A stretch of 64,000 nucleotides of DNA from NCBI GenBank assembly GCA_902529885.1, contig CABZYC010000001.1:89719-153718 (forward strand). The letters are read 5' to 3'. Position 1 is the first letter of the stretch. Every line of letters begins with the position of its first letter. The position numbers were made by a program, and so were the translations under genes. Positions 1-64,000 of the stretch are shown here, piece after piece. The notes below the pieces were generated by a model. That model worked only from the letters and a program-made list of their open reading frames with translations. It searched no databases and was not told the origin of the DNA. This stretch comes from an uncultured Candidatus Woesearchaeota archaeon (GTDB lineage Archaea; Nanobdellota; Nanobdellia; Woesearchaeales; GW2011-AR9).

Positions 1-505
1 CTTCATTATACGTTAAGTCTGCAACAACTGTACCATCAACTTGACCAACAGCAACACTTGCAACCATGTCAGTCATTGGAATTCCTGCATCAGCAAGTGC
101 AATACTACTTGCAGAGATAGCTGCACAGCGTGTACCTGCATCTGTTTGCGGTAATTCAACAAACACGTCAACAATGGTGTTAGGATACTTGCTTAAATCT
201 ACGACAGGTTCTAACGCACCAGTCATTACTTTTCCAATTTCTTGACTCCGACGCTTATGACCAGGCCGTATCCGGCTACCATACCCACTAAAAGGCATCA
301 TGTTATAATGAAACCGTAAAATTCCTTTAGTTGGATTAGCTAAAAAACGAGGAGCAGGCCTTGGACCATATACTGCAACATAAACAACAGTGTTACCAAC
401 ACGAAAATATGCAGAACCGTCAGCATTAGGTATTACACCTGAACGTGCTTCCATTTCACGAAGCTCTTTGGTCTTCCGTCCATCAAGCCGTTTATTGTAC
501 GCCAT
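1..505 (-). CDS. rrp41: Exosome complex exonuclease Rrp41 (RNase PH-like), N-terminal part. The gene continues past the window start.
   Basis: The reverse-strand translation from ATG at 503-505 reads MAYNKRLDGRKTKELREMEARSGVIPNADGSAYFRVGNTVVYVAVYGPR..., a typical archaeal Rrp41 N-terminus. It overlaps the Rrp4 3' end by 14 nt, the standard Rrp4-Rrp41 operon order. It is absent from the ORF track because it runs off the edge. Confidence 0.85.
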   Translation of the reverse strand, partial: MAYNKRLDGRKTKELREMEARSGVIPNADGSAYFRVGNTVVYVAVYGPRPAPRFLANPTKGILRFHYNMMPFSGYGSRIRPGHKRRSQEIGKVMTGALEPVVDLSKYPNTIVDVFVELPQTDAGTRCAAISASSIALADAGIPMTDMVASVAVGQVDGTVVADLTYNE

Positions 506-1175
506 TTAAATAAGCCTCCACCTTCTCTGTTAAGCCGCTCTGGTGAGCATGTTCATTAACAATTTTAATCGCGTTCTCTGCACGATACTCGTTTTCGGGA
601 GTATCTGCACGAATCCACACTAAGCCATTCTGGCCAACAGTAATATCTGCATTAGTTTGCTTTTTAATTAAGCCAATCATGCTACCCATTTTACCAATAA
701 CCCGTGGCACTTTATTACAATTAATTTTAATCACTCGCCCACCTTCTAAACGATGAAGTTCGGGGTCACGCATCCCAACGTCAACCATGTTTTGAGAACT
801 AACTTTGGTTATCTTAACAACACAAAAATCGCCTATATCAAGCAGGTTACGTAAATTTTCTGATTTTACAAATTTGTTACTTGCATCACGCACAGGTAAC
901 ATTGCAGGATAAACAGAGCCAGTATTAATACGCCACCCACTCATTAAAATATCGTACACTTTCCCAATTATTTTATCGCCAACCCTCGGGAAATAAGGGC
1001 CGTTCAAAGGAGTTACTTTAATAACGCGGCCATCAGTGCCGACTGTCCCTAATCGTTTTGCAACAATTTCTTCCTCACGACGAAAGGTGTTATCACCAGG
1101 TAGGTGGTCCATCCCCGTCGCTAATATTTGACCTGGCACAACTACTTGCCGTGCCTCAACGTGTATATTACTCAT
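492..1175 (-). CDS. rrp4: Exosome complex RNA-binding protein Rrp4 (S1 + KH domains)
   Basis: A 227-aa protein with an N-terminal domain, a central S1-like segment (GDxVIGKV) and a C-terminal KH-like segment (VIGKMGSMIGLIKKQT). It is positioned between the SBDS and Rrp41 genes as in the archaeal exosome superoperon. Confidence 0.9.
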   Translation of the reverse strand: MSNIHVEARQVVVPGQILATGMDHLPGDNTFRREEEIVAKRLGTVGTDGRVIKVTPLNGPYFPRVGDKIIGKVYDILMSGWRINTGSVYPAMLPVRDASNKFVKSENLRNLLDIGDFCVVKITKVSSQNMVDVGMRDPELHRLEGGRVIKINCNKVPRVIGKMGSMIGLIKKQTNADITVGQNGLVWIRADTPENEYRAENAIKIVNEHAHQSGLTEKVEAYLNGVQ

Positions 1176-1818
1176 TGTAAATCTCTATCGTACCGTGCGC
1201 TACAGACTGTAACATGTCAATTAAGCGCTGTTGGAAACCAGCCGGTACTTCCACTTTTATCCTCCAACTACCAGACGAATCCCATTGCTCTTTTAAAAGC
1301 TTACTGTTCTGTCTGACAGTATGTTGAGTTGCACCAACATATTGGGCAGGAATAATTATAGTAAAGACTTTAGTTTCTATACTAATAGGTATTATTGGTC
1401 TAAGCCTACGAATTATATCATCAAACTGACTTTTTACGCTCGCATGCTCAGACAAATGAACTTTGGCCTGTTCAAGCGAAGATTGAATCACACTTTTTGT
1501 AAAAACTATTTTTGTTTGCGCATTAACACTGTTAACCTGTATCATATCGATCAAACGGTTCCATCGTTGTTCACGCTGCTTTTTGCGAACATCTGCTGGA
1601 ACCAAAATTTCTCCTCTTGAAGTCATTATAAGGATAACGTCTGCTGCAACAGTAGTGTTAAACACTGTCTGCAATTCTTGGTTTGATGGTCGTAAACCCT
1701 GACTTATATCAGTATAAATATCAGTCAGTAGATAGTCACCATCAGGAAAAAGATCGTAATCTATCTCTGCTTCAAAATGTTCGTTACCTTTTTTATAACG
1801 TACAAGTGTCCGGCTCAT
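1168..1818 (-). CDS. Ribosome maturation protein SBDS/Sdo1 homologue
   Basis: A 216-aa protein with an SBDS-like (FYSH-like) N-terminus MSRTLVRYKKGNEHFEAEIDYD. It sits between psmA and rrp4 exactly as in the conserved archaeal exosome/proteasome superoperon. There is an 8-nt overlap with the rrp4 start. Confidence 0.75.
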   Translation of the reverse strand: MSRTLVRYKKGNEHFEAEIDYDLFPDGDYLLTDIYTDISQGLRPSNQELQTVFNTTVAADVILIMTSRGEILVPADVRKKQREQRWNRLIDMIQVNSVNAQTKIVFTKSVIQSSLEQAKVHLSEHASVKSQFDDIIRRLRPIIPISIETKVFTIIIPAQYVGATQHTVRQNSKLLKEQWDSSGSWRIKVEVPAGFQQRLIDMLQSVAHGTIEIYNE

Positions 1819-2516
1819 TTAAGGTATGTCTTTAAGTCAGCAGAACTCAGATGTTTTTTACCATCACTCTTCACTATAACTGCGTCAACACGGTCAATAC
1901 TAAAGTCTCCTTGTAAATATTCTTTTAAACTATTCACTGCGAGAGATAAGCCTTCTTTGACAGAGATTGAAGCACGATACTTTTTTTGTAATACTTCAGT
2001 GATCTCTTGCTCACCTTCACCAATAACTACTGCTTTATACTGAAAATATAAGCCGTAAGGTTCAGTTAAATACAATTTTGGTGAACCGTCATTTTCAACA
2101 CCTGCAATCAATAAACTTACACCGAATGGCCGAAGACCGCCTGACTGAGTACATATCTGTTTTAAATCACATATCTCTTTTACGATTGATAACACATCAA
2201 TAGGTGAATCATACGTTACACGGTGCTGCTGACTTTTAACCTGTGCACGGTCAACAAGTACACGAGCGTCAGGGATAATACCTGCTGCAGTCAATACAAC
2301 ATGGTCGTCAACATCGAACACCTTCTCTACACTTTCTGGAATCATTAGTTTGCTTGCAACACGCTTATCAGCTACTAACACAACACCGTCTTTACACATT
2401 ATACCAATAGCCGTGCTACCTTGCTTAACAGTCTTTTTTGCATATTCTACCTGTAACAATCGTCCGTCAGGACTAAACATTGTAATACTACGATCATAAC
2501 TCATTTTATCAATCAT
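1815..2516 (-). CDS. psmA: Proteasome alpha subunit
   Basis: Contains YDRSITMFSPDGRLLQVEYA, the canonical proteasome alpha signature. The protein is 233 aa and its ATG was confirmed at 2514-2516. Confidence 0.95.
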   Translation of the reverse strand: MIDKMSYDRSITMFSPDGRLLQVEYAKKTVKQGSTAIGIMCKDGVVLVADKRVASKLMIPESVEKVFDVDDHVVLTAAGIIPDARVLVDRAQVKSQQHRVTYDSPIDVLSIVKEICDLKQICTQSGGLRPFGVSLLIAGVENDGSPKLYLTEPYGLYFQYKAVVIGEGEQEITEVLQKKYRASISVKEGLSLAVNSLKEYLQGDFSIDRVDAVIVKSDGKKHLSSADLKTYLK

Positions 2517-2833
2517 TTTAATTCCTCTTTCGCTTTCGCGATAATACCAGTGGTTAACACACTAGATATGGTAACTTCTTTATTTTTATACATTGTGATA
2601 AGAAACATTGACTTAATAACATCTTTCACGTACGAAGGTGCACAACGTACAATGAAACGGTTCCCTTCAACACATTCAGGTAACAACTGTATACCGCTAT
2701 CCCCTAGATACATACCAAAACACTTTTCAAACTGCTTTTGCACCATTGAAAGTAACTCTTTTTTAGACAGCTTAATTGAACATTCAAACAAGACATAACG
2801 TTTCTTATCCTTTAAAGAAGGGCGAAGTTTCAT
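2513..2833 (-). CDS. RNase P protein component Pop5/Rnp2-like
   Basis: A 106-aa protein beginning MKLRPSLKDKKRYVLFE, the Pop5 family N-terminus. It lies directly upstream of psmA in the exosome superoperon. Confidence 0.65.
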   Translation of the reverse strand: MKLRPSLKDKKRYVLFECSIKLSKKELLSMVQKQFEKCFGMYLGDSGIQLLPECVEGNRFIVRCAPSYVKDVIKSMFLITMYKNKEVTISSVLTTGIIAKAKEELK

Positions 2834-2857
2834 ATCACAACAAGAACTGTACTATTT

Positions 2858-5800
2858 TTAAAACTTGCCACCTTCAAGCTCTTCACGAAGGTCCACAATC
2901 TTTTGGTACACTTTACTTTGTAGTACAGGACTTAAACTTCCATACATCTTGTACACCTTCATGTAATATTTGCGTTTTTCTGTAGACTTATCAGACTTTT
3001 TAGCTAAATCAATCAAATTTTCAATACGTTTCTCAGCAAGTAATTGTCCTTCTATCTGTGAACGTAAACTCATTACGCGGCCATAATAATCTTGCTTTTT
3101 ACTTTCACTCAGTTTCATATACAATTCGTAAGCTGACCCATAATGACTTTTCAAGGTGTCTACACTTGACACATCAACACTACCTTCAATCTTGCGTAAA
3201 CGTCTTCGTAATCGGCGGTGTGGGGCTATTAAATCGTACCCAATGAATAAGCCGCCAAGGAACGTAAAACCACCTATTCCTGAAGCTAATAGTAACGTCA
3301 TGTTAACGGGCCCTTCCTCTTGCTGCACAATAACTTGTGGAGGAGTAACCACTATCTGTTCAGGGACAGTTTTGGCATCACTAAAGTCGCCCGGGCACCA
3401 TTGTTCTTCTGTAGGTTTTTCTTTACGTAGAAAGTTCCCTAACCCGTACTCTTCAAAACAGCTGTTTGCATCAGTACAATCTCGAACTTGAAAGTTATCA
3501 TCACAAACAGACCAGTCGCCACATTCCCATTCCTGCGTACAATCATCAGAAGTCAAGGTGTAACTTGAACCACCACCAGATGAACTGCTACTAGATGAAC
3601 TTCCGCCACCGCCACCGCCACCGCCAGATGAACCGCCACTTGATGAACCACTATCATCATCAGAACTACTGTCATCAGAACTATCATCGTCATTTGTTAA
3701 AGCTGCTAACCTTGAAGTGAGGCTACTTGTATAATTACCTAACAAAGGCAGATAATCCCCACCAACACTTATGTTGCCGGACGCATTGTACGGAACAGGC
3801 CTATCTGCAATACCATCACTTGAAATGTTTGGGATCCCAGAATAAGTACCGTTCCCATCATCTTTCCCATCATCTTGGTAATCACTGTACCAGTTACCAC
3901 CAGTACAGTTGTTGCCCAGAATGTTTGTTTTGGAACAATCATACGATGAATTAAAGATAGTATCATTATGACTAATTATTGAAACGTTACTTGTGTTAAA
4001 TATATTATCATAGACCCTTATGCTAGCATTCGTAATGTCTACACCAATTGGACAATTAAACTCGTTACCTGCAACCTGTATAAAATTTGCAACAGATATG
4101 TTTCTAATTTTAACACATGTATCATTCGCACCAACGTACGTGCCACGGATATAACCTTCGTTATTATCCCTACGAGATATTCCTGTCACAACATCATAAA
4201 TCGTGGAATTAAGAATGTATGCATCACCTAACTGTGATACACCCAACACCGAACCTTTGATTACAGAACGGTTAATAGTACCATGATCCACCATTGTTGC
4301 CCCAATACTAAAATTAGAAACAATACAGTTTTTGAACGTATTCTGAGCACTCATGTTCACAGCCATGCCTGTCCCATTACCAATAAGACTATGGCCTGAA
4401 CAGTCAAAAGTTATGGCAGGAGTTTGCAGGTTAAAACAAGTTTCACCATCAGTTAAGTTTATTGTAATATCTTGGTTCAAGGTTACATTCATTGTAACAT
4501 TCTGTTCAGTACCACCACAACTTATTTCCCCTACCTCTGTCAAGGGCAGCATGTCACCAAACGCCCCTGTATCAGAACCGTTGAATGGAAGCAAAGTTTC
4601 ACCTACACCGTCCAAATCTACGTCCCAGCCATCGTAGCTACCCCAGTAATTACCACCAGTACAATTACCACCAAGAATGTTAATGCTTGAACAGTTCAAA
4701 GTAGTATTCCAAGAAATATCTGAATGTACATCATGGTATGCAGGATAGGTTGTGTTAAACAAATTATTGTACAATGTTACATTAGTCGTGTTTTGGAAGT
4801 AAACACTATAATTCTTCAAATTATATGCTTTATTATTAGCCATCACAGTCGAGTTTACTGTATCAAAAGTGACAGTTGTAGTACTATGATTGAAAGTATT
4901 ATTCAATAAATTACTTCCACTAACCTTGTACATCATTAAAGGTACGCCATCAGAACCATTAAACAAGAGCTTGAACACAGTCAATGAAGCAGTATTCCTT
5001 ACTGTAACCCCATTTGTAGAATTATAAATTGAAACATTTGTAATGTTAACACCATCAATTAGATTGAGGTACATAGCTTCAGTTACAAAATTGTACAATA
5101 CGTTATTTTCCAATGTAAGATTATCTGAAGCAAGAACACGTACACCAACAGTACCATTCACAAACGTGTTATCAAATATTTGGTTATGATCAGATTCAAC
5201 CAATTGAACACTTCGATTCAAACGAAGGAACGTGTTAGAAGTAATATAACTATTATTTATTTCACTAAAATTAACACCAATAAAACTGTCAGCGATAGTC
5301 ATCCCACTTATGTTTATGCCCACTGCAGGATCAACATAAACAGCCGTTGTAAAATTGCTTACAGTACCACCAGTCAAAGTCACATTATCATAATCACTAA
5401 TGTTCACGCCAATACCGCTACCGTTACCAATAAGTTCATTACCGTTAAGGTCAATCACAATGTTGTCTGCTTTCACAATGAAGGCTGACTGGTTACATGA
5501 AACATCTTCAGTTAAAGTAATATCATGGTAAATGTGTGCGCCGCACATCATATTAAAATCAACGTATGCAACACCACTCCTGTTAACAACAGGCGCAGTA
5601 TTGAAATTTACCAAATAGTGTGAACTGTTCGCAGACGCGTTCATTGCACCACCCATAGATTTTATCCGTCTATCACAACTGTCTGGTTCTAACCCAGTAG
5701 CGTTCCAATCAATGCAAACCCCACCATTCAAACGTTGTTGATGCTGTAACATAACAGTTGCATAATCAACCTCGCTACGTTCAGCAGTGTTACCAAGGTC

Positions 5801-8800
5801 AGTAATGCCACTAAAATTAAAATAAGTGTTTGTACCATTACTTGATAACACAAAAGTGCTGGCGTTAAAGTCAGTCTCATTAAACAAGGACCTAAACCGC
5901 CAAATAGGGTAAGAACTACTGTACGTAATATACTGCCAAACGTTAGGTACAATCTCGCCATCTTCAAGCGTGCCCGTATAAGAAGCTGTAGCTGTCAAAC
6001 TTGCAGTTGCACTATCAGACGGTGCATAGTATACACGGCTCACATACAACATTAAAGGTAACTCATCATGCGTGTCAGAATCAATATTGTACCGAGTAGG
6101 CTGATCACTAATACCGTCACCTTCTACACCACCATTATACCCGTTGTCAAGCCCGTAAAAGTCATTGTAAAAGTTTCCGCCCTTACATGGTCCGCCAACA
6201 ATGTTTGGACCATCCGAGCAAGTGTATGAACCGTACCAAGTGTTACTACCGGTATCATCAACATTTTCGGTGTTATCAAAATAATTGTCTTTAATAGTAT
6301 TAGAATCACTTGACGTAATATTTAACCCGTACCCATTATCTTCAATCCAGTTCTCAGCAATAATGTTACCGTCACTATCACCTTGCAATAACATACCGCC
6401 TGCGTTACGTCGTAGAACGTTGTACACTATGTTCATTGAATCAACATCAGTAAAATTGTACGCAGTCTTATTACTATCCTGGATGTCAATGTCCCTAAAA
6501 TGTTCTCCTAAAACACTGTTCAATACAGCAGTTGTGTTCAAGTTAAAAAAGCGGGCGTTCAAATAATCAGTGTTACTAACCACCATGGTGTCTGCTGACG
6601 AATAAGATAATTGAATGTTTGAACTAGTGTCAACCTCAATTGTGTCTTCAAGCGTGTTATTTGTGAAAAGGTTTTCTGCTAAATTTGATTTCACAATATC
6701 AACCATAGTAACATTCACACTTGTTATGTTCATTACAGTCAAATCTGATGCACCGTCAATATCTAAAAACCTTGAATATGTATCACCATAAATGTTTAAC
6801 AAGGCAACGTCTGCAAACCCAACAGAACCATTAGATGTATAGGTATTATTTATAGAATGCACATTTGTGCTTGAACCTACTTGCATCACGCTTAAATCGC
6901 TACTAAAATTGTTATCTGACAAATTTAGATTGTCAATATCACTAAGCATAATGTGTGCAGTACTAGCTTTGGACGCACTCCCATCAAATATGTTACCGCT
7001 CATGTTAACACCACCAATATCACCGTGGAATCGTAATGCATACTGTGAACTTTCACCAAACGTATTATTTTTAATAGTTATACCCGACACATTTTGGTAC
7101 ACACGCAATAAAGTTCGTGCGTCGTTAAACGTATTCTTGTAATACGTGTGAGCTTCACTAAAGGTTGCACTATACGACGCAAAATAATCGTGTCTATCAT
7201 AAGTGTTATACTGTACACTTGCACCGTCAACATTAACAAAGTATGACCCGTGATAATTCCTACTAAAATCGTTGCTGTGCACATAAACATTATCACTGTC
7301 AAACATGAACACACCGTAAAACTTTTTGTTCAAAGCAATAATGTTATCCGTCACATTTACATAAGACCCGTTCACAACATAAATCCCGTTATTATCACGT
7401 TCTAAGGAAGTGTTAGTAATAGTAGTATCATTCACGTCAACCATGTAAATACCATAAAAACTATTGTCAGTGATAACATTCTCTTTATCAATGTTAATCA
7501 CACTACCGCCTTGAATGTTAATACCATAATAAAAGTTCGATATGTTACATTCACGTATTGTAATGTTATTATAACCAATACTCTTAATCCCTGAACCAGA
7601 ACCAGACCCCATGATACTATAACCATTACAATCTAATAGAACGTTATCTGCAGCAATGTAGACTGCTTCATCTTCATCACAAAAAATGTCAGTATTCAAG
7701 GCAGTATCTTCTGTTATACTTATACAATTACTATGGCCTTCACCATCATCATTAGTCAATGGAAAATAGTCTAAATCGTCGTTAATTTGGTATGGAACTT
7801 GAGTGTCACCCACCATGTCACCTTGCACAGAATAGTTACCAAACCCACTCCCACTATCCATCCCAGCATAATTACCGTAATAGTTACCACCAGACATGTT
7901 ACCGCCAAGAATGTTTGTCCCGAGTTGGTACGTAACATTAAAACTGTTCGAACTATTAGAATCCTGGTACACATTATATTCAGTACAGCTAGAACTGCAG
8001 TCAGTTACATTAATGATGTTGTTATACACTAAATTATCAGTACTATTAATGATGTCTAAACCAGTATAAGTTATGCCATATATTGTATTGTTCACAATTA
8101 AACTGTCAGTAGTATCCTCTAAACGAATACCATAATCACTATTATTAATTGTAATATTGTTAACCACGATATTGTTTGATGGATCAATATAAACACCTAT
8201 GTCAAACCCAAAAATGATGCCGTTATTAATACTCACGTTCTCTGCATCTTCGACTTTTATTGCGTACCCTTCACCTTCACCTTGAAACGTAAATCCACCT
8301 AGGTCAAACACTAAGTCGTCGCCAGTGATAAGATAACATGCTTCACCATCACTAAGTGAGTCAACATAAAGGTCAGCAGTCATACTAAAATCGCTTGTAA
8401 CTTCTTGGCAGTCAGGAGTACCTATCAAAGGTAGACTATCATTAATAAAAGTGGTACTATCATTGTAAGGTACTAAAGTGTCACCGATAAAATCACCTGA
8501 CACGTTCGGAACATGTTCATTGCTAGCATTACCGTTATCAACCCCTGTGTACCCACTCCAATAATTACCACCTATGTAAGAGTTACCAACAATATTTGTC
8601 CCGCTTGAAAGTTGGCGATACGATACATTCCAAAAGTGGGTTCCTGAAACTACAACGTTGGGTTTACCTGAATCGTTCCGAAACAAATTGTTGTAGATAG
8701 TACTGTTTATACCTGAGATGTTTAACGAAAGGTTTTTAGAATTAATGAATTTATTTGCTGTAATATTAGTAGAATTTGCAAACTCAACAACTAAACCAAA

Positions 8801-11800
8801 ACTATTATCTTCAAAAATATTACCTGAAATTGTCTTATTAGTACCATTGTAGTAATATAAACCGTACACATTATTTTCAAACGTACTATCCTCAATTGTA
8901 GCGTTACCGTAAACATGCAGAATACTATTATTATAATATTCGATTGAAGATAAAGTGGAAGTTCCGTTAATTGTCACCTCAGTAACATTTGTTAACACAA
9001 CATTGTCGAAGGTAACATTCTCTAGGTTTAAAGTATAATCACTTATGAATGTCACATTACTATCTTCTATTGTAGCAGTATGATTAGCTAAAATCAAGTT
9101 CGAGAAATGTTCAACGTTACAATCTACAACCGTTATAGAGTCATACCCAGTCGCATTAATAAAGGAACCAGTACCGTTACCAGTTACATTATAACCATCA
9201 CAATCCAAGGTGATATCGTCTGCTGCAAAATAGAAGCATGAGCCATTGCTTGAAAGATCACTCATCAATGTAATCGACTCACTATACGTCCCACCACATT
9301 GTGGTTCCCCTGGTGTTGTCAAAGGATAATAGTCACCTGGACTAAAATTACCTTCTTGAGTATAAGGGTAACTTAAGATAGATGTCCCATTCCCATAGAT
9401 ATCAGCAATACCATCACCAGTAATATCTGTTACATTAAGCTCAGCATAAAAGTTTCCTCCAAAATATACGTTACCATTTGCAGTGTCAGACACATTATAG
9501 TAAATATTATTGTCTCTCCCAGAAATAATTTGGGGGGTTATATTAAAATGGTTATATCCAGAGGTATCATTTATATTTATTGTATTCCCACTGAAATAAT
9601 TGTTAAAAATAGATACATTATTATTTATTGAACCAGATGAAGGAAATTGAATCCCTTGCTGGTTGTTAATAAAAAAAAAGTCAGTTATATTGATTGGATG
9701 TTTGGTGCCATTCAAAGCACGCATATAAAGGCCAATAGTATTATTCGTTATATTGACTATGCCCGAACCATAAACTGGATCAGATTCATAACGAGGAGGA
9801 ATGATACCAGCACAGTTACTATATATCCCTATTGAATTATTAGTTAAAATTATTGATTCCGCACGAGATAGATCAAAATAAGATTGTTCATCTAAACAAC
9901 TATTCGACGTGACCGCCCATAATCCCTCTGTGTTATTTTCTATTAACACGTTACCTATAATCTCAATCATCCCATAATGGTTTGGATTTATACGAAGACC
10001 ACTATCACCTCCACTAATGTTAACTTGATCTATGAAAGCTTCACCATCTTCAATTAATACGCCCCAACCCATAGAGGATGAAGTGTTAAAAACACCAGAA
10101 ATTGTTGGTTTTTGACCACCAAGGTTATCAACTAATATACCAAACCTCCAATAATCTAAGAATGTATTTAACTCAGTGGTTGATAGCGTCATTGAACTAT
10201 TTTCTAAATGGATTCCAGTATACCCCCCTTGTATCAAATTTCCTTCAATTATTAATTCATCATCACTAACATCTTCTAATTTTATTGCAGTCCCAACGGC
10301 CGCAGGCGCAGTTATATTTACAAATGAGTTATGGCTTATATTATTCTTCAATGAACCTGCCAATAACTCAATATGGATGAGATCCCAACCACCATAGAAA
10401 GGTCCAAACGTGTTATCATACACTTTATTCCCACCCATTGCAGTTGCAGTCGAAGTAATTATTGGCCCACCATTAAATACAATACCTCGTGTAGAATTAG
10501 TAAAGTTTGTCCAACTCGCATTTTCAGCCAGTGTTTCGCTTGAATTCCAATCAATAAACGTGTTACTATGTATCAAACTGTCGTGGACCCGGTCTTTCAA
10601 AAAGACATTCTCAATATTATTGTGGATACTATTATTATACAACGTTAGATCATTCGTGTCTTCTAAATATACACCGTACGTAAAATTAATGAATTCGCAG
10701 CCTTGAATTGTAACATTGTCATACCCAATAACTTCTATAGCACGCATGTGTGTTTCATTAGCATTTGAACCTTGCCCAATAAACCTTGTACCGTCACATG
10801 TCAAAATTGTATCATCACAAGTAATAGCTAAACCTTCTCCACCCTCGTCTGCATAAATGTCCATGTCCGGACATGTAACTTCACCACATATAGACCCAGG
10901 TATACTACACACATTCTCAATAAGGGGGTAACGGTCACCTTGGTCAAGAATCGGTTCAATCGATTCATTAGTACGGTGAGGCGTGTCAGTGTTACCTAAA
11001 CCGTCACCATCTGTATCATAACCGTGGTATGATCCCCAAAAGTTACCTCCAAGAAAGTGGCCGCCAACAATATTAGATTGGACTGGATCTAGGTCGTACA
11101 AAGGAGACTTTGCAACGTTCCAATACACATAACTGTTACTGTCTGTTTGTGCATTATCTTGACCATCCAAAAACTTGTTATCATAAATGACAGAAGCATT
11201 ATAATCAGTTAACTGTGTACGATCTGATCCATTCACTAAAGTCTCATTAAGATCATCACCAGAATCGTCACCAGTAAACAAAGCGGTGTTATTTACGTTT
11301 TGAATTAATAATGTCCCATTACTGAACGTGTTTAATGAAATTAAATGACCATACGTCCCATCAATGAACAAAGACTGGGTGTTGTTATCCATTAAGTTAG
11401 AAAGGATTGTGTTTTCTAAACCACCTGTGTCCATTCGAACACCATGGTCAAAACCATAGATCCTACAATTTTTAATGGTAACATTATCTCGCCCAGAAAG
11501 TTTGAACCCACTAAAATTATGGGTTGCGTTAGCTTGACAATCCATACAAGTTATACTGTGATTCCGACAATTAATCTCAACATTATCACGTTTTAAAACA
11601 AAACCATCCTCCTCATAACACTCAAAATCGTGTGCAATGTTATCTATACTTTCATACACTGCAATATCGCAGGAAGATATTGTTTCAACACCAATAATTG
11701 CACCCAATAAATTTCCATCTGAAGCGAAATATATGCCGCCAATAGCAACAGCTACTAACATGATTGCAGCTAACGCTAATGAGCCTCGGGTATTACGTTC

Positions 11801-11803
11801 CAT
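2858..11803 (-). CDS. Giant (2,981 aa) membrane-anchored surface protein made of multiple NosD/pectin-lyase-like right-handed beta-helix repeat domains
   Basis: A single uninterrupted reverse-strand ORF with ATG at 11801-11803. The TTG one codon upstream was used by the ORF track. The N-terminus carries a signal-anchor helix (LALAAIMLVAVAIGGIYF). At least six motifs of the form GGN[YF][WY].SY.G.D.DGDG(I/V)(G/A)D recur (LGGNFWGSYHGYDTDGDGLGNTDTP, IGGNYWSGYTGVDNG, GGNYYGNYAGMDSGSG, GGNFYNDFYGLDNGYNGGVEGDGISD, LGGNCTGGNYWGSYDGWDVDLDGVGE, LGNNCTGGNWYSDYQDDGKDDGNG), as in NosD/PbH1 beta-helix proteins. N-x-S/T sequons are very frequent. The C-terminal part has a D/S/G-rich low-complexity linker (…GGGGGGGGSSSSSSSSGGG…), a Cys-rich module, a TM helix (LLLASGIGGFTFLGGLFIGYDLI) and a ~170-aa basic coiled-coil cytoplasmic tail. 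Confidence 0.85.
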   Translation of the reverse strand: MERNTRGSLALAAIMLVAVAIGGIYFASDGNLLGAIIGVETISSCDIAVYESIDNIAHDFECYEEDGFVLKRDNVEINCRNHSITCMDCQANATHNFSGFKLSGRDNVTIKNCRIYGFDHGVRMDTGGLENTILSNLMDNNTQSLFIDGTYGHLISLNTFSNGTLLIQNVNNTALFTGDDSGDDLNETLVNGSDRTQLTDYNASVIYDNKFLDGQDNAQTDSNSYVYWNVAKSPLYDLDPVQSNIVGGHFLGGNFWGSYHGYDTDGDGLGNTDTPHRTNESIEPILDQGDRYPLIENVCSIPGSICGEVTCPDMDIYADEGGEGLAITCDDTILTCDGTRFIGQGSNANETHMRAIEVIGYDNVTIQGCEFINFTYGVYLEDTNDLTLYNNSIHNNIENVFLKDRVHDSLIHSNTFIDWNSSETLAENASWTNFTNSTRGIVFNGGPIITSTATAMGGNKVYDNTFGPFYGGWDLIHIELLAGSLKNNISHNSFVNITAPAAVGTAIKLEDVSDDELIIEGNLIQGGYTGIHLENSSMTLSTTELNTFLDYWRFGILVDNLGGQKPTISGVFNTSSSMGWGVLIEDGEAFIDQVNISGGDSGLRINPNHYGMIEIIGNVLIENNTEGLWAVTSNSCLDEQSYFDLSRAESIILTNNSIGIYSNCAGIIPPRYESDPVYGSGIVNITNNTIGLYMRALNGTKHPINITDFFFINNQQGIQFPSSGSINNNVSIFNNYFSGNTININDTSGYNHFNITPQIISGRDNNIYYNVSDTANGNVYFGGNFYAELNVTDITGDGIADIYGNGTSILSYPYTQEGNFSPGDYYPLTTPGEPQCGGTYSESITLMSDLSSNGSCFYFAADDITLDCDGYNVTGNGTGSFINATGYDSITVVDCNVEHFSNLILANHTATIEDSNVTFISDYTLNLENVTFDNVVLTNVTEVTINGTSTLSSIEYYNNSILHVYGNATIEDSTFENNVYGLYYYNGTNKTISGNIFEDNSFGLVVEFANSTNITANKFINSKNLSLNISGINSTIYNNLFRNDSGKPNVVVSGTHFWNVSYRQLSSGTNIVGNSYIGGNYWSGYTGVDNGNASNEHVPNVSGDFIGDTLVPYNDSTTFINDSLPLIGTPDCQEVTSDFSMTADLYVDSLSDGEACYLITGDDLVFDLGGFTFQGEGEGYAIKVEDAENVSINNGIIFGFDIGVYIDPSNNIVVNNITINNSDYGIRLEDTTDSLIVNNTIYGITYTGLDIINSTDNLVYNNIINVTDCSSSCTEYNVYQDSNSSNSFNVTYQLGTNILGGNMSGGNYYGNYAGMDSGSGFGNYSVQGDMVGDTQVPYQINDDLDYFPLTNDDGEGHSNCISITEDTALNTDIFCDEDEAVYIAADNVLLDCNGYSIMGSGSGSGIKSIGYNNITIRECNISNFYYGINIQGGSVINIDKENVITDNSFYGIYMVDVNDTTITNTSLERDNNGIYVVNGSYVNVTDNIIALNKKFYGVFMFDSDNVYVHSNDFSRNYHGSYFVNVDGASVQYNTYDRHDYFASYSATFSEAHTYYKNTFNDARTLLRVYQNVSGITIKNNTFGESSQYALRFHGDIGGVNMSGNIFDGSASKASTAHIMLSDIDNLNLSDNNFSSDLSVMQVGSSTNVHSINNTYTSNGSVGFADVALLNIYGDTYSRFLDIDGASDLTVMNITSVNVTMVDIVKSNLAENLFTNNTLEDTIEVDTSSNIQLSYSSADTMVVSNTDYLNARFFNLNTTAVLNSVLGEHFRDIDIQDSNKTAYNFTDVDSMNIVYNVLRRNAGGMLLQGDSDGNIIAENWIEDNGYGLNITSSDSNTIKDNYFDNTENVDDTGSNTWYGSYTCSDGPNIVGGPCKGGNFYNDFYGLDNGYNGGVEGDGISDQPTRYNIDSDTHDELPLMLYVSRVYYAPSDSATASLTATASYTGTLEDGEIVPNVWQYITYSSSYPIWRFRSLFNETDFNASTFVLSSNGTNTYFNFSGITDLGNTAERSEVDYATVMLQHQQRLNGGVCIDWNATGLEPDSCDRRIKSMGGAMNASANSSHYLVNFNTAPVVNRSGVAYVDFNMMCGAHIYHDITLTEDVSCNQSAFIVKADNIVIDLNGNELIGNGSGIGVNISDYDNVTLTGGTVSNFTTAVYVDPAVGINISGMTIADSFIGVNFSEINNSYITSNTFLRLNRSVQLVESDHNQIFDNTFVNGTVGVRVLASDNLTLENNVLYNFVTEAMYLNLIDGVNITNVSIYNSTNGVTVRNTASLTVFKLLFNGSDGVPLMMYKVSGSNLLNNTFNHSTTTVTFDTVNSTVMANNKAYNLKNYSVYFQNTTNVTLYNNLFNTTYPAYHDVHSDISWNTTLNCSSINILGGNCTGGNYWGSYDGWDVDLDGVGETLLPFNGSDTGAFGDMLPLTEVGEISCGGTEQNVTMNVTLNQDITINLTDGETCFNLQTPAITFDCSGHSLIGNGTGMAVNMSAQNTFKNCIVSNFSIGATMVDHGTINRSVIKGSVLGVSQLGDAYILNSTIYDVVTGISRRDNNEGYIRGTYVGANDTCVKIRNISVANFIQVAGNEFNCPIGVDITNASIRVYDNIFNTSNVSIISHNDTIFNSSYDCSKTNILGNNCTGGNWYSDYQDDGKDDGNGTYSGIPNISSDGIADRPVPYNASGNISVGGDYLPLLGNYTSSLTSRLAALTNDDDSSDDSSSDDDSGSSSGGSSGGGGGGGGSSSSSSSSGGGSSYTLTSDDCTQEWECGDWSVCDDNFQVRDCTDANSCFEEYGLGNFLRKEKPTEEQWCPGDFSDAKTVPEQIVVTPPQVIVQQEEGPVNMTLLLASGIGGFTFLGGLFIGYDLIAPHRRLRRRLRKIEGSVDVSSVDTLKSHYGSAYELYMKLSESKKQDYYGRVMSLRSQIEGQLLAEKRIENLIDLAKKSDKSTEKRKYYMKVYKMYGSLSPVLQSKVYQKIVDLREELEGGKF

Positions 11804-11919
11804 CAAATCGCCTCAGACCTATCCTTGATTGAGTATAAGCAATGAAAATAATACAATTTGTACGTATATAAATATTTGGATTAAGATACGTTTATATATT
11901 CTTTAAACCTTATTAATTT
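11804..11919. promoter_or_regulatory. AT-rich divergent promoter region between the giant surface-protein gene and the small Cys-rich protein genes
   Basis: A 116-nt intergenic spacer with TATA-like boxes (tttatata ~25 nt upstream of the ATG at 11920, and a cttatact-like element on the opposite strand). No coding potential. Confidence 0.35.
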
Positions 11920-12219
11920 ATGGAGTACAAAAAACATGTTACTATGATCTTAGGAGCAATACTTTTTGTAGCAACAGTCGGCACACTCACCACATTTTCA
12001 AATGAAATAAGTATAGCCTCAACAGGGATGGCTACAAGTACAGTCCTTGGTTCAGATAAAGGAATAGTTGACCAATTCACAAATTATTGTGAGTGGTATG
12101 ATTCAAATGACGAGACAGACTGTGAAGAAACATGTGAAGAAAAAATATGTATACCCCTAACAGAAATGTGTGATGAAGTTAATAGCACACAATGCTATTG
12201 TTGTGAGGTGAAATCATGA
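11920..12219 (+). CDS. Small secreted/membrane Cys-rich protein (hypothetical)
   Basis: A 99-aa protein with an N-terminal hydrophobic segment (TMILGAILFVATVGTL) and a C-terminal Cys cluster (CEWYDSNDETDCEETCEEKICIPLTEMCDEVNSTQCYCCEV). It overlaps the next ORF as ATGA. Confidence 0.5.
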   Translation: MEYKKHVTMILGAILFVATVGTLTTFSNEISIASTGMATSTVLGSDKGIVDQFTNYCEWYDSNDETDCEETCEEKICIPLTEMCDEVNSTQCYCCEVKS

Positions 12220-12512
12220 AAGATCCAAACGATTACATCGTAATTGGAGTATGGTTCGTTGCCTTAATTTGCGTCATGGTAATCATTGGTGCATTCCAAT
12301 CAACAGGACAGGCATCAAACACAGGAGAATATACTATCACAGACGGAATTAATGCATTAGCAAACACATACAGCTTAGAAGGAGAAGGTGGAGTTAAGTG
12401 TTCACATTCAAGTTTATGTGATGGAAGAGCAATCACACAATTTGTAGACACCAAATTCACATCAGTTTTTGAAACAAGAAGAGGGAGTCATGTCTGCATC
12501 TGCCTCAATTAA
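12216..12512 (+). CDS. Small membrane-anchored Cys-containing protein (hypothetical)
   Basis: A 98-aa protein with a TM helix (IVIGVWFVALICVMVIIGAF) followed by an extracytoplasmic region with 4 Cys. It is translationally coupled to the preceding ORF. Confidence 0.5.
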   Translation: MKDPNDYIVIGVWFVALICVMVIIGAFQSTGQASNTGEYTITDGINALANTYSLEGEGGVKCSHSSLCDGRAITQFVDTKFTSVFETRRGSHVCICLN

Positions 12513-13942
12513 AAAGATAAATCTTCAATTTTAACACGTTCTTGTTCCATTGTATCACGGTCACGGACCGTCACACAACCATCTTCTAACGATTCAAAAT
12601 CCACAGTTACACAGTAAGGTACACCCATCTCATCAGCGCGTGCATACCTACGCCCGATGCTACCACTCACGTCAAAACTAACACTGTAACATTCTTTTAA
12701 TAAAGTGAACACTTCTTCAGCTTTCGCAAGTAAATGCGCCTTATTTTTTACTAAAGGGAGTACAGCAATATTGAATGGTGCAACCGATACAGGCAAAGCC
12801 AAATTAACATGGCCACGATCATCTTCAGAATATGCTTCAAACAAAACCATTAGCATCACTCGTTCTAAACCATGCGTTGGCTCAATACAATGCGGTACAA
12901 ACTTTTTTTGTGTTGCATCATCAACAACAGTCACGTTCATCCCACTATGTTTTGCGTGCGCCTGCAAGTCGTAATCGCCACGGTGCGCAATACCAAACAC
13001 TTCCTTAAACCCGAACGGAAACTTGTATTCAATATCAAAGGTCGCACTACTATAATGGCTCAGTTCCTTACCTACATGTTCACGTACACGCAAGTTTTCA
13101 GAAGATACACCTAACGTATTAACATAAAAATGGTAGTATTCATACAACCAATACACTTGCCACGTGTTCACACCTTTATCAATGAACCATTGGAACGTGT
13201 ATTCTTCAGCGTCAGCATTAGAACCCTGGTGTTCTTCAGATAAGACAGATATTGGGGTTGCCAAAAGTTCTTTTGATAATTCACAACCTTTTTCAGGGTG
13301 CACAAAAAATTCCATCTCCATTTGATTAAATTCACGAAGACGAAACAAAAAGTCGCGTGGACTAATTTCGTTCCTATAGGCTTTTCCAACCTGGCACACA
13401 CCAAAAGGTGGTTTTAACCGTGACGTTTCTTTAATCAAAGCGAACTGTGCAAAAATGCTTTGTGCAGTCTCAGGCCGTAAATACGCCGTGTTCCCATCAA
13501 CAGCGCCAACTTGCGTTTGAAACATTAAATTGAATTGTTGCACAGGTTCAAAATCTTCACCATTATACTGCAGTTTATGTTTATTAATCAAGGTTTGAAT
13601 TTCGTCCGCAGACATACCGTCAGCAGCAATGTTTAATGTTTCTTCAATAAAATGGTCCGCTCGAACTTTAGTACGAGTTTTCACAGTAGTCAACATTAAA
13701 TCGCCAAAAGTTGCAACGTGCCCGCTTGCTTCCCACACTTTAGGATTTGTTACAATTGTACCATCGAAAGGTACAATGTTGCGACGATCCAAGAATTTGA
13801 GCCATGCATTAACAACGTTACGTTTAATACGCGCACCCAGCGGACCATAATCATAAAACCCTGCATAACCACCGTAAGCGTCAGCAGAACGAAAAGCAAT
13901 ACCTTTCTTTTTACAAAATGTTGCAAAATCTTCAATGTTCAT
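12509..13942 (-). CDS. glyS: Glycyl-tRNA synthetase (archaeal/eukaryotic-type class II)
   Basis: A 477-aa protein whose N-terminus AFRSADAYGGYAGFYDYGPLG is diagnostic of alpha2-type GlyRS. The class II core and a C-terminal anticodon-binding domain are present. Confidence 0.95.
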   Translation of the reverse strand: MNIEDFATFCKKKGIAFRSADAYGGYAGFYDYGPLGARIKRNVVNAWLKFLDRRNIVPFDGTIVTNPKVWEASGHVATFGDLMLTTVKTRTKVRADHFIEETLNIAADGMSADEIQTLINKHKLQYNGEDFEPVQQFNLMFQTQVGAVDGNTAYLRPETAQSIFAQFALIKETSRLKPPFGVCQVGKAYRNEISPRDFLFRLREFNQMEMEFFVHPEKGCELSKELLATPISVLSEEHQGSNADAEEYTFQWFIDKGVNTWQVYWLYEYYHFYVNTLGVSSENLRVREHVGKELSHYSSATFDIEYKFPFGFKEVFGIAHRGDYDLQAHAKHSGMNVTVVDDATQKKFVPHCIEPTHGLERVMLMVLFEAYSEDDRGHVNLALPVSVAPFNIAVLPLVKNKAHLLAKAEEVFTLLKECYSVSFDVSGSIGRRYARADEMGVPYCVTVDFESLEDGCVTVRDRDTMEQERVKIEDLSF

Positions 13943-13972
13943 ACAACTGCGTACTATGACACACTTAAATAA

Positions 13973-15034
13973 TTATCCACGTAAATACGCAATGTCTGTC
14001 TCCGACCATTCAACCTGGCGACTAACATCGTCACCAATAAAAGATTTTATTGATTCAACCTGTTGCTCTGTACGACTAACACTTTGGTGTAATACTGGCG
14101 CCAACTTTTGCGCTATACTTTTACGTTTTGCACGTTTCATGTTACCCTGCCACACCATTAAACCGACCATTGGCTGATAGACCTTTTTTAACAAGTCAGT
14201 GTTCAGGCCAACGCCCACTCGAACAAAATCGTATACATACGCCATATACCGCCAATACTGTTTTTTGCGTATACGTTTTCTATAAAGGTCAGCAGTAGCC
14301 ACCCACAGTAAAGCACGGGCACCGTTACGTACAACGCTTGCTTCAACCCAGTCAACGCAAGAGTCCATGTCGACATCTTTAAACAAAGTACGCAATACAG
14401 GAACCTGTTTTGTATTAAAAAGTACAGTAACATCTTGTTCAATAATACTCGTTACGTCGCGAGAAGAAAGAGTGGACACATAGTGAGCATCCAACAATGG
14501 TAATGTTTTAGCATCATTAATCATCGCGCGAATATCACAGTTGTTCATTCTTGCAAGAGTTCGAACACCGTCGCCCGTATACCCCAGTTTACTTAATAAT
14601 ACCACTGATTCATCAATTGTTGGACGGCGACATTCAATCTTTTTCAAATCTTTCAACACTTTATGTTTAGACCGATCATACTCCGTTAAAGTTAAAATTA
14701 CTGGTGACGACGACTTTTTTGCAAAGTCAACAATGGCTTTTAACCCGCCCCGGTCATGTCGCCCACTTAAAACGTCGACATCGTCAAACAGTAATATTTG
14801 AGGACGCATAAACAACGTCTGTTGACCTTGCAAACTAGACAAGGACTCAATACTAGATTTGTTACGGGCGTCCCCACTGTTCATTTCAAGAACATCGTAA
14901 CCCAACCGTTTAGCTGCTTCATAGACAGCATACGTTTTACCGCTACCGCAAGGACCCATAATGTAAAAAGGAATGTTACGTTTTAAACATTCAGTTAACT
15001 GATGCATGAACATTTCATCATAAGCATAATACAT
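13973..15034 (-). CDS. rfcL: AAA+ clamp-loader ATPase, replication factor C large-subunit-like (compact)
   Basis: Walker A motif IMGPCGSGKT is followed by LEMNSGDARNKSSIESL (compare RFC-large 'NASDeR'). A Walker B motif LLFDDVDVL and sensor-2 motif GDGVRTLARMNNCDIRAMIN (RFC 'GDxRxxxN') are present. At only 353 aa it is shorter than typical RfcL. Confidence 0.65.
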   Translation of the reverse strand: MYYAYDEMFMHQLTECLKRNIPFYIMGPCGSGKTYAVYEAAKRLGYDVLEMNSGDARNKSSIESLSSLQGQQTLFMRPQILLFDDVDVLSGRHDRGGLKAIVDFAKKSSSPVILTLTEYDRSKHKVLKDLKKIECRRPTIDESVVLLSKLGYTGDGVRTLARMNNCDIRAMINDAKTLPLLDAHYVSTLSSRDVTSIIEQDVTVLFNTKQVPVLRTLFKDVDMDSCVDWVEASVVRNGARALLWVATADLYRKRIRKKQYWRYMAYVYDFVRVGVGLNTDLLKKVYQPMVGLMVWQGNMKRAKRKSIAQKLAPVLHQSVSRTEQQVESIKSFIGDDVSRQVEWSETDIAYLRG

Positions 15035-15110
15035 AAATGAAGTCCATTAAACACACATAAATACTTTGCCATAACAAACAATATAAGAAGGAAAGTCCAG
15101 AGTACAAAAT

Positions 15111-16517
15111 ATGGAAAAAGGATTAACTTACGCAGATGTCTTATTAGTGCCTAAAAAAACACCGCTTGAAAGCAGGAAACAAGCTCAAATCAACACATTA
15201 TTTACAAAGAACATAGTATTAAACATTCCTTTTATTAGTTCAAACATGGCCACTGTTACAGAGCACGAGATGGCAATCTCCATGGCAAGACATGGCGGGA
15301 TAGGAGTAATCCACCAATTTTCAACCATAGAAGATCGCTGTAATGAAGTCCGAAAAGTAAAACGGTCAACTGCTTATGTGATAGATGAACCATTATCAGT
15401 ACCTTCAACAATCACAATCAAAGAGTTAAAAGAAAAGTTAGTGGACACAGGTATCAGTTCAGCTTTAGTCATTGACCAAGAATTAGTAGGTATTATTACG
15501 CACAAAGATTACCAATTTGCCAAAGATGACCTGACAGTTGAACAGGTAATGACAAAAAAGCCTAACTTAATTGTTTGTAATGAAATCCCAAGCATAAATA
15601 ATGCAAAAGATATTATGTATAAACACCGGATTGAAAAATTGCCTATTATTTCAGGCACAATCAAACTTATCACGGCCAAAGATGTGCGGCAGCACGAAGA
15701 ATGGAAATATGCAAACAGAGATAATAAAGGAAGATTACGCGTGGCAGCAGCACTCGGAGTAAAAACAGCAATCACTGATGCCAAAGAACTTATTGATGCA
15801 GGGGCAGACGTGTTAGTGATGGACGTTGCACATGCACACAGCGATACAATCATAGAAAAAGTGAAACAACTTAAATCCCTGTACACCATAGATCTGATGG
15901 TAGGGAACATCGCAACAGTTCAGGCTGCACGAGATTTAATTGAAGCAGGTGCAGACGGATTAAAAGTGGGTATTGGGCCATCACCAGTGTGTACAACACG
16001 TATTATGTCTGGTGCAGGTATCCCACAATTTACCGCTGTGCAAGACGTGTGCAAAATTGCAAAAGAGTATGGTGTACCAGTAACTGCTGACGGAGGAATG
16101 AGTAGCCCAGGCGATGCCGTGAAAGCTATTGCTGCCGGAGCAAGCAGTGTGTACAGCGGCTCATTTTTTGCAGGGACTGACGAAGCACCCGGAAGAATCT
16201 TGGTTAAGAATGGTAAAAGATACAAAAAGTATATGGGGAGCGCATCTTATGATAACAATCATGCCAGAAAAGAAAATCTTACCAAAACCAAAATAAAAAA
16301 AACACTCGATATTTTTGTGGAAGGCGTAGCAGTACTTGTTGATTATAAAGGGCCCGTGCGCAGCGTACTAAAAAAGTTGGTTAAAGGTTTACAAAGCGGG
16401 ATTAGTTATGGTGGCGGACATAACATCAAAGAGTTACAACAAAACGCAGAATTTATCCAGATTACTGCGGCAGGATGGCACGAGTCAGAGTCAAGAGGTT
16501 CTAAACTTTCTGAGTAA
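15111..16517 (+). CDS. guaB: Inosine-5'-monophosphate dehydrogenase with CBS pair
   Basis: A 468-aa protein with GLTYADVLLVPKKT N-terminus, a CBS insert and catalytic loop VGIGPSPVCTTRIMSGAGIPQ. Confidence 0.9.
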   Translation: MEKGLTYADVLLVPKKTPLESRKQAQINTLFTKNIVLNIPFISSNMATVTEHEMAISMARHGGIGVIHQFSTIEDRCNEVRKVKRSTAYVIDEPLSVPSTITIKELKEKLVDTGISSALVIDQELVGIITHKDYQFAKDDLTVEQVMTKKPNLIVCNEIPSINNAKDIMYKHRIEKLPIISGTIKLITAKDVRQHEEWKYANRDNKGRLRVAAALGVKTAITDAKELIDAGADVLVMDVAHAHSDTIIEKVKQLKSLYTIDLMVGNIATVQAARDLIEAGADGLKVGIGPSPVCTTRIMSGAGIPQFTAVQDVCKIAKEYGVPVTADGGMSSPGDAVKAIAAGASSVYSGSFFAGTDEAPGRILVKNGKRYKKYMGSASYDNNHARKENLTKTKIKKTLDIFVEGVAVLVDYKGPVRSVLKKLVKGLQSGISYGGGHNIKELQQNAEFIQITAAGWHESESRGSKLSE

Positions 16518-16827
16518 AACCCACAGTTATTTTTTCTCCATCCACAATGAACGGGCGTTTTACCAAGTTACCGTTCGCGTGTAATAACTCTACAAGGTCA
16601 GATACAGCCATATCATCTATTTTTTTGCTTAACCCCAACTCACGATAATCTTTACCACTTCGGTTACACACTACGCGTTTACCTAAAAGTTTGATAGCTT
16701 TTCGAAGCTCTGTTTTGGTCGGTGGTTGTTCACGGATAGGGATACTTTGATACGTAATACCAGCTTGATCCAATTGCTTAGTAGCTTTACGGCACGTACC
16801 ACATTTCTTATACTGATAAACTTTCAT
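16501..16827 (-). CDS. ArsC/Spx-family thioredoxin-fold protein (arsenate reductase-like, YffB-like)
   Basis: The start is taken at the internal ATG MKVYQYKKCGTCRKA, where the family motif begins. The ORF track's TTG extension adds 20 residues with no homology. The protein is ~108 aa. Confidence 0.7.
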   Translation of the reverse strand: MKVYQYKKCGTCRKATKQLDQAGITYQSIPIREQPPTKTELRKAIKLLGKRVVCNRSGKDYRELGLSKKIDDMAVSDLVELLHANGNLVKRPFIVDGEKITVGFTQKV

Positions 16828-16876
16828 AGATATACGGAACATTAAACTTATATAAAGAACTTCTGTGACACATTGT
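16828..16876. promoter_or_regulatory. Short divergent promoter between the arsC-like gene and valS
   Basis: A 49-nt spacer contains ttatataaa (a TATA box) between oppositely oriented starts. Confidence 0.35.
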
Positions 16877-19222
16877 ATGTTAGACAATAAATATAATGCG
16901 CAAGCCGTAGAACAAGAATTGTTAGATAGTTGGGCAAAGGAAGGAACCTATGCGTTTAATCCAGATACTATTAAAAAAATATTTAGTATTGACACCCCAC
17001 CGCCAACAATGAGTGGAAACATGCATCTTGGCCACGCGTTCAGTTTTGCACAACAAGATTTTATTGCTAGGTACAAACGTATGCAGGGGTACGAAGTATT
17101 TTACCCGTTCGGGACAGACGATAACGGGCTTGCATCAGAAAAGCTTGTACAAAAGAAAAAAAAAGTGAACGGTGCAAGGATGGACCGGCAAGAGTTTATT
17201 CAGCTGTGCACTGAATATTTAGATGAAGCAAGACCAGAGTTTATTGCAGATTGGCAACGTATTGGGATGTCATGTGATTTTGATTTACAGTATTCCACTA
17301 TTAATAACCATTGTCGTGCAATTAGCCAAAAGAGTTTTTTAGACCTTGTAAAAAAAGGGCGAGCATACCGTAAAGAAGCGCCAGTCATTTGGGACACACA
17401 ATTTCAAACTGCTATTGCGCAAGCAGAATTGGAATCTATAGAAAAAAAAACGTATTTCAATGATTTACAATTTAAAACTACTGACGGTGAAACAATAACT
17501 ATTGCTACAACAAGACCCGAATTATTAGGTGGTTGTGTAGCCGTGTTCGCTCACCCAGACGATAAACGGTACCAACACTTGTTTGGTAAACATGCCGTTA
17601 CACCAGTCTATAATGTTGAAGTACCAATCTTGCCAGACGACCAAGTTAGCATCGATAAAGGGACTGGCCTAGTAATGTGCTGTACGTTTGGTGATACCAC
17701 AGACATTGAATGGTATAAAAAACATAATCTACCCCTTAAGATGGTAGTTACACCATGGGGGAAAATGAATGACAAAGCTGGGGCCATAGCAGGGTTAAGC
17801 ATTGTGGACGCCCGGAAAAAAATGATTGAGATCCTAGATGAACAGGGTTATTTAGTAAGCCAAAAGGAAATAATCCATAATGTTAATGTGGGAGAACGGT
17901 CAGGGAGACCCGTAGAAATCATCAATTCAAAACAGTGGTACATAAAATATCTTGATCTTAAAAAACAGTTTTTACTTTCAGGTGAAAAACTACAATGGTT
18001 CCCACCACACATGAGGTCACGACTTAACAACTGGATCGAAGGTTTAAACTGGGATTGGAGTATTAGCAGACAACGCCATTTCGGTGTACCGATACCTGTC
18101 TGGTATGATGCAGAAGGTAACGTCTACTTTGCTGACGAATCACAATTGCCAGTAGACCCAATCAAAGACAGACCATTATCTGCACCAGAAGGCATTGAGT
18201 TATTTCCTGAAAAAGACGTGTTTGATACATGGTTCACAAGTAGTAGTACTCCATTTTTAGCACGAGAACTTGTTAAAGGTACACCAGCATACAACAAGTT
18301 GTTTCCAATGAACCTTCGACCGCAAGCACACGACATCATTAATTTTTGGTTGTTTTATACTATGGCCAAAACACAAATAATACACGAAGTTAATCCTTGG
18401 TCACACGTAACCATCAGTGGCTTTGTTCTTGATCCAAAAGGAAACAAAATGAGCAAGAGTAAAGGTAACGTTATCGCGCCTCAAGAAGTTATCGAGAAAT
18501 ATAGTGCGGACGCTATCAGGTACTGGGCCGCAACATCAAAGCTTGGTGACGATTTACCGTACCAAGAAAAAGATGTTAAGACCGGCATGAAATTTGCAAA
18601 CAAACTGTGGAACGCCGCACGTTTCATTGAACAGCAGCTTGAAGGGTATACACCACAAGAAAAAGATCTTACTGAAGCGTGGGACAAGTGGGTTATAACC
18701 AAGCTTCAAAAAACAATTAAACAATGCACAGAATCTTTTGAAAAGTTTGAGTATAGTCAAGCAAAACGTTCTATTGACAGTTTCTTTTTCCACACGTTCT
18801 GTGACAATTACTTGGAAGTTGTCAAGGATAGATTGTATAATCCTGATAAACGTGGTGAAGACGCAAAATGTTCAGCGCAGTATACACTCTACACTTGCTT
18901 AAAGATAGTGTCACAATTATATGCACCATTATGCCCTTTTGTAACAGAAAAAGTGTACAGGGAACTGTACGGTGACACTGTGCACACAACACAGTGGCCA
19001 CAAGCGAACGAGCAATTGATTCAAGATACGCAGGTTGCAGACAAACTTGTTGAACATATTGCAGCAGTACGTAAACATAAAAGTGATAACCAGGTATCAT
19101 TAGGATCAAGTGTGGAAACAGTAACAATACCCTCGCTTAACATAGAAGGTTTTAAAGAAGATTTTAAAGCAGTAACACGAAGCGAAAATGTTGTAATAGG
19201 TGAAACGTTTAACGTAAAGTAA
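16877..19222 (+). CDS. valS: Class Ia aminoacyl-tRNA synthetase, most likely valyl-tRNA synthetase (compact)
   Basis: ATG at 16877; the track's GTG at 16865 is 4 codons upstream. The HIGH region reads PPPTMSGNMHLGHAF and the editing/CP1 region follows. WDWSISRQRHFGVPIPVWY and KMSKSKGNVI are both present. The length, ~781 aa, fits reduced ValRS. The KMSKSKGN form also occurs in LeuRS, so assignment within the Val/Leu/Ile subfamily is not certain. Confidence 0.75.
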   Translation: MLDNKYNAQAVEQELLDSWAKEGTYAFNPDTIKKIFSIDTPPPTMSGNMHLGHAFSFAQQDFIARYKRMQGYEVFYPFGTDDNGLASEKLVQKKKKVNGARMDRQEFIQLCTEYLDEARPEFIADWQRIGMSCDFDLQYSTINNHCRAISQKSFLDLVKKGRAYRKEAPVIWDTQFQTAIAQAELESIEKKTYFNDLQFKTTDGETITIATTRPELLGGCVAVFAHPDDKRYQHLFGKHAVTPVYNVEVPILPDDQVSIDKGTGLVMCCTFGDTTDIEWYKKHNLPLKMVVTPWGKMNDKAGAIAGLSIVDARKKMIEILDEQGYLVSQKEIIHNVNVGERSGRPVEIINSKQWYIKYLDLKKQFLLSGEKLQWFPPHMRSRLNNWIEGLNWDWSISRQRHFGVPIPVWYDAEGNVYFADESQLPVDPIKDRPLSAPEGIELFPEKDVFDTWFTSSSTPFLARELVKGTPAYNKLFPMNLRPQAHDIINFWLFYTMAKTQIIHEVNPWSHVTISGFVLDPKGNKMSKSKGNVIAPQEVIEKYSADAIRYWAATSKLGDDLPYQEKDVKTGMKFANKLWNAARFIEQQLEGYTPQEKDLTEAWDKWVITKLQKTIKQCTESFEKFEYSQAKRSIDSFFFHTFCDNYLEVVKDRLYNPDKRGEDAKCSAQYTLYTCLKIVSQLYAPLCPFVTEKVYRELYGDTVHTTQWPQANEQLIQDTQVADKLVEHIAAVRKHKSDNQVSLGSSVETVTIPSLNIEGFKEDFKAVTRSENVVIGETFNVK

Positions 19223-19862
19223 AGGTGGTCTCACTTTCAACTTCTATCATTGAAACACTGCCACTAAGTGCCACAGTGTTACCTTGAGTAAAAGAACCAC
19301 TGTAACCACGAAAAGTTATTACTTCAGAATCAGCTGTGTAAACAACATTATCAGACGTGATTGTACCGCCACCAGTCAAGGTTATATGGTCAATGTGTAC
19401 ACGATCAATGCTTAATGAATTTACACTTAACCCCTCACTATGTACGTTAACTTGTGCAGAAGGACTTAGTTCTACGCCGTTCACAACAATGCTCGAAGTT
19501 ATACCATTGAAAGTCATAGTGTCTTTGAAACTTAAAGAACCAGTATAATCCACTAATTGCATTGAAACTTCGCCACTATCCTTTATACGCAAAGTATCCT
19601 CATTAACAAAGATTGAATTTCCTGCATCGCTAAAAGTAAGAGTTAGATTAGCGTTTAACACTTCGGCTGAAAACCCTGAATGCGTCCCAGTAATAATTGT
19701 GTCAAGACCAAAAACGTTATCATACGATGTTAATTGAGGGAGCTCGATTGAAACATCTGCACCAGAATTAGCTTTTAAAAAAAAGGTTAATGCAAATACA
19801 GCCAAACTTATCAAAACCAAGGTTACTAATACCCTTCGCAACATGTCTGGTTTATCATCCAT
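19209..19862 (-). CDS. Membrane-anchored extracytoplasmic beta-rich protein (hypothetical)
   Basis: A 217-aa protein with an N-terminal TM (VLVTLVLISLAVFALTFFL) and then an S/T/N/G-rich beta-strand-like sequence. It convergently overlaps the valS 3' end by 14 nt. Confidence 0.5.
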   Translation of the reverse strand: MDDKPDMLRRVLVTLVLISLAVFALTFFLKANSGADVSIELPQLTSYDNVFGLDTIITGTHSGFSAEVLNANLTLTFSDAGNSIFVNEDTLRIKDSGEVSMQLVDYTGSLSFKDTMTFNGITSSIVVNGVELSPSAQVNVHSEGLSVNSLSIDRVHIDHITLTGGGTITSDNVVYTADSEVITFRGYSGSFTQGNTVALSGSVSMIEVESETTFTLR

Positions 19863-19864
19863 GT

Positions 19865-20278
19865 TTAAGACATGACTTCCATTCTTTTATTACTTTCTAT
19901 TCGTGCTTCTAATTCAGATACAATTTTCCGAGGATTTTTCATTGGAGGAAAAACAAGGTTTTCTGTCCCACTATTACTACGGAGGATAATAATACCATAC
20001 CCTAACAATCGTTGCCATAAATGTTGTCTTACACTAATATCACTTACATTCTCAAGGTATATTGCGTGAATGTTTCGGTTTAAAATACCGTGCACAACAC
20101 TTATTTTACTATCGTCAAATAAAATGTGTGTTCGGACCCGCATTAATTCTGCATAAGCAACGCAAACACCAGATAAAGGAAGAAAAAAAATGATATTCTC
20201 CATGAAAGCCACTAATAAACAAAATATTGCGAGTGTATATTCTAACACATACTTTCTTCGACAGGATCTGACTTTCAT
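19865..20278 (-). CDS. Bacterial-type PH domain (bPH_2/YdbS-like) membrane protein
   Basis: A 137-aa protein with two short N-terminal hydrophobic segments followed by the LFDDSKISVVHGILNRNIHAIYLENVSDISVRQHLWQRLLGYGIIIL pattern typical of bPH_2 domains. Confidence 0.55.
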   Translation of the reverse strand: MKVRSCRRKYVLEYTLAIFCLLVAFMENIIFFLPLSGVCVAYAELMRVRTHILFDDSKISVVHGILNRNIHAIYLENVSDISVRQHLWQRLLGYGIIILRSNSGTENLVFPPMKNPRKIVSELEARIESNKRMEVMS

Positions 20279-20356
20279 AAACAGCGTAATTAAAACACAT
20301 ATATATTGATATGGGTAAACAGAAGATATAAAAATGAAAATGTATACCCTACTAGT

Positions 20357-20611
20357 ATGTCCATGTTAGGTAAACTAAACATTTTACGTTTTTTCAAAGA
20401 AGATGATAAGGAATACGATAACCGTTTCTTAAAATTTTATCATCAAAATAAAAAACGGCTTAACAAAGAAAGACGGTCAAAGTACCAAATCCATAAAGAA
20501 AAAGGTTTATGCGTTAGATGTAATAAACATGCAGTAGCAGGCATTGTATTTTGTGAGTATCATAAAAGTAAACAAAAAGGGTATAATGCAAAAGCAAGAG
20601 AAAAAGATTAA
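20357..20611 (+). CDS. Small basic zinc-ribbon-like protein (hypothetical)
   Basis: Start taken at the first in-frame ATG (MSMLGKL…); the ORF track begins at a TTG 17 codons upstream. The protein is K/R-rich with a CVRCNKH…CEYH metal-binding-like motif. Confidence 0.4.
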   Translation: MSMLGKLNILRFFKEDDKEYDNRFLKFYHQNKKRLNKERRSKYQIHKEKGLCVRCNKHAVAGIVFCEYHKSKQKGYNAKAREKD

Positions 20612-22068
20612 TTTACTACGTACGCACCTTGCACATACTTTTTTGCCAAATTTAGTTTTGTTTCATTCTCTGCATAGATCGTGTACAAAATATCTTGTTT
20701 TTGAACGCTTGAACCTATCTTACGATGAATAAAAATTCCTGCACCCTTATCTAAAGGTGCACCTGCAGTCCGCGCAATTTTTGAGATAATTTTATTATTA
20801 ATTGCAATTATCTTCCCTTCAGAACTAGAACGAACATTATACCTGTATTGTCCAAGCTTCGGTTTTCTGCATGGGCCTTGTAACGCAATTATATCTTTCA
20901 TTTTTTGCCATGCTGCCCCGGACTCTAGCAATTCTGTTGCTAAATCCTTAGGTTTGCCTGCTAACTCAAGCAAATGTTCAGTTAACAAAATACTTTTATC
21001 ACGTAAGTCTTGTGGGGCTAATGGATCATTTCGTAACACAGCAATAACGTCTTCAGCTTCAAGTAATGGTCCAACCCCTCTTCCTATTGGTTGAGAACCA
21101 TCAGTAACAATCACTTTTACGTGCATGCCTAAACGCTGACCGACATCTTCAAACAACCGTTGTAACCTACGCGCGTCACGTTTAGATTTGACTTTTACAT
21201 CTGGCCCCATAGGAATATCAATTAAAACATGTGTAGCACTAACACTATACTTCTTAGCCATGACTGAAGCAACAAGTTGACCTTCTGCATCTATAGACAT
21301 AGGACTTTCAACCAAAATGATTTTATCATCTGCAGGAGCAAGGTTCATGCTCCCACCGTGAACCAAACAACCTTTAACTTGTTTTACAATATCCAATATC
21401 TTTTTTTGGGGTAACTCAACTTTTGCCAAACATTCCATTGTGTCTGCTGTACCAGCAGGACTTGTTATAGCCCTACTACTCGTTTTAGCAATTGTTAACC
21501 CTGCAGCCGCTAAAATTGGTACAACAATCATGCTAGTACGATTGTTGGGGACACCACCAATACAATGTTTATCTAACGTCACACCACGAAACGATATCTT
21601 GTCTCCCGTAGCAACCATTGCTTTAGTTAGATCAACTATTTCTTGGCTTGATAAACCATGTATGTAACAAGCAGATACAAAATAAGTTTTTTCAATATCA
21701 GTTAAACGATCAGCAGTAATATCCTTAACTATACTTAACAATTCTTTATAATGTAAAGAATTGCCGTTTAACTTATCACGTATAAATTCAACTGAGTCAG
21801 GTTTACCTGAAAATGTAACTTGAATCTTTGTACCAGTACGAATATGCAAAATCTTGCACACATCTTTAAACAAAGCAAGTGTCCCAGGTTTAACTAGGGT
21901 TATATCCGAAGTTATGTCAAGTATAACTGTCAAAGAAGATTTTTTGGTAGATAATTTAATACGATCTGAATGTTGAAAATCGTACAAATCTGCGTCTTTC
22001 TTATGCATGACTGCAACAAGAGTTTGCCCAGTACTAATGTCAAGTCGTTCAACCCTAAAATCTACCAT
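20608..22068 (-). CDS. deoA: AMP/thymidine phosphorylase family (archaeal AMP phosphorylase-like, N-terminal extension)
   Basis: A 486-aa protein carrying HCIGGVPNNRTSMIVVPILAAAGLTIAKTSSRAITSPAGTADTME (the pyrimidine-nucleoside phosphorylase 'HSTGGVGD…' region in its AMPpase form). The extra ~80-aa N-terminal domain is typical of archaeal AMP phosphorylase. Confidence 0.85.
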   Translation of the reverse strand: MVDFRVERLDISTGQTLVAVMHKKDADLYDFQHSDRIKLSTKKSSLTVILDITSDITLVKPGTLALFKDVCKILHIRTGTKIQVTFSGKPDSVEFIRDKLNGNSLHYKELLSIVKDITADRLTDIEKTYFVSACYIHGLSSQEIVDLTKAMVATGDKISFRGVTLDKHCIGGVPNNRTSMIVVPILAAAGLTIAKTSSRAITSPAGTADTMECLAKVELPQKKILDIVKQVKGCLVHGGSMNLAPADDKIILVESPMSIDAEGQLVASVMAKKYSVSATHVLIDIPMGPDVKVKSKRDARRLQRLFEDVGQRLGMHVKVIVTDGSQPIGRGVGPLLEAEDVIAVLRNDPLAPQDLRDKSILLTEHLLELAGKPKDLATELLESGAAWQKMKDIIALQGPCRKPKLGQYRYNVRSSSEGKIIAINNKIISKIARTAGAPLDKGAGIFIHRKIGSSVQKQDILYTIYAENETKLNLAKKYVQGAYVVN

Positions 22069-22084
22069 CTATTTGAGGACGTAA

Positions 22085-22927
22085 CTACTTCTCATTTTTA
22101 TATATTGTGGTATCTTTGTTTGACACTGTATGCTCAATTGTAGTAAAAGGTACGACTATAGAATTATTTATTGGAACTAGAACTTTGCACCCTTCATAAA
22201 CAATAATACGTTCACCACAATCTTTGTGCACACTAGATGATGGGTGCACATAAGGTAAACTGTTCAATATTTCGTGTGCATCAAAAAGTTGGTCAGGTGT
22301 ACCAACAGGCATCCAAAAATTGGCCAGAGTATAACTTAACAAATTACGGTCAAAACATAATTGGACCAAATCAGTTATTTCATATTCACCCCGTGAGCTT
22401 AATGGGACTTGATTTAATAATTCTACAGCCCGTAATGGAAAATGGTACGCACCTATGTTTGCAAGGTTACTTTTTGGGTACAAAGGTTTTTCAATAATCT
22501 TTTTTGGAACATCTCCCTCCAAAACAACTTCACCATATTGCCTAACATCATCAACCACCTTAACCAAAATGCTAGGTTGACTTGCCAAATTTTTAATATC
22601 GTCTACACCGTATAAATCGTCTGAATTAAACACTAAAAAATTTTTCCTAAGTTTAGGCTTAGCAACTTTTAGTGCACCAGCGGTCCCGTTGAGTTCATGT
22701 TGGTGAACATAAGTTACACGAACACCTGCGTAACTCTCACCAATACACGCTTTCACTTTATCTGCAAGGTGCCCAATTACAATAATAAACTCCTCCACGA
22801 AATCTAAAGAATCTAATAAGTAACACAAGATTGGTTTCCCTGCAACTTCCACAAGTGGTTTTGGCACACTTTGGGTCAAAGGTAGTAATCGTTTCCCTTT
22901 ACCAGCAGCTAGAATTACGGCTTGCAT
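22085..22927 (-). CDS. Sugar-phosphate nucleotidyltransferase (glucose-1-phosphate thymidylyl/uridylyltransferase family)
   Basis: MQAVILAAGKGKRLLPLTQSVPKPLVEVAGKPIL is the classic NTP-transferase N-terminal signature. The protein is 280 aa. Confidence 0.85.
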   Translation of the reverse strand: MQAVILAAGKGKRLLPLTQSVPKPLVEVAGKPILCYLLDSLDFVEEFIIVIGHLADKVKACIGESYAGVRVTYVHQHELNGTAGALKVAKPKLRKNFLVFNSDDLYGVDDIKNLASQPSILVKVVDDVRQYGEVVLEGDVPKKIIEKPLYPKSNLANIGAYHFPLRAVELLNQVPLSSRGEYEITDLVQLCFDRNLLSYTLANFWMPVGTPDQLFDAHEILNSLPYVHPSSSVHKDCGERIIVYEGCKVLVPINNSIVVPFTTIEHTVSNKDTTIYKNEK

Positions 22928-22953
22928 ACCACCTTTCTGTGTATAAGACTTAT

Positions 22954-23391
22954 TTATATCTTGTGAACATACTCACTTATACAATCATACTCTTCATTGG
23001 CACAATCATGCTCAGTCTCGATTGGTAAGTTAGCATACTTCCCATGCAAAAACAATACTGTATAATGCCCTGCAAGGTTACCGTAACGAATTTCTGCATC
23101 ACGGCGGTTCCCAAGAACGATTGATGAAGGATACAATTTGAACACAGAAAATTTCTGTTTGTTTTCTGAAACAACATGTATAGCGCTAGCACTTTTTTTA
23201 AGTCCAAGAATACGCATCTTTTTCATTTGTAATAAAGGATCACCTGTGGTTACAAACACACAATCATGCTCAGTACAAAAATTCTTAACGCCACTAAAAG
23301 GTTTAATGTTCATTAAATTTTGAAGAGTGTCATCTAACTGTTCAGTCCGACTATAAACTGTGTCATCTATATCCACTAAATATGTTTGCAT
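22954..23391 (-). CDS. Hypothetical protein, possible HAD-like phosphatase (LVDIDDTVY motif)
   Basis: A 145-aa protein whose N-terminal DxDxT-like motif (YLVDIDDTVYS) resembles HAD motif I. The remainder is not diagnostic. Confidence 0.35.
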   Translation of the reverse strand: MQTYLVDIDDTVYSRTEQLDDTLQNLMNIKPFSGVKNFCTEHDCVFVTTGDPLLQMKKMRILGLKKSASAIHVVSENKQKFSVFKLYPSSIVLGNRRDAEIRYGNLAGHYTVLFLHGKYANLPIETEHDCANEEYDCISEYVHKI

Positions 23392-24158
23392 AATGCCTCC
23401 TTATATTTGTGTGGGCATGGAACACTGTTAACAGTTAGCATATCAACAACGATACGCGAGTCATGCACAACCTGAAAATCGTACGAAGAATCAGTAAGGT
23501 ACACATCTATCTTCCGGCCAAGATATTGTTCCATTACATCAATATGATCTTTAGTGGTCCAACCTTTGGTCTCACCTAATTTCTGTTTTTGGTTCCCACA
23601 CAAAATTATCTTTTTATCACTCACCCATTCTTTAAACCCGTCAACTAAAAAGTTTGGAAGTATGCTTGTCCACACATCACCTGGAGCAATAATGAGTGTT
23701 GTCGCAAAAGGTTTTACGCACAGCATAGCAGGTTTATTTAATGTTAAAGAGACAGGGTTACCATGTTCACCATCAGACGTATCAATTAAATGTTCCCCAG
23801 TAAGACTTGTTGAACGATAATGTGCAATTAAATGCCGGTCATCATTAGTTATAGGGTAAACATTCGTTTGCACAGAATAAAGTTTTCGAACATAATTTAC
23901 TGATTCCAATAAATTTTCACCTTTATTAAGCCTTGATTGTAACAGAAGGTTCCCTAAAGGATGCGTGCCTGGCCTATACTCCAAACTTGACCCTAGAGAA
24001 GATAATACTTTTCGAATATCCCCCACTGCAGGAGTCCCATTACGCAGTTTACCAGTAGACCCCCCACTATCAAAGACATTTATTAGATACTGTGCATTAG
24101 GAAAAACTTTGGCTAAAAAAGATGTACCATTCCCACCACCAAGTATCACTATAGTCAT
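23376..24158 (-). CDS. UPF0052 family protein (CofD/YvcK-like, 2-phospho-L-lactate transferase / gluconeogenesis-factor fold)
   Basis: Start taken at internal ATG MTIVILGGGNGTS; the ORF track's TTG extension adds 18 aa. Motifs ILGGGNGTS, VFDSGGSTGKLR and GDIRKVLSSL match the CofD/YvcK family. Confidence 0.75.
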   Translation of the reverse strand: MTIVILGGGNGTSFLAKVFPNAQYLINVFDSGGSTGKLRNGTPAVGDIRKVLSSLGSSLEYRPGTHPLGNLLLQSRLNKGENLLESVNYVRKLYSVQTNVYPITNDDRHLIAHYRSTSLTGEHLIDTSDGEHGNPVSLTLNKPAMLCVKPFATTLIIAPGDVWTSILPNFLVDGFKEWVSDKKIILCGNQKQKLGETKGWTTKDHIDVMEQYLGRKIDVYLTDSSYDFQVVHDSRIVVDMLTVNSVPCPHKYKEALCKHI

Positions 24159-24247
24159 GTTTAAAGACGAAAAAATGTGTTTTTTATACTTTATGGAGCT
24201 AAGCACAATCAAAATGTTTATAAATGGATGTCTTTCTTGCCTATTCT

Positions 24248-24694
24248 ATGACACAAATACTCGCAGTCAATCCACACAAACTGATCTTGCAGGTAGCAAA
24301 AGAGTTAGAAAAAGAGTCAGCTATCTCACAACCTGAATGGAGCAAGTTTGTTAAAACCGGTCACCACAAACAAAGGTTACCTTTATTAGATAATTGGTGG
24401 CACGTTCGTTCAGCAGCAATCCTACGTACAATTGCACGTATTGGGCCTGTTGGCACTGAAAAACTACGTACAAAGTATGGTGGACGTAAAAATCGTGGGC
24501 ACAAACCTGATCGACGATACAAAGCATCGGGTTCAGTTATTAGAAAATCTTTGCAGCAACTTGAAAGTGCAGGGTTAATTCAACAGAAAGAAGTTTCAGG
24601 GCATAAAGGAAGAGTTCTTACACCAAAAGGAGTAAGTTTACTTGACAAAACTGCGATTGGAATTATGAAAGAGGAAAAAAATGGCTCGAAATAA
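24248..24694 (+). CDS. rps19e: Ribosomal protein S19e
   Basis: Start at MTQILAVNPHKL…; the PEWSKFVKTG…DNWWHVRSAAILRTIARIGPVGTEKLRTKYGG signature follows. The track's ATG 8 codons upstream is an alternative start. Confidence 0.9.
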   Translation: MTQILAVNPHKLILQVAKELEKESAISQPEWSKFVKTGHHKQRLPLLDNWWHVRSAAILRTIARIGPVGTEKLRTKYGGRKNRGHKPDRRYKASGSVIRKSLQQLESAGLIQQKEVSGHKGRVLTPKGVSLLDKTAIGIMKEEKNGSK

Positions 24695-24854
24695 ACATCC
24701 TTCATTAAAACAAAAACTGCACAAGTTTGGTACCCAACACAAATGGGCACCATTCTGGACCGTAGTAAAGATTTATGGGAAAGGTAAAAGAGTACACCCT
24801 TCTCAACACACTGCTGTAAAACGTCATTGGCGACGAAACAATTTAAAGATCTAA
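24681..24854 (+). CDS. rpl39e: Ribosomal protein L39e
   Basis: A 57-aa ORF, MARNKHPSLKQKLHKFGTQHKWAPFWTVVKIYGKGKRVHPSQHTAVKRHWRRNNLKI, a textbook L39e. It falls below the ORF-track length cutoff and overlaps the S19e 3' end. Confidence 0.85.
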   Translation: MARNKHPSLKQKLHKFGTQHKWAPFWTVVKIYGKGKRVHPSQHTAVKRHWRRNNLKI

Positions 24855-24855
24855 A

Positions 24856-25116
24856 ATGGAACGAGTATACACTATCCCCCTACGAAGAGAGTACAGGAAA
24901 GCTGCAATATGGCGTCGTACTAAACGTGCAATGAACGAAGTTAGAACTTTTTTATCAAAGCACATGAAAAGTGATGATGTCCGTATTGGAACTGACGTGA
25001 ACGAGTTTCTATGGAAGCACGGTGGAAAAAACCCGCCACACAAAGTTAAAGTAACTGTTACAAAAGATGAAAACAATGTTGTAAAAGCATCATTGTTTAC
25101 ACAATCAAATGGTTAA
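24856..25116 (+). CDS. rpl31e: Ribosomal protein L31e
   Basis: Carries the L31e signature YTIPLRREYRKAAIWRRTKRAMNEVRTFLSKHMK…VRIGTDVNEFLWKHG. It starts 1 nt after the L39e stop. Confidence 0.9.
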   Translation: MERVYTIPLRREYRKAAIWRRTKRAMNEVRTFLSKHMKSDDVRIGTDVNEFLWKHGGKNPPHKVKVTVTKDENNVVKASLFTQSNG

Positions 25117-25933
25117 CCCTTTAACCCACATATTTTTTTCTCATACTCTACTTGACCACCACATTACAAACGAAGAGGATGCAATAAGTTTATCCATTGG
25201 AAGCATATTACCCGACATCTGTTTATCAGGGCTTATCCCTTACAATTCCACACATACAAAAAATGTTGAGTTTTTAGAATGGTGCATTACTAGAGAAGAA
25301 AAAATTGCAGCGATTGCAGCCATTACGCATGCAGAAAAACCGTACGGGATTGACCATTATACACATAACACTAACGGATTTATTCATACACACCATGATA
25401 AAGTCAAAAGTATTTTACTGAAATACCCTTACTTTAACAACGCAAACATGATGACCGTACACCATTGTATCGAATTCATAATAGACCACCTACTTGTTGA
25501 AAAGTACCCAGATCTTCCTTTGAAAGCAGTTAAACACTTACAAAGTGATAAAGCACAAAAAATCGTGCACAAGTATACAGAGTTCCATTCATTGTCCGTG
25601 AAGGACAGAGTTAAAATTAATAAGATTTTCAAACATAAACTTCTTCAAAAGTATCTTTTACAGTTCGGATCTATCAAAGGTACTGCCAAAAACTGGCAAA
25701 CTATCAGAAATTATTATACTATCAAAAAGCATGCAAGAAGTAAAAGTGAACAGTTAAAGTTGCTTGCTAAATTAGGCACAAAACATATCCTTTCAATCCA
25801 TAAAATACCAGAAATAATTTGTGCGTTTACAGAAGTAAAAGAATATCTTAACGAATATTACGAAGAATTTATCAACGACACACTAGAAAATGTTAACCAC
25901 ATTGTAAAAAAATATGAATCACATCTTAACTGA
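25109..25933 (+). CDS. His-rich hypothetical protein, possible metal-dependent hydrolase (YdjM/DUF457-like N-terminus)
   Basis: A 274-aa protein with N-terminus MVNPLTHIFFSHTLLDHHI, resembling the M..PLTH motif of the YdjM family. It has many His pairs (HYTHNTNGFIHTHHD), no TM and a K-rich C-terminus. It occupies the slot where eIF6 commonly follows L31e. Confidence 0.4.
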   Translation: MVNPLTHIFFSHTLLDHHITNEEDAISLSIGSILPDICLSGLIPYNSTHTKNVEFLEWCITREEKIAAIAAITHAEKPYGIDHYTHNTNGFIHTHHDKVKSILLKYPYFNNANMMTVHHCIEFIIDHLLVEKYPDLPLKAVKHLQSDKAQKIVHKYTEFHSLSVKDRVKINKIFKHKLLQKYLLQFGSIKGTAKNWQTIRNYYTIKKHARSKSEQLKLLAKLGTKHILSIHKIPEIICAFTEVKEYLNEYYEEFINDTLENVNHIVKKYESHLN

Positions 25934-26855
25934 ACAACCAACACAGTACACAGCAACAATAAGCGAATTATTAGAAGGCGGAATCATTAACATAGATAAG
26001 CCTAAAGGGCCTAGCAGCCACCAAACAAGCGATTATGTTAAGAAAATTCTGAACGTGAAAAAAGCTGGGCACAGTGGCACATTAGACCCAGCAGTCACAG
26101 GAGTACAACCTATTGCTTACGGGTGGGCAACCAGGATTATTGAATATTTTCTTACTGCCCCAAAAACTTATGTGGGCATAATGCATGTCCATAAACCTTT
26201 CACACTAAACGAGTTACAAAAAGTCGTGGAACAATTTCATGGAACAATTAAACAATTGCCACCAATCAAAAGTGCAGTAAAACGTCAAATACGTGATCGT
26301 AACATATACAAGTTAGAAATCAACGAAATTAAAGGACAAGATGTTATGTTCACAGTAACTTGTCAAGCAGGAACCTACATTAGAAAATTGTGTCATGATA
26401 TGGGTAAGGAACTAAAAAAAGGTGCGCACATGGCATCATTAAGAAGAACCAAAGCGGGACCAGTAGATGAACAAGACTGTTTAGTAACCCTTGATGACCT
26501 TCACGACGCAATGCAGTATTATAAAGAAGGGAACGATAGCATGCTAAAAACAATTATTCATCCCATCGAAATCGGTGTACGGCACCTCCCTAAAATTTAT
26601 GTTCATACTAACGCAATAAGATCTATTCAGAACGGCCGGGACCTTGCACGGCCAGGCATCATTGCATTAGACGAGTTTGATACCAATGACAAAGTTGCAG
26701 TTATGACAGACGATTCACGTCTTATTGCAGTAGGCATTGCATTAAAACCATATTATGAAGTTATAAATTCAACTAAAGGAATTGTTGTTAAAACAACTAA
26801 AGTTTTCCAGAGGGAAGTTCCACAATCTTTCCATCCCACCCTGGATTCAAAATAG
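25914..26855 (+). CDS. cbf5: tRNA/rRNA pseudouridine synthase Cbf5 (TruB family, with PUA domain)
   Basis: GIINIDKPKGPSSHQ…GHSGTLDPAVTGVQPIA is the TruB catalytic motif with the catalytic Asp in GTLDP. A C-terminal PUA-like segment follows. Confidence 0.9.
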   Translation: MNHILTEQPTQYTATISELLEGGIINIDKPKGPSSHQTSDYVKKILNVKKAGHSGTLDPAVTGVQPIAYGWATRIIEYFLTAPKTYVGIMHVHKPFTLNELQKVVEQFHGTIKQLPPIKSAVKRQIRDRNIYKLEINEIKGQDVMFTVTCQAGTYIRKLCHDMGKELKKGAHMASLRRTKAGPVDEQDCLVTLDDLHDAMQYYKEGNDSMLKTIIHPIEIGVRHLPKIYVHTNAIRSIQNGRDLARPGIIALDEFDTNDKVAVMTDDSRLIAVGIALKPYYEVINSTKGIVVKTTKVFQREVPQSFHPTLDSK

Positions 26856-27405
26856 TTACACCGTCAACTTCTGTGCAAACACCTGCAGATTCATGTATAT
26901 GACCCGAAAGAGCGATGACAGGCAATAACCGTTTCAAGCTTCGGCGAATATCTTTACATCCTACATGGCCAATAGACAAATTGTCTAAAGGAGTACCGTA
27001 CGGTGGCTGATGAGTTAACAAAATTATTTTCTCGTTTTTATATTTATTATACCATTCCCTTGCAATCTCTCGGTATTCATCATTCTCTAATAAGAAACCG
27101 CCGCCACCATACCCTAAAAGAACATATTCGCCTATCTTTACAGACTTACGATCACAATTAGTGATGTTATCATAAGATTTGACCATCTCATTAAAACTAG
27201 TATGTTCTTCATGGTTACCCGGGATCAAATAGACTGGCTTAGGCATTTTATCAAAATGTTCTAACACCTTACGAAGGTTTTGACCCATAAAAGTAAAATC
27301 CCCACAGATTATAATACAAGTAATATCGTCTGCCTCGGCAACTTTAGACAGACGTTTAATAATACTAAAGTCCGAATGGACATCAGTAAACGTCAAGAAT
27401 TTCAT
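26797..27405 (-). CDS. Calcineurin-like metallophosphoesterase
   Basis: Motifs DVHSD…ICGDFTFMG…IPGNHE…LTHQPP…GHIHE, the classic metallophosphatase set. The protein is 202 aa. Confidence 0.8.
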   Translation of the reverse strand: MKFLTFTDVHSDFSIIKRLSKVAEADDITCIIICGDFTFMGQNLRKVLEHFDKMPKPVYLIPGNHEEHTSFNEMVKSYDNITNCDRKSVKIGEYVLLGYGGGGFLLENDEYREIAREWYNKYKNEKIILLTHQPPYGTPLDNLSIGHVGCKDIRRSLKRLLPVIALSGHIHESAGVCTEVDGVTILNPGWDGKIVELPSGKL

Positions 27406-27992
27406 GCAATATAACTTTCTACGTTTTGAAGCTCAACATGACGAAGAACAACATCTTTTACTGGGAAAACACTGTTTAACACTTTTTTAAGGTCACTTTG
27501 AATCTTTTTACCAATAACGTTGTTTACTAATTCATTAAACTCTGTTGCAGAAATTAAAGTAGTTAACTCTTCAACTAATTTGTTACGTAACTGTACACCA
27601 GTTGAACGTGGACTTTTACCGTATGTTAAAATTAAGCCTTTCACCAAGATTTCTTTGTCATCTTTTGTTTTGAAACTGTGCACTGCATCTACTCGAGAAC
27701 TGTTTTTACGGACCATCCGTTTAACATAACCAGAATCAAGTGTATATTCTTTAATTAAAGTGTGTAGTTGGTTACCTTCAAGTTTGTTTACTGCTAAAGT
27801 GATATATACACTCTGGTCACGCATACTACCAGTAAGGTTCCTCATGTTAACACGCATACATCGGCCTAAACCGTTTTCAGGTGCAAATAAGTATGTTTCT
27901 CCAACCTCTTTCTCCCCGAATAATGCTGGAGCATGAACAGGATACCAAGCTTTTCGCTTAGATTTTGATTTTGTTTGACGTTTAGCTGCCAT
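27402..27992 (-). CDS. rps3ae: Ribosomal protein S3Ae (S1e)
   Basis: Start at MAAKRQTKSKSKRKAWYPVHAPALFG…; the track's GTG 4 codons upstream. This is the S3Ae family N-terminus. Confidence 0.9.
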   Translation of the reverse strand: MAAKRQTKSKSKRKAWYPVHAPALFGEKEVGETYLFAPENGLGRCMRVNMRNLTGSMRDQSVYITLAVNKLEGNQLHTLIKEYTLDSGYVKRMVRKNSSRVDAVHSFKTKDDKEILVKGLILTYGKSPRSTGVQLRNKLVEELTTLISATEFNELVNNVIGKKIQSDLKKVLNSVFPVKDVVLRHVELQNVESYIA

Positions 27993-28048
27993 TTGTATTC
28001 TCACTCAGTAGCGAACTATTTAAAAAGCTTACGACTCAACTGTATATA
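27993..28048. promoter_or_regulatory. Divergent promoter spacer (S3Ae / dppA-like)
   Basis: The spacer contains tgtatataat immediately upstream of the ATG at 28049 and is AT-rich. Confidence 0.3.
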
Positions 28049-28864
28049 ATGAACGTTTTAATCAGTAGCGATGTGGAAGGTGTGTGCGGAGTAGATGATT
28101 ACGAGTATATAAACGGCCTTGACAAAAACAAGCTTGAACAAGGCAAAAAATGGGTTACAGAAGAACTTAATGTACTTATTGACGTCTGCTTTGAAAAAGG
28201 TGCGAAAAAAGTTATGGTTGTTGATGGGCATGGGAAAGGTGACAACATTATCATGAATCTTCTTGACGACCGCGCGATGATACTTCGTAAGCATGAATAC
28301 AGAATGATCGAAGGTATCACAGACAATGTTAACTATTTAATTCTGCAGGGGTACCACGGGAAAGCCAACGTCGCAAACTCTTTTACGGCACACAGCTATT
28401 CAAGCTTCTTTTTTTCAGAAGTGCGTGTTAACGGCCGTAGTATTGGAGAATCTGAACTTAATGCTATGGTAGCTAAACAACTAGGTATCAAAACAATCTT
28501 ACTAACAGGAACAAAAGAAGCTATTAACGAATGTCAGATTAAAGGGTTACAAACAGTTGAAACTAAAGAAAGCCTATCATGGTCAACAGCACAGTCTTAT
28601 GACCAAAAAGTAGTTTTGAAAAAAATGAAAGAGAAGTGTGAACACGCATTTGACACAAAGGATTCTATTGATTACATTGACGACGAAATTTATAATGTGG
28701 AGATTGAAGTTGAATTGAACCATTTAGCAATAGCAGAATTGTTAGCATACCCACGAATTAATCCTAAAACGATTTCTTTTGATGCACCGAGTATTGAAGA
28801 TGCGTACCTAGAACTAATGCGTATTGGACAAGCATGTAAAAAGTTGTATTCAACAATTTATTGA
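28049..28864 (+). CDS. dppA: D-aminopeptidase DppA family (peptidase M55)
   Basis: The N-terminus MNVLISSDVEGVCGVDDYEY matches M55 'MKxxISADxEGxxGV'. The downstream VVDGHG and HGKANV regions are conserved. The protein is 271 aa. Confidence 0.8.
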   Translation: MNVLISSDVEGVCGVDDYEYINGLDKNKLEQGKKWVTEELNVLIDVCFEKGAKKVMVVDGHGKGDNIIMNLLDDRAMILRKHEYRMIEGITDNVNYLILQGYHGKANVANSFTAHSYSSFFFSEVRVNGRSIGESELNAMVAKQLGIKTILLTGTKEAINECQIKGLQTVETKESLSWSTAQSYDQKVVLKKMKEKCEHAFDTKDSIDYIDDEIYNVEIEVELNHLAIAELLAYPRINPKTISFDAPSIEDAYLELMRIGQACKKLYSTIY

Positions 28865-29845
28865 ATTATACAATTTACTCATAAACTGGTCCACCAAATC
28901 ACGGCGACCAGCATAAATGAAGTCTTCGGTAGCAGGAGACGGATTCAATATTTCAAGTTCGCTCACATAAGGGTTAAGGTTCTCATCCGTAACAATATCA
29001 ACACGATAAAATGTAGGGTTATAACCATTATCACTGAGCCAACCACCAATATCACGAGTTAGCTCTACTTCTTTTTTGTTTGGTTCATAAGGATTAACAT
29101 CAACATGTGTTTGAGCTCTACCCCAAGCCATGATCGGCTTACCATTACCCTCATACCCGCTAAGCGTATGAATACGAGGCAAAACAATATCTTCACCTAC
29201 CACCATTAATTTACGTTCACCTCGTTCAGTGAAACCAGTCATATAAGGCTGATGAATTAGTCCCTGAGTAGTACCATAAAAGTCACCTCGCCCAAACTTG
29301 GTATACAAACCTTCTTTTTGCTCACCAGTTAACTGAGATGTTACTTCTGTTCCAATACCGCGCTCGCTAACAAGAGGTTTTACGATCCCAGTAGTTAAAC
29401 TCAATAGATGGTCTAACGATTTAACAGCAGTGGTCGGTACAACAGGTATCCCTGCTTGTTGTAACCGTAACAAATACTGTTTACTAATGAAATCTTGTAC
29501 AACGTTGTAAGGGTTATGTGTCGGAATCCCGCACTTCTGCGCACGTCGGTATAAAGCTAAAAATTCAGGCATATCATTTGTTAACGCAGTCACTCTATAC
29601 GGACTAGATTGTCCTACTGCCCCCATAAATAACACGTCCAACTCTTCAAACTTAATTTCTGATTCTCGGTAACGCCCACTATATTTTCGGCGAAGGTCAA
29701 TCATGTCACCAGTATAAATGTCTAAGCCTACAACTGGCCCTTGTTGCCTGAACGCTTTAATAAACTCACATGTTTTATCAGATATATCGTCGTACTGGTC
29801 ATTTTGTACACGGTTCAATAAGATACCCATTAATTTTTTATCCAT
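28850..29845 (-). CDS. ATP-grasp family ligase (substrate unknown)
   Basis: A 331-aa protein with ATP-grasp motifs GIVKPLVSERGIGTEV (the Lys/Gly loop), a central QPYM segment and a C-terminal RVDIVTDENLNPYVSELEILNPSP (E…N..P Mg/ATP motif). Its start overlaps the upstream racemase stop by 8 nt. Confidence 0.75.
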   Translation of the reverse strand: MDKKLMGILLNRVQNDQYDDISDKTCEFIKAFRQQGPVVGLDIYTGDMIDLRRKYSGRYRESEIKFEELDVLFMGAVGQSSPYRVTALTNDMPEFLALYRRAQKCGIPTHNPYNVVQDFISKQYLLRLQQAGIPVVPTTAVKSLDHLLSLTTGIVKPLVSERGIGTEVTSQLTGEQKEGLYTKFGRGDFYGTTQGLIHQPYMTGFTERGERKLMVVGEDIVLPRIHTLSGYEGNGKPIMAWGRAQTHVDVNPYEPNKKEVELTRDIGGWLSDNGYNPTFYRVDIVTDENLNPYVSELEILNPSPATEDFIYAGRRDLVDQFMSKLYNSINC

Positions 29846-30575
29846 TTAATTCTCCTACCGCTACCACTTCTGAACTTACAACCTCACCAACCTCTTCTTT
29901 AACAAGACGTAACGTTTCAAGAGCAACACAGTATGATGGATCTACTAAAGGAACACTGTGTTCTTCATTCTTCATTACCAAAGGAATTTCTGTACAGCCC
30001 ATAACAACACACTCTGCCCCTTTCATTATCAAAGAGTCAGCAACACGGTCCATTATAGCTTTCCCAGCTAAATGTTGACCCGCCTTAACCAAATAGATTG
30101 CATCAGTCATTGCTTGTTGATCTTCTTCACAAGGGTCCACTACTTCAAACCCATATTTCTCCAACGCGGCACGATACAATCCAAACTTAGTAGTCACATT
30201 TGTACCTAATACACCCACTTTTTTAAAAGAATAATGTTGTTTAATATGCACCGATGTCACATCCATAAAATTGAGTATTGGAATAGTTATATTTGGTTGA
30301 ATCTCAGATATAAAATAATGTGCAGTGTTACAAGGCATAATAATATGGCTTACCCCACACATTTCCAATTGCTGTGCCATCTTGATCATTTCGGGAACAG
30401 GACTTTCACCGTCACCCCATATTGCATCTAGCCGGTGAGGTAACAAAGAATTATTCCATACAAGAATAGGTATATGGTCCTGGTCACACCCCGCAGGAGT
30501 CACTGAAAATAATAGTTGTGCCATTTGATTTGTAGCTTCAGGACCCATCCCACCAAGTATGCCTATTGGTTTCAT
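29838..30575 (-). CDS. Aspartate racemase (Asp/Glu racemase superfamily)
   Basis: Start at internal ATG MKPIGILGGMGPEATNQ, the canonical aspartate racemase N-terminus. The conserved Cys regions (MPCNTAHYF, GCTEIPL) are present. The ORF track's GTG adds 6 aa. Confidence 0.9.
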   Translation of the reverse strand: MKPIGILGGMGPEATNQMAQLLFSVTPAGCDQDHIPILVWNNSLLPHRLDAIWGDGESPVPEMIKMAQQLEMCGVSHIIMPCNTAHYFISEIQPNITIPILNFMDVTSVHIKQHYSFKKVGVLGTNVTTKFGLYRAALEKYGFEVVDPCEEDQQAMTDAIYLVKAGQHLAGKAIMDRVADSLIMKGAECVVMGCTEIPLVMKNEEHSVPLVDPSYCVALETLRLVKEEVGEVVSSEVVAVGELNG

Positions 30576-30593
30576 TAAGAAATAGGTACACAC

Positions 30594-30819
30594 ACACCTA
30601 TTTAAACATAATGGATATCAACTCAATCTCGATTTAAAGAGAATTACTGGCCTTTTAGTTGGCCGAAAAGACAGAAACACATATCTTTTAACTGTTTAAA
30701 CCTCATTTTGTCCTTTAAACTAAGCAAGGCGTTAATCAAAATCAAGCAATACCTAATTGTAACCACTACCAAGATGTAATGGAAGATAGATTTAAGTAAT
30801 AAAAGAAAATCAACTATAG
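30594..30819. promoter_or_regulatory. Largest intergenic region (226 nt); divergent promoters for the racemase/ATP-grasp operon and the 30820 gene
   Basis: An AT-rich spacer with no convincing ORF; the 61-aa reverse ORF at 30644-30829 has no support. It contains a short GGCC-TTTTAGTT-GGCC hairpin-like element. No tRNA-like structure was seen on either strand. Confidence 0.3.
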
Positions 30820-31404
30820 GTGGGACCATATCTACAGAGTACAGAATATACTACTGCTGCAGCAAGTTTAGTATACATATTACATGAACTAACCGGCCAA
30901 ATTCAAAATACGTGGATTGAACTTGACATTTGGAGAAGTTCAGCATTATTACCAACACGAGCATCATCAATATATGGACTTGCAAATTATTGTGCCAAGC
31001 AAGGACTTAAAGCAACGATCATTATTCAAAAAAAACAGTACAGTTTCCCAGACTACCGTTTTTTTAGATACAAAAAAACAGACATAGATATTGCAAAGGA
31101 CATGCAAGATTATTATCAAAGGCAGGCAGTCATTTTAAACATACCAATCATTAAGCAAAAAATAGATGTTGAAACCATCAAATCTTATAACAAACAAATA
31201 ATGTTGGTTAGATTAAACCCAAGGGTATGGAGAGGAACAACAACAAGCAATTTTGTTGTAGTTAAACCAATAAATGAACACTTTATCATAATGGATCCAG
31301 CAATAGGTCAATTTTGTATCACAGCAGAAACGTTACAACAAGCATTAAATGACCTACAAGATAAAAAAAAAAGAGAACCACAGTTACTTGTCTTGCAAAG
31401 CTAA
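30820..31404 (+). CDS. Hypothetical protein, possibly papain/C39-like peptidase fold (uncertain); GTG start
   Basis: A 194-aa ORF that begins at GTG immediately after an in-frame stop; there is no in-frame ATG until residue 105. The N-terminus QSTEYTTAAASLVYILHELTG resembles the C39-type 'Q…CG.A.L…' helix but lacks the Cys; a Cys occurs later (ANYCAKQG). Confidence 0.35.
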   Translation: MGPYLQSTEYTTAAASLVYILHELTGQIQNTWIELDIWRSSALLPTRASSIYGLANYCAKQGLKATIIIQKKQYSFPDYRFFRYKKTDIDIAKDMQDYYQRQAVILNIPIIKQKIDVETIKSYNKQIMLVRLNPRVWRGTTTSNFVVVKPINEHFIIMDPAIGQFCITAETLQQALNDLQDKKKREPQLLVLQS

Positions 31405-32370
31405 TACCTTCCGATAACTTTCATCAATCTGTGATTCAGGAATTAAACCTGAACGAACAGCGCTAGCCACCGTTTTTATAAAAAAATCTAAATCTGCTGG
31501 ATCTTCCGAAAAATAAGGGACCATGTCAACACCAGCAATCATGACAGACAAATAAGCTTCTTCAACTGAATCGTACCGATCCATTAAACCAAGCATGCTA
31601 ATCTCGTCACTCACAACAATGCCAGAGTAAGAATTTTTTAAGTTAGTGATTATAATAGGGCTTGCACTATTAGGTAAACCCATACTGTCAACTTGACCAG
31701 TAGAAACAAGATGGTTCACCATTACCATTGAAGGCGATGATGCACCTATTACTTCATTAAACACAAACAGATCATCTTCATGAACAATAGACGAAGCAAT
31801 TTCTAAGTGTGTATCATCAAAAAGAGTTGCACCAGGATAATGTTTAACGGCAACAAATATGCCACCGTTTTGGAAAAAGTCTACATATTGAGTACCAAAC
31901 CGAACAACTTCATCTTTTTCAAACCCCAAACTCCTACAACCCCATACACTATCACCTAAATCTAATACGGGAGCAAAATTTATCGTTGCACCAACTTGGT
32001 TCATTGCAGCCAAGTCCGATTCCATCTTTGGTAACCACTGGGATTCGTCCAAAGTATGAAGGTCAAGAGAATCATGCCAAGGAAAAGGATTACGACACCC
32101 TTCGAGATCAACACTTACTTGCACTGAAGGATCAATGGACCTGTACGAATCTATTAAGTCATGATAAGAATCAACTGAATCACGGTTAAATACATGCACT
32201 GTTTTAACCCCCATTGAAACATGTTTAACAGCATTATCAGGGTTGGCAGCAGCAATTAATAAAGCTCCAACCTTTTTTTCAAGTACATCGTATTCCGTTG
32301 TCGTCCCAACTGCAAAACTTGCTAAAATCAAGTTTAAAAAAATAAGGATTATAAGCACAAAATACTTCAT
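31384..32370 (-). CDS. Secreted glycoside hydrolase family 3 N-terminal domain protein (NagZ-like beta-N-acetylhexosaminidase)
   Basis: A signal peptide (MKYFVLIILIFLNLILASFAVG) is followed by GH3 motifs INFAPVLDLGD…R, GIFVAVKHYPG (the KHFPG motif) and DDTHLE. The protein is 328 aa and single-domain. Confidence 0.8.
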   Translation of the reverse strand: MKYFVLIILIFLNLILASFAVGTTTEYDVLEKKVGALLIAAANPDNAVKHVSMGVKTVHVFNRDSVDSYHDLIDSYRSIDPSVQVSVDLEGCRNPFPWHDSLDLHTLDESQWLPKMESDLAAMNQVGATINFAPVLDLGDSVWGCRSLGFEKDEVVRFGTQYVDFFQNGGIFVAVKHYPGATLFDDTHLEIASSIVHEDDLFVFNEVIGASSPSMVMVNHLVSTGQVDSMGLPNSASPIIITNLKNSYSGIVVSDEISMLGLMDRYDSVEEAYLSVMIAGVDMVPYFSEDPADLDFFIKTVASAVRSGLIPESQIDESYRKVLALQDK

Positions 32371-32615
32371 GAATATACACCCTCACAAAATGTTTCAATA
32401 CGCGAATTTGTTTGAGCATGTTCACAACTTTCAAAATTGCATTGAGTATAAAGAGCATAACAACAGTCGGCCAAAGATAACTCTGTACCATGGGCAGTTT
32501 GACACGAATAATCACTCGAGATATCACCGGTGACATCCATGGAAGTTAAACCAGATAAAAGGTATATTGTAGAACAAAATAAAATTGCGTTTAACAGCCA
32601 AACCTTACTAATCAT
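32367..32615 (-). CDS. Small secreted Cys-rich protein (hypothetical)
   Basis: An 82-aa protein with a signal peptide (VWLLNAILFCSTIYLLSGL) and a mature part with 8 Cys. It overlaps the GH3 gene start as ATGA, so it is co-transcribed upstream of GH3. Confidence 0.45.
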   Translation of the reverse strand: MISKVWLLNAILFCSTIYLLSGLTSMDVTGDISSDYSCQTAHGTELSLADCCYALYTQCNFESCEHAQTNSRIETFCEGVYS

Positions 32616-32695
32616 CCATACACTTAATATGTTACTAAATATAACTATGTCGGTTGAACGTTACTTTTATATACTTATTTTGCAATATTTAACTC
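32616..32695. promoter_or_regulatory. Divergent promoter spacer (Cys-rich/GH3 operon vs ABC-exporter operon)
   Basis: The spacer contains ttttatatactt, a TATA-like element ~25 nt upstream of the ATG at 32696. Confidence 0.3.
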
Positions 32696-33886
32696 ATGAG
32701 ATACATCATAGTATTATTATTATTATCTAGCGTTGTTTTCGCAGCGCAAGATATTGAGTTTACACTCACTAAGATTAGCCAAACACCTGACCCAGTTGAG
32801 CCAGGGGACGTGGTCGAGATTAATTATAAAATTGAAAATGAAGGAGATGAAACTACAGAAGATGTAATCATTGAGATTATACCAAATTATCCTTTATCAA
32901 GTTATGACGGAGTAACAGAATATAATCTAGGAAAACTGCCTGCATCAGTAAGCGGGAGCCACACTGAAACAGTAACCTTCAAATTAAAAATTGACGAAGG
33001 CGCAGTCGGAGGAGACATTAATCTTGATACGAAAATATCTTCAGGTGAAACCACTTATACCTACGATGAAGGGGAATATGTTGTAGACGTTCGTGCTAAC
33101 GATGCAATTTTAACAATTGATTCCATTGATGTTTATCCAGACAAAGTTGAAGCTGGGGACATTGTTCAAATAGATATTAGCTTGCTTAATACAGCTGATA
33201 CAGTGATAAAAGACGTATCATACGAAGTTGATTTAAACGATGCCCCATTTGCACCATACCAAAGTTCTAGTGTTCAACAAATAGACCTAATCTCAAGTTC
33301 GAGTAATGGGCAGATTGAATATTCGTTATTGGTTGACCCACAAGCAAGTTCAGGATTATACAAAATAAATAGTACAATAACATACTATGATGATGAAGGC
33401 ACAGAATATACTATAGACGACATTTTAGCGATTAGTGTTTATGAAACACCACAACTTCGAGCTTACGTAAAACGTAATAGTATAGATAGTAACACAGGAC
33501 AAGGTGACGTTACAATAGAGATTGCAAACGCAGGTATTAGTAACCTCAAATTATTAGAACTTACGGTAAAAGATAGTGCAGATTTTACTTTACTTTCACC
33601 AACTAATTACTTCTACGTTGGCGATATTGAAAGTGATGATACAGAAAGTGAAGATGTTACTATACACACAGACGTTCGTGGATCATTCAATATACCCTTA
33701 ACCCTTAATTATAGAGACCTAAACAATATGCAGTATGAACAAGATATTAACATACCCATTACAGTATTATCAAAAAATGATCAATACCAATATGGCCTTG
33801 AGGAACGTAGTTATAAGTCAGTGATTATAACATGCATTTTACTATTAGGTATTATAGGGTTTGTATGGTATAAAAGAAAGAAATGA
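32696..33886 (+). CDS. Surface-exposed beta-rich protein with C-terminal TM anchor (COG1361 'S-layer domain'-like), first gene of the ABC exporter operon
   Basis: A signal peptide (MRYIIVLLLLSSVVFAAQD) is followed by repeated ~100-aa beta-sandwich-like modules, a C-terminal TM (VIITCILLLGIIGFVWY) and a KRKK tail. It overlaps the permease start as ATGA. Confidence 0.6.
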   Translation: MRYIIVLLLLSSVVFAAQDIEFTLTKISQTPDPVEPGDVVEINYKIENEGDETTEDVIIEIIPNYPLSSYDGVTEYNLGKLPASVSGSHTETVTFKLKIDEGAVGGDINLDTKISSGETTYTYDEGEYVVDVRANDAILTIDSIDVYPDKVEAGDIVQIDISLLNTADTVIKDVSYEVDLNDAPFAPYQSSSVQQIDLISSSSNGQIEYSLLVDPQASSGLYKINSTITYYDDEGTEYTIDDILAISVYETPQLRAYVKRNSIDSNTGQGDVTIEIANAGISNLKLLELTVKDSADFTLLSPTNYFYVGDIESDDTESEDVTIHTDVRGSFNIPLTLNYRDLNNMQYEQDINIPITVLSKNDQYQYGLEERSYKSVIITCILLLGIIGFVWYKRKK

Positions 33887-35088
33887 TCCAATATTTTAAA
33901 CTGGCAGTACAAAATAATAGTACACGTAAAACCCGTACTGCTCTCACACTGATAGGTATATTTATTGGAATTGCTGCAGTAGTAAGTTTGATTAGTTTAT
34001 CCGAAGGATTAGAAACAGCAATCACAGAACAATTCTTATCATTAGGCAGCGACAAAATTGTAATTCAAGCAGCTGGCGGTGTATTCGGTCCACCTGGATC
34101 AGGGATAGTTGAAAAACTTAGTGATGATGACCTTAAAGCAATACAGTCAGTTAATGATATCGATACTGCTTTTGGTCGACTCATACAACAAGTAAGACTT
34201 GAATTTAATGATGAAATAAAATATACTTATGTTGTATCATGGCCAGAAAAAACTAAACCCCAAGAAATCCTTATTGACACATTCAATTATGAAGCATACT
34301 ACGGCGATTTCCCTGAAAAAGATGGAGAGATTATGATCAACGAAAAATATGCTGACACATGGTTCGAAAAAGAGTTAGGGTTACGAAGCAAGATTTTAGT
34401 TGAAGGAAAAGAGTACAAAGTTACAGGCATCTTAAAAAAAACCGGTGATCCACGGGTCGATGATAGTTTGCTCATTGCAGAAGATAGTTTACGTAACGTT
34501 CTAAACATTGACGAAGATTACGACCTTATTGTTGCAACAATGGTGCCTGGCGCAATAGTGAGCACGGTACGTGACCGCCTTGAGACAGTGTTACGCAGTT
34601 CAAGAGACGTCGAGGAGGGTGAAGAAAATTTTCAAATTGAAACACCAGATAATCTTGCGAACACGCTTGGTAGTATCATTCTAATAATCCAAGGCGTACT
34701 TGTTGGTATTGCAAGTATTAGCCTTCTTATTGGAGGGATAGGCATCATGAATACTATGTATACCAGCGTTTATGAACGAACAAAAGAAATAGGGATTATG
34801 AAAGCGATTGGCGCTTCAAGAAAAAAGATTTTAACCTTATTTTTAATTGAATCAGGCATATTAGGAGTTATAGGTGCGGTGATAGGAGTTATACTTGGTT
34901 TAACATTAAGTTACTCCATAGAATTTTTAGGAAACATACAATTCTCAAGCAACCTTATTAAGGCACAATTTGACATAAAAATTATTCTCGGGATGATTCT
35001 TTTCGGTTTCTTATTAGGAAGCATTTCAGGGTTATTACCTGCTTTGCAAGCAAGCAAATTAGAACCAGTGGAGGCATTTAGAAAATGA
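33883..35088 (+). CDS. ABC transporter permease, FtsX/MacB-like (1 N-terminal TM + large extracytoplasmic domain + 3 C-terminal TMs)
   Basis: A 401-aa protein with the architecture and C-terminal conserved FtsX region (RTKEIGIMKAIGASRKKILTLFLIESGILG). Confidence 0.85.
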   Translation: MIQYFKLAVQNNSTRKTRTALTLIGIFIGIAAVVSLISLSEGLETAITEQFLSLGSDKIVIQAAGGVFGPPGSGIVEKLSDDDLKAIQSVNDIDTAFGRLIQQVRLEFNDEIKYTYVVSWPEKTKPQEILIDTFNYEAYYGDFPEKDGEIMINEKYADTWFEKELGLRSKILVEGKEYKVTGILKKTGDPRVDDSLLIAEDSLRNVLNIDEDYDLIVATMVPGAIVSTVRDRLETVLRSSRDVEEGEENFQIETPDNLANTLGSIILIIQGVLVGIASISLLIGGIGIMNTMYTSVYERTKEIGIMKAIGASRKKILTLFLIESGILGVIGAVIGVILGLTLSYSIEFLGNIQFSSNLIKAQFDIKIILGMILFGFLLGSISGLLPALQASKLEPVEAFRK

Positions 35089-36296
35089 GTTTGTTCAAAG
35101 TTGCCATTAATAATATGGTTCAACGACGGTTACGTAGTGTACTTACACTTGTTGGTATTATCATTGGCATAGCTGCAATAGTCTCAATAATAACTATCAG
35201 CCAAGGGTTAGAAAATAGTATTGAGTCACAACTTAACAGTATTGGTAGTGACATTCTTTTTATTCGAGCGAAAGGGGCAGCGTTAAGTGCTGGACTTTCA
35301 ACAGATTCAGTGCTTAATGAGAATGATCTTAAAGAAGTTGAACGAACAAACGGTGTTAAAGAAGTGTCTGCATATTCATATAATAGTGGACAAGTATCAT
35401 TTAATGGGATCACCAAATATTTTTACGCTGCAGGTATGCCCACTGAAAATGATCGTTTACCACTAGTAAAACGTGCAACAACATACACTTTACTTAAAGG
35501 AAGATGGTTTGAGCAAGGTGATACTAATAGGGTCATGCTCAATTATGATTATTCAACGACCAAACTTTTTGATAAAGCAGTAGAAATTGGCGATAAAATC
35601 ACGGTCGAAGGACAAAAGTTTACAGTGATAGGATTCTTTGACCAAATCGGTAATAGCGTAGACGATAGCCTAGTATGGTTACCATACGAAACTTACAGAG
35701 AACTTTATGGTCTTGGAGATAACCACGGGATTATACTTGCGTCTGTTACCCCTGGAGAGAATATTAATGTTGTAAGTGAACGGATAAGCAAAAACCTTTG
35801 TAAACATAGAGGGTTAGAAGAAGGAAAAGAAGATTTTGAAGTTGAAACGCCAAGCGAACTTGCAGCAGGTTTTGACACTATATTATCCATTGTCAACACA
35901 GTAGTAGTAGGCCTTGCATCAATTTCTTTGCTTGTAGGTAGCGTTGGAATTATGAATACAATGTTTACAACAGTATTACAACGGACAAGAGAAATAGGGA
36001 TTATGAAAGCGCTTGGTGCAAGACGAAAAAATATTTTGACCCTGTTCATGTTTGAGTCTGGCACTTACGGATTAGTCGGAGGAATCATAGGCGTTATAAC
36101 GGGTCTTGCATTCGCATTATTTGTTGAAGCATTCTTCGCACAATTTTTAGGTCCACGATGGTTGTTAATAGAAATAAACCCATGGTTTATATTAGGGGCA
36201 CTATTATTCTCATTTTTATTAGGGTGCATTAGTGGTTTAGTTCCAGCAATCCAAGCAGCAAAGATGGATCCAGTAGACAGTCTGAGGTACGAATGA
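35085..36296 (+). CDS. ABC transporter permease, FtsX/MacB-like (paralogue)
   Basis: A 403-aa protein with the same architecture; its conserved region is RTREIGIMKALGARRKNILTLFMFESGTYG. It overlaps both neighbours by 4 nt. Confidence 0.85.
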   Translation: MSLFKVAINNMVQRRLRSVLTLVGIIIGIAAIVSIITISQGLENSIESQLNSIGSDILFIRAKGAALSAGLSTDSVLNENDLKEVERTNGVKEVSAYSYNSGQVSFNGITKYFYAAGMPTENDRLPLVKRATTYTLLKGRWFEQGDTNRVMLNYDYSTTKLFDKAVEIGDKITVEGQKFTVIGFFDQIGNSVDDSLVWLPYETYRELYGLGDNHGIILASVTPGENINVVSERISKNLCKHRGLEEGKEDFEVETPSELAAGFDTILSIVNTVVVGLASISLLVGSVGIMNTMFTTVLQRTREIGIMKALGARRKNILTLFMFESGTYGLVGGIIGVITGLAFALFVEAFFAQFLGPRWLLIEINPWFILGALLFSFLLGCISGLVPAIQAAKMDPVDSLRYE

Positions 36297-36961
36297 AACA
36301 TATAATTGAACTTAAAAATATTAAAAAGAACTATCTGATGGGTGAAGTTAACGTTAAAGTGTTAAGAGGCATTACCCTTAACATAAACAAGGGAGAGTTT
36401 GTGGTTATCATTGGACCGAGTGGTAGCGGAAAATCAACTTTGATGAACATGATTGGAATATTAGATAAACCAAGCCAAGGAAGTGTTCTTTTAAACGGAA
36501 AAAATATTGCGCATTTAGATGAAGACAAACTTGCAATACTTCGAGGTAAAACAATTGGTTTTATATTTCAACAATTTAACCTTATTAAATCTATGACTGC
36601 GCTCGAAAATGTTTTATTACCCACCCTTTTTTTAGAAGGACCAGATCGTAAAGAAAGAGCAATTAAACTTCTAACAAAAGTGGGCTTGGGCGATCGGATA
36701 CACCATAGGCCAACAGAACTTTCAGGAGGACAACAACAAAGAGTTGCTATTGCAAGATCGTTAATTAACGACCCAGAGATCATTCTTGCAGATGAGCCGA
36801 CAGGTAACCTTGACAGTGCAAGTGGGAAAGCCATAATGCAATTGTTGCACGAGCTTAACCAAAAAGAAGACAAAACTATTGTTTTGATTACACATGATGT
36901 AGACTTAATCACAAAGAATACAAAAATTGTCAAAATTAAAGATGGTAAGCTAGCCAAGTAA
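36293..36961 (+). CDS. ABC transporter ATP-binding protein (MacB/LolD-like)
   Basis: Walker [10 protein letters not shown], signature [15 protein letters not shown] and Walker [12 protein letters not shown] are all present. Confidence 0.95.
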
Positions 36962-37012
36962 ACAAATCTTTATATACATTGTTCCTCGACAACAGTTCAT
37001 TGGTGACTAGTT

Positions 37013-38455
37013 ATGGAACAGAAACCGCAAGAAAAAATTACTGAATCTTTTAAAGGCGAAGAACTTATTGAGGAATCGTCTAAAGCCACTCCTAAAGTGG
37101 AGGCAGCTTCTAAAAAAGCTGAAAGTACCGAAAAAAAAGCTCCGAAAAAAGCCGAAAGTACCGAAAAAAAAGCTCCGAAAAAAGCTGAAAGTACAGAGAA
37201 AAAGAGCGAACCAGTTCATGTTAAAAAAGAAATTAAATCAGAACAAAAACCTAAAGTTAGTGCAGTTAAACAAAATCAAGAAAGTTTGTTTGATAAAATG
37301 TCTACATGGCAAGCAGTTGCAGGTATCCTTGCAGCCTTACTATTACTAAGCGTTTTTACGTCAGGCTTTAGTGTTGCATCGTCTAGTACTGAAAGTATTA
37401 GTATGAATGAAGCAGAGTCATTAGCAATAAACTATGTTAACTCAAACTTATTACAAGCACCGTTCACTGCAGAATTAGAGTCTAGTAGTGATGAAGGTGA
37501 CTTATACAGGTTAACAATTACTGTTGCAGGACAATCAGTTGATAGTTATATAACTAAAGACGGACGAATCTTTTTCCCGCAAGGTTTTGACACAAGCGAA
37601 CTGATCGAAACTGTAGAAGCAGAACCGATCATGTTAAACATTGAAGGGCAACCAATGCTCGGCGATGAAAATGCGCCGGTGACAATCATTGAATTTTCTG
37701 ATTTTGAATGCCCGTTCTGTAAACGAGGTTATGATACAATGAAAGAGATCATTGCAGAATATGTTGACACAGGTAAAGCAAAATTAGTATTCATGGATTT
37801 CCCTTTAAGTTTCCATGAAAATGCTAAACCTGCCGCAATCGCAGCAGCATGTGCAGAAGAACAAGGAATGTTCTGGGAATTTCACGACCTACTTTTTGAA
37901 AATCAAGAAAGTTTAAACCGTGATACCTATCTTGCACACGCAGAAACGTTAAACTTAGACGTCGAATCATTCACAACATGTATTGATGAAGAACGTTACA
38001 GTGAAGATGTTGATGCAGACATGGCCATGGGTCAAAGTGCAGGAGTTACAGGAACACCCGCATTCATTATTAATGGCGAACTTTTCAGTGGAGCTTTACC
38101 TTACGACACTTTAGCTGGAGCTATTGAATCATACCTTGATAGTGGCGATAGTGAAATGAGTGAGAGTGAACCTGAATTTGCTGCTACTGGCGAAGAAGTC
38201 AGCATTGAAGTTTCTGCAAAGAAATGGTTGTTCACACCTAAAGAGCTTAGTGTTAACGAAGGAGACATTGTATCTTTAACAATTCAGCCCGACGGTTTAG
38301 AATTTGAATTTGCGATTCCCGAACTTGATGTAAGCGAACAAGTTTCAGGTGAAACAACAGTTACATTCACAGCAGACACTGCTGGAGAATACACGTTTGA
38401 ATGTGCAAGTTGTGAAGAGTGGCGTGGTATGACCGGTACTCTAACAGTCGAATGA
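37013..38455 (+). CDS. Membrane-anchored thiol:disulfide oxidoreductase, DsbA-like thioredoxin domain fused to a C-terminal cupredoxin-like domain, with a K/E-rich N-terminal repeat tail
   Basis: A cytoplasmic K/E-rich N-terminus has 3x (KKAESTEKKAP). A TM helix (WQAVAGILAALLLLSVF) follows. The DsbA-like domain has catalytic CPFC in EFSDFECPFCKRG and the …GTPAFIINGE… region. The C-terminal ~100 aa (WLFTPKELSVNEGDIVSLTIQPDG…EFAIPELDV…TFTADTAGEYTFECASCEEWRGMTGTLTV) resembles a cupredoxin fold with a C…C…M pattern. Confidence 0.75.
   Translation: MEQKPQEKITESFKGEELIEESSKATPKVEAASKKAESTEKKAPKKAESTEKKAPKKAESTEKKSEPVHVKKEIKSEQKPKVSAVKQNQESLFDKMSTWQAVAGILAALLLLSVFTSGFSVASSSTESISMNEAESLAINYVNSNLLQAPFTAELESSSDEGDLYRLTITVAGQSVDSYITKDGRIFFPQGFDTSELIETVEAEPIMLNIEGQPMLGDENAPVTIIEFSDFECPFCKRGYDTMKEIIAEYVDTGKAKLVFMDFPLSFHENAKPAAIAAACAEEQGMFWEFHDLLFENQESLNRDTYLAHAETLNLDVESFTTCIDEERYSEDVDADMAMGQSAGVTGTPAFIINGELFSGALPYDTLAGAIESYLDSGDSEMSESEPEFAATGEEVSIEVSAKKWLFTPKELSVNEGDIVSLTIQPDGLEFEFAIPELDVSEQVSGETTVTFTADTAGEYTFECASCEEWRGMTGTLTVE
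37112..37210. repeat. 3 x 33-nt in-frame tandem repeat (aaaaaagcYgaaagtaccgaaaaaaaagctccg) encoding KKAESTEKKAP
   Basis: Three near-identical copies are visible directly in the sequence at 37112-37210, inside the 5' part of the DsbA-fusion gene. Confidence 0.85.
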
Positions 38456-38994
38456 AACATTTAACCTGGCGGCAAACCGCCGTATTTTCTTTTCTTTTTA
38501 TAGTAAGCCTTGGATTTTTAGTGCCGTACAATATCCAGTTTGAAAGTGCTGAAGAACAAATTATTTGTCGGGCAGACACAGAATGTCTTCTTAACTGTGG
38601 AAACAGTCAACTTGCAGGGTATTGTACCAAAAATCTTTGTTCAATTACTTCTTGTAAAAGTGAAGGCACAGATATTTTACCTGCACAGAAAGTGAGCATA
38701 ATAGTGTCACAAGGTGACAATGAGTATAACCTTGCAGACTATATACCTAATGACATCTTTGTTGGGACTGAAGGTTCTTCAGTATTAATTGCAGGAGATG
38801 TACCTTTAACACACGTTCTTGAACGTGCAGGAATACAAGTGTACAATGGTTGTTTATCATCATTTTATGTTAACGGGTGTAACCTTAAAATTAGCATGGA
38901 TAATGAAGATACAAACATTAATAATCATCCTAATATCTATCTGAGCAAAAATATTAAAATTGAGGTAGACGATGGATATCCAACAAACAATTAA
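38452..38994 (+). CDS. Secreted/membrane-anchored Cys-rich protein (hypothetical)
   Basis: Start at ATG MKHLTWRQTAVFSFLFIVSLGFLV, a signal-anchor. It overlaps the DsbA gene stop as ATGA; the track's GTG is 11 codons upstream. The mature part has 8 Cys (CRADTECLLNCGNSQLAGYCTKNLCSITSC…). Confidence 0.5.
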   Translation: MKHLTWRQTAVFSFLFIVSLGFLVPYNIQFESAEEQIICRADTECLLNCGNSQLAGYCTKNLCSITSCKSEGTDILPAQKVSIIVSQGDNEYNLADYIPNDIFVGTEGSSVLIAGDVPLTHVLERAGIQVYNGCLSSFYVNGCNLKISMDNEDTNINNHPNIYLSKNIKIEVDDGYPTNN

Positions 38995-40153
38995 ACGGCT
39001 TGAACAAGTTACAGGTATTAGTAACTTGAATTTTTTATCAAAACCTAACCATGTACATACAGCAACATTAGTAGTTAATGGAAACGAGTATGTTGCATAC
39101 CGTATACAATATAATAATGACCGTGGGCCCTATAAAGGTGGCATCAGGTTCCACCCAATGGTTAACAGAACAGAAGTTGAACTGTTAGCATTTTGGATGA
39201 CTATTAAAACTGCATTGGTAGATATTCCAATGGGCGGAGGTAAAGGTGGAGTCACTATAGACCCCAAACTGCTTAGTGAAGAAAGTATACAAAAGGTTGC
39301 AAGAGAATATGTTCGATCGTTCAATAACATTCTTGGAGTAAACATAGACATACCTGCACCTGACGTTTATACTAACCCTCAAATAATGAGTTTTATGCTT
39401 GATGAATATGAACTAATTAATAATTGTAGTGAACCTGGAATGATTACAGGAAAACCACTTGAAATTGGTGGTAGCCTTGGCCGGGACACAGCCACAGCTA
39501 TGGGTGGACTTTTTTGTATCGACGAAGCTTGTGATAGATTAGGACTTAAGGATGCACGGGTAATCGTGCAAGGTTTTGGTAATGCTGGATCCAATATTGC
39601 AAAACTCTTGTATGATAAAGGGTATACCATTATTGCAGTGAGTGATAGTAAAGGATGCACTTTTAGTGATTCAGGATTAAATATAGACCTACTTATTTCT
39701 CATAAACAAATCAATGGTACGGTTAAAGGTTATGCAGAAGATTTAGACAACATTTTTTCTCTACCTTGCGACATTCTTATCCCGGCAGCATTAGAAAATA
39801 GTATTAATCTTGACATTGCTAAAAAAGTTCAAACAAAATTAATTGTTGAACTTGCTAACGGTCCAGTTACAACAGAAGCAGACGATATGTTGCATGAACG
39901 AAACATCTTGGTCATCCCCGACATTCTTGCTAATGCAGGAGGAGTGACAGTAAGTTATTATGAGTGGGTACAAAATAAAACTGGATTATATTGGGACGCA
40001 ACACAAGTTAATAACAAACTAAAACTTTGCATGTTAAAAGCGCTTAATACAGTATGGGATTTATACGAAGTTCAAGGACGAAACTTTCGTGACGCTGCAT
40101 ACACTATTGCGATTAAAAGGTTGTATTCCGCACATAAACTCCGTAAAGGTTAA
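38972..40153 (+). CDS. gdhA: Glutamate dehydrogenase (Glu/Leu/Phe/Val dehydrogenase family)
   Basis: GPYKGGIRFHP, the catalytic Lys region PMGGGKGG and the NAD(P) Rossmann motif VQGFGNAGS are present. The protein is 393 aa. Confidence 0.9.
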   Translation: MDIQQTIKRLEQVTGISNLNFLSKPNHVHTATLVVNGNEYVAYRIQYNNDRGPYKGGIRFHPMVNRTEVELLAFWMTIKTALVDIPMGGGKGGVTIDPKLLSEESIQKVAREYVRSFNNILGVNIDIPAPDVYTNPQIMSFMLDEYELINNCSEPGMITGKPLEIGGSLGRDTATAMGGLFCIDEACDRLGLKDARVIVQGFGNAGSNIAKLLYDKGYTIIAVSDSKGCTFSDSGLNIDLLISHKQINGTVKGYAEDLDNIFSLPCDILIPAALENSINLDIAKKVQTKLIVELANGPVTTEADDMLHERNILVIPDILANAGGVTVSYYEWVQNKTGLYWDATQVNNKLKLCMLKALNTVWDLYEVQGRNFRDAAYTIAIKRLYSAHKLRKG

Positions 40154-40166
40154 ATAACGTTCCTTT

Positions 40167-41534
40167 ATGGCAAACAGTATGATGCGAACGCACACATGTG
40201 GGGAACTAAGACTTGAGCATGATACTGAATCAGTAACATTGGCTGGATGGATAAAAAGTGTAAGGCTTACTGGAAAATTTGCTTTTGTGGACATTTATGA
40301 TAAATATGGTACAACACAAGTTTTTGTTCGATCTAACCTTGTTGATAGTGTTAAAAACCTTAACCAAGAAGACATTATAGCAATAAAAGGGCTTGTTAAA
40401 GCTCGTCCTGAAAACCAACGTAAAGGCGGGGTTGCAGACATTGAATTATCGGCAGAAGAGATTACGCTTATTAAAAAGATTCCATCTTTACCAATAGCAT
40501 TAGATGAAAGTGTTGAAAGTAAAGAAGAAACTCGTTTAACCTATAGGTATATTGACCTTAAAAAGGAACGAATGCGAAACAACATTATTCTTCGACACAA
40601 GGTTTTGCATGCAATAAGAACTTTTATGGATGCAAACAATTTTGTAGATGTAGAAACACCTTGTCTTACCAAAAGTACGCCTGAAGGTTCAAGAGATTAC
40701 ATTGTTCCATCACGAAAGCATAAGGGTGAATTTTACGCGTTACCACAATCACCACAAATTTATAAACAATTATTAATGGTTAGCAATTTTGATCGGTATT
40801 ACCAAATTGCACGATGTTTCCGTGATGAAGATCTTCGTGCAGATCGACAACCTGAATTCACTCAGTTAGATCTTGAAATGAGTTTTATCAATGAAGAAGA
40901 CATATATTCGCTTGTTGAAAAATTAATAGTGCATATATGGAAAGAAGTGCTCAACATTGATTTAGCTATTCCTTTCAAAAGGATGAGTTATCAAGAAGCA
41001 ATGGCAAAATATGATTGTGATAAACCAGATCTTCGTCCTGAAACTAAAGAACGTTTCGCTTTCACATGGGTCACAGAATTTCCTATGTTTGAGTTTAGTG
41101 AAGAAGAAAACCGTTATGTCGCCATGCACCATCCTTTCACTTCACCTAATGTTGAAGACATTGAAAAGTTGCATTCTGACAAAGGTGCAATTAGAAGCCG
41201 GGCATACGATTTAGTTTTAAACGGTTACGAGATTGGAGGCGGAAGTATTAGAATACACGATTCACAACTTCAATCAGAAGTGTTCAAAGCGTTAGGGATT
41301 GATGATGAACATGCACAACGAAAGTTTGGATTTTTACTTGACGCACTAAAATTTGCACCGCCACACGGAGGTTGTGCCTTTGGTATTGACCGGTTAGTCA
41401 TGCTCATTGCTGAAGAAGATAGTATTAGAGAAGTTATCGCGTTCCCTAAAAATAAAGAAGCAAAATGTAACATGATGAACACACCAAGCCCCATCAGTAA
41501 AGAACAGCTTGATGAAGTGCATCTTAAACAATGA
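40167..41534 (+). CDS. aspS: Aspartyl-tRNA synthetase (archaeal type, class IIb)
   Basis: N-terminal OB-fold (MRTHTCGELR), motif 2 FRDEDLRADRQPEFTQLDLEMSF and motif 3 GGGSIRIHD…GLDRLVMLI are present. The protein is 455 aa. Confidence 0.95.
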   Translation: MANSMMRTHTCGELRLEHDTESVTLAGWIKSVRLTGKFAFVDIYDKYGTTQVFVRSNLVDSVKNLNQEDIIAIKGLVKARPENQRKGGVADIELSAEEITLIKKIPSLPIALDESVESKEETRLTYRYIDLKKERMRNNIILRHKVLHAIRTFMDANNFVDVETPCLTKSTPEGSRDYIVPSRKHKGEFYALPQSPQIYKQLLMVSNFDRYYQIARCFRDEDLRADRQPEFTQLDLEMSFINEEDIYSLVEKLIVHIWKEVLNIDLAIPFKRMSYQEAMAKYDCDKPDLRPETKERFAFTWVTEFPMFEFSEEENRYVAMHHPFTSPNVEDIEKLHSDKGAIRSRAYDLVLNGYEIGGGSIRIHDSQLQSEVFKALGIDDEHAQRKFGFLLDALKFAPPHGGCAFGIDRLVMLIAEEDSIREVIAFPKNKEAKCNMMNTPSPISKEQLDEVHLKQ

Positions 41535-42034
41535 GAATAGCTATTGTTATCGTTGACCAGTTCCAAGATCATGAGTTTGAAGTCCCCTATACCACCTTAA
41601 TTGAAAAGGGCTTCAAGATTGATATTGTTTCTGATACCACAGGAATTAAAACTGGCAAATTAGGTTCAACAATAAAGGCAACGCAGACTTTTGAACAAAC
41701 ACACCTTAAGGACTATAAAGGAATCATTTTTGTGGGGGGACCAGGTGCAAAAGTGTTGATTGAAAATATCCAAGCACACATCTTATGTATTGAAGCTGTG
41801 GAACAAAATAAGCTGTTAGCAGCAATATGTATTGCGCCATGCATATTAGCACGTTCAGGAGTTCTTAAAGGTAAAAAAGCAACAGTATGGCCTTCTGAAA
41901 AAACCATATCCTTACTAGAAAGTTCAGGGGCAGTATATTGTCAAAAAGAAGTAGTACGTGACAATAACATTATTACTGCTAACGGACCAGAATCCACTGA
42001 ATCTTTTACTGATGAGATTCTTGCAATTCTTTAA
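41531..42034 (+). CDS. DJ-1/PfpI family protein
   Basis: A 167-aa protein with a class I glutamine amidotransferase-like fold and nucleophile-elbow region AAICIAPCILA. Confidence 0.75.
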   Translation: MRIAIVIVDQFQDHEFEVPYTTLIEKGFKIDIVSDTTGIKTGKLGSTIKATQTFEQTHLKDYKGIIFVGGPGAKVLIENIQAHILCIEAVEQNKLLAAICIAPCILARSGVLKGKKATVWPSEKTISLLESSGAVYCQKEVVRDNNIITANGPESTESFTDEILAIL

Positions 42035-42059
42035 ATATTAGTTTTCCTTACAAACTAGC

Positions 42060-42269
42060 ATGGTGAAAAAAAAACATTTACGAGAAAAACTTGAAATGCT
42101 ACGCTTCTTAACCCTTGGATTTTTAGTGTTAGCAACAATTGCTATTATACTCAGTGTTACAACAACACCGCTTAACGGGATGATACTCCTATTATTCGGA
42201 ATTCTATGCTTTGTAATATGGTTCATTGGCTTTTTTGATGTTACTGAAGAGTTGGAGAAATTAAAATGA
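42060..42269 (+). CDS. Small two-TM membrane protein, possible NfeD-like partner of the downstream SPFH protein
   Basis: A 69-aa protein with two hydrophobic helices. It is translationally coupled to the stomatin gene by an ATGA overlap. Confidence 0.45.
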   Translation: MVKKKHLREKLEMLRFLTLGFLVLATIAIILSVTTTPLNGMILLLFGILCFVIWFIGFFDVTEELEKLK

Positions 42270-42991
42270 TCTTCCCGGTGATTATAGGTGGGGCCATCCT
42301 TGCATCCTCACTCCGAGTTGTTAATGAGTATGAACGTGGAATTAAATTTACACTAGGTAAATATGCTGGAATTATGAAACCAGGATTAAGAATAGTCATT
42401 CCTTTAGTACAAAGTTGGCAACGAGTAGACATGCGTATTATTGCAGCAGATGTCCCTGACCAAGATTGTATCACAAAAGATAATGTTTCAGTAAGAGTGA
42501 ACGCAGTATTATATTATAAAGTGCAAGATTCAAGTAAATGCATACTACAAGTACAAGATTATGGTTACGCAGTACGCCAACTTAGTCAAACAACTATGCG
42601 AGACGTGGTTGGAGAAGTAACACTCGATGAACTCTTACAAAAACGTGAAGAGTTAAGCCAACGAATACAACGTATTGTTGACGCTGCATCAGACCCATGG
42701 GGCATAAAAGTTGAAAGTGTAGATTTGAAACATATTGAACTTCCAGACAACATGAAACGGACTATGGCAAAAGAAGCAGAAAGTGAACGTGAAAAACGCG
42801 CAGTTATCATTAAAGCGGAAGGAGAAGTTATAGCTTCAGAAAACCTTTCTAAAGCTGCAGACATATTATCTTCTTCCCAAGGTGCTTTACATCTTCGAAC
42901 CTTACAAAGTTTGAACGATATTAGTAGTGATCAAAGTAACACTATCGTCTTTACTTTGCCACTCGAAATTATGAAAGGTTTCCAAAAATGA
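42266..42991 (+). CDS. SPFH/band-7 (stomatin/prohibitin-like) protein
   Basis: An N-terminal TM is followed by the SPFH core (VNEYERGIKFTLGKY…) and a coiled-coil E/K-rich C-terminus. Confidence 0.85.
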   Translation: MIFPVIIGGAILASSLRVVNEYERGIKFTLGKYAGIMKPGLRIVIPLVQSWQRVDMRIIAADVPDQDCITKDNVSVRVNAVLYYKVQDSSKCILQVQDYGYAVRQLSQTTMRDVVGEVTLDELLQKREELSQRIQRIVDAASDPWGIKVESVDLKHIELPDNMKRTMAKEAESEREKRAVIIKAEGEVIASENLSKAADILSSSQGALHLRTLQSLNDISSDQSNTIVFTLPLEIMKGFQK

Positions 42992-43389
42992 AGATTGCTT
43001 GTGACCACGGTGGGTACGAGTTGGCACAAAGGTTAACTCAGTATTTTAATCTTGATTACCTTGGTCCAAACACACTTGATTATGATGACGATTATCCACT
43101 CTATGCACAAAAATTGTGTGAATCATTAGAGAAAGATGAACTTGGTATCTTGATATGTCGTAGTGGACAAGGCATGGTAATTGCAGCTAATAGATATAAA
43201 CATGTTCGCGCAGTATTAGTACGAACAAAAAGTGATGCAATCACAACACGTAAACATAATCATGCAAACATAATTTGTCTTGCTGCCGATTCAATAAGCT
43301 TTGAAAATGTTGTCGAGCTTATTGAAACGTTTAAAAAAACTAGGCCTGACAATTCAGAAAGGCATTGTAGAAGAGTGAACCAATTATGA
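42988..43389 (+). CDS. rpiB: Ribose-5-phosphate isomerase B (RpiB/LacAB family)
   Basis: MKIACDHGGYEL…GILICRSGQGMVIAANRY…RKHNHANIICLAADSI matches RpiB motifs. Confidence 0.85.
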   Translation: MKIACDHGGYELAQRLTQYFNLDYLGPNTLDYDDDYPLYAQKLCESLEKDELGILICRSGQGMVIAANRYKHVRAVLVRTKSDAITTRKHNHANIICLAADSISFENVVELIETFKKTRPDNSERHCRRVNQL

Positions 43390-43991
43390 TAATACCTGCC
43401 ATCATAGCAAAAAATCAAGATGAATTTAATCAACGTTACAAAAAAGTAGCGTTCGCTAAAGTAATACATTTAGATTTAATGGACGGCGAATTTGTTAATA
43501 ATGAAAGCTTATTATTCCCAATAAAGTTACCACAAAATGAATTTCATTGGCATTTAATGACTACTAACCCTTACAAATATATTGAACTTAGTAACAGTAA
43601 AATATTTTATGTTCATGCAGAAACAGTGAATCTTAAAAAACATGTATTATATTGCCAAGAAAAAAGTTTGCCGGTCTGTTTTGCTATTAGCCCACAAACA
43701 CCTATTAGCTATCTAAATGAAGTTATAGAAAATATTGATCGATTATTAATCATGACTGTCGAACCAGGACAATACGGAGCACAACTTGTTACAAAAGCAA
43801 TCCGAAAAATTAAAGGTGTGCCCCCCCACATTAAAGTTTGTGTTGATGGTGCAATGAACGATGATACAATCAAACTTGCAAAATATGCAGAACATGTAGT
43901 GAGCGGATCTTATTTACAAAAAACAGGAGAAATTGGTTACAAGTTATTAACTAGTTTGCATGCTGCTTCACAAACTCTTCGTAAAGCTTAG
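43386..43991 (+). CDS. rpe: Ribulose-phosphate 3-epimerase
   Basis: IHLDLMDGEFVNN…HWHLM…FYVHAET…MTVEPGQYGAQ…VCVDGAM is the RPE motif set. Confidence 0.85.
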   Translation: MIIPAIIAKNQDEFNQRYKKVAFAKVIHLDLMDGEFVNNESLLFPIKLPQNEFHWHLMTTNPYKYIELSNSKIFYVHAETVNLKKHVLYCQEKSLPVCFAISPQTPISYLNEVIENIDRLLIMTVEPGQYGAQLVTKAIRKIKGVPPHIKVCVDGAMNDDTIKLAKYAEHVVSGSYLQKTGEIGYKLLTSLHAASQTLRKA

Positions 43992-44187
43992 CATCAAACC
44001 CTTGCAGAAAATCATCCCCGCTACGTAATGTTGGAACTTCTAGGCTACCAGTTAATTGTAGCATCTCAAGTCGAAGAGGATGCTCCTCAAAAATATTTAC
44101 TCGAACAAAATCTACGCCTAACTTTTGTAGTAAGGCAATAGCATTACGCGAATGTTTACATTGTTCAAGAACATATAAGGTTATCAT
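43951..44187 (-). CDS. Glutaredoxin/NrdH-like small redoxin (active-site Cys partly replaced)
   Basis: A 78-aa protein with a thioredoxin-fold pattern (ITLYVLEQCKHSRNA…LEVPTL). It has only one Cys in the CxxC position. It convergently overlaps the rpe 3' end by 41 nt. Confidence 0.6.
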   Translation of the reverse strand: MITLYVLEQCKHSRNAIALLQKLGVDFVRVNIFEEHPLRLEMLQLTGSLEVPTLRSGDDFLQGFDAKLYEEFVKQHAN

Positions 44188-44189
44188 GA

Positions 44190-45902
44190 TTATCTAAACA
44201 CACCCTCACTTTTTAATACCTTCTGTACAATTTGTTCAATAGCATCACGATCAATACGTGCATTTTGTAAACATTCTCTTGGTTGTGCACTTATAGGAAC
44301 ACCATGCACCGCTAAATGGTAATCTGGTGTGAACGGTAAAGAATCAGCAATACCACCTTGCGGACAATGGTCTTCTACAACCAATATTTTTCCTACAACA
44401 TCATTTTTTATTTTTTCTAAAATTGGTTTTACACAATAAACATCTATTACACGAACATTTGGGTATTGTTTAGCTACTGCCAAAGCCTCATGCAAAGTTA
44501 TACCTGCAGCTAAAATAGTTATCATATCGTTACGCCCCTTACAATGAACGTGGTAACCCCCAACTTTAAAGGTGTGCTTCTTACTGTAAATCTGAGGCAA
44601 TTTTGAACGTGTAGCACGTAAATACCGAACATGCTTATGTTTAAGTAAAAGTTCTGTACAAACTAAAGTTGAATATGCATCACAAGGGTACAACACCACA
44701 GAAGAAGGTATTGTACGAAACATAGAAATGTCTTGTAACCCCATCTGTGATGCGCCATCTGCACCAATATGACACCCTGCGTGAGTCCCAACACACAACA
44801 TATCAGATTTACTTACACCAGCCATCCTTAATTGATCATATGCACGGGTAAAAAAAGCAGCAAAAGTACTTAGTACGGGTGTATAACCAATTGAACTAAG
44901 CCCAGAAGCTATACCAACCATGCTTTGTTCAGCAATATAACATTGAATACTTCTTTTTGGATACTTTTTAACATAATTCGCTAAATACGTACTATTACCC
45001 ACATCTGCATCAATTGCCACTAAACTAGAGTCATTAACATTAGAAAGTGTTAACCCAAACATTTCTCGAGGACTCACATCAACTACTTTTGGACGTTTAT
45101 ACGCCCTCTTAAGCTTATGAGCCTTTGTTGTGTCAAGAGTATATTCAATTATTAAATCTTCACACCCAATCTCATCTAATGCATCTGCACACTCTTCAAC
45201 CGATAAAGTTTTACCATGCCACCCGTGCTTTCCTTCAATGAGTTTTACACCTTTACCTTTAATTGTTTTACAAATAATAGCTGTTAATCCATTATCCCAC
45301 CTCAATTTATCTAATTGTTTAATGTTATGACCATTAACAATTACCGTATTCCATCCGAACGCCTTAAAACGAGAAGCAATCATTTTAGCGGATAAAGGAG
45401 TGTCACCAGTTTGCCCTTGACCATTTACATCAATAATACAGGTTATTGGCAAATTTAATCTGCTTGCTATAGCTGCAGATTCCCAAACAGAACCTTCTGC
45501 ACATTCCCCATCACCCATCACACAGTAAACCCTACGGCCACTATACGCAATACCTATTGCGTTAGCAAGACCCATGCCTAAACTGCCTGTCGCAACACGT
45601 ATACCTTCCATACGGGGAGTCGGATGTCCTTCAAGCAGGCTACCATTCTTACGTAAAGTAGACAAATCTTTATGATTTATCTTTCCTAACTCTGCATATA
45701 CAGACCACAAAATTGGTGCTGCGTGCCCTTTACTAAGAATAAACTCGTCTCTACCCCAGATCATCTTATTATATACCAACACTGCCATGAAATCTGCCAT
45801 AGATAAACATGTGCTGGGATGCCCACTCCCTGCAGTAGTTGTGGACAATACTGAATAATAACGTAACCGTTGAGCTGCTAATGATAACTCTTCAACATCC
45901 AT
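44190..45902 (-). CDS. tkt: Transketolase (fused N- and C-terminal halves)
   Basis: TPP-binding N-terminus (…TTTAGSGHPSTCLSMADFMAVL…, GDGECAEGSVWE) and a C-terminal pyrimidine-binding/transketolase C domain. The protein is 570 aa. Confidence 0.9.
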   Translation of the reverse strand: MDVEELSLAAQRLRYYSVLSTTTAGSGHPSTCLSMADFMAVLVYNKMIWGRDEFILSKGHAAPILWSVYAELGKINHKDLSTLRKNGSLLEGHPTPRMEGIRVATGSLGMGLANAIGIAYSGRRVYCVMGDGECAEGSVWESAAIASRLNLPITCIIDVNGQGQTGDTPLSAKMIASRFKAFGWNTVIVNGHNIKQLDKLRWDNGLTAIICKTIKGKGVKLIEGKHGWHGKTLSVEECADALDEIGCEDLIIEYTLDTTKAHKLKRAYKRPKVVDVSPREMFGLTLSNVNDSSLVAIDADVGNSTYLANYVKKYPKRSIQCYIAEQSMVGIASGLSSIGYTPVLSTFAAFFTRAYDQLRMAGVSKSDMLCVGTHAGCHIGADGASQMGLQDISMFRTIPSSVVLYPCDAYSTLVCTELLLKHKHVRYLRATRSKLPQIYSKKHTFKVGGYHVHCKGRNDMITILAAGITLHEALAVAKQYPNVRVIDVYCVKPILEKIKNDVVGKILVVEDHCPQGGIADSLPFTPDYHLAVHGVPISAQPRECLQNARIDRDAIEQIVQKVLKSEGVFR

Positions 45903-45981
45903 ACTTTAACAATTGAGTTAAAGTATATAAACCCGTGTTATCGACAAAAGTTTTATAATACGCACACTAGTAAAGCAAAGT
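45903..45981. promoter_or_regulatory. Divergent promoter (tkt vs endA) with an 8-bp perfect palindrome and TATA box
   Basis: tactttaa-caattgagt-ttaaagta (palindrome arms 8 nt, loop 9 nt) is immediately followed by tataaa. Confidence 0.4.
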
Positions 45982-46617
45982 ATGGAATCAAATGAACATT
46001 TTGTCACGGTCGAACAAGAGGATGAAGAACTCTTTTTGGATGAACCCATCAAAGTGATCAGTACAAGTACCACTACACAAACTAACCGGCGTGATCCAAT
46101 CAAAGGTATTCTTTATGATACACGAGTGTTTACTGAACCAACAAATGAGGCAAGAGAACTTTTTCAATCAGGTCAATACGGTAAACTTGATGATAAAGGA
46201 CGTCTTGAACTTTCTCTTCTTGAAGCATTATACCTTGTTGAAAAAGAAAGATTAACACTCCGTAGTGAAGCAAATAGGGTTGTATCACACACACGACTTA
46301 TGAAAACTGCTAAAAAAAATGGGCCTAACTTCTGGACACGATACTGTGTATATAGAGATTTTCGGAACAGAGGCTATATCATTAAAACAGCATTAAAGTT
46401 TGGCGCAGATTTTAGGGTTTATGACCGTGGGATTAAACCTGGACAAGACCATGCAAAATGGATTGTATACCCTGTACGGGAAGGTGACACCCTCACTTGG
46501 CACGATTTTGCGTCAAAAAATAGAGTGGCACACAGTACAAAAAAAAGGTTATTGATAGCAATCGTAGACGATGAAAATGATGTGACATATTATGAAGTCA
46601 ACTGGACACGACCATAA
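45982..46617 (+). CDS. endA: tRNA-splicing endonuclease subunit
   Basis: Carries LSLLEALYLVEKERL and the catalytic-domain signature KFGADFRVYDRGIKPGQDHAKWIVYPV. The protein is 211 aa. Confidence 0.8.
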   Translation: MESNEHFVTVEQEDEELFLDEPIKVISTSTTTQTNRRDPIKGILYDTRVFTEPTNEARELFQSGQYGKLDDKGRLELSLLEALYLVEKERLTLRSEANRVVSHTRLMKTAKKNGPNFWTRYCVYRDFRNRGYIIKTALKFGADFRVYDRGIKPGQDHAKWIVYPVREGDTLTWHDFASKNRVAHSTKKRLLIAIVDDENDVTYYEVNWTRP

Positions 46618-46651
46618 CAATATTTTTATACCCTTATACTGACATTATCGT

Positions 46652-47593
46652 ATGCCAACTGAGGAGCAGATTTTACGTCTTTTATCATACACTGGTCCTT
46701 CTATTGGGTCTCAATTAGCCACAAAAATTAATGAAGACAGTTTATTGACTTCAGCATTCCTTTCTGATCTTGTTAGACGCGATAAAATCAAAATATCTAA
46801 ATTTAAAACTGCTTCAGGCCCATTTTATTATCTTAAAGGGCAAGAAGAAATGTTAGTCCAATTAACAATTAAAGAAATGAATCATAAGGATAGGCCCACT
46901 TTAATTAGACTACAAGAAAATGGAGTATTACAAGATAATGAGATGGACCTTCTTGGACGAGTAAGTATCAGGAAATATCCTGACCTTGCAATACCCATGC
47001 AAGTTACAATTGAAGGTACACCAATTCTTTATTGGCGTTGGTTCCAAATTGAGTCTGATACTTTTACTAAGCTGATTACTGATAAGTTCACTCCAGAAGA
47101 GCCTGAACCTGTTAAAGAGCCTGAACCTGTTAAAGAGCCTGAGTCCGTTAAAAAGTATGAAGAAAATCAAAACGTTGAAGCTGTACACAATACTGATACT
47201 AAAAAAGAGGACATCCAGTCAGAATTGATTGAGAATGTGTTAAAACCCAAAATTAAAAAGATTAGTAAAGATGAAGTGTTATTACCTAAAACCATCTCTT
47301 TTTTAGAAGATTTAAACTGTATAATCCAACGCCAAGATAGTGTTAAAAAAAATCGTGAACATAACTTTAAAATTTTAATACCTACAGAATTTGGTCCTGT
47401 CCCCTACTTTGTAAAAGTTCGTAATAAAAAGAAGTGTGATGAAAAAGATCTTAGCGCAGCTTATATGGAAGCAGAAGTACAACGTCTACCATTACTTTTT
47501 CTGTACACAGGACAATTACATGAAAAAGCAGAGGTTATTAGTAACAGTGAACGTTTTGAAAGTTTGCTTACTAGGAAAATCCCATGGGATTAA
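46652..47593 (+). CDS. Hypothetical protein with N-terminal winged-helix-like segment and internal EPEPVKEP repeat
   Basis: A 313-aa protein with no confident family assignment. It contains an in-frame 18-nt tandem repeat. Confidence 0.45.
   Translation: MPTEEQILRLLSYTGPSIGSQLATKINEDSLLTSAFLSDLVRRDKIKISKFKTASGPFYYLKGQEEMLVQLTIKEMNHKDRPTLIRLQENGVLQDNEMDLLGRVSIRKYPDLAIPMQVTIEGTPILYWRWFQIESDTFTKLITDKFTPEEPEPVKEPEPVKEPESVKKYEENQNVEAVHNTDTKKEDIQSELIENVLKPKIKKISKDEVLLPKTISFLEDLNCIIQRQDSVKKNREHNFKILIPTEFGPVPYFVKVRNKKKCDEKDLSAAYMEAEVQRLPLLFLYTGQLHEKAEVISNSERFESLLTRKIPWD
47099..47152. repeat. 3 x 18-nt in-frame tandem repeat (gagcctgaacctgttaaa) encoding EPEPVK
   Basis: Two perfect copies and one diverged copy are visible at 47099-47152. 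Confidence 0.85.
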
Positions 47594-48582
47594 AATTTAA
47601 AGATTTAGTAGATGCTCACCCTACTTCCATTTCTTCATTAAAATATAAAACAATTGTTATGGATGGGATGAATGTATTATACCAATTCTTGAGTAGTATC
47701 AGAGATCAGAACGGTGATTATTTAACATACAACGGTTATGTTACAAGCCACCTTATTGGACTTTTCAATAGAACATGCCGATTACTTGAATCAGAAATTA
47801 AACTAATATACGTCTTTGATGGGCAAGCACCACAAATTAAAGAAGTTACTAAACTCTTACGCAAAAATGTAAAAGAGCAAGCTGCAAAACGTTATGCAGA
47901 AGCAAAAAAACGTAATGATACTAAGGCTATGCAACAGTATGCACGACAGACATCAAGGTTAACAACCGAGATGATTGATGATGCAAAAAAAATGTTGGAA
48001 TTAATGGGTATACCTATTGTACAAGCTCCAAGTGAGGGTGAAGCACAATGTGCACAGATTGTTAAAAATGGTGATGCTTACGCAGTCGGAAGCCAGGATT
48101 ATGACACCTTACTTTTTGGAAGCCCACGTATTGTACGGAACCTTAATATTAGTGGAACAAGAAGAATTGGTGGAAGAATTATATCAATCCAACCAGAACT
48201 ATTATTATTAGACGATGTTTATAGTAAATGGAACATTACAAGTGATCAACTTCGAATACTCGCTATTTTAACAGGGACAGATTATAACCCGGGTGGCATC
48301 AAAGGGATAGGTGTTAAAAAGGGACTCAAACTGTTACATGAAAAACCATCAGATATATTTTCACGTTTTGAATGGACACACGCTGTTTCATGGAAAGAAA
48401 TATATGACACGCTTAAGGATATCCCTGTTAAAAAAGATTATATCTTGGATTACGGTAAACCACAATATGATAAATTACAAACGTTTTTAGTGAGTGAGCG
48501 AGGGTTTGATGCTGAGCGCGTAGAAAAAAGTTTACAAAAATTACAATTTGATAGACAGACTGGATTACAACAGTTTGGATAA
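47584..48582 (+). CDS. fen: Flap endonuclease FEN-1
   Basis: An XPG-N domain and an XPG-I domain (IVQAPSEGEAQCAQIVKNGDAYAVGSQDYDTLLFGSPRIVRNL) are present. The protein is 332 aa. Confidence 0.9.
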   Translation: MGLKFKDLVDAHPTSISSLKYKTIVMDGMNVLYQFLSSIRDQNGDYLTYNGYVTSHLIGLFNRTCRLLESEIKLIYVFDGQAPQIKEVTKLLRKNVKEQAAKRYAEAKKRNDTKAMQQYARQTSRLTTEMIDDAKKMLELMGIPIVQAPSEGEAQCAQIVKNGDAYAVGSQDYDTLLFGSPRIVRNLNISGTRRIGGRIISIQPELLLLDDVYSKWNITSDQLRILAILTGTDYNPGGIKGIGVKKGLKLLHEKPSDIFSRFEWTHAVSWKEIYDTLKDIPVKKDYILDYGKPQYDKLQTFLVSERGFDAERVEKSLQKLQFDRQTGLQQFG

Positions 48583-48612
48583 TATTATAAATACACTTCA
48601 ATAAAAGATTAT

Positions 48613-49608
48613 ATGAAGGGTGTACAAGCACAATTGTGTAACGCACAAAAGATTAAGCAAGAGCTAATAGAAATCAATTGTATTGATCAGAAATATAAAC
48701 CATTAAAAGAAGGGAGTTATATCATTTTTCCAATACAATTTGTACCTGAAGGATACTCGGTTGTTGAAAAAGAATTTGAAGCTAAAACAAATACACCTAT
48801 ACTATCTAACCTGCTTAACATCCCAGAACCCCTTCTTAAAAAACTACCCTCATCACAAGAACGTGTTGGTTCCATAATGATCCTAGAAATCCCAGAAGAA
48901 TTGGAACCATATGAAACGAACATTGCAAATGCACACCTTAAAATTAACAAGGATATTACAACTATTGTGAAAAAAACTGATGTTCACCACGGTGTTTTTC
49001 GAACAAGAGGGGTGAAAATATTAGCAGGGATAAATACAAAATGTAGCATCCATAAAGAAAGCAGTGTACGTCTTAAGATCCATCTTGAACAAACATATTT
49101 TAGTGCACGGCTTAGTAATGAGCGGCTTCGTGTTGCAAAAAGTGTTAAAAGTACAGAAAATGTTCTCGTTATGTTTAGTGGCGCTGCACCTTACCCTTTA
49201 GTAATATGGAAACATGCTAAACCACAAAGTATTACTGGCATTGAAATTAATCCAAAAGCACACGAACTAGCAGTTGAGAATCTGCGGTTAAACAAATGCG
49301 ACGATATCCAGTTATACAACGGAGATGTACGGTCAGTGTTACCTTCATTAAAAAAGTTTGACCGTATTATTATGCCTTTACCTAAAACATCTGAAGAGTT
49401 TTTACCATTAGCATTACAACATTGTAAACAAGGTACAGTTATTAACCTCTACACTTTTTTGCATGTGGACGGATTTGAGAATGAAAAAAAACGGTTAAGT
49501 TTAATATGTGAACGAGCAGGGCACACAATAATGTTTAGTAACATGGTACCTTGTGGACAACATGCACCTTACATATACCGTGTATGTTATGACATAATTG
49601 TTCAGTAA
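48613..49608 (+). CDS. trm5: tRNA (guanine37-N1)-methyltransferase Trm5 (Met-10+ family)
   Basis: The Class I SAM MTase core (ENVLVMFSGAAPYPLVI…GIEINPKAHELAVENLRLNK…NGDVR) is preceded by Trm5 N-terminal domains. Confidence 0.8.
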   Translation: MKGVQAQLCNAQKIKQELIEINCIDQKYKPLKEGSYIIFPIQFVPEGYSVVEKEFEAKTNTPILSNLLNIPEPLLKKLPSSQERVGSIMILEIPEELEPYETNIANAHLKINKDITTIVKKTDVHHGVFRTRGVKILAGINTKCSIHKESSVRLKIHLEQTYFSARLSNERLRVAKSVKSTENVLVMFSGAAPYPLVIWKHAKPQSITGIEINPKAHELAVENLRLNKCDDIQLYNGDVRSVLPSLKKFDRIIMPLPKTSEEFLPLALQHCKQGTVINLYTFLHVDGFENEKKRLSLICERAGHTIMFSNMVPCGQHAPYIYRVCYDIIVQ

Positions 49609-49639
49609 ATTTATAACTATAAAGCATTCTTTAGACTTT

Positions 49640-50287
49640 ATGAAGAAAACAAGTGTACCTGGCGTCCTACGTAAAGGCCCAATGTTGTATATTAAAAGTG
49701 AAGCTACACCATTTAATGAACGGTTATACAAGTGGCAAGGTGAATTATACAGACCATGGGATCCAACTAGAAGCAAAATTGCCGCAGGAATAATGAACGG
49801 GATACAAGACTTTAACCTTAAAAAAGATAGTATTATATTATACCTTGGTGCAAGCCATGGGTACACAGTAAGTTTTTTGAGTGAGCTTGTGCCTAAAGGC
49901 CTAATCTTTGCAGTGGACCTTGGAGAAGTTGTGATGAGAGACTTGTATCTTCTTGCAGAAGATGCAACCAACATTGTACCAATCTTAGAAAGTGCTAATC
50001 ATACAAATAATTATGCAACAAGTATATGTACCCCTGACATTATTATCCAGGATATTGCACAAAAAAATCAAGCAACTATCTTCTTAAAAAATATCAAACG
50101 TTTTGCAACAACTGATACTGTCTGTCTATTCAGTGTAAAATGTGCAAGCATAGATGTAACAAAAAAACCAAAAGAAGTAAAAGACATGGTGTTACAAGAA
50201 TTAAAACCGTTCTGTAAAAATATTGTATGTAAAACACTTAGTCCATGGGAAAAAGATCATTTTCTTATTCAGTGTCAACTAAAATGA
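49640..50287 (+). CDS. flpA: Fibrillarin (rRNA/tRNA 2'-O-methyltransferase)
   Basis: Start at ATG MKKTSVPGVLRKG; the track's TTG at 49598 overlaps the trm5 end. Fibrillarin motifs YRPWDPTRSKIAAGI, ILYLGASHGYTVSFLSELV and IFAVDLG are present. Confidence 0.9.
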   Translation: MKKTSVPGVLRKGPMLYIKSEATPFNERLYKWQGELYRPWDPTRSKIAAGIMNGIQDFNLKKDSIILYLGASHGYTVSFLSELVPKGLIFAVDLGEVVMRDLYLLAEDATNIVPILESANHTNNYATSICTPDIIIQDIAQKNQATIFLKNIKRFATTDTVCLFSVKCASIDVTKKPKEVKDMVLQELKPFCKNIVCKTLSPWEKDHFLIQCQLK

Positions 50288-50486
50288 TGTTTACTGGACA
50301 GACAGATTCTGCTTCTTGATAATCATTCACTTGGTCCAATTCCAGACTTTTTTCAAAATTTTCGCCTACCTTCACACTATCAAGTAATTGGGCTAAACCC
50401 TCATTATCCATGGCCCACTGATCCGGATACAAAGCTGCGCATGCACCACAAGAGATACAATCACGTTTAATATGGGTCACTTTCAT
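50265..50486 (-). CDS. 4Fe-4S ferredoxin (single-cluster, Pyrococcus Fd-like)
   Basis: Start at internal ATG MKVTHIKRDCISCGACAALYPD…CPV (C-x2-C-x2-C…CP). The ORF track's TTG extension adds 21 aa of unknown significance. It convergently overlaps the fibrillarin 3' end. Confidence 0.65.
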   Translation of the reverse strand: MKVTHIKRDCISCGACAALYPDQWAMDNEGLAQLLDSVKVGENFEKSLELDQVNDYQEAESVCPVNIILVDTE

Positions 50487-50654
50487 AATTCCAATAGAAA
50501 TGGGTCCATTATTAAAAACTATGTCCAAAACAGGACGATTTTTTGACAACTTTGTGAAAAACAGGTGTAAACAGTATCCCCCATCAAAAGTTGTGCGTAA
50601 AGATCACTATAAGTTAAACCATTAATTACTGGTTCAACACATTCAATCCCTAAC

Positions 50655-51074
50655 CTATGTACTACTTCTATACCAATCATAAGCCATCACCGCATACACT
50701 AAAACTATTAATTGTGATAATAAACAAAACATACACAATGCACCTATTACTGCAAATTCCACATAAGTTAGATACAAACTAAATGGTACACTAAAAAGCA
50801 TTATTACTAAAAATGCGTATAATAAGTAATGAGGGTCTACTCCTCTCAATGCAAGAATGCCTAACACTAACACTGCACTATACATTAATATCCCTGATAA
50901 GGCGTTAGGTATACCTAAAAAGGTACTATACTTACTTTTAGCAACTTCAGTACAACTAAAAACAGTGTTTACATCACATACAGCGTTTTCTGGTTCGTAA
51001 AAAACTTTCAATAAATAACCGCTACTGAGTATACCAACCACTGCCAAAATAATTATGATCCAAGGATATTTCAT
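50655..51074 (-). CDS. Vitamin K epoxide reductase (VKOR) family membrane protein
   Basis: Start MKYPWIIIILAVVG overlaps the trxB stop as ATGA. Four TM segments carry the loop Cys pair (VCDVNTVFSC) and the active-site CMFC in TM4. Confidence 0.75.
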   Translation of the reverse strand: MKYPWIIIILAVVGILSSGYLLKVFYEPENAVCDVNTVFSCTEVAKSKYSTFLGIPNALSGILMYSAVLVLGILALRGVDPHYLLYAFLVIMLFSVPFSLYLTYVEFAVIGALCMFCLLSQLIVLVYAVMAYDWYRSST

Positions 51075-51982
51075 CCTAACCACCTTTCAGCTTCAAGCGC
51101 AGCCATGCACCCAGAACCGCTAGCAGTAATAGCTTGCCGATACTTTGAATCTTGGACATCACCACAAGCAAATACTCCAGGCACATTAGTCTTCACACCG
51201 TCAGTTATTAGATAACCTACATCATCTTTATCAAGCATATCAAAAAGCCCAGTGTTTGGTTTATGCCCTATCGCAATAAAAACCCCATCACAAGCCAATT
51301 CATACTGTTTATTCGTTAACGTTTCTCGCAGTGTCATACCTGTCACTTTTTTTGTTTCAACATCATTTATCTTTTCAACAACAACATTTTCATGCACTGT
51401 GATTTTCTCATGTGCACGCGCTCTTTCAAGCATGATCACGGACGCTTTAAAATTTGATGACCTGTTCAAGATATGTACGTGAGATGCAAAACGAGTCAAA
51501 AAAAGTGCTTCTTCCATAGCAGTATCCCCGCCACCTACCACGGTCACAACTTTATCCTTGAAAAAGGCACCATCACAAGTTGCACAACTGCTTACACCGT
51601 ATCCAGTCAACGCTTTTTCTGATTCTAAGCCTAACCATCTTGCTGAAGCACCAGTACTAATTATGACGGTCTTAGCTTTAACAGTTTGATTTAATGTTTT
51701 TATAATGAAAGGCTTTTGTGAAAAATCTACTTCAGTTACATCCTCACTCAAAAAATCTGCACCAAAATGTTCTGCTTGTTTATGGATATTTTGAATTAAA
51801 TCTGAACCCATTATACCATCAACATTAACACCCGGCCAATTCTCAACCATAGTAGTTAACATTAATTGGCCACCTGTTTGATACCCTTCAATTACTAAAG
51901 GTGCTAACTGTGCCCGCGCAGTATATAACGCTGCAGTTAAGCCTGCTGGCCCACCACCAATAATTACTACTTCTCGTTCCAT
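51071..51982 (-). CDS. trxB: Thioredoxin reductase
   Basis: VVIIGGGPAGLTAALY (FAD), the redox-active CATC in SCATCDGAFF and VVGGGDTAMEEALFLT (NADPH) are present. Start at ATG MEREVV…. Confidence 0.9.
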   Translation of the reverse strand: MEREVVIIGGGPAGLTAALYTARAQLAPLVIEGYQTGGQLMLTTMVENWPGVNVDGIMGSDLIQNIHKQAEHFGADFLSEDVTEVDFSQKPFIIKTLNQTVKAKTVIISTGASARWLGLESEKALTGYGVSSCATCDGAFFKDKVVTVVGGGDTAMEEALFLTRFASHVHILNRSSNFKASVIMLERARAHEKITVHENVVVEKINDVETKKVTGMTLRETLTNKQYELACDGVFIAIGHKPNTGLFDMLDKDDVGYLITDGVKTNVPGVFACGDVQDSKYRQAITASGSGCMAALEAERWLG

Positions 51983-52024
51983 TCTCAAGGAGTAATAATC
52001 TCGTAATATAAGTGTTTCTACAAA

Positions 52025-52864
52025 ATGTATATAAACATACTCTGCGTTACATGGTTCATGAAAGTGAAGTTCTCACGAAGGCAAGATAATAGAAATCATA
52101 AGTATGCCACAGAAGATACAGCCATTGTAAATATGTTCACTAAAGATCTACAAAAAGAGTTAGATAACACTCTCTCTGCAGTTGTTTTATTTGGAAGCAC
52201 TGCCCGTAAAGAACGTAATGAACACAGTGACATTGATGTCTTAGTTATTATTGACGATGTTTCTTTCCAATTAAACGATAGTTTCACACAAAGTTATAGA
52301 CTGTTAATTAAAGATATAATTACAAAACATAGTTCGCGTTTACACGTTACAAGCATGACCCTCTCAAGCTTTTGGGATTATGCACGAGCAGGTGACCCTG
52401 TGGTAGTCAACGTTTTACGAGAAGGTGTACCTCTACTTGACCACGGGTTTATTGCACCATTACAAAAATTGTTAATTGCAGGGAAGATTCGGCCCAGCGA
52501 AGAAAGTGTATGGCGCTATTTTAGCCGAGCACCAAAAACACTTCGTAACAGCCAATGGCACATGCTACAAGCAACATTAGATTTATATTGGGCAGTTATG
52601 GACAGTGCACATTCATTATGTATGAAAGCTAATATTGTGCCACCTTCACCTCACGAATTACCTGCTATCATCGATCAAAATTTTGTTAAAAAAAAGCATC
52701 TTAAAAAACGTCATGTTGAAACAATACACCGGTTTTACAGATTGAATAAAATGATTGTTTATAGAGAATTACAAAGTATCACAGGTGAAGAATACCAACG
52801 GTATTACGAAGAGGCAGAAGGTTTTGTAAAAGATATCAAAAAACTTCTAACACGATATATTTAA
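52025..52864 (+). CDS. Pol-beta-superfamily nucleotidyltransferase domain protein with C-terminal alpha-helical (HEPN-like) region
   Basis: The minimal NTase motif is VVLFGSTARKERNEHSDIDVLVII. The helical C-terminal half suggests a fused NTase–HEPN pair. The exact start is uncertain, with three in-frame Met in the first 37 aa. Confidence 0.6.
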   Translation: MYINILCVTWFMKVKFSRRQDNRNHKYATEDTAIVNMFTKDLQKELDNTLSAVVLFGSTARKERNEHSDIDVLVIIDDVSFQLNDSFTQSYRLLIKDIITKHSSRLHVTSMTLSSFWDYARAGDPVVVNVLREGVPLLDHGFIAPLQKLLIAGKIRPSEESVWRYFSRAPKTLRNSQWHMLQATLDLYWAVMDSAHSLCMKANIVPPSPHELPAIIDQNFVKKKHLKKRHVETIHRFYRLNKMIVYRELQSITGEEYQRYYEEAEGFVKDIKKLLTRYI

Positions 52865-52888
52865 GTAGTGCTTATTCCTCGTGCATAC

Positions 52889-54538
52889 ATGGAAAAAACC
52901 ATACGCCAATTAGTACTAGAAAATTATGCTCGGCATGGTTCTGTTAAAGAAAATGTTATTTTAGGTTTAATTCTCCGTAGTCATCCTGAAGCAAAAAGTG
53001 ATGTTGTACGTGTCAAAGAACTCATTAGTTCTATTGTCTCAGCAGTCAGTTCTATGACACAAAAACAAGCAGCAAAAAAAGTTGACCTGAAAGAAGTCAA
53101 AAAGGATGAAATTAAAGGGCCACTCAAACCGTTACCTGAATCGTCATCATACGTGTTTCGTATCGCACCATCTCCAAGCGGACCACTACACATTGGTCAC
53201 GCGTTTGGTACAATGATCAATTTCACATATAAGCAGATGTACAATGGTAAACTAATTTTGCGTATTGAAGATACAAACCCTTCAAATATTTATCCTAAAG
53301 CTTACGATTTGATTGAACAGGACGCAAAATGGGTTACAAATAATGGTATTGACCAAGTTATAATCCAAAGTGATAGGTTAGATTTATACTACAAGTATGC
53401 ACGGGAACTAATTGAGAAAGGGCTTGCTTACGTATGTAGCGTTGATGCTGACACTTGGCGAGAAATGAAAGCTAAAGGTGACGAATCACCATACCGTAAC
53501 ATGGACATAACAACACAAATTGAACGTTATGAACGTATGTTCACAGACTTTGCAGAGGGTGAAGCCGTGATCAAATTCAAAACAGATATGAACCATAAAA
53601 ATCCCGCTATGCGAGATTTTCCTATTATGCGTATTAACGAACATGTTCACCCGCGTACTGGTAAAAGTCAACGAGTATGGCCATTAATGGTTTTTAGTGT
53701 AGCTATTGATGACCACTTACTTAGCGTTACACATGTATTAAATGGTAAAGATCATGCTGATAATGCTAAAAAAGAAGCACTTATAATGAAAGCTTTTGGT
53801 TGGCACGCACCATTCTATAAACATTGGGGCCGAATCAATTTTCTAGACATTAAACTCTCTACTTCTGAAACACGAAGGGCCATTGAACGTAATGAATATC
53901 ATGGTTGGGACGATGTTCGATTAAATACTTTATTAGCACTTAAAAAAAGAGGGTATCACCCTAACACTTTCCAACGATTTAGTATTGAAACAGGGCTTAG
54001 TTTAACAGATAAAACTGTTAGTAAAACAGAATTTTGGAAAAATATTAATGCGTTCAATAAACAAGAGATTGATCAAGACGTTAAACGATTCTTTTTTGTT
54101 GAAAATCCTATCAAAATAACTGTGGATAACGCCCCCTCTAAAACTGTGCATTTACCATTACATCCAGAAAAAGATATTGGGCACCGAGAATTGAAATGTA
54201 ACGAAGAATATTACATTGAGAAAACAGATTATGAACGTATGCAAGCAGGCAAGGTGTATCGATTTATTGATAATATTAACGTGATTTATACAGGTGAAAA
54301 AATTGAATTTCACAGTGAAACTTTTGAAGAATATAAAGAATCTAACAAAGGTTTTGTTTTACATTGGTTACCACAAAAAACTGTCGGCGTTACTATTAAA
54401 GGACCAAACAAAGAGTATACCGGCCTTGCAGAAGAAGCACTATCATGTGTTGAACGACCTTCAATTGTACAATTTGAACGACGATTTTTTGCAAAGCTTG
54501 ATGACGGTAAAAATATAAGTGGCTGGTTCTTACATTAA
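52889..54538 (+). CDS. gltX: Glutamyl-tRNA synthetase (archaeal-type, non-discriminating GluRS/GlnRS family)
   Basis: Start at ATG MEKTIRQLV…; the track's GTG is 7 codons upstream. The HIGH region reads FRIAPSPSGPLHIGHAF, the KMSKS-equivalent region is present, and a C-terminal anticodon-binding beta-barrel follows. The protein is ~549 aa. Confidence 0.9.
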   Translation: MEKTIRQLVLENYARHGSVKENVILGLILRSHPEAKSDVVRVKELISSIVSAVSSMTQKQAAKKVDLKEVKKDEIKGPLKPLPESSSYVFRIAPSPSGPLHIGHAFGTMINFTYKQMYNGKLILRIEDTNPSNIYPKAYDLIEQDAKWVTNNGIDQVIIQSDRLDLYYKYARELIEKGLAYVCSVDADTWREMKAKGDESPYRNMDITTQIERYERMFTDFAEGEAVIKFKTDMNHKNPAMRDFPIMRINEHVHPRTGKSQRVWPLMVFSVAIDDHLLSVTHVLNGKDHADNAKKEALIMKAFGWHAPFYKHWGRINFLDIKLSTSETRRAIERNEYHGWDDVRLNTLLALKKRGYHPNTFQRFSIETGLSLTDKTVSKTEFWKNINAFNKQEIDQDVKRFFFVENPIKITVDNAPSKTVHLPLHPEKDIGHRELKCNEEYYIEKTDYERMQAGKVYRFIDNINVIYTGEKIEFHSETFEEYKESNKGFVLHWLPQKTVGVTIKGPNKEYTGLAEEALSCVERPSIVQFERRFFAKLDDGKNISGWFLH

Positions 54539-54542
54539 AGGT

Positions 54543-55004
54543 ATGGGGACTATACACAAAGATGTACCACTTTCAGAATGTACACTTCGACGGTACGAAA
54601 AACCAATTAATACTGACAGAGACCTTGTTAGAAGATTATGTTTAACCCTAGGAATATTACAACCAGGGGATAGTCGTGACGTTATTGTTGATGTATTACA
54701 CGTACTACTTACTGCTCGTTCACAAAAAAAAATTATGGACACTGATCTAATACGCGACCTTGTTATTGCAAATAGGGCAGATTATGAACTTGAAATGAAC
54801 GGTATTGCTCATAGTAACATACGAAGACAATTAAGACGATTAAAGGAATTATATCTTATTGAATGTATTAATAACGAATATAGGATCTCTGAATTTATGA
54901 GTTGTGAAGAAGTACTTAACGAAAAGATTATGCCTTTTTTAATTAAACCAATTTTGCAACGTGTAAAAGAATATTTGAAAGCTGTTGACCAGCAATTCAA
55001 ATAA
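54543..55004 (+). CDS. Hypothetical cytoplasmic protein
   Basis: A 153-aa helical protein, MGTIHKDVPLSECTLRRYEKP…. The track's GTG start at 54519 overlaps the gltX end. No family recognised. Confidence 0.4.
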   Translation: MGTIHKDVPLSECTLRRYEKPINTDRDLVRRLCLTLGILQPGDSRDVIVDVLHVLLTARSQKKIMDTDLIRDLVIANRADYELEMNGIAHSNIRRQLRRLKELYLIECINNEYRISEFMSCEEVLNEKIMPFLIKPILQRVKEYLKAVDQQFK

Positions 55005-55257
55005 TATCTTCTTCACTCACCACAATAAAATCACCTAATGCAATTACTGCACTAAAAGGGATAAGGATTTGACTCTCTTTATTCTTTTCAAGCTCCATCT
55101 TTTCAGTATAGATTGTTGGGTTACGTAATACTAAATTAATTAGTTCTCCGCTACCCACCTCGAAAATTAAATCGCCAATTTCACCAAATTTTTTACCGGA
55201 CTTACTTACCACTGTTTTACCAATGATGTCTCGAGAATAATTTTTTTCTGATTCCAT
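54997..55257 (-). CDS. PRC-barrel domain protein
   Basis: An 86-aa protein; IIGKTVVSKSGKKFGEIGDLIFEVGSGELINLVL matches the PRC-barrel consensus. Confidence 0.55.
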   Translation of the reverse strand: MESEKNYSRDIIGKTVVSKSGKKFGEIGDLIFEVGSGELINLVLRNPTIYTEKMELEKNKESQILIPFSAVIALGDFIVVSEEDII

Positions 55258-55277
55258 AACTCACCCTCAATAAAATA

Positions 55278-55535
55278 ATGTGTCACAACGTATTTAAAGA
55301 TTACGGTGTCTGCGACAGTATGCAAACAGAAATGCAAGGACAAGAAAAAGTTGGATACCATAAAGGTGCACTCAGTGTTTTAACTAAAGAACGCGAAGAA
55401 ATGATGAGAATTCTACAAATTGTTGAGTCATTAATGCAAATGCATGTTAAAGAACTTAAAGAATTAGGCATAGATTTAACTGGGAAAAAAAGTACTGACA
55501 AAAAAAATAAAAAAAATATAGATGAAATTCTATAA
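55278..55535 (+). CDS. Small hypothetical protein
   Basis: An 85-aa charged helical protein with no recognisable family. It convergently overlaps the next gene. Confidence 0.3.
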   Translation: MCHNVFKDYGVCDSMQTEMQGQEKVGYHKGALSVLTKEREEMMRILQIVESLMQMHVKELKELGIDLTGKKSTDKKNKKNIDEIL

Positions 55536-56882
55536 TTTATACATTACAATTGTATAAGCAGAGATCGGGATAGCTGCAAGAAGCATCCCGCAAGCTGCTG
55601 CTAGAACATAAATGTATAATGATTCAAAAAAACCTTTATCAATATCATCAGTTGATGCTACAACAACACTTTCTTCAGAAGAATCTGTCTCTTCACCTTC
55701 TTCAGAAGAAACTTCAACTTCAATATACTCATATTCCGTCTCATATTCAGTTACAGTAGTTGTTGTGACAGATTCACATACATTATCAGACATGAATTCT
55801 ACCATATCTTCTTGTAAATCTGCAACATCATCTTCTAAATCGTAACCATTAACATCATCACGTAGTTCGCTTACGTCTTGGTATAATTCATAAACTTCAT
55901 TTTGTGCTTCATCACAATCAATGTTACCGTCTTCGTAATCTTCAACAATATCGTCAAAGTCATCTTCTAGATCATCCAAATCGTCTTCTTCATCAGATAA
56001 ATCAACTTCATCAGAATCACTATCATCGGAAGTGCTATCGTCAGAATCACCATCATCGGAAGTGCTATCGTCAGAATCACCATCATCGGAAGTGCTATCA
56101 TCAGAAGTGCTATCGTCAGAATCACTATCATCAGAAGTGCTATCATCGGAAGCGCTATCATCAATACCATTTGATTGTACAACAACTACCAATTCTGTTA
56201 CATTACCACATTCAACGTTAAGAGTATATTCTCCAACTTCATCTTCTGTTGGTGTCCATTCGATAAGAATATCATGACCACTATATGTATAAACTTCTTC
56301 TGGCAAATCTGTTTGAGCAAGAACCATTGTTTCAGTACATGAAACCATTTCCACATGATAAGTATCTTCAACAAATGTTAAAGCACCATATGTTAAGATT
56401 GGATCAACTACAATAACTTCTACCTCTGGTACATCAATATCTATTAACAAATCTTCACTTAAAGTGATGGTAGGGATATCAATTATTAATTCACCTGGAT
56501 CGTATGTGCCAATACCAACAAATGTTAAACCTGTCTCTTCATAACTAGACCTAGATTCTCTTACTTGAACCGTGTTAGTCCCAGCTTCAATTGTTATAGT
56601 TACTGTCTCTGTACAAACAGACTTACAAACTATAGTTTTAGTTTCACTTGCATACTGTACATAATAAATTCCTGATTCACTCATTTCAACTGTTAAATCA
56701 ACTGTATCGCCTATCGCGCTATAATAAGTTCCATCAGTATCACCATCATACATAACCTGTATGTCTTCCTCAGCTACAACTATTACTACACTTTCAATTG
56801 CAACCGGATCTAATGATAAAACGGGTGCTGGCGCAGCAAAAACTAGCGGAATCAGTAATAATATCAATATGAGTTTTCTCAT
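55530..56882 (-). CDS. Acidic cell-surface protein with Ig-like domain, SDDSTSDD repeat linker and C-terminal TM anchor
   Basis: A signal peptide (MRKLILILLLIPLVFAAPAP) is followed by a beta-rich domain with HDILIEWTPTEDEVGEYTLNVECGN (He_PIG-like 'WTP…VG.Y' motif). Next come (SDDSTSDDGD)n and a DDLDDLEDDFDD acidic block, a C-terminal hydrophobic anchor (LYIYVLAAACGMLLAAIPISAYTIV) and a YKL tail. Confidence 0.7.
   Translation of the reverse strand: MRKLILILLLIPLVFAAPAPVLSLDPVAIESVVIVVAEEDIQVMYDGDTDGTYYSAIGDTVDLTVEMSESGIYYVQYASETKTIVCKSVCTETVTITIEAGTNTVQVRESRSSYEETGLTFVGIGTYDPGELIIDIPTITLSEDLLIDIDVPEVEVIVVDPILTYGALTFVEDTYHVEMVSCTETMVLAQTDLPEEVYTYSGHDILIEWTPTEDEVGEYTLNVECGNVTELVVVVQSNGIDDSASDDSTSDDSDSDDSTSDDSTSDDGDSDDSTSDDGDSDDSTSDDSDSDEVDLSDEEDDLDDLEDDFDDIVEDYEDGNIDCDEAQNEVYELYQDVSELRDDVNGYDLEDDVADLQEDMVEFMSDNVCESVTTTTVTEYETEYEYIEVEVSSEEGEETDSSEESVVVASTDDIDKGFFESLYIYVLAAACGMLLAAIPISAYTIVMYKL
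56011..56160. repeat. About 5 x 30-nt in-frame tandem repeat (tcagaatcacYatcatcggaagtgctatcg; alternating 15-mers) encoding (SDDSTSDDGD)n
   Basis: Three perfect 30-mers at 56011-56100 are followed by 15-nt half-unit variants to about 56160. Confidence 0.85.
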
Positions 56883-56951
56883 TTATCTCTAAAAGATAAT
56901 GTGATTTAAAAGTGTTGTTACTAAAAAGTGGTTAAAAAAATAAAATAAAGA

Positions 56952-59213
56952 TTAATTGCGTTTTTTACCTGCAAACAATAAGGTAATCATGAAAAGCATC
57001 ATTGCTAAAATAATCACGATTGCTGCAGACATATAAACGATAACACGAAAGTCACCGAAATTCTGTTCTGTGCTTGTAGCGCTACTCGTGGTAGTGCTAG
57101 TAGCTGGGACAGTGGTTACAGTAACTGTACTTTCAGTACTACTTGTATCATCATCATCATCATCATCAGACGACGTACTAGATGTGTATGTTGTAGCAGA
57201 TGTACTGTCAGATGAAGACGTATAAGTGCTAGATGAACTAGAACATGATGCACCATCATCAATGACATCACTAATATCACTTCGAAGGTCAGCAATATCA
57301 TCTTCTAGATCTTCCAAATCATCGATTAGATCGTCAGCAACATCTTCGTCAATGTCACTATCATCATCGATATCATCCTGTAAATCATCCAATACATCGT
57401 CTAAATCGCCCAAATCATCGTCAAGATCGTCAAGATCGTCAATAATATCGTCTAATTCATCATCGTCGCCATCATCTTCAGCGTCACAATAATCGTCCTT
57501 TAAATCCTCTAGATCATCTTGGTAATCATCTAATGAATCTTCGATATCTTCAATATTGTCATCGTATTCAGTGGAAACTTCATCAATCTCAATATCGAAA
57601 CGAATTGTTACTGCATTTCCGTTTTCATCTTCAAATACAATACGTACTTCGTGGGTACCAACATCGTCAGATTCTGGTTCCCAAACTAAAGTGTAACCAG
57701 TACTTGATTCATCTAAGAAATCATCTAATGCATCATCAAGGTCAACGTCTAAAGTACTATCACAACCAGAATCGTCACAATCAACGTCCCAAGTAGTAAC
57801 AGTAATTTCACTATCTTCAGGATCATAAACAACAATCTCAATTTCTAAATCGTCGCCCACTTCAGCTTCAATATCATCAATCTCTTCTACGATTGGATCA
57901 TCATCAACGTCAGTCACTGTAATGACTACTTCGGATGATTCTGTTTCATATGAACCATCACTAACAATGATTGTGAAGGTGTGTACACCAACATCTAGCG
58001 CGCCAGGAGTCCAATCCATACCATTCTCGTCGAAGGTTGCACTTGATAAAGTACTTTCACCAACAGTGTAATCAGCATCGAAAGATTCGTCAACACTGTA
58101 TGATAACGTGTCGCCATCTCCATCTGAAACACTATAGGAGATAGTAATACTTTCATCTTGTTCAATGGTTGTTTCCACAATGTCAACATCTTCATCAAAA
58201 GCAGGTGAAAAGTTTTCTGAAACAGTTACATCAAACGTTGTTGAATCAGTTAATCCAGCTTCGTCAGTAACAGTAACAGTAACAGTTTCAGTTGTGCCAA
58301 CGTCTGCTTCAGCAGGAGTAAAAGTCCAAGTATCATCGTCAACACTATTTGTTCCAGTAAATGCGTGAGATACAGAATAAGATAAAGTTGTTTCTTCACC
58401 GTTATCAATATCTTCATCAGTAGCATTAAACACAACTTCTAAAGTAGCATAGTCGCCAGCAGCAGGGTTCGCAAACACTTCTTGGTCATCAACAGCGTCA
58501 ATAACAGGGTCATCGTTCTCATTAGTAACTGTAATTGATAATACGTCAGATGATTCTTCACCAGCACTATCAGTAGCAGTAATATTCACTTCGTAACTAC
58601 CAACGTCCGCATTCACAGGAGTCCAATCTAATTCACCAGTACCATCACCGTTATCAGTGAATGTTACTTCAGATACAGGTTCAATATCAAACTCGTATGA
58701 TAAAACGATAGTATCAGGTTCAGTTAATAATAAGTCATCATCAGCCGTTGTTATAGTGATTGTAGTCATAGCTGCATCTTCAGCTACACTTTCAGTCACT
58801 GAACTTAAAATAATACTTGGTGCATCGTTTACGTTTGATACAGTAATATTTAATGACCCAGTAGTGTTATCAAGAATACCGTCACCATCATCATCAACAC
58901 CATCACTAAAAGTTATATTAATAGTGTGTTCCCCAACATCGTCATTAGTTGGAGTCCATGTTAAATCTACAGTTCCATCAAAATTGTCAGTAAAATCGCC
59001 AGCAATCAAAGTTTGAGCTAGACAGTCTCCGCACGAAATTGAATCTATTACAACAGAGTATACAGGAGTACCGGTATCACTGCTAAATTCAATCGTACTC
59101 GTTAATTCTGAATCCTCATCAATTGACAAGTCTTCAAAGGTATCTAATGTAATGTTACCTGCAAATACAACAGGTAAAAGCATTAATACCATTAATAATT
59201 GTACATATTTCAT
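56952..59213 (-). CDS. Large acidic surface protein with about 5 Ig-like (He_PIG/cadherin-like) domains, poly-Asp/Leu block, Ser/Thr-rich stalk and C-terminal TM anchor
   Basis: Start at ATG MKYVQLLMVLMLLPVVFAG (the signal peptide); the track's GTG is 3 codons upstream. A recurrent motif [DN]G(T)..(L/W)[DT]WTP…DVG.H…[IV]… appears five times (TVDLTWTPTNDDVGEHTINITFSDG, GELDWTPVNADVGSYEVNITATDS, DDTWTFTPAEADVGTTETVTVTVTD, NGMDWTPGALDVGVHTFTIIVSDGS, GYTLVWEPESDDVGTHEVRIVFEDENG). An ~90-aa run (…DDLEDLKDDYCDAEDDGDDDELDDIIDDLDDLDDDLGDLDDVLDDLQDDIDDDSD…) and an S/T stalk precede the TM (VIVYMSAAIVIILAMMLFMITLLFAG) and KKRN tail. Confidence 0.75.
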   Translation of the reverse strand: MKYVQLLMVLMLLPVVFAGNITLDTFEDLSIDEDSELTSTIEFSSDTGTPVYSVVIDSISCGDCLAQTLIAGDFTDNFDGTVDLTWTPTNDDVGEHTINITFSDGVDDDGDGILDNTTGSLNITVSNVNDAPSIILSSVTESVAEDAAMTTITITTADDDLLLTEPDTIVLSYEFDIEPVSEVTFTDNGDGTGELDWTPVNADVGSYEVNITATDSAGEESSDVLSITVTNENDDPVIDAVDDQEVFANPAAGDYATLEVVFNATDEDIDNGEETTLSYSVSHAFTGTNSVDDDTWTFTPAEADVGTTETVTVTVTDEAGLTDSTTFDVTVSENFSPAFDEDVDIVETTIEQDESITISYSVSDGDGDTLSYSVDESFDADYTVGESTLSSATFDENGMDWTPGALDVGVHTFTIIVSDGSYETESSEVVITVTDVDDDPIVEEIDDIEAEVGDDLEIEIVVYDPEDSEITVTTWDVDCDDSGCDSTLDVDLDDALDDFLDESSTGYTLVWEPESDDVGTHEVRIVFEDENGNAVTIRFDIEIDEVSTEYDDNIEDIEDSLDDYQDDLEDLKDDYCDAEDDGDDDELDDIIDDLDDLDDDLGDLDDVLDDLQDDIDDDSDIDEDVADDLIDDLEDLEDDIADLRSDISDVIDDGASCSSSSSTYTSSSDSTSATTYTSSTSSDDDDDDDTSSTESTVTVTTVPATSTTTSSATSTEQNFGDFRVIVYMSAAIVIILAMMLFMITLLFAGKKRN

Positions 59214-59287
59214 AGTAGTCACCTATGCTTATCTTCAAAGTGAACGTACTTTATAAACATTCATATCGTAAAACTACTATCCAGTGA

Positions 59288-59740
59288 TTACAATATTACC
59301 TCGCCACGAAACGCCTTTGGAACATAGTTTAAAAAGGTACCATCAATGGCTTTAGCTACAGCAACTGGCTCATTTTGGTATGTTAATGTATAGAACGCTC
59401 GCCCTTCATTTTTACAAGGTATATTCTGACCACGGAGGTACATCTCAGTTAAGGTTTTAGTTAATTCATACTGGTTCTTGGCTGGGCCTTGCATGTGCCA
59501 GAATAATTTTAAGCCACAAAAACTTAGCCTGAATTCAGTATCGTTCATTTCGCCAAGGTACAATCCTACGCGGTCCAGTTTAAACTGTAATAAATCGTCC
59601 ATACCAACAGACACCATAAACAGCTTATGCTTACTATTAACAAAATAACTGTAACCAGAAGGTAGCGTATAACCATAAACTGTTTGTAAAAATTCTTTCA
59701 CACGCTTTTTATCAGCTTTACGTAAACGGTCTAACTTCAT
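59288..59740 (-). CDS. Hypothetical cytoplasmic protein (no signal peptide), embedded in the surface-protein locus
   Basis: A 150-aa protein, MKLDRLRKADKKRVKEFLQTVYGYTLPSGYSYF…. It may be a PUA-like or other small RNA-binding fold, but no family is recognised with confidence. Confidence 0.45.
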   Translation of the reverse strand: MKLDRLRKADKKRVKEFLQTVYGYTLPSGYSYFVNSKHKLFMVSVGMDDLLQFKLDRVGLYLGEMNDTEFRLSFCGLKLFWHMQGPAKNQYELTKTLTEMYLRGQNIPCKNEGRAFYTLTYQNEPVAVAKAIDGTFLNYVPKAFRGEVIL

Positions 59741-59771
59741 GAATTAACTTGTTCCAAGCGTAGTTAAAAAA

Positions 59772-59945
59772 CTATCCGTTACGAATATAGATGTAACCAC
59801 CGTACACAAAAAATAATGTGCCGAACAGTAAAGGCCAACTTAAAATTGTAAAAAAAGTGTTTAAAATCATTACTATACCCAAAAAAAAGAGTTCTATACC
59901 CCAAGACCGTGCATTTTGTTTTGTAAAGATAATTTGTGGCTTCAT
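59772..59945 (-). CDS. Possible small 2-TM membrane protein (57 aa)
   Basis: My own reverse-strand translation gives MKPQIIFTKQNARSWGIELFFLGIVMILNTFFTILSWPLLFGTLFFVYGGYIYIRNG, which is hydrophobic. It lies in an otherwise unexplained 257-nt gap and is below the ORF-track length cutoff. Confidence 0.3.
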   Translation of the reverse strand: MKPQIIFTKQNARSWGIELFFLGIVMILNTFFTILSWPLLFGTLFFVYGGYIYIRNG

Positions 59946-59997
59946 GCCAAAGATAAGAGTGTTATGATATATAAAATTAAAGAAAAAAAAAATGTAC

Positions 59998-61251
59998 TTA
60001 ATAGTACGTTTGTTCTTCGTCGTCGTCTTTTTGAAGACGGAAGTATGCTACAACTAGTAACACTAAGATGAATAGTACAACAAGCACTACTAAAGCAACC
60101 TCTAAAGCGTTAGCTAAACTGAAATCATCAGCACCTTCGGTTACAACAGCATTCAAAGTGAATGTTTCTAACACGTTTCCGTCGTTCATTAAGTACAAGT
60201 TAACTGCATGTGAACCTACAACAGCGTCACTGCTAACAGTAACAGTAGCTTCGACAACTTGTGATTGACCAGGAGCCAATACAACTAAACTGTCTGACAT
60301 GCTTACACTTGCCCAGTCACCAACACTAACTTCGAATGAGTAAGTTTCTGAGGTTGAACCATCATTGCTCATTGCAATAGTGTATACAACACTTTGACCT
60401 GCAGCAACGTTCTGACTTTCAGGACCTACAGCTACAACTAAACTTTCGTCGTTAGCAGTACAGTAACCACCGTCAACAACAGTTAATGAGTAAGACTCAC
60501 GTACAGTTTCATAGTAATCGTATGTTACAATTACATCTACACTGTATACGCCTTCAGCTGCACAGTCAGGAATGCTCAAGAACATTTCTTCTGAGGTTTC
60601 ATAACTTACACTTTCTTGGTTTGCGTTAGTTTCTAAGATCTCAATGTAATCAGTTGCACTCACACCCAATTCTGGGATGCTTACACTTATTTTTACATCT
60701 TCTTCATCGTTGTCACCGTAGTTTTGTAAAACAACAGTTGTTAACAAACTTCGACCAGACTGTACTTCATCACCAGGTGAGAAGAATACGTCAGTGATTT
60801 CAACACCGTGACGTGAAGGTTCAATGTATAATCGAACAATCTGTTCCATTGTATCACTGTTTTTATCAGTTACACGGATTCGTAAATAGTACTCATCTTT
60901 GTCTAACTGTACAGGTAATTCAATGTCTAATGAAACTGTCTTAAATGTGTCTTCAGTTAAATCGAACAAGTGACTTGTAGCCATTAATGGTTCATAGTCA
61001 GCATATTCATACCCGCTAATTTCTGCGGTAACTTGAATATCTTCAACATCGTCTAGAGCTTCTAAACCTACTTCAATTTCTAGCGTTGCACCTTCTTCGA
61101 TAGCAATACGCTCTCCGTCCTCACCAACTTCCAATTCCTGGTCGTTGATTTCAAAATTTCGCCATTCTAAATCGCTTGTATCAGCAAATGCAGGGCTAAC
61201 TAGCACAGCAAATAAAGCCAATACAGCGATGATATTAATTATTCCTTTCAT
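59998..61251 (-). CDS. Acidic surface protein with tandem beta-sandwich modules and C-terminal TM anchor
   Basis: A signal peptide (MKGIINIIAVLALFAVLVSPAFA) is followed by an E/D-rich beta-rich body with ~100-aa periodicity. The C-terminus has a TM (LEVALVVLVVLFILVLLVVAYF) and an acidic tail QKDDDEEQTYY. Confidence 0.65.
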   Translation of the reverse strand: MKGIINIIAVLALFAVLVSPAFADTSDLEWRNFEINDQELEVGEDGERIAIEEGATLEIEVGLEALDDVEDIQVTAEISGYEYADYEPLMATSHLFDLTEDTFKTVSLDIELPVQLDKDEYYLRIRVTDKNSDTMEQIVRLYIEPSRHGVEITDVFFSPGDEVQSGRSLLTTVVLQNYGDNDEEDVKISVSIPELGVSATDYIEILETNANQESVSYETSEEMFLSIPDCAAEGVYSVDVIVTYDYYETVRESYSLTVVDGGYCTANDESLVVAVGPESQNVAAGQSVVYTIAMSNDGSTSETYSFEVSVGDWASVSMSDSLVVLAPGQSQVVEATVTVSSDAVVGSHAVNLYLMNDGNVLETFTLNAVVTEGADDFSLANALEVALVVLVVLFILVLLVVAYFRLQKDDDEEQTYY

Positions 61252-61377
61252 TTTTAGATGTATTCCTTATGGTGTTAAGCGATATACTACTCCAAAGCCG
61301 ATATTCTTTATAAAACCTATCGTCCTTTTTGAGTAGTTACACTTCATTTTTCAATTAGGGAAGAGGGGTTAACCCTC

Positions 61378-64000
61378 TTAGATCACCCTCAATACACGGT
61401 GAGTAGTATGCATGTAATCGTCATTGCTAGCAACAACTCGAACATCATACAATTTATTCCGCGCATAACTTGGCACATATACCTGAATTTGTTGTGATAA
61501 TTGTTCACCGGATTCGATGGTGACACTATCACTAACATAGATTACGCCAAGCTCAGGGATTGAAACAGAAATCTGGAAATTTTCCAAATCTTGTTCCCCG
61601 TCGTTCGTCATACCAACTGTAAGTACATTGTACTCCCCAGCTCGCACGTCCTGGTCGTCAAACTGTACATTACTATATTTCACGTTCCGTACAGGTTCAC
61701 GAACATGGATTGTAAAGGTTTGATAAACCGTATACAATTCATCTGATACACTCAGAACTACTTCATAGTCACCAATCATTTGTGGTGTCCATGATAATAA
61801 TAATTCATCATCATCAAACGTCATGCCGTCAGGACCTTCTTCCAAGTCAACGTCAAGTTCCGTAGCTTCGTGGTCATCCACGATAATCTGGTACGTATAC
61901 TCTTCATAACGAATAGCAGTCGTATCAGGTTCACTTTGGAACTCAGGTTCACTGTTCACATCGTAAACAGTGATGGTCACTGTTGTTTCTACAGTAGATT
62001 CTGCATCGTCAACAGTAATGTCAACTTCGTACGCACGACCTTCCTCAGAACCTGCATAATAATCAGGCGTCCAAGTTAAGGTGTACTCTTCCCCATCAAC
62101 AGTAAGTGTTGCATCATCTAAATCAGATAAATCAACACTAACTGAGACAGTTTCCCCGTCAGGATCGTCCACTGAAAATGTATATTCCAGGGTTTCACCT
62201 TCATTCGTGGATACATCTGTTGCATCAACAGTTGGGTCACGGTTCACATTAGACACAGTGATAGTTACTGTACCTTCAACATCGTGAACATCGTCAGTAA
62301 CTGTTAATTCAATTACAATGTCACCTGCATCTTCGTACCCTAACTCATAGGATACAGTAGCAGTTCCGTCACCATTATCGGTAACGTTTGCACCATCAGT
62401 ACTAGTTGCAAAAACTAAATCGTCACCATCAGCGTCAGTAGCCCCAATAGTAAACTCAATTGTTTCACCTTCACTCGCAGTTTGGTCTTCTAATACAGAC
62501 CATTCAGGAGCAACATTATCGTCAACAATAATTTCACAAGTATCATTCACTGTGTCAAAACCGTCATCAACAGTAACGCTGAATGTGTGCGTACCTTCCT
62601 GGTCATAATCAGGTGTCCACGATAAAGTGTCACCATCAATTGTTAGACCACTTGGTTCACCAACCAATGTGATAGTATGCGTATCTTCAGTATCAAGATC
62701 TGTAATCTCAATTGTACCTTCGTATGCTTCACCTTCGTCAGCGTCAGGGTTAGGACACACAAAAACAGCTTCTTGGTTAACATCTGTCACAGTAACTTCA
62801 AAGTCTGTACTGATTGATTCAGCGCCAACAGTAGCTTCTGTCGCAATAACTTCTACAGTGAACGTGTCTTCAGTCAACATATGTTGTACTAAACTGTAAT
62901 CAGGTTCGATAGTGATTGTTACAGTATCAGTAGTTGAACTTGTATCAATGTTAATCATGTTCGCAACAACATCTTGACCGTTATCAGTCATAGCATCAAC
63001 GTTTACAGTGAAGACCATGTCATCACCGTTCAAATCGTTCACTTCAATGTCATATACTAATTCGTCACCCTCAGTTACTTCTTGGTCAGCAATGCTTGTT
63101 ACCCACCCAGGAGAATCACATGCATCGCCAGCACCGTCAACGTCAGTATCAGCTTGATCAGCATTTTCTACGTCAGGACAGTTATCAATGCTGTCAGGTA
63201 CACCGTCAGCGTCTTCATCAATGTTCACAGTGAACACGATAACTTCAGAATCATCACCGCTATCATCTGTTAAAGTTGCAGTTAAACTATACGTTCCAGC
63301 AACACCAGTAACATAGTCACTATCAGTAACAGTTACTTCTCCACTACACTCGTAGAATGAACCATATATATTATCACAAGTGTCAGCCGGTACAACAGTA
63401 GTACTCAACATATTATCTGCCACACCCATGCTACCTTCTTGTAAAGCAACTTCTAGATCAAATTCAGATGCAGAAGTTACAATGGTATACTCAGCAGTAA
63501 CATTGTCACCATCAGTAATTAGCATCTCGGATGACCCATCATCAAATGTGAAGTTCAATGTGCTTTCTGTACTGTCACTTGGTGTAGCATCTGTATCTTC
63601 AACTAAGAAGATCCAGTCTGCATAGGTTAATGCACCTTCAGTATCTTCAACTTCTACACTAATTGTATAGTATAAGCCGCTGTCATCTGCATCATAATCA
63701 CCAGGAGACAATTCTTCACTTGTACCAACAAAGTTTAATGTTAAGAAGCCGTCAGCCGTAGCAGCACGTGACACAGTTACCCAAGATGGTTTACTTACAA
63801 CATCGTATGATAAGACGTCACCGTTTGGATCGTATGCAGTCAATGTGCCACTATAAGCATCACCTTCAGTCATGACACCATAACCAGGTGTACTCACTAC
63901 TACTGGTGCATCATTATCTTCGCTTAATGCAACAACAGTCAAGTTAACACTACTCGTGTCTTCACCATTGTTAAAATCAGAAACGATTGTATAATCCCCG
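61378..64000 (-). CDS. Giant acidic surface protein, C-terminal >870 aa only, with Ig-like (He_PIG) domains and a thrombospondin type-3 Ca-binding repeat. The gene continues beyond the window end.
   Basis: The reverse frame stays open to position 64000; the ORF track's 'M' at 63942 is a TTG inside the continuing frame. It contains DEDADGVPDSIDNCPDVENADQADTDVDGAGDACD (a canonical TSP type-3 repeat). WTP motifs recur (DTLSWTPDYDQEGTHTFSVTVDDG, YTLTWTPDYYAGSEEGRAYEVDITVDD, LLLSWTPQMIGDYEVVLSVSDE). The last ~110 aa (…YSNVQFDDQDVRAGEYNVLTVGMTNDGEQDLENFQISVSIPELG…) are a beta-sandwich module related to the 59998 protein (shared SVSIPELG). No C-terminal TM. Confidence 0.75.
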   Translation of the reverse strand, partial: GDYTIVSDFNNGEDTSSVNLTVVALSEDNDAPVVVSTPGYGVMTEGDAYSGTLTAYDPNGDVLSYDVVSKPSWVTVSRAATADGFLTLNFVGTSEELSPGDYDADDSGLYYTISVEVEDTEGALTYADWIFLVEDTDATPSDSTESTLNFTFDDGSSEMLITDGDNVTAEYTIVTSASEFDLEVALQEGSMGVADNMLSTTVVPADTCDNIYGSFYECSGEVTVTDSDYVTGVAGTYSLTATLTDDSGDDSEVIVFTVNIDEDADGVPDSIDNCPDVENADQADTDVDGAGDACDSPGWVTSIADQEVTEGDELVYDIEVNDLNGDDMVFTVNVDAMTDNGQDVVANMINIDTSSTTDTVTITIEPDYSLVQHMLTEDTFTVEVIATEATVGAESISTDFEVTVTDVNQEAVFVCPNPDADEGEAYEGTIEITDLDTEDTHTITLVGEPSGLTIDGDTLSWTPDYDQEGTHTFSVTVDDGFDTVNDTCEIIVDDNVAPEWSVLEDQTASEGETIEFTIGATDADGDDLVFATSTDGANVTDNGDGTATVSYELGYEDAGDIVIELTVTDDVHDVEGTVTITVSNVNRDPTVDATDVSTNEGETLEYTFSVDDPDGETVSVSVDLSDLDDATLTVDGEEYTLTWTPDYYAGSEEGRAYEVDITVDDAESTVETTVTITVYDVNSEPEFQSEPDTTAIRYEEYTYQIIVDDHEATELDVDLEEGPDGMTFDDDELLLSWTPQMIGDYEVVLSVSDELYTVYQTFTIHVREPVRNVKYSNVQFDDQDVRAGEYNVLTVGMTNDGEQDLENFQISVSIPELGVIYVSDSVTIESGEQLSQQIQVYVPSYARNKLYDVRVVASNDDYMHTTHRVLRVI

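What the first reader, a model, noticed from the sequence alone, without database searches (positions are those of the whole stretch)
55530..64000. Locus of four tandem, extremely acidic Ig-like/TSP3 surface proteins
Seen: four consecutive minus-strand genes (55530-56882, 56952-59213, 59998-61251, 61378->64000) each start with a signal peptide. Three of them end in a single C-terminal hydrophobic anchor; the fourth (61378->64000) ends in a beta-sandwich module without one. Their bodies are highly D/E-rich. Two of them carry repeated [D/N]G…WTP…DVG.H motifs, which are He_PIG/cadherin-like Ig domains, seen 5 times in one protein and at least 3 times in another. One contains a perfect thrombospondin type-3 repeat (DADGVPDSIDNCPDVENADQADTDVDGAGDACD). 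Two share a membrane-proximal periodic poly-Asp/Leu block (DDLDDLDDDLGDLDDVLDDL… and DDLDDLEDDFDD). Established: TSP3 and cadherin-like modules bind Ca2+ and mediate cell–cell or cell–matrix adhesion. Inference: this is a paralogous adhesin or surface-coat family, plausibly mediating Ca-dependent attachment to a partner cell. The DDL-periodic block next to the membrane is not a motif I recognise from described families.
Basis: partly seen in the sequence, partly recalled or inferred. Interest (0 to 1): 0.7.

Follow-up and report, generated by a model that had tools for sequence, protein, structure and literature searches.

The report
Woesearchaeal acidic cell-surface protein locus
This stretch encodes the outer-surface proteins of a tiny DPANN (Woesearchaeota-type) archaeon: a conserved pair of wall or coat proteins, plus cadherin-like proteins mounted on a previously undescribed, very acidic three-helix stalk that many relatives share.

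Summary
The genes are real and exported, and most of the described motifs are present. The framing as "four consecutive paralogous adhesins" is not right.

- **Layout.** Five minus-strand genes lie here. A cytoplasmic PUA-domain gene (59288-59740) splits the exported ones into two unrelated modules.
- **Module A.** P5 (61378->64000, about 980 aa in full, no anchor) and P4 (59998-61251) are adjacent in every Woesearchaeota genome where the upstream gene could be read. P4 is as conserved as GluRS (50% identity each), with a nearly invariant membrane helix and ...EEQTYY tail. This fits a core envelope component, possibly an anchor plus canopy, better than an adhesin.
- **Module B.** P2 (56952-59213) has five He_PIG/cadherin-like domains on a C-terminal module: an acidic three-helix bundle, a disordered Ser/Thr linker, a membrane helix and a basic tail. 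A profile of this module finds 124 protein clusters (E<=1e-10). The matches generally run to the protein's C-terminus, and the 20 sampled carry varied ectodomains. Every named member is from Woesearchaeota. No Pfam or NCBIfam model covers it. P1 resembles a truncated P2 but fails the family profile.
- **Acidity.** It combines an intrinsically acidic stalk with an acid shift of all exported proteins in a non-acidic proteome, probably an adaptation to saline or marine habitats.
- **TSP3.** The motif is genuine but occurs once.
- **Function.** It remains inferred.

The parts
55530..56882 (-). P1, 450 aa. It has a signal peptide, an N-terminal domain of unknown type, one He_PIG-like domain (WTPTEDEVGEY), an (SDDST)n acidic linker, two acidic amphipathic helices flanked by Cys323 and Cys369, and a C-terminal membrane helix. 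It looks like a lineage-specific, truncated relative of P2.
   Evidence: ORF and translation. Hydrophobic ends and the WTP motif. No Pfam hit. The C-terminal part aligns to the P2 C-terminus with z = 6.7 against shuffles, but it fails the family HMM (score -0.1, bias 60). An orthologue is present in L008.
56008..56163 (-). DNA tandem repeat inside P1 (period 15/30, 5-10 copies) that encodes the SDDST/SDDSD/SDDGD linker. It is a likely length-variable spacer.
   Evidence: Tandem Repeats Finder and the translation.
56952..59213 (-). P2, 753 aa. It is a type-I membrane protein made of a signal peptide, five He_PIG/Big_9 Ig-like domains of about 103 aa each, and the stalk-linker-anchor module.
   Evidence: He_PIG scores 41.1 bits (cutoff 24) and Big_9 scores 42.3 bits (cutoff 23.6). 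Five WxP..DxG motifs. Cadherin-like linkers at residues 127, 231, 333 and 435. Full-length homologues at 32-99% identity.
57255..57569 (-). Acidic three-helix stalk of P2 (residues 549-653). In the stretch measured (residues 545-653, 109 aa), D+E is 56% and there are only two K/R. L, I and V occupy heptad a/d positions. Cys576 and Cys657 flank the bundle.
   Evidence: The AlphaFold2 model gives three helices (P2 residues 549-581, 584-617 and 623-653) with pLDDT 85-95. Foldseek finds antiparallel three-helix bundles with TM-scores up to 0.75 but no significant E-value. Periodicity and composition. Family consensus.
57063..57254 (-). Disordered Ser/Thr/Asp-rich linker of P2 (residues 654-717). 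It contains the conserved TVTVTT strand-like motif.
   Evidence: pLDDT is below 50. Alignment of family members.
56955..57062 (-). Juxtamembrane F-G-D-F-R motif, membrane helix and basic tail (GKKRN) of P2.
   Evidence: Hydropathy. The helix is predicted. The W/F-x3-R motif occurs in 67 of 130 family members.
59288..59740 (-). PUA-domain protein, 150 aa, pI 9.4, with no signal peptide. It is a cytoplasmic gene that interrupts the row of surface genes, and it is conserved at this position in relatives.
   Evidence: Methyltranf_PUA scores 34.7 bits (cutoff 27.6). pI. Positional orthologues in L005, L008 and L011.
59998..61251 (-). P4, 417 aa. It has a signal peptide, three beta-sandwich domains (about residues 27-144, 149-259 and 270-371), a membrane helix (379-403) and the cytoplasmic tail RLQKDDDEEQTYY. 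It is a core Woesearchaeota envelope protein.
   Evidence: NPCBM_assoc scores 39.4 bits (cutoff 24.4). More than 180 full-length homologues at 41-60% identity. The membrane helix and tail are nearly invariant. AlphaFold2 mean pLDDT is 84.9. Only generic Ig/E-set fold matches. Identity to the L005 orthologue is 50%, the same as for GluRS.
61378..64000 (-). P5, C-terminal 873 of about 980 aa. It is a secreted, unanchored protein with He_PIG/Big_9 Ig-like domains, one TSP3 loop and a C-terminal CARDB-like beta-sandwich. The start codon and signal peptide lie about 320 nt beyond the window.
   Evidence: Translation. He_PIG scores 67.1 bits and Big_9 scores 34.1 bits. Full-length homologue P0121 (98% identity, 980 aa) has a signal peptide. 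A P5-like gene lies upstream of P4 in L005, L007, L008, L009, L010 and L011.
63115..63219 (-). Single thrombospondin type-3 Ca-binding repeat in P5 (DEDADGVPDSIDNCPDVENADQADTDVDGAGDACD).
   Evidence: Coordinates. phmmer hits COMP 3fby at E = 5.7e-17 and TSP-1/-2. Many bacterial TSP_3 proteins match at 55-85% identity over this stretch. The Pfam TSP_3 score of 17.2 is below the cutoff of 25.
61381..61686 (-). C-terminal beta-sandwich of P5. It is similar to domain 2 of P4 (both contain SVSIPELGV) and is conserved in all P5-like orthologues, which makes it a candidate docking domain.
   Evidence: blastp of P4 against P5 gives 31% identity over 118 aa, E = 5e-7. Alignment of P5-like C-termini from six genomes with P4 domain 2. 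NPCBM_assoc scores 20.8 bits, below the cutoff.

Best explanation
The region is part of the cell-envelope gene neighbourhood of a Woesearchaeota-type (DPANN) archaeon, probably from saline or marine water. It holds two unrelated modules separated by a cytoplasmic PUA-domain gene.

**Module A: P5 then P4.**
- P4 is a membrane-anchored pedestal of three beta-sandwich domains. Its membrane helix and cytoplasmic ...EEQTYY tail are almost invariant.
- P5 is a 980-aa secreted protein with no anchor. It has an orthologous N-terminal domain, a variable middle of He_PIG Ig domains with one TSP3 Ca loop, and a C-terminal beta-sandwich paralogous to domain 2 of P4.
- I infer that P5 is held on the cell by docking onto P4. 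This is an anchor-plus-canopy arrangement with the same logic as SlaB/SlaA, and it may be the wall or coat of these cells.

**Module B: P2, and more loosely P1.**
- P2 presents five cadherin-like He_PIG domains with Ca-type linkers on a conserved C-terminal module: a ~105-residue acidic antiparallel three-helix bundle, a ~60-residue disordered Ser/Thr/Asp linker, a membrane helix and a basic tail.
- Woesearchaeota reuse this module to mount many different ectodomains (He_PIG, PKD, CARDB, TSP3).
- I infer that it acts as a spacer. It holds the binding domains away from the membrane, possibly through the coat, and its charge keeps it extended and loaded with cations.

**Acidity.** Two causes combine. 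The stalk family is intrinsically acidic. In addition, all exported proteins in this lineage are acid-shifted while the cytoplasmic proteome is not.

**Shown versus inferred.**
- Shown: gene structures, domain assignments, the families, the synteny and the predicted folds.
- Inferred: docking of P5 on P4, the spacer and cation role of the stalk, and adhesion to a partner cell.
For: - **Organism.** GluRS is 49-51% identical to Woesearchaeota MAGs. Named homologues of P4 and of the stalk module are all Woesearchaeota, Nanoarchaeota or unclassified 'archaeon'.
- **Proteome charge.** Cytoplasmic proteins have pI 4.9-10.4 and exported proteins pI <= 4.65. The net charge of the P4 ectodomain ranges from -0.03 to -0.235 per residue across the family. 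The window's value is -0.17, and the most acidic members include TARA ocean sequences. Published work reports a marine-versus-freshwater pI shift that is strongest in secreted proteins (PMC6706942), and halophilic Woesearchaeota without an acidic whole proteome (PMC11606122).
- **Module A.** The P5-like and P4 genes are adjacent in L005, L007, L008, L009, L010 and L011. P4 is 50% identical between the window and L005, the same as GluRS. Its membrane helix and tail are nearly invariant. P5-like proteins share N- and C-terminal domains with a variable middle, and the C-terminal domain aligns with P4 domain 2. The P4 model has three beta-sandwiches and a membrane helix at pLDDT 84.9.
- **Analogy.** In the cultivated DPANN Nanobdella, a ~1000-aa Ig protein without a membrane helix and an Ig protein with one were proposed as SlaA-like and SlaB-like (bioRxiv 10.1101/2023.10.27.564410).
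- **Module B.** Domain scores and linkers. Three helices are predicted at pLDDT 85-95 with a disordered linker, and the fold matches three-helix bundles. A profile search finds 238 clusters at E <= 1e-3 and 124 at E <= 1e-10, and in most of the 150 best matches listed the match runs to within a few residues of the protein's C-terminus. Of the 150 proteins examined (144 of those listed plus 6 close homologues), 130 have a C-terminal membrane helix. The family consensus has specific conserved residues, not only composition. Across the family the stalk has a median D+E of 40% and K+R of 13%. Ectodomains vary. A second member lies on the same 1.08-Mb contig as L010.
Against: - There is no expression, localisation or lattice evidence for any of these proteins.
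- P4 lacks the coiled coil of SlaB and has no N-glycosylation sequons. It has no sequence match to any solved structure and only generic fold matches, with no archaeal S-layer protein among the structures listed.
- Slow evolution of P4 is unusual for S-layer proteins, so P4 may serve another conserved membrane function.
- Docking of P5 on P4 rests only on gene adjacency and a shared domain type.
- The three helices were modelled as a monomer from only seven sequences, so an intermolecular coiled coil is not excluded.
- P1 fails the stalk family profile.
- The habitat is inferred from composition and from relatives, not from sample metadata (one search found nothing).
Confidence: 0.6

Rival explanations
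1. All four proteins form one paralogous family of Ca-dependent adhesins or coat proteins, and their main job is to attach this small archaeon to a partner cell.
For: - He_PIG and Big_9 domains score above cutoff in P2 and P5.
- P2 has cadherin-type linkers.
- The TSP3 loop matches COMP and thrombospondins.
- TSP3 motifs occur in 53 of 130 stalk-family members.
- All DPANN archaea cultivated to date are ectosymbionts that need direct contact with a host cell (abstract of bioRxiv 10.1101/2023.02.24.529834, listed).
Against: - The proteins share only local similarity.
- P4 has no adhesin-type domain and is as conserved as GluRS.
- A cytoplasmic gene interrupts the row.
- The block is ancestral synteny rather than a local expansion.
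- Adhesion itself remains possible for P2 and P5.
Confidence: 0.25
2. The C-terminal end of P2 and its family is a sorting signal rather than a permanent anchor. A motif, a membrane helix and a basic tail would be recognised by an unknown archaeosortase-like enzyme. That enzyme would cut off the helix and attach a lipid, as happens for PGF-CTERM proteins.
For: - The end is tripartite: a W/F-x3-R motif, a hydrophobic helix and a basic tail, preceded by a Ser/Thr-rich linker.
- This architecture is what defines sortase and archaeosortase substrates (PMC6098224).
- The family has several members per genome.
Against: - No NCBIfam sorting-domain model was listed for P2 at E <= 0.1 or for the 10 relatives at E <= 0.01.
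- Archaeosortases are reported only in a subset of Euryarchaeota (PMC6098224).
- My regular expression finds the motif in only about half of the members.
- No polytopic membrane protein of archaeosortase type is present in the window, although the window covers only a small part of the genome.
Confidence: 0.15
3. The strongly negative coat is mainly a cation-handling device. It would concentrate or sieve cations (Ca2+, Mg2+, NH4+) at the cell surface, and the Ig domains would be structural only.
For: - Net charges are -65 to -202 per protein.
- The stalk is acidic even in less acidic relatives, with a median of 40% D+E.
- S-layer proteins of ammonia-oxidising archaea have been implicated in concentrating ammonium ions (abstract of PMC12153357, listed).
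Against: - The acid shift affects every exported protein in the window, including enzymes such as a GH3 domain protein and a DsbA-like protein. That points to a general habitat adaptation.
- No transport or channel feature was found.
Confidence: 0.12
4. The acidic, repetitive proteins are low-complexity artefacts of biased sequence, or they are the acidic proteome of a salt-in halophile.
For: Composition is very biased, and P1 contains a DNA tandem repeat.
Against: - Conserved full-length homologues exist for every gene.
- Pfam domains score above their cutoffs.
- The structure predictions are confident.
- Motif counts are far above shuffles.
- Cytoplasmic proteins in the same window have pI up to 10.4.
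Confidence: 0.02

Closest known systems
SlaA/SlaB two-component S-layer of Sulfolobales, and the SlaA-like/SlaB-like candidates proposed for the DPANN archaeon Nanobdella aerobiophila (MJ1_0160, MJ1_0707)
   Same: Both have a large Ig-rich exported protein without an anchor encoded next to, or together with, a smaller Ig-rich protein that has a single C-terminal membrane helix. The sizes are comparable: about 1000 aa without a membrane helix.
   Different: No sequence similarity to any solved structure was found. P4 has no coiled coil. P4 is unusually conserved and has an invariant cytoplasmic tail. Lattice formation and abundance are unknown.
Bacterial and archaeal He_PIG / Big_9 / cadherin-like repeat adhesins ('putative Ig domain-containing' and tandem-95 repeat proteins)
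   Same: The Ig-like domains are of the same type, score above the Pfam cutoffs, and carry DxNDxP-like inter-domain linkers.
   Different: The arrays are short (five domains), are extremely acidic, and sit on a lineage-specific stalk-anchor module rather than on RTX, LPXTG, PGF or MYXO-CTERM ends.
Thrombospondin type-3 repeats (COMP and TSP-1/-2; bacterial TSP_3 proteins such as the MYXO-CTERM cohesion protein MtsC)
   Same: The Ca-binding consensus is complete, including both cysteines, and the stretch aligns to solved COMP and TSP repeats.
   Different: It is a single repeat inserted in an Ig array, not a tandem 'wire', and its Pfam score is below the cutoff.
PGF-CTERM / archaeosortase substrates such as the Haloferax S-layer glycoprotein
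   Same: Both have a Ser/Thr-rich linker followed by a short motif, a hydrophobic helix and a basic tail at the extreme C-terminus.
   Different: The motif is different (W/F-x3-R, not PGF). No NCBIfam sorting model was listed for the proteins tested. A folded acidic three-helix bundle precedes the linker. No archaeosortase is known in this lineage.
Generic antiparallel three-helix bundles (spectrin repeat, BAG domain, mite allergens Der f 21 / Der p 5)
   Same: The predicted fold and length are the same, about 100 residues, with TM-scores up to 0.75.
   Different: There is no significant sequence or structure E-value. The composition is unique: in the stretch measured (P2 residues 545-653) 56% of residues are D or E and only two are K or R, and L, I and V sit at heptad a/d positions. 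The position in the protein is also fixed, immediately before a membrane anchor.

Membership tests
He_PIG (PF05345) / Big_9 (PF17963) Ig-like domains | The profile score reaches the Pfam gathering cutoff. | tested here: met
   P2 scores 41.1 bits for He_PIG (cutoff 24) and 42.3 bits for Big_9 (cutoff 23.6). P5 scores 67.1 and 34.1 bits. P1 and P4 have no hit.
Cadherin-like domains (PF17803, PF17892) | The profile score reaches the Pfam gathering cutoff. | tested here: not met
   Cadherin_5 scores 20.5 bits in P2 (cutoff 26.5) and Cadherin_4 scores 20.5 bits in P5 (cutoff 25.1).
Cadherin-like domains (PF17803, PF17892) | A DxNDxxP-type Ca-binding linker lies between successive domains. | tested here: met
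   P2 has NVNDAP, NENDDP and DVDDDP (three of four linkers). P5 has EDNDAP, DDNVAP, NVNRDP and DVNSEP. Ca binding itself was not tested.
Thrombospondin type-3 repeat (PF02412) | The profile score reaches the Pfam gathering cutoff. | tested here: not met
   The score is 17.2 bits against a cutoff of 25, and only profile positions 15-36 are matched.
Thrombospondin type-3 repeat (PF02412) | The full consensus DxDxDGxxDxxDNCPxxxNxxQxDxDxDGxGDxCD is present and the stretch is similar to solved repeats. | tested here: met
   Every consensus position is present at P5 window residues 261-295. phmmer hits COMP 3fby at E = 5.7e-17, TSP-2 at 3.6e-13 and TSP-1 at 4.4e-8.
Thrombospondin type-3 repeat (PF02412) | The repeats occur as a tandem array. 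| tested here: not met
   There is one copy only in P5, and none in P1, P2 or P4.
NPCBM_assoc / CARDB-type beta-sandwich | The profile score reaches the Pfam gathering cutoff. | tested here: met
   P4 scores 39.4 bits (cutoff 24.4). The P5 C-terminus scores 20.8 bits, below the cutoff, but blastp against P4 gives E = 5e-7.
SlaA/SlaB-type two-component S-layer | Adjacent genes encode a large unanchored subunit and a smaller subunit with a C-terminal membrane helix. | tested here: met
   P5 has no membrane helix and is about 980 aa. It lies directly upstream of P4, which is 417 aa with a membrane helix. The adjacency is conserved in six loci.
SlaA/SlaB-type two-component S-layer | Sequence or specific fold similarity to known S-layer subunits, and a coiled-coil stalk in the anchor subunit. 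| tested here: not met
   The P4 profile finds no solved structure by sequence. Fold matches are generic Ig/E-set folds. The P4 model has no helix apart from the signal peptide and the membrane helix.
SlaA/SlaB-type two-component S-layer | The proteins form a 2-D lattice and are among the most abundant in the cell. | not testable with these tools
   This needs cryo-ET and proteomics or transcriptomics. The supplementary expression tables of PMC11606122 are not held.
Archaeosortase/exosortase substrates (PGF-, PEF-, PIP-CTERM and similar) | The protein matches a curated C-terminal sorting-domain model. | tested here: not met
   No such NCBIfam model was listed for P1, P2 or P4 at E <= 0.1, or for 10 stalk-family relatives at E <= 0.01.
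Archaeosortase/exosortase substrates (PGF-, PEF-, PIP-CTERM and similar) | The C-terminus is tripartite: a motif, a hydrophobic helix and a basic cluster. | tested here: met
   P2 ends FGDFR, then a membrane helix, then GKKRN. The W/F-x3-R motif occurs in 67 of 130 family members.
Archaeosortase/exosortase substrates (PGF-, PEF-, PIP-CTERM and similar) | A cognate archaeosortase gene is present in the genome. | tested here: inconclusive
   There is no candidate polytopic protein in the 64-kb window. The rest of the genome is not available.
Woesearchaeota stalk-linker-anchor module (defined here; not in Pfam or NCBIfam) | The protein matches the profile built from P2 homologues, at its extreme C-terminus. 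| tested here: met
   P2 scores 195 bits over profile positions 1-225. The profile finds 124 clusters at E <= 1e-10. P1 does not match (score -0.1, bias 60).
Salt-in halophile acidic proteome | Cytoplasmic proteins are also strongly acidic. | tested here: not met
   Cytoplasmic ORFs in the window have pI 4.9-10.4, and many are above 8.5.

The most novel reading that the evidence does not exclude
P4 and P5 are the long-sought wall of Woesearchaeota: a conserved membrane pedestal carrying a variable canopy. The acidic three-helix module is a new, lineage-specific domain whose folding or docking depends on cations. It plugs a whole repertoire of interchangeable adhesin ectodomains (He_PIG, PKD, CARDB, TSP3) into or through that wall. 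Alternatively, it marks them for a still unknown C-terminal sorting enzyme.
Probability: 0.25. Interest if true: 0.65.

Novelty: new variant of a known kind. Interest (0 to 1): 0.45.

Why it matters
No S-layer or anchoring protein has been determined experimentally for any DPANN archaeon (bioRxiv 10.1101/2023.10.27.564410), and I know of no cultivated Woesearchaeota. This analysis provides three things that can be used directly.

- **A candidate core envelope pair.** P5 and P4 can be recognised in Woesearchaeota genomes by position and by the invariant ...EEQTYY tail. The pair can be looked for in metaproteomes and tomograms.
- **A profile for an undescribed C-terminal stalk-anchor domain.** It flags the surface-protein repertoire of these organisms, at least 124 clusters, and so gives a shortlist of likely host-contact proteins.
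- **A clear example of a split proteome.** Exported proteins are acid-shifted while the cytoplasm is not, which is useful for inferring habitat and osmotic strategy from sequence.

None of this overturns current views. It refines them and makes them testable.

Tried and rejected
- **Exact look-up of the window's P4** found no record. I therefore used near-identical homologues (P0121, P0241, and loci L007 and L008).
- **Literature search for sample and run identifiers** (SAMN10231896, SUTE22, PRJEB17505, ERR2281800) found nothing, so the habitat is inferred only.
- **Bacterial-type promoter and terminator scans** were at background level and do not apply to archaea.
- **Foldseek with the stalk model** gave only generic three-helix bundles with E > 0.4.
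- **Weak Pfam and NCBIfam hits on the stalk** (EzrA, SMC, Rad50, ASRP, V-SNARE, DUF2207_C) are all far below their cutoffs. I treated them as coiled-coil noise.
- **The idea that P1 is a clear member of the stalk family** was dropped after the profile test failed.
- **A salt-in halophile such as a nanohaloarchaeon** was considered first and rejected because the cytoplasmic proteins are neutral or basic.
- **Pfam scans of the unknown genes upstream of P5** in relatives gave nothing.
- **Supplementary expression tables of PMC11606122** are not held.

Full report
**1. What is in the sequence**

Between 55530 and 64000 the minus strand carries five long ORFs, not four:
- P1, 55530-56882, 450 aa.
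- P2, 56952-59213, 753 aa.
- A 150-aa gene, 59288-59740.
- P4, 59998-61251, 417 aa.
- P5, 61378 to beyond 64000; 873 residues lie in the window.

The 150-aa gene is basic (pI 9.4), has no hydrophobic segment, and matches the RNA-binding PUA domain of RsmF (34.7 bits, cutoff 27.6). The exported genes are therefore not consecutive.

P1, P2 and P4 each have an N-terminal signal-peptide-like segment and one C-terminal hydrophobic helix. The N-terminus of P5 lies outside the window. A 98%-identical full-length homologue (P0121) is 980 aa long and starts MKVNLMKLMAFALVVVLLSPAAFA. P5 is therefore exported, and only about 107 residues are missing.

The composition matches the description. D+E is 19-28% and K+R is 1-4%, and net charges are -65 (P4), -113 (P1), -188 (P5, window part) and -202 (P2).

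**2. Which organism, and whether the acidity is special to this locus**

The window also encodes archaeal housekeeping proteins. Its GluRS is 49-51% identical to that of a Woesearchaeota MAG and of three MAGs labelled 'uncultured Methanosarcinales'. Homologues of P4 and of the P2 stalk that carry names are Woesearchaeota, Nanoarchaeota or unclassified 'archaeon'.

GC content is about 37%.

Cytoplasmic proteins in the window have pI 4.9-10.4. Every protein with an export signal has pI <= 4.65. That group includes a 2982-aa NosD/beta-helix protein, a GH3-domain protein and a DsbA-cupredoxin fusion. This is not a salt-in halophile, and the acidity is a property of the whole exported proteome.

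Across the P4 family the ectodomain net charge runs from -0.03 to -0.235 per residue. The window's P4 is at -0.17. The most acidic members are its closest relatives and include TARA ocean sequences.

This fits two published observations:
- The pI shift between marine and freshwater relatives is strongest in secreted proteins (PMC6706942).
- Halophilic Woesearchaeota show a bimodal pI distribution with no salt-in signature (PMC11606122).

The actual sample of origin could not be established.

**3. Domain content**

He_PIG and Big_9 score above the Pfam cutoffs in P2 (41.1 and 42.3 bits) and in P5 (67.1 and 34.1 bits). The cadherin-like models stay below their cutoffs.

P2 has five W-x-P...D-x-G motifs, against 0.002 expected in shuffles. 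It has four inter-domain linkers about 103 residues apart. Three of them (NVNDAP, NENDDP, DVDDDP) resemble the cadherin DxNDxAP Ca-binding linker (the cadherin consensus is from my own knowledge).

P5 has three WTP motifs in the window and similar linkers.

The 35-residue TSP3 stretch matches every consensus position. It hits COMP (3fby, E = 5.7e-17), TSP-2 and TSP-1 and dozens of bacterial TSP_3 proteins. It occurs once, and its Pfam score (17.2) is below the cutoff (25).

P4 matches NPCBM_assoc (39.4 bits). P1 matches nothing.

The four proteins share only local similarity:
- P1 and P2: 47 residues.
- P4 and P5: 118 residues, 31% identity, E = 5e-7.

**4. The P5-P4 pair**

P4 has more than 180 homologues. 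They are 41-60% identical over their full length and are all about 415-440 aa long.

The juxtamembrane segment, the membrane helix and the cytoplasmic tail (...SLRNGLEIALIVLVVLLVIIGLIIGFSRLRKDDEEEEQTYY) are almost invariant.

Compared with the genome behind L005, P4 is 50% identical, the same as GluRS (50%). P2 is 35% identical and P5 is 40%.

In every related locus where the upstream gene could be read, a P5-like gene sits directly upstream of P4. Where its full length is known (L007-L011) it encodes a 980-1190-aa exported protein without an anchor. This holds for L005, L007, L008, L009, L010 (groundwater) and L011. It is also implied by consecutive locus tags in another genome.

The P5-like proteins share an N-terminal domain and a C-terminal beta-sandwich (...YD[VI]R..VSNDD[FY].H..[HY]R.LRV). 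Their middles differ: He_PIG, PKD, Cys-rich repeats, and TSP_3 in L010. The C-terminal domain aligns with domain 2 of P4; both contain SVSIPELGV.

The wider order is also conserved: amino-acid permease, unknown secreted proteins, P5, P4, PUA, P2-like, PRC barrel, GluRS.

I read P5 and P4 as a core envelope pair, with P4 as pedestal and P5 as outer component docking through its C-terminal domain. This is the logic of SlaB/SlaA. It is also the logic proposed for the cultivated DPANN Nanobdella, where a 1000-aa Ig protein without a membrane helix and an Ig protein with one were suggested as assembly and anchoring subunits. It remains an inference, for four reasons:
- P4 has no coiled coil.
- P4 has no N-glycosylation sequons.
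- P4 has no specific structural relative.
- Its slow evolution is unusual for wall proteins.

**5. The Asp/Leu block**

In P2 the block is part of a 109-residue segment (residues 545-653) with 56% D+E and only two K/R. L, I and V are spaced 3-4-3-4. The 3.5-residue periodicity of residues 549-653 exceeds all 2000 shuffles.

AlphaFold2 on the last 225 residues with six homologues gives:
- three helices (P2 residues 549-581, 584-617, 623-653) at pLDDT 85-95, joined by loops of 2 and 5 residues;
- 64 disordered residues;
- a membrane helix.

The model superposes on antiparallel three-helix bundles (Der f 21, BAG, spectrin, designed bundles; TM-score up to 0.75). No match has a significant E-value.

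The module is conserved in all full-length P2 homologues. Some of them, and P1, keep a pair of cysteines at the two ends of the bundle that should lie close together. A DsbA-like protein is encoded in the window.

A profile of the module was searched against 1.84 billion representative proteins:
- It finds 238 clusters at E <= 1e-3 and 124 at E <= 1e-10, and in most of the 150 best matches listed the match runs to within a few residues of the protein's C-terminus.
- Of the 150 proteins examined (144 of those listed plus 6 close homologues), 130 have a C-terminal membrane helix.
- The consensus has specific conserved residues, not only composition..YEDDYxxYKxKYExAxxDDDExDIxKYExKLxDLDDDLKDLxDDVEDLIDDVED...LLDDLEDLEDDIxxLRDxIDxLL..., then a linker, then V.V, W...R and the membrane helix.
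- The helical part has a median D+E of 40% and K+R of 13%. The domain is therefore intrinsically acidic, and the window's P2 is its acidic extreme.
- Ectodomains differ (He_PIG, PKD, CARDB, TSP_3), and 53 of 130 members carry TSP3 motifs.
- All named members are Woesearchaeota.
- No Pfam or NCBIfam model reaches its cutoff on the module.

P1 has the same layout: one Ig domain, an acidic Ser/Asp repeat, two acidic helices with flanking cysteines, and a membrane helix. Its C-terminus aligns with that of P2 better than shuffles do (z = 6.7). It nevertheless fails the family profile, so its membership is unproven.

**6. How it probably works**

- **Shown:** P2 is a type-I membrane protein with five Ig-like domains, a folded acidic helical domain, a long flexible linker and an anchor.
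- **Inferred:** the stalk and linker act as a spacer that lifts the binding array off the membrane, possibly through the P4/P5 layer. The negative charge keeps the stalk extended and cation-loaded. The Ig arrays and the TSP3 loop bind Ca2+ and mediate contact with other cells or surfaces.
- **A serious rival for the very C-terminus:** it may be a tripartite sorting signal for an unknown archaeosortase-like enzyme. The points against are that no curated sorting model was listed for the proteins tested and that the window holds no candidate enzyme.

**7. Verdict**

The interpretation as one paralogous adhesin family is only partly right.

The locus is an ancestral envelope gene block of Woesearchaeota, and it contains two items worth following up:
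- a conserved P5-P4 pair that is a candidate wall;
- an undescribed acidic three-helix stalk-anchor domain shared by many surface proteins of the lineage.

This is a new variant of a known kind, namely archaeal Ig-rich surface proteins with C-terminal anchors, and it is of moderate interest.

Noticed in passing
window 2858-11806 (-): A giant 2982-aa exported protein with NosD and right-handed beta-helix repeats (306.8 and 163.8 bits). It has 48 cysteines, pI 4.15 and a hydrophobic segment near the C-terminus. It is another large surface protein of this organism.
   Followed up: partly
L001 1-9700 (GCA_964343575.1, 665-kb contig): In a related genome, a provirus-like block (portal, large terminase, ParB, D12 methyltransferase) lies directly upstream of the P2 orthologue. 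It may be an integrated virus of a Woesearchaeota-type archaeon.
   Followed up: no
L007 2281-3453, L008 51-1208, L009 2914-4266 (upstream of P5, outside the window): Conserved secreted proteins of 385-450 aa lie just upstream of P5-like genes. Their C-terminal halves look like bacterial outer-membrane beta-barrels, with alternating hydrophobic residues and endings ...GLQLDF or ...NVTYRFG. This is odd for a single-membrane archaeon. No Pfam match was found.
   Followed up: partly
window 60001-60117 (P4 membrane helix and tail): The cytoplasmic tail RL(R/Q)KDD..EEQTYY-COOH is nearly invariant in more than 100 homologues (QTYY in 86 of 120). This suggests a conserved intracellular or membrane partner.
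   Followed up: partly
window 54997-55257 (-): An 86-aa PRC-barrel protein is 80-83% identical between distant genomes, and a PRC-barrel gene lies near the P2-like gene or GluRS in L001, L004, L005, L006 and L011.
   Followed up: no
window 32696-36961 (+): A CARDB-like exported protein with a C-terminal membrane helix (396 aa, pI 4.05) heads an operon that looks like a MacB-type ABC transporter (two ~400-aa multi-helix membrane proteins and a 222-aa protein; these three were not scanned against any family library). The arrangement is kept in L004 and L006.
   Followed up: no
window 37013-38455 (+): A fusion of an acidic N-terminal region, a DsbA/thioredoxin domain and a cupredoxin-like domain. 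It is conserved in L003, L004 and L006. Together with a four-helix 142-aa membrane protein at 50655-51083, it may form the extracytoplasmic disulfide system.
   Followed up: no
window 55278-55535 (+): An 85-aa ORF with a lysine-rich C-terminus lies between the PRC-barrel gene and P1, and its stop overlaps the end of P1. A similar small basic ORF occupies the same position in L005 (14533-14829). No Pfam match was found.
   Followed up: no
window 56008-56163: A DNA tandem repeat (period 15/30) encodes the (SDDST)n spacer of P1, so the spacer length could vary between strains.
   Followed up: no
L004, L005, L006 record titles: Three MAGs whose GluRS and local gene order match Woesearchaeota are labelled 'uncultured Methanosarcinales archaeon' in the public records. 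This is probably a mislabel.
   Followed up: no
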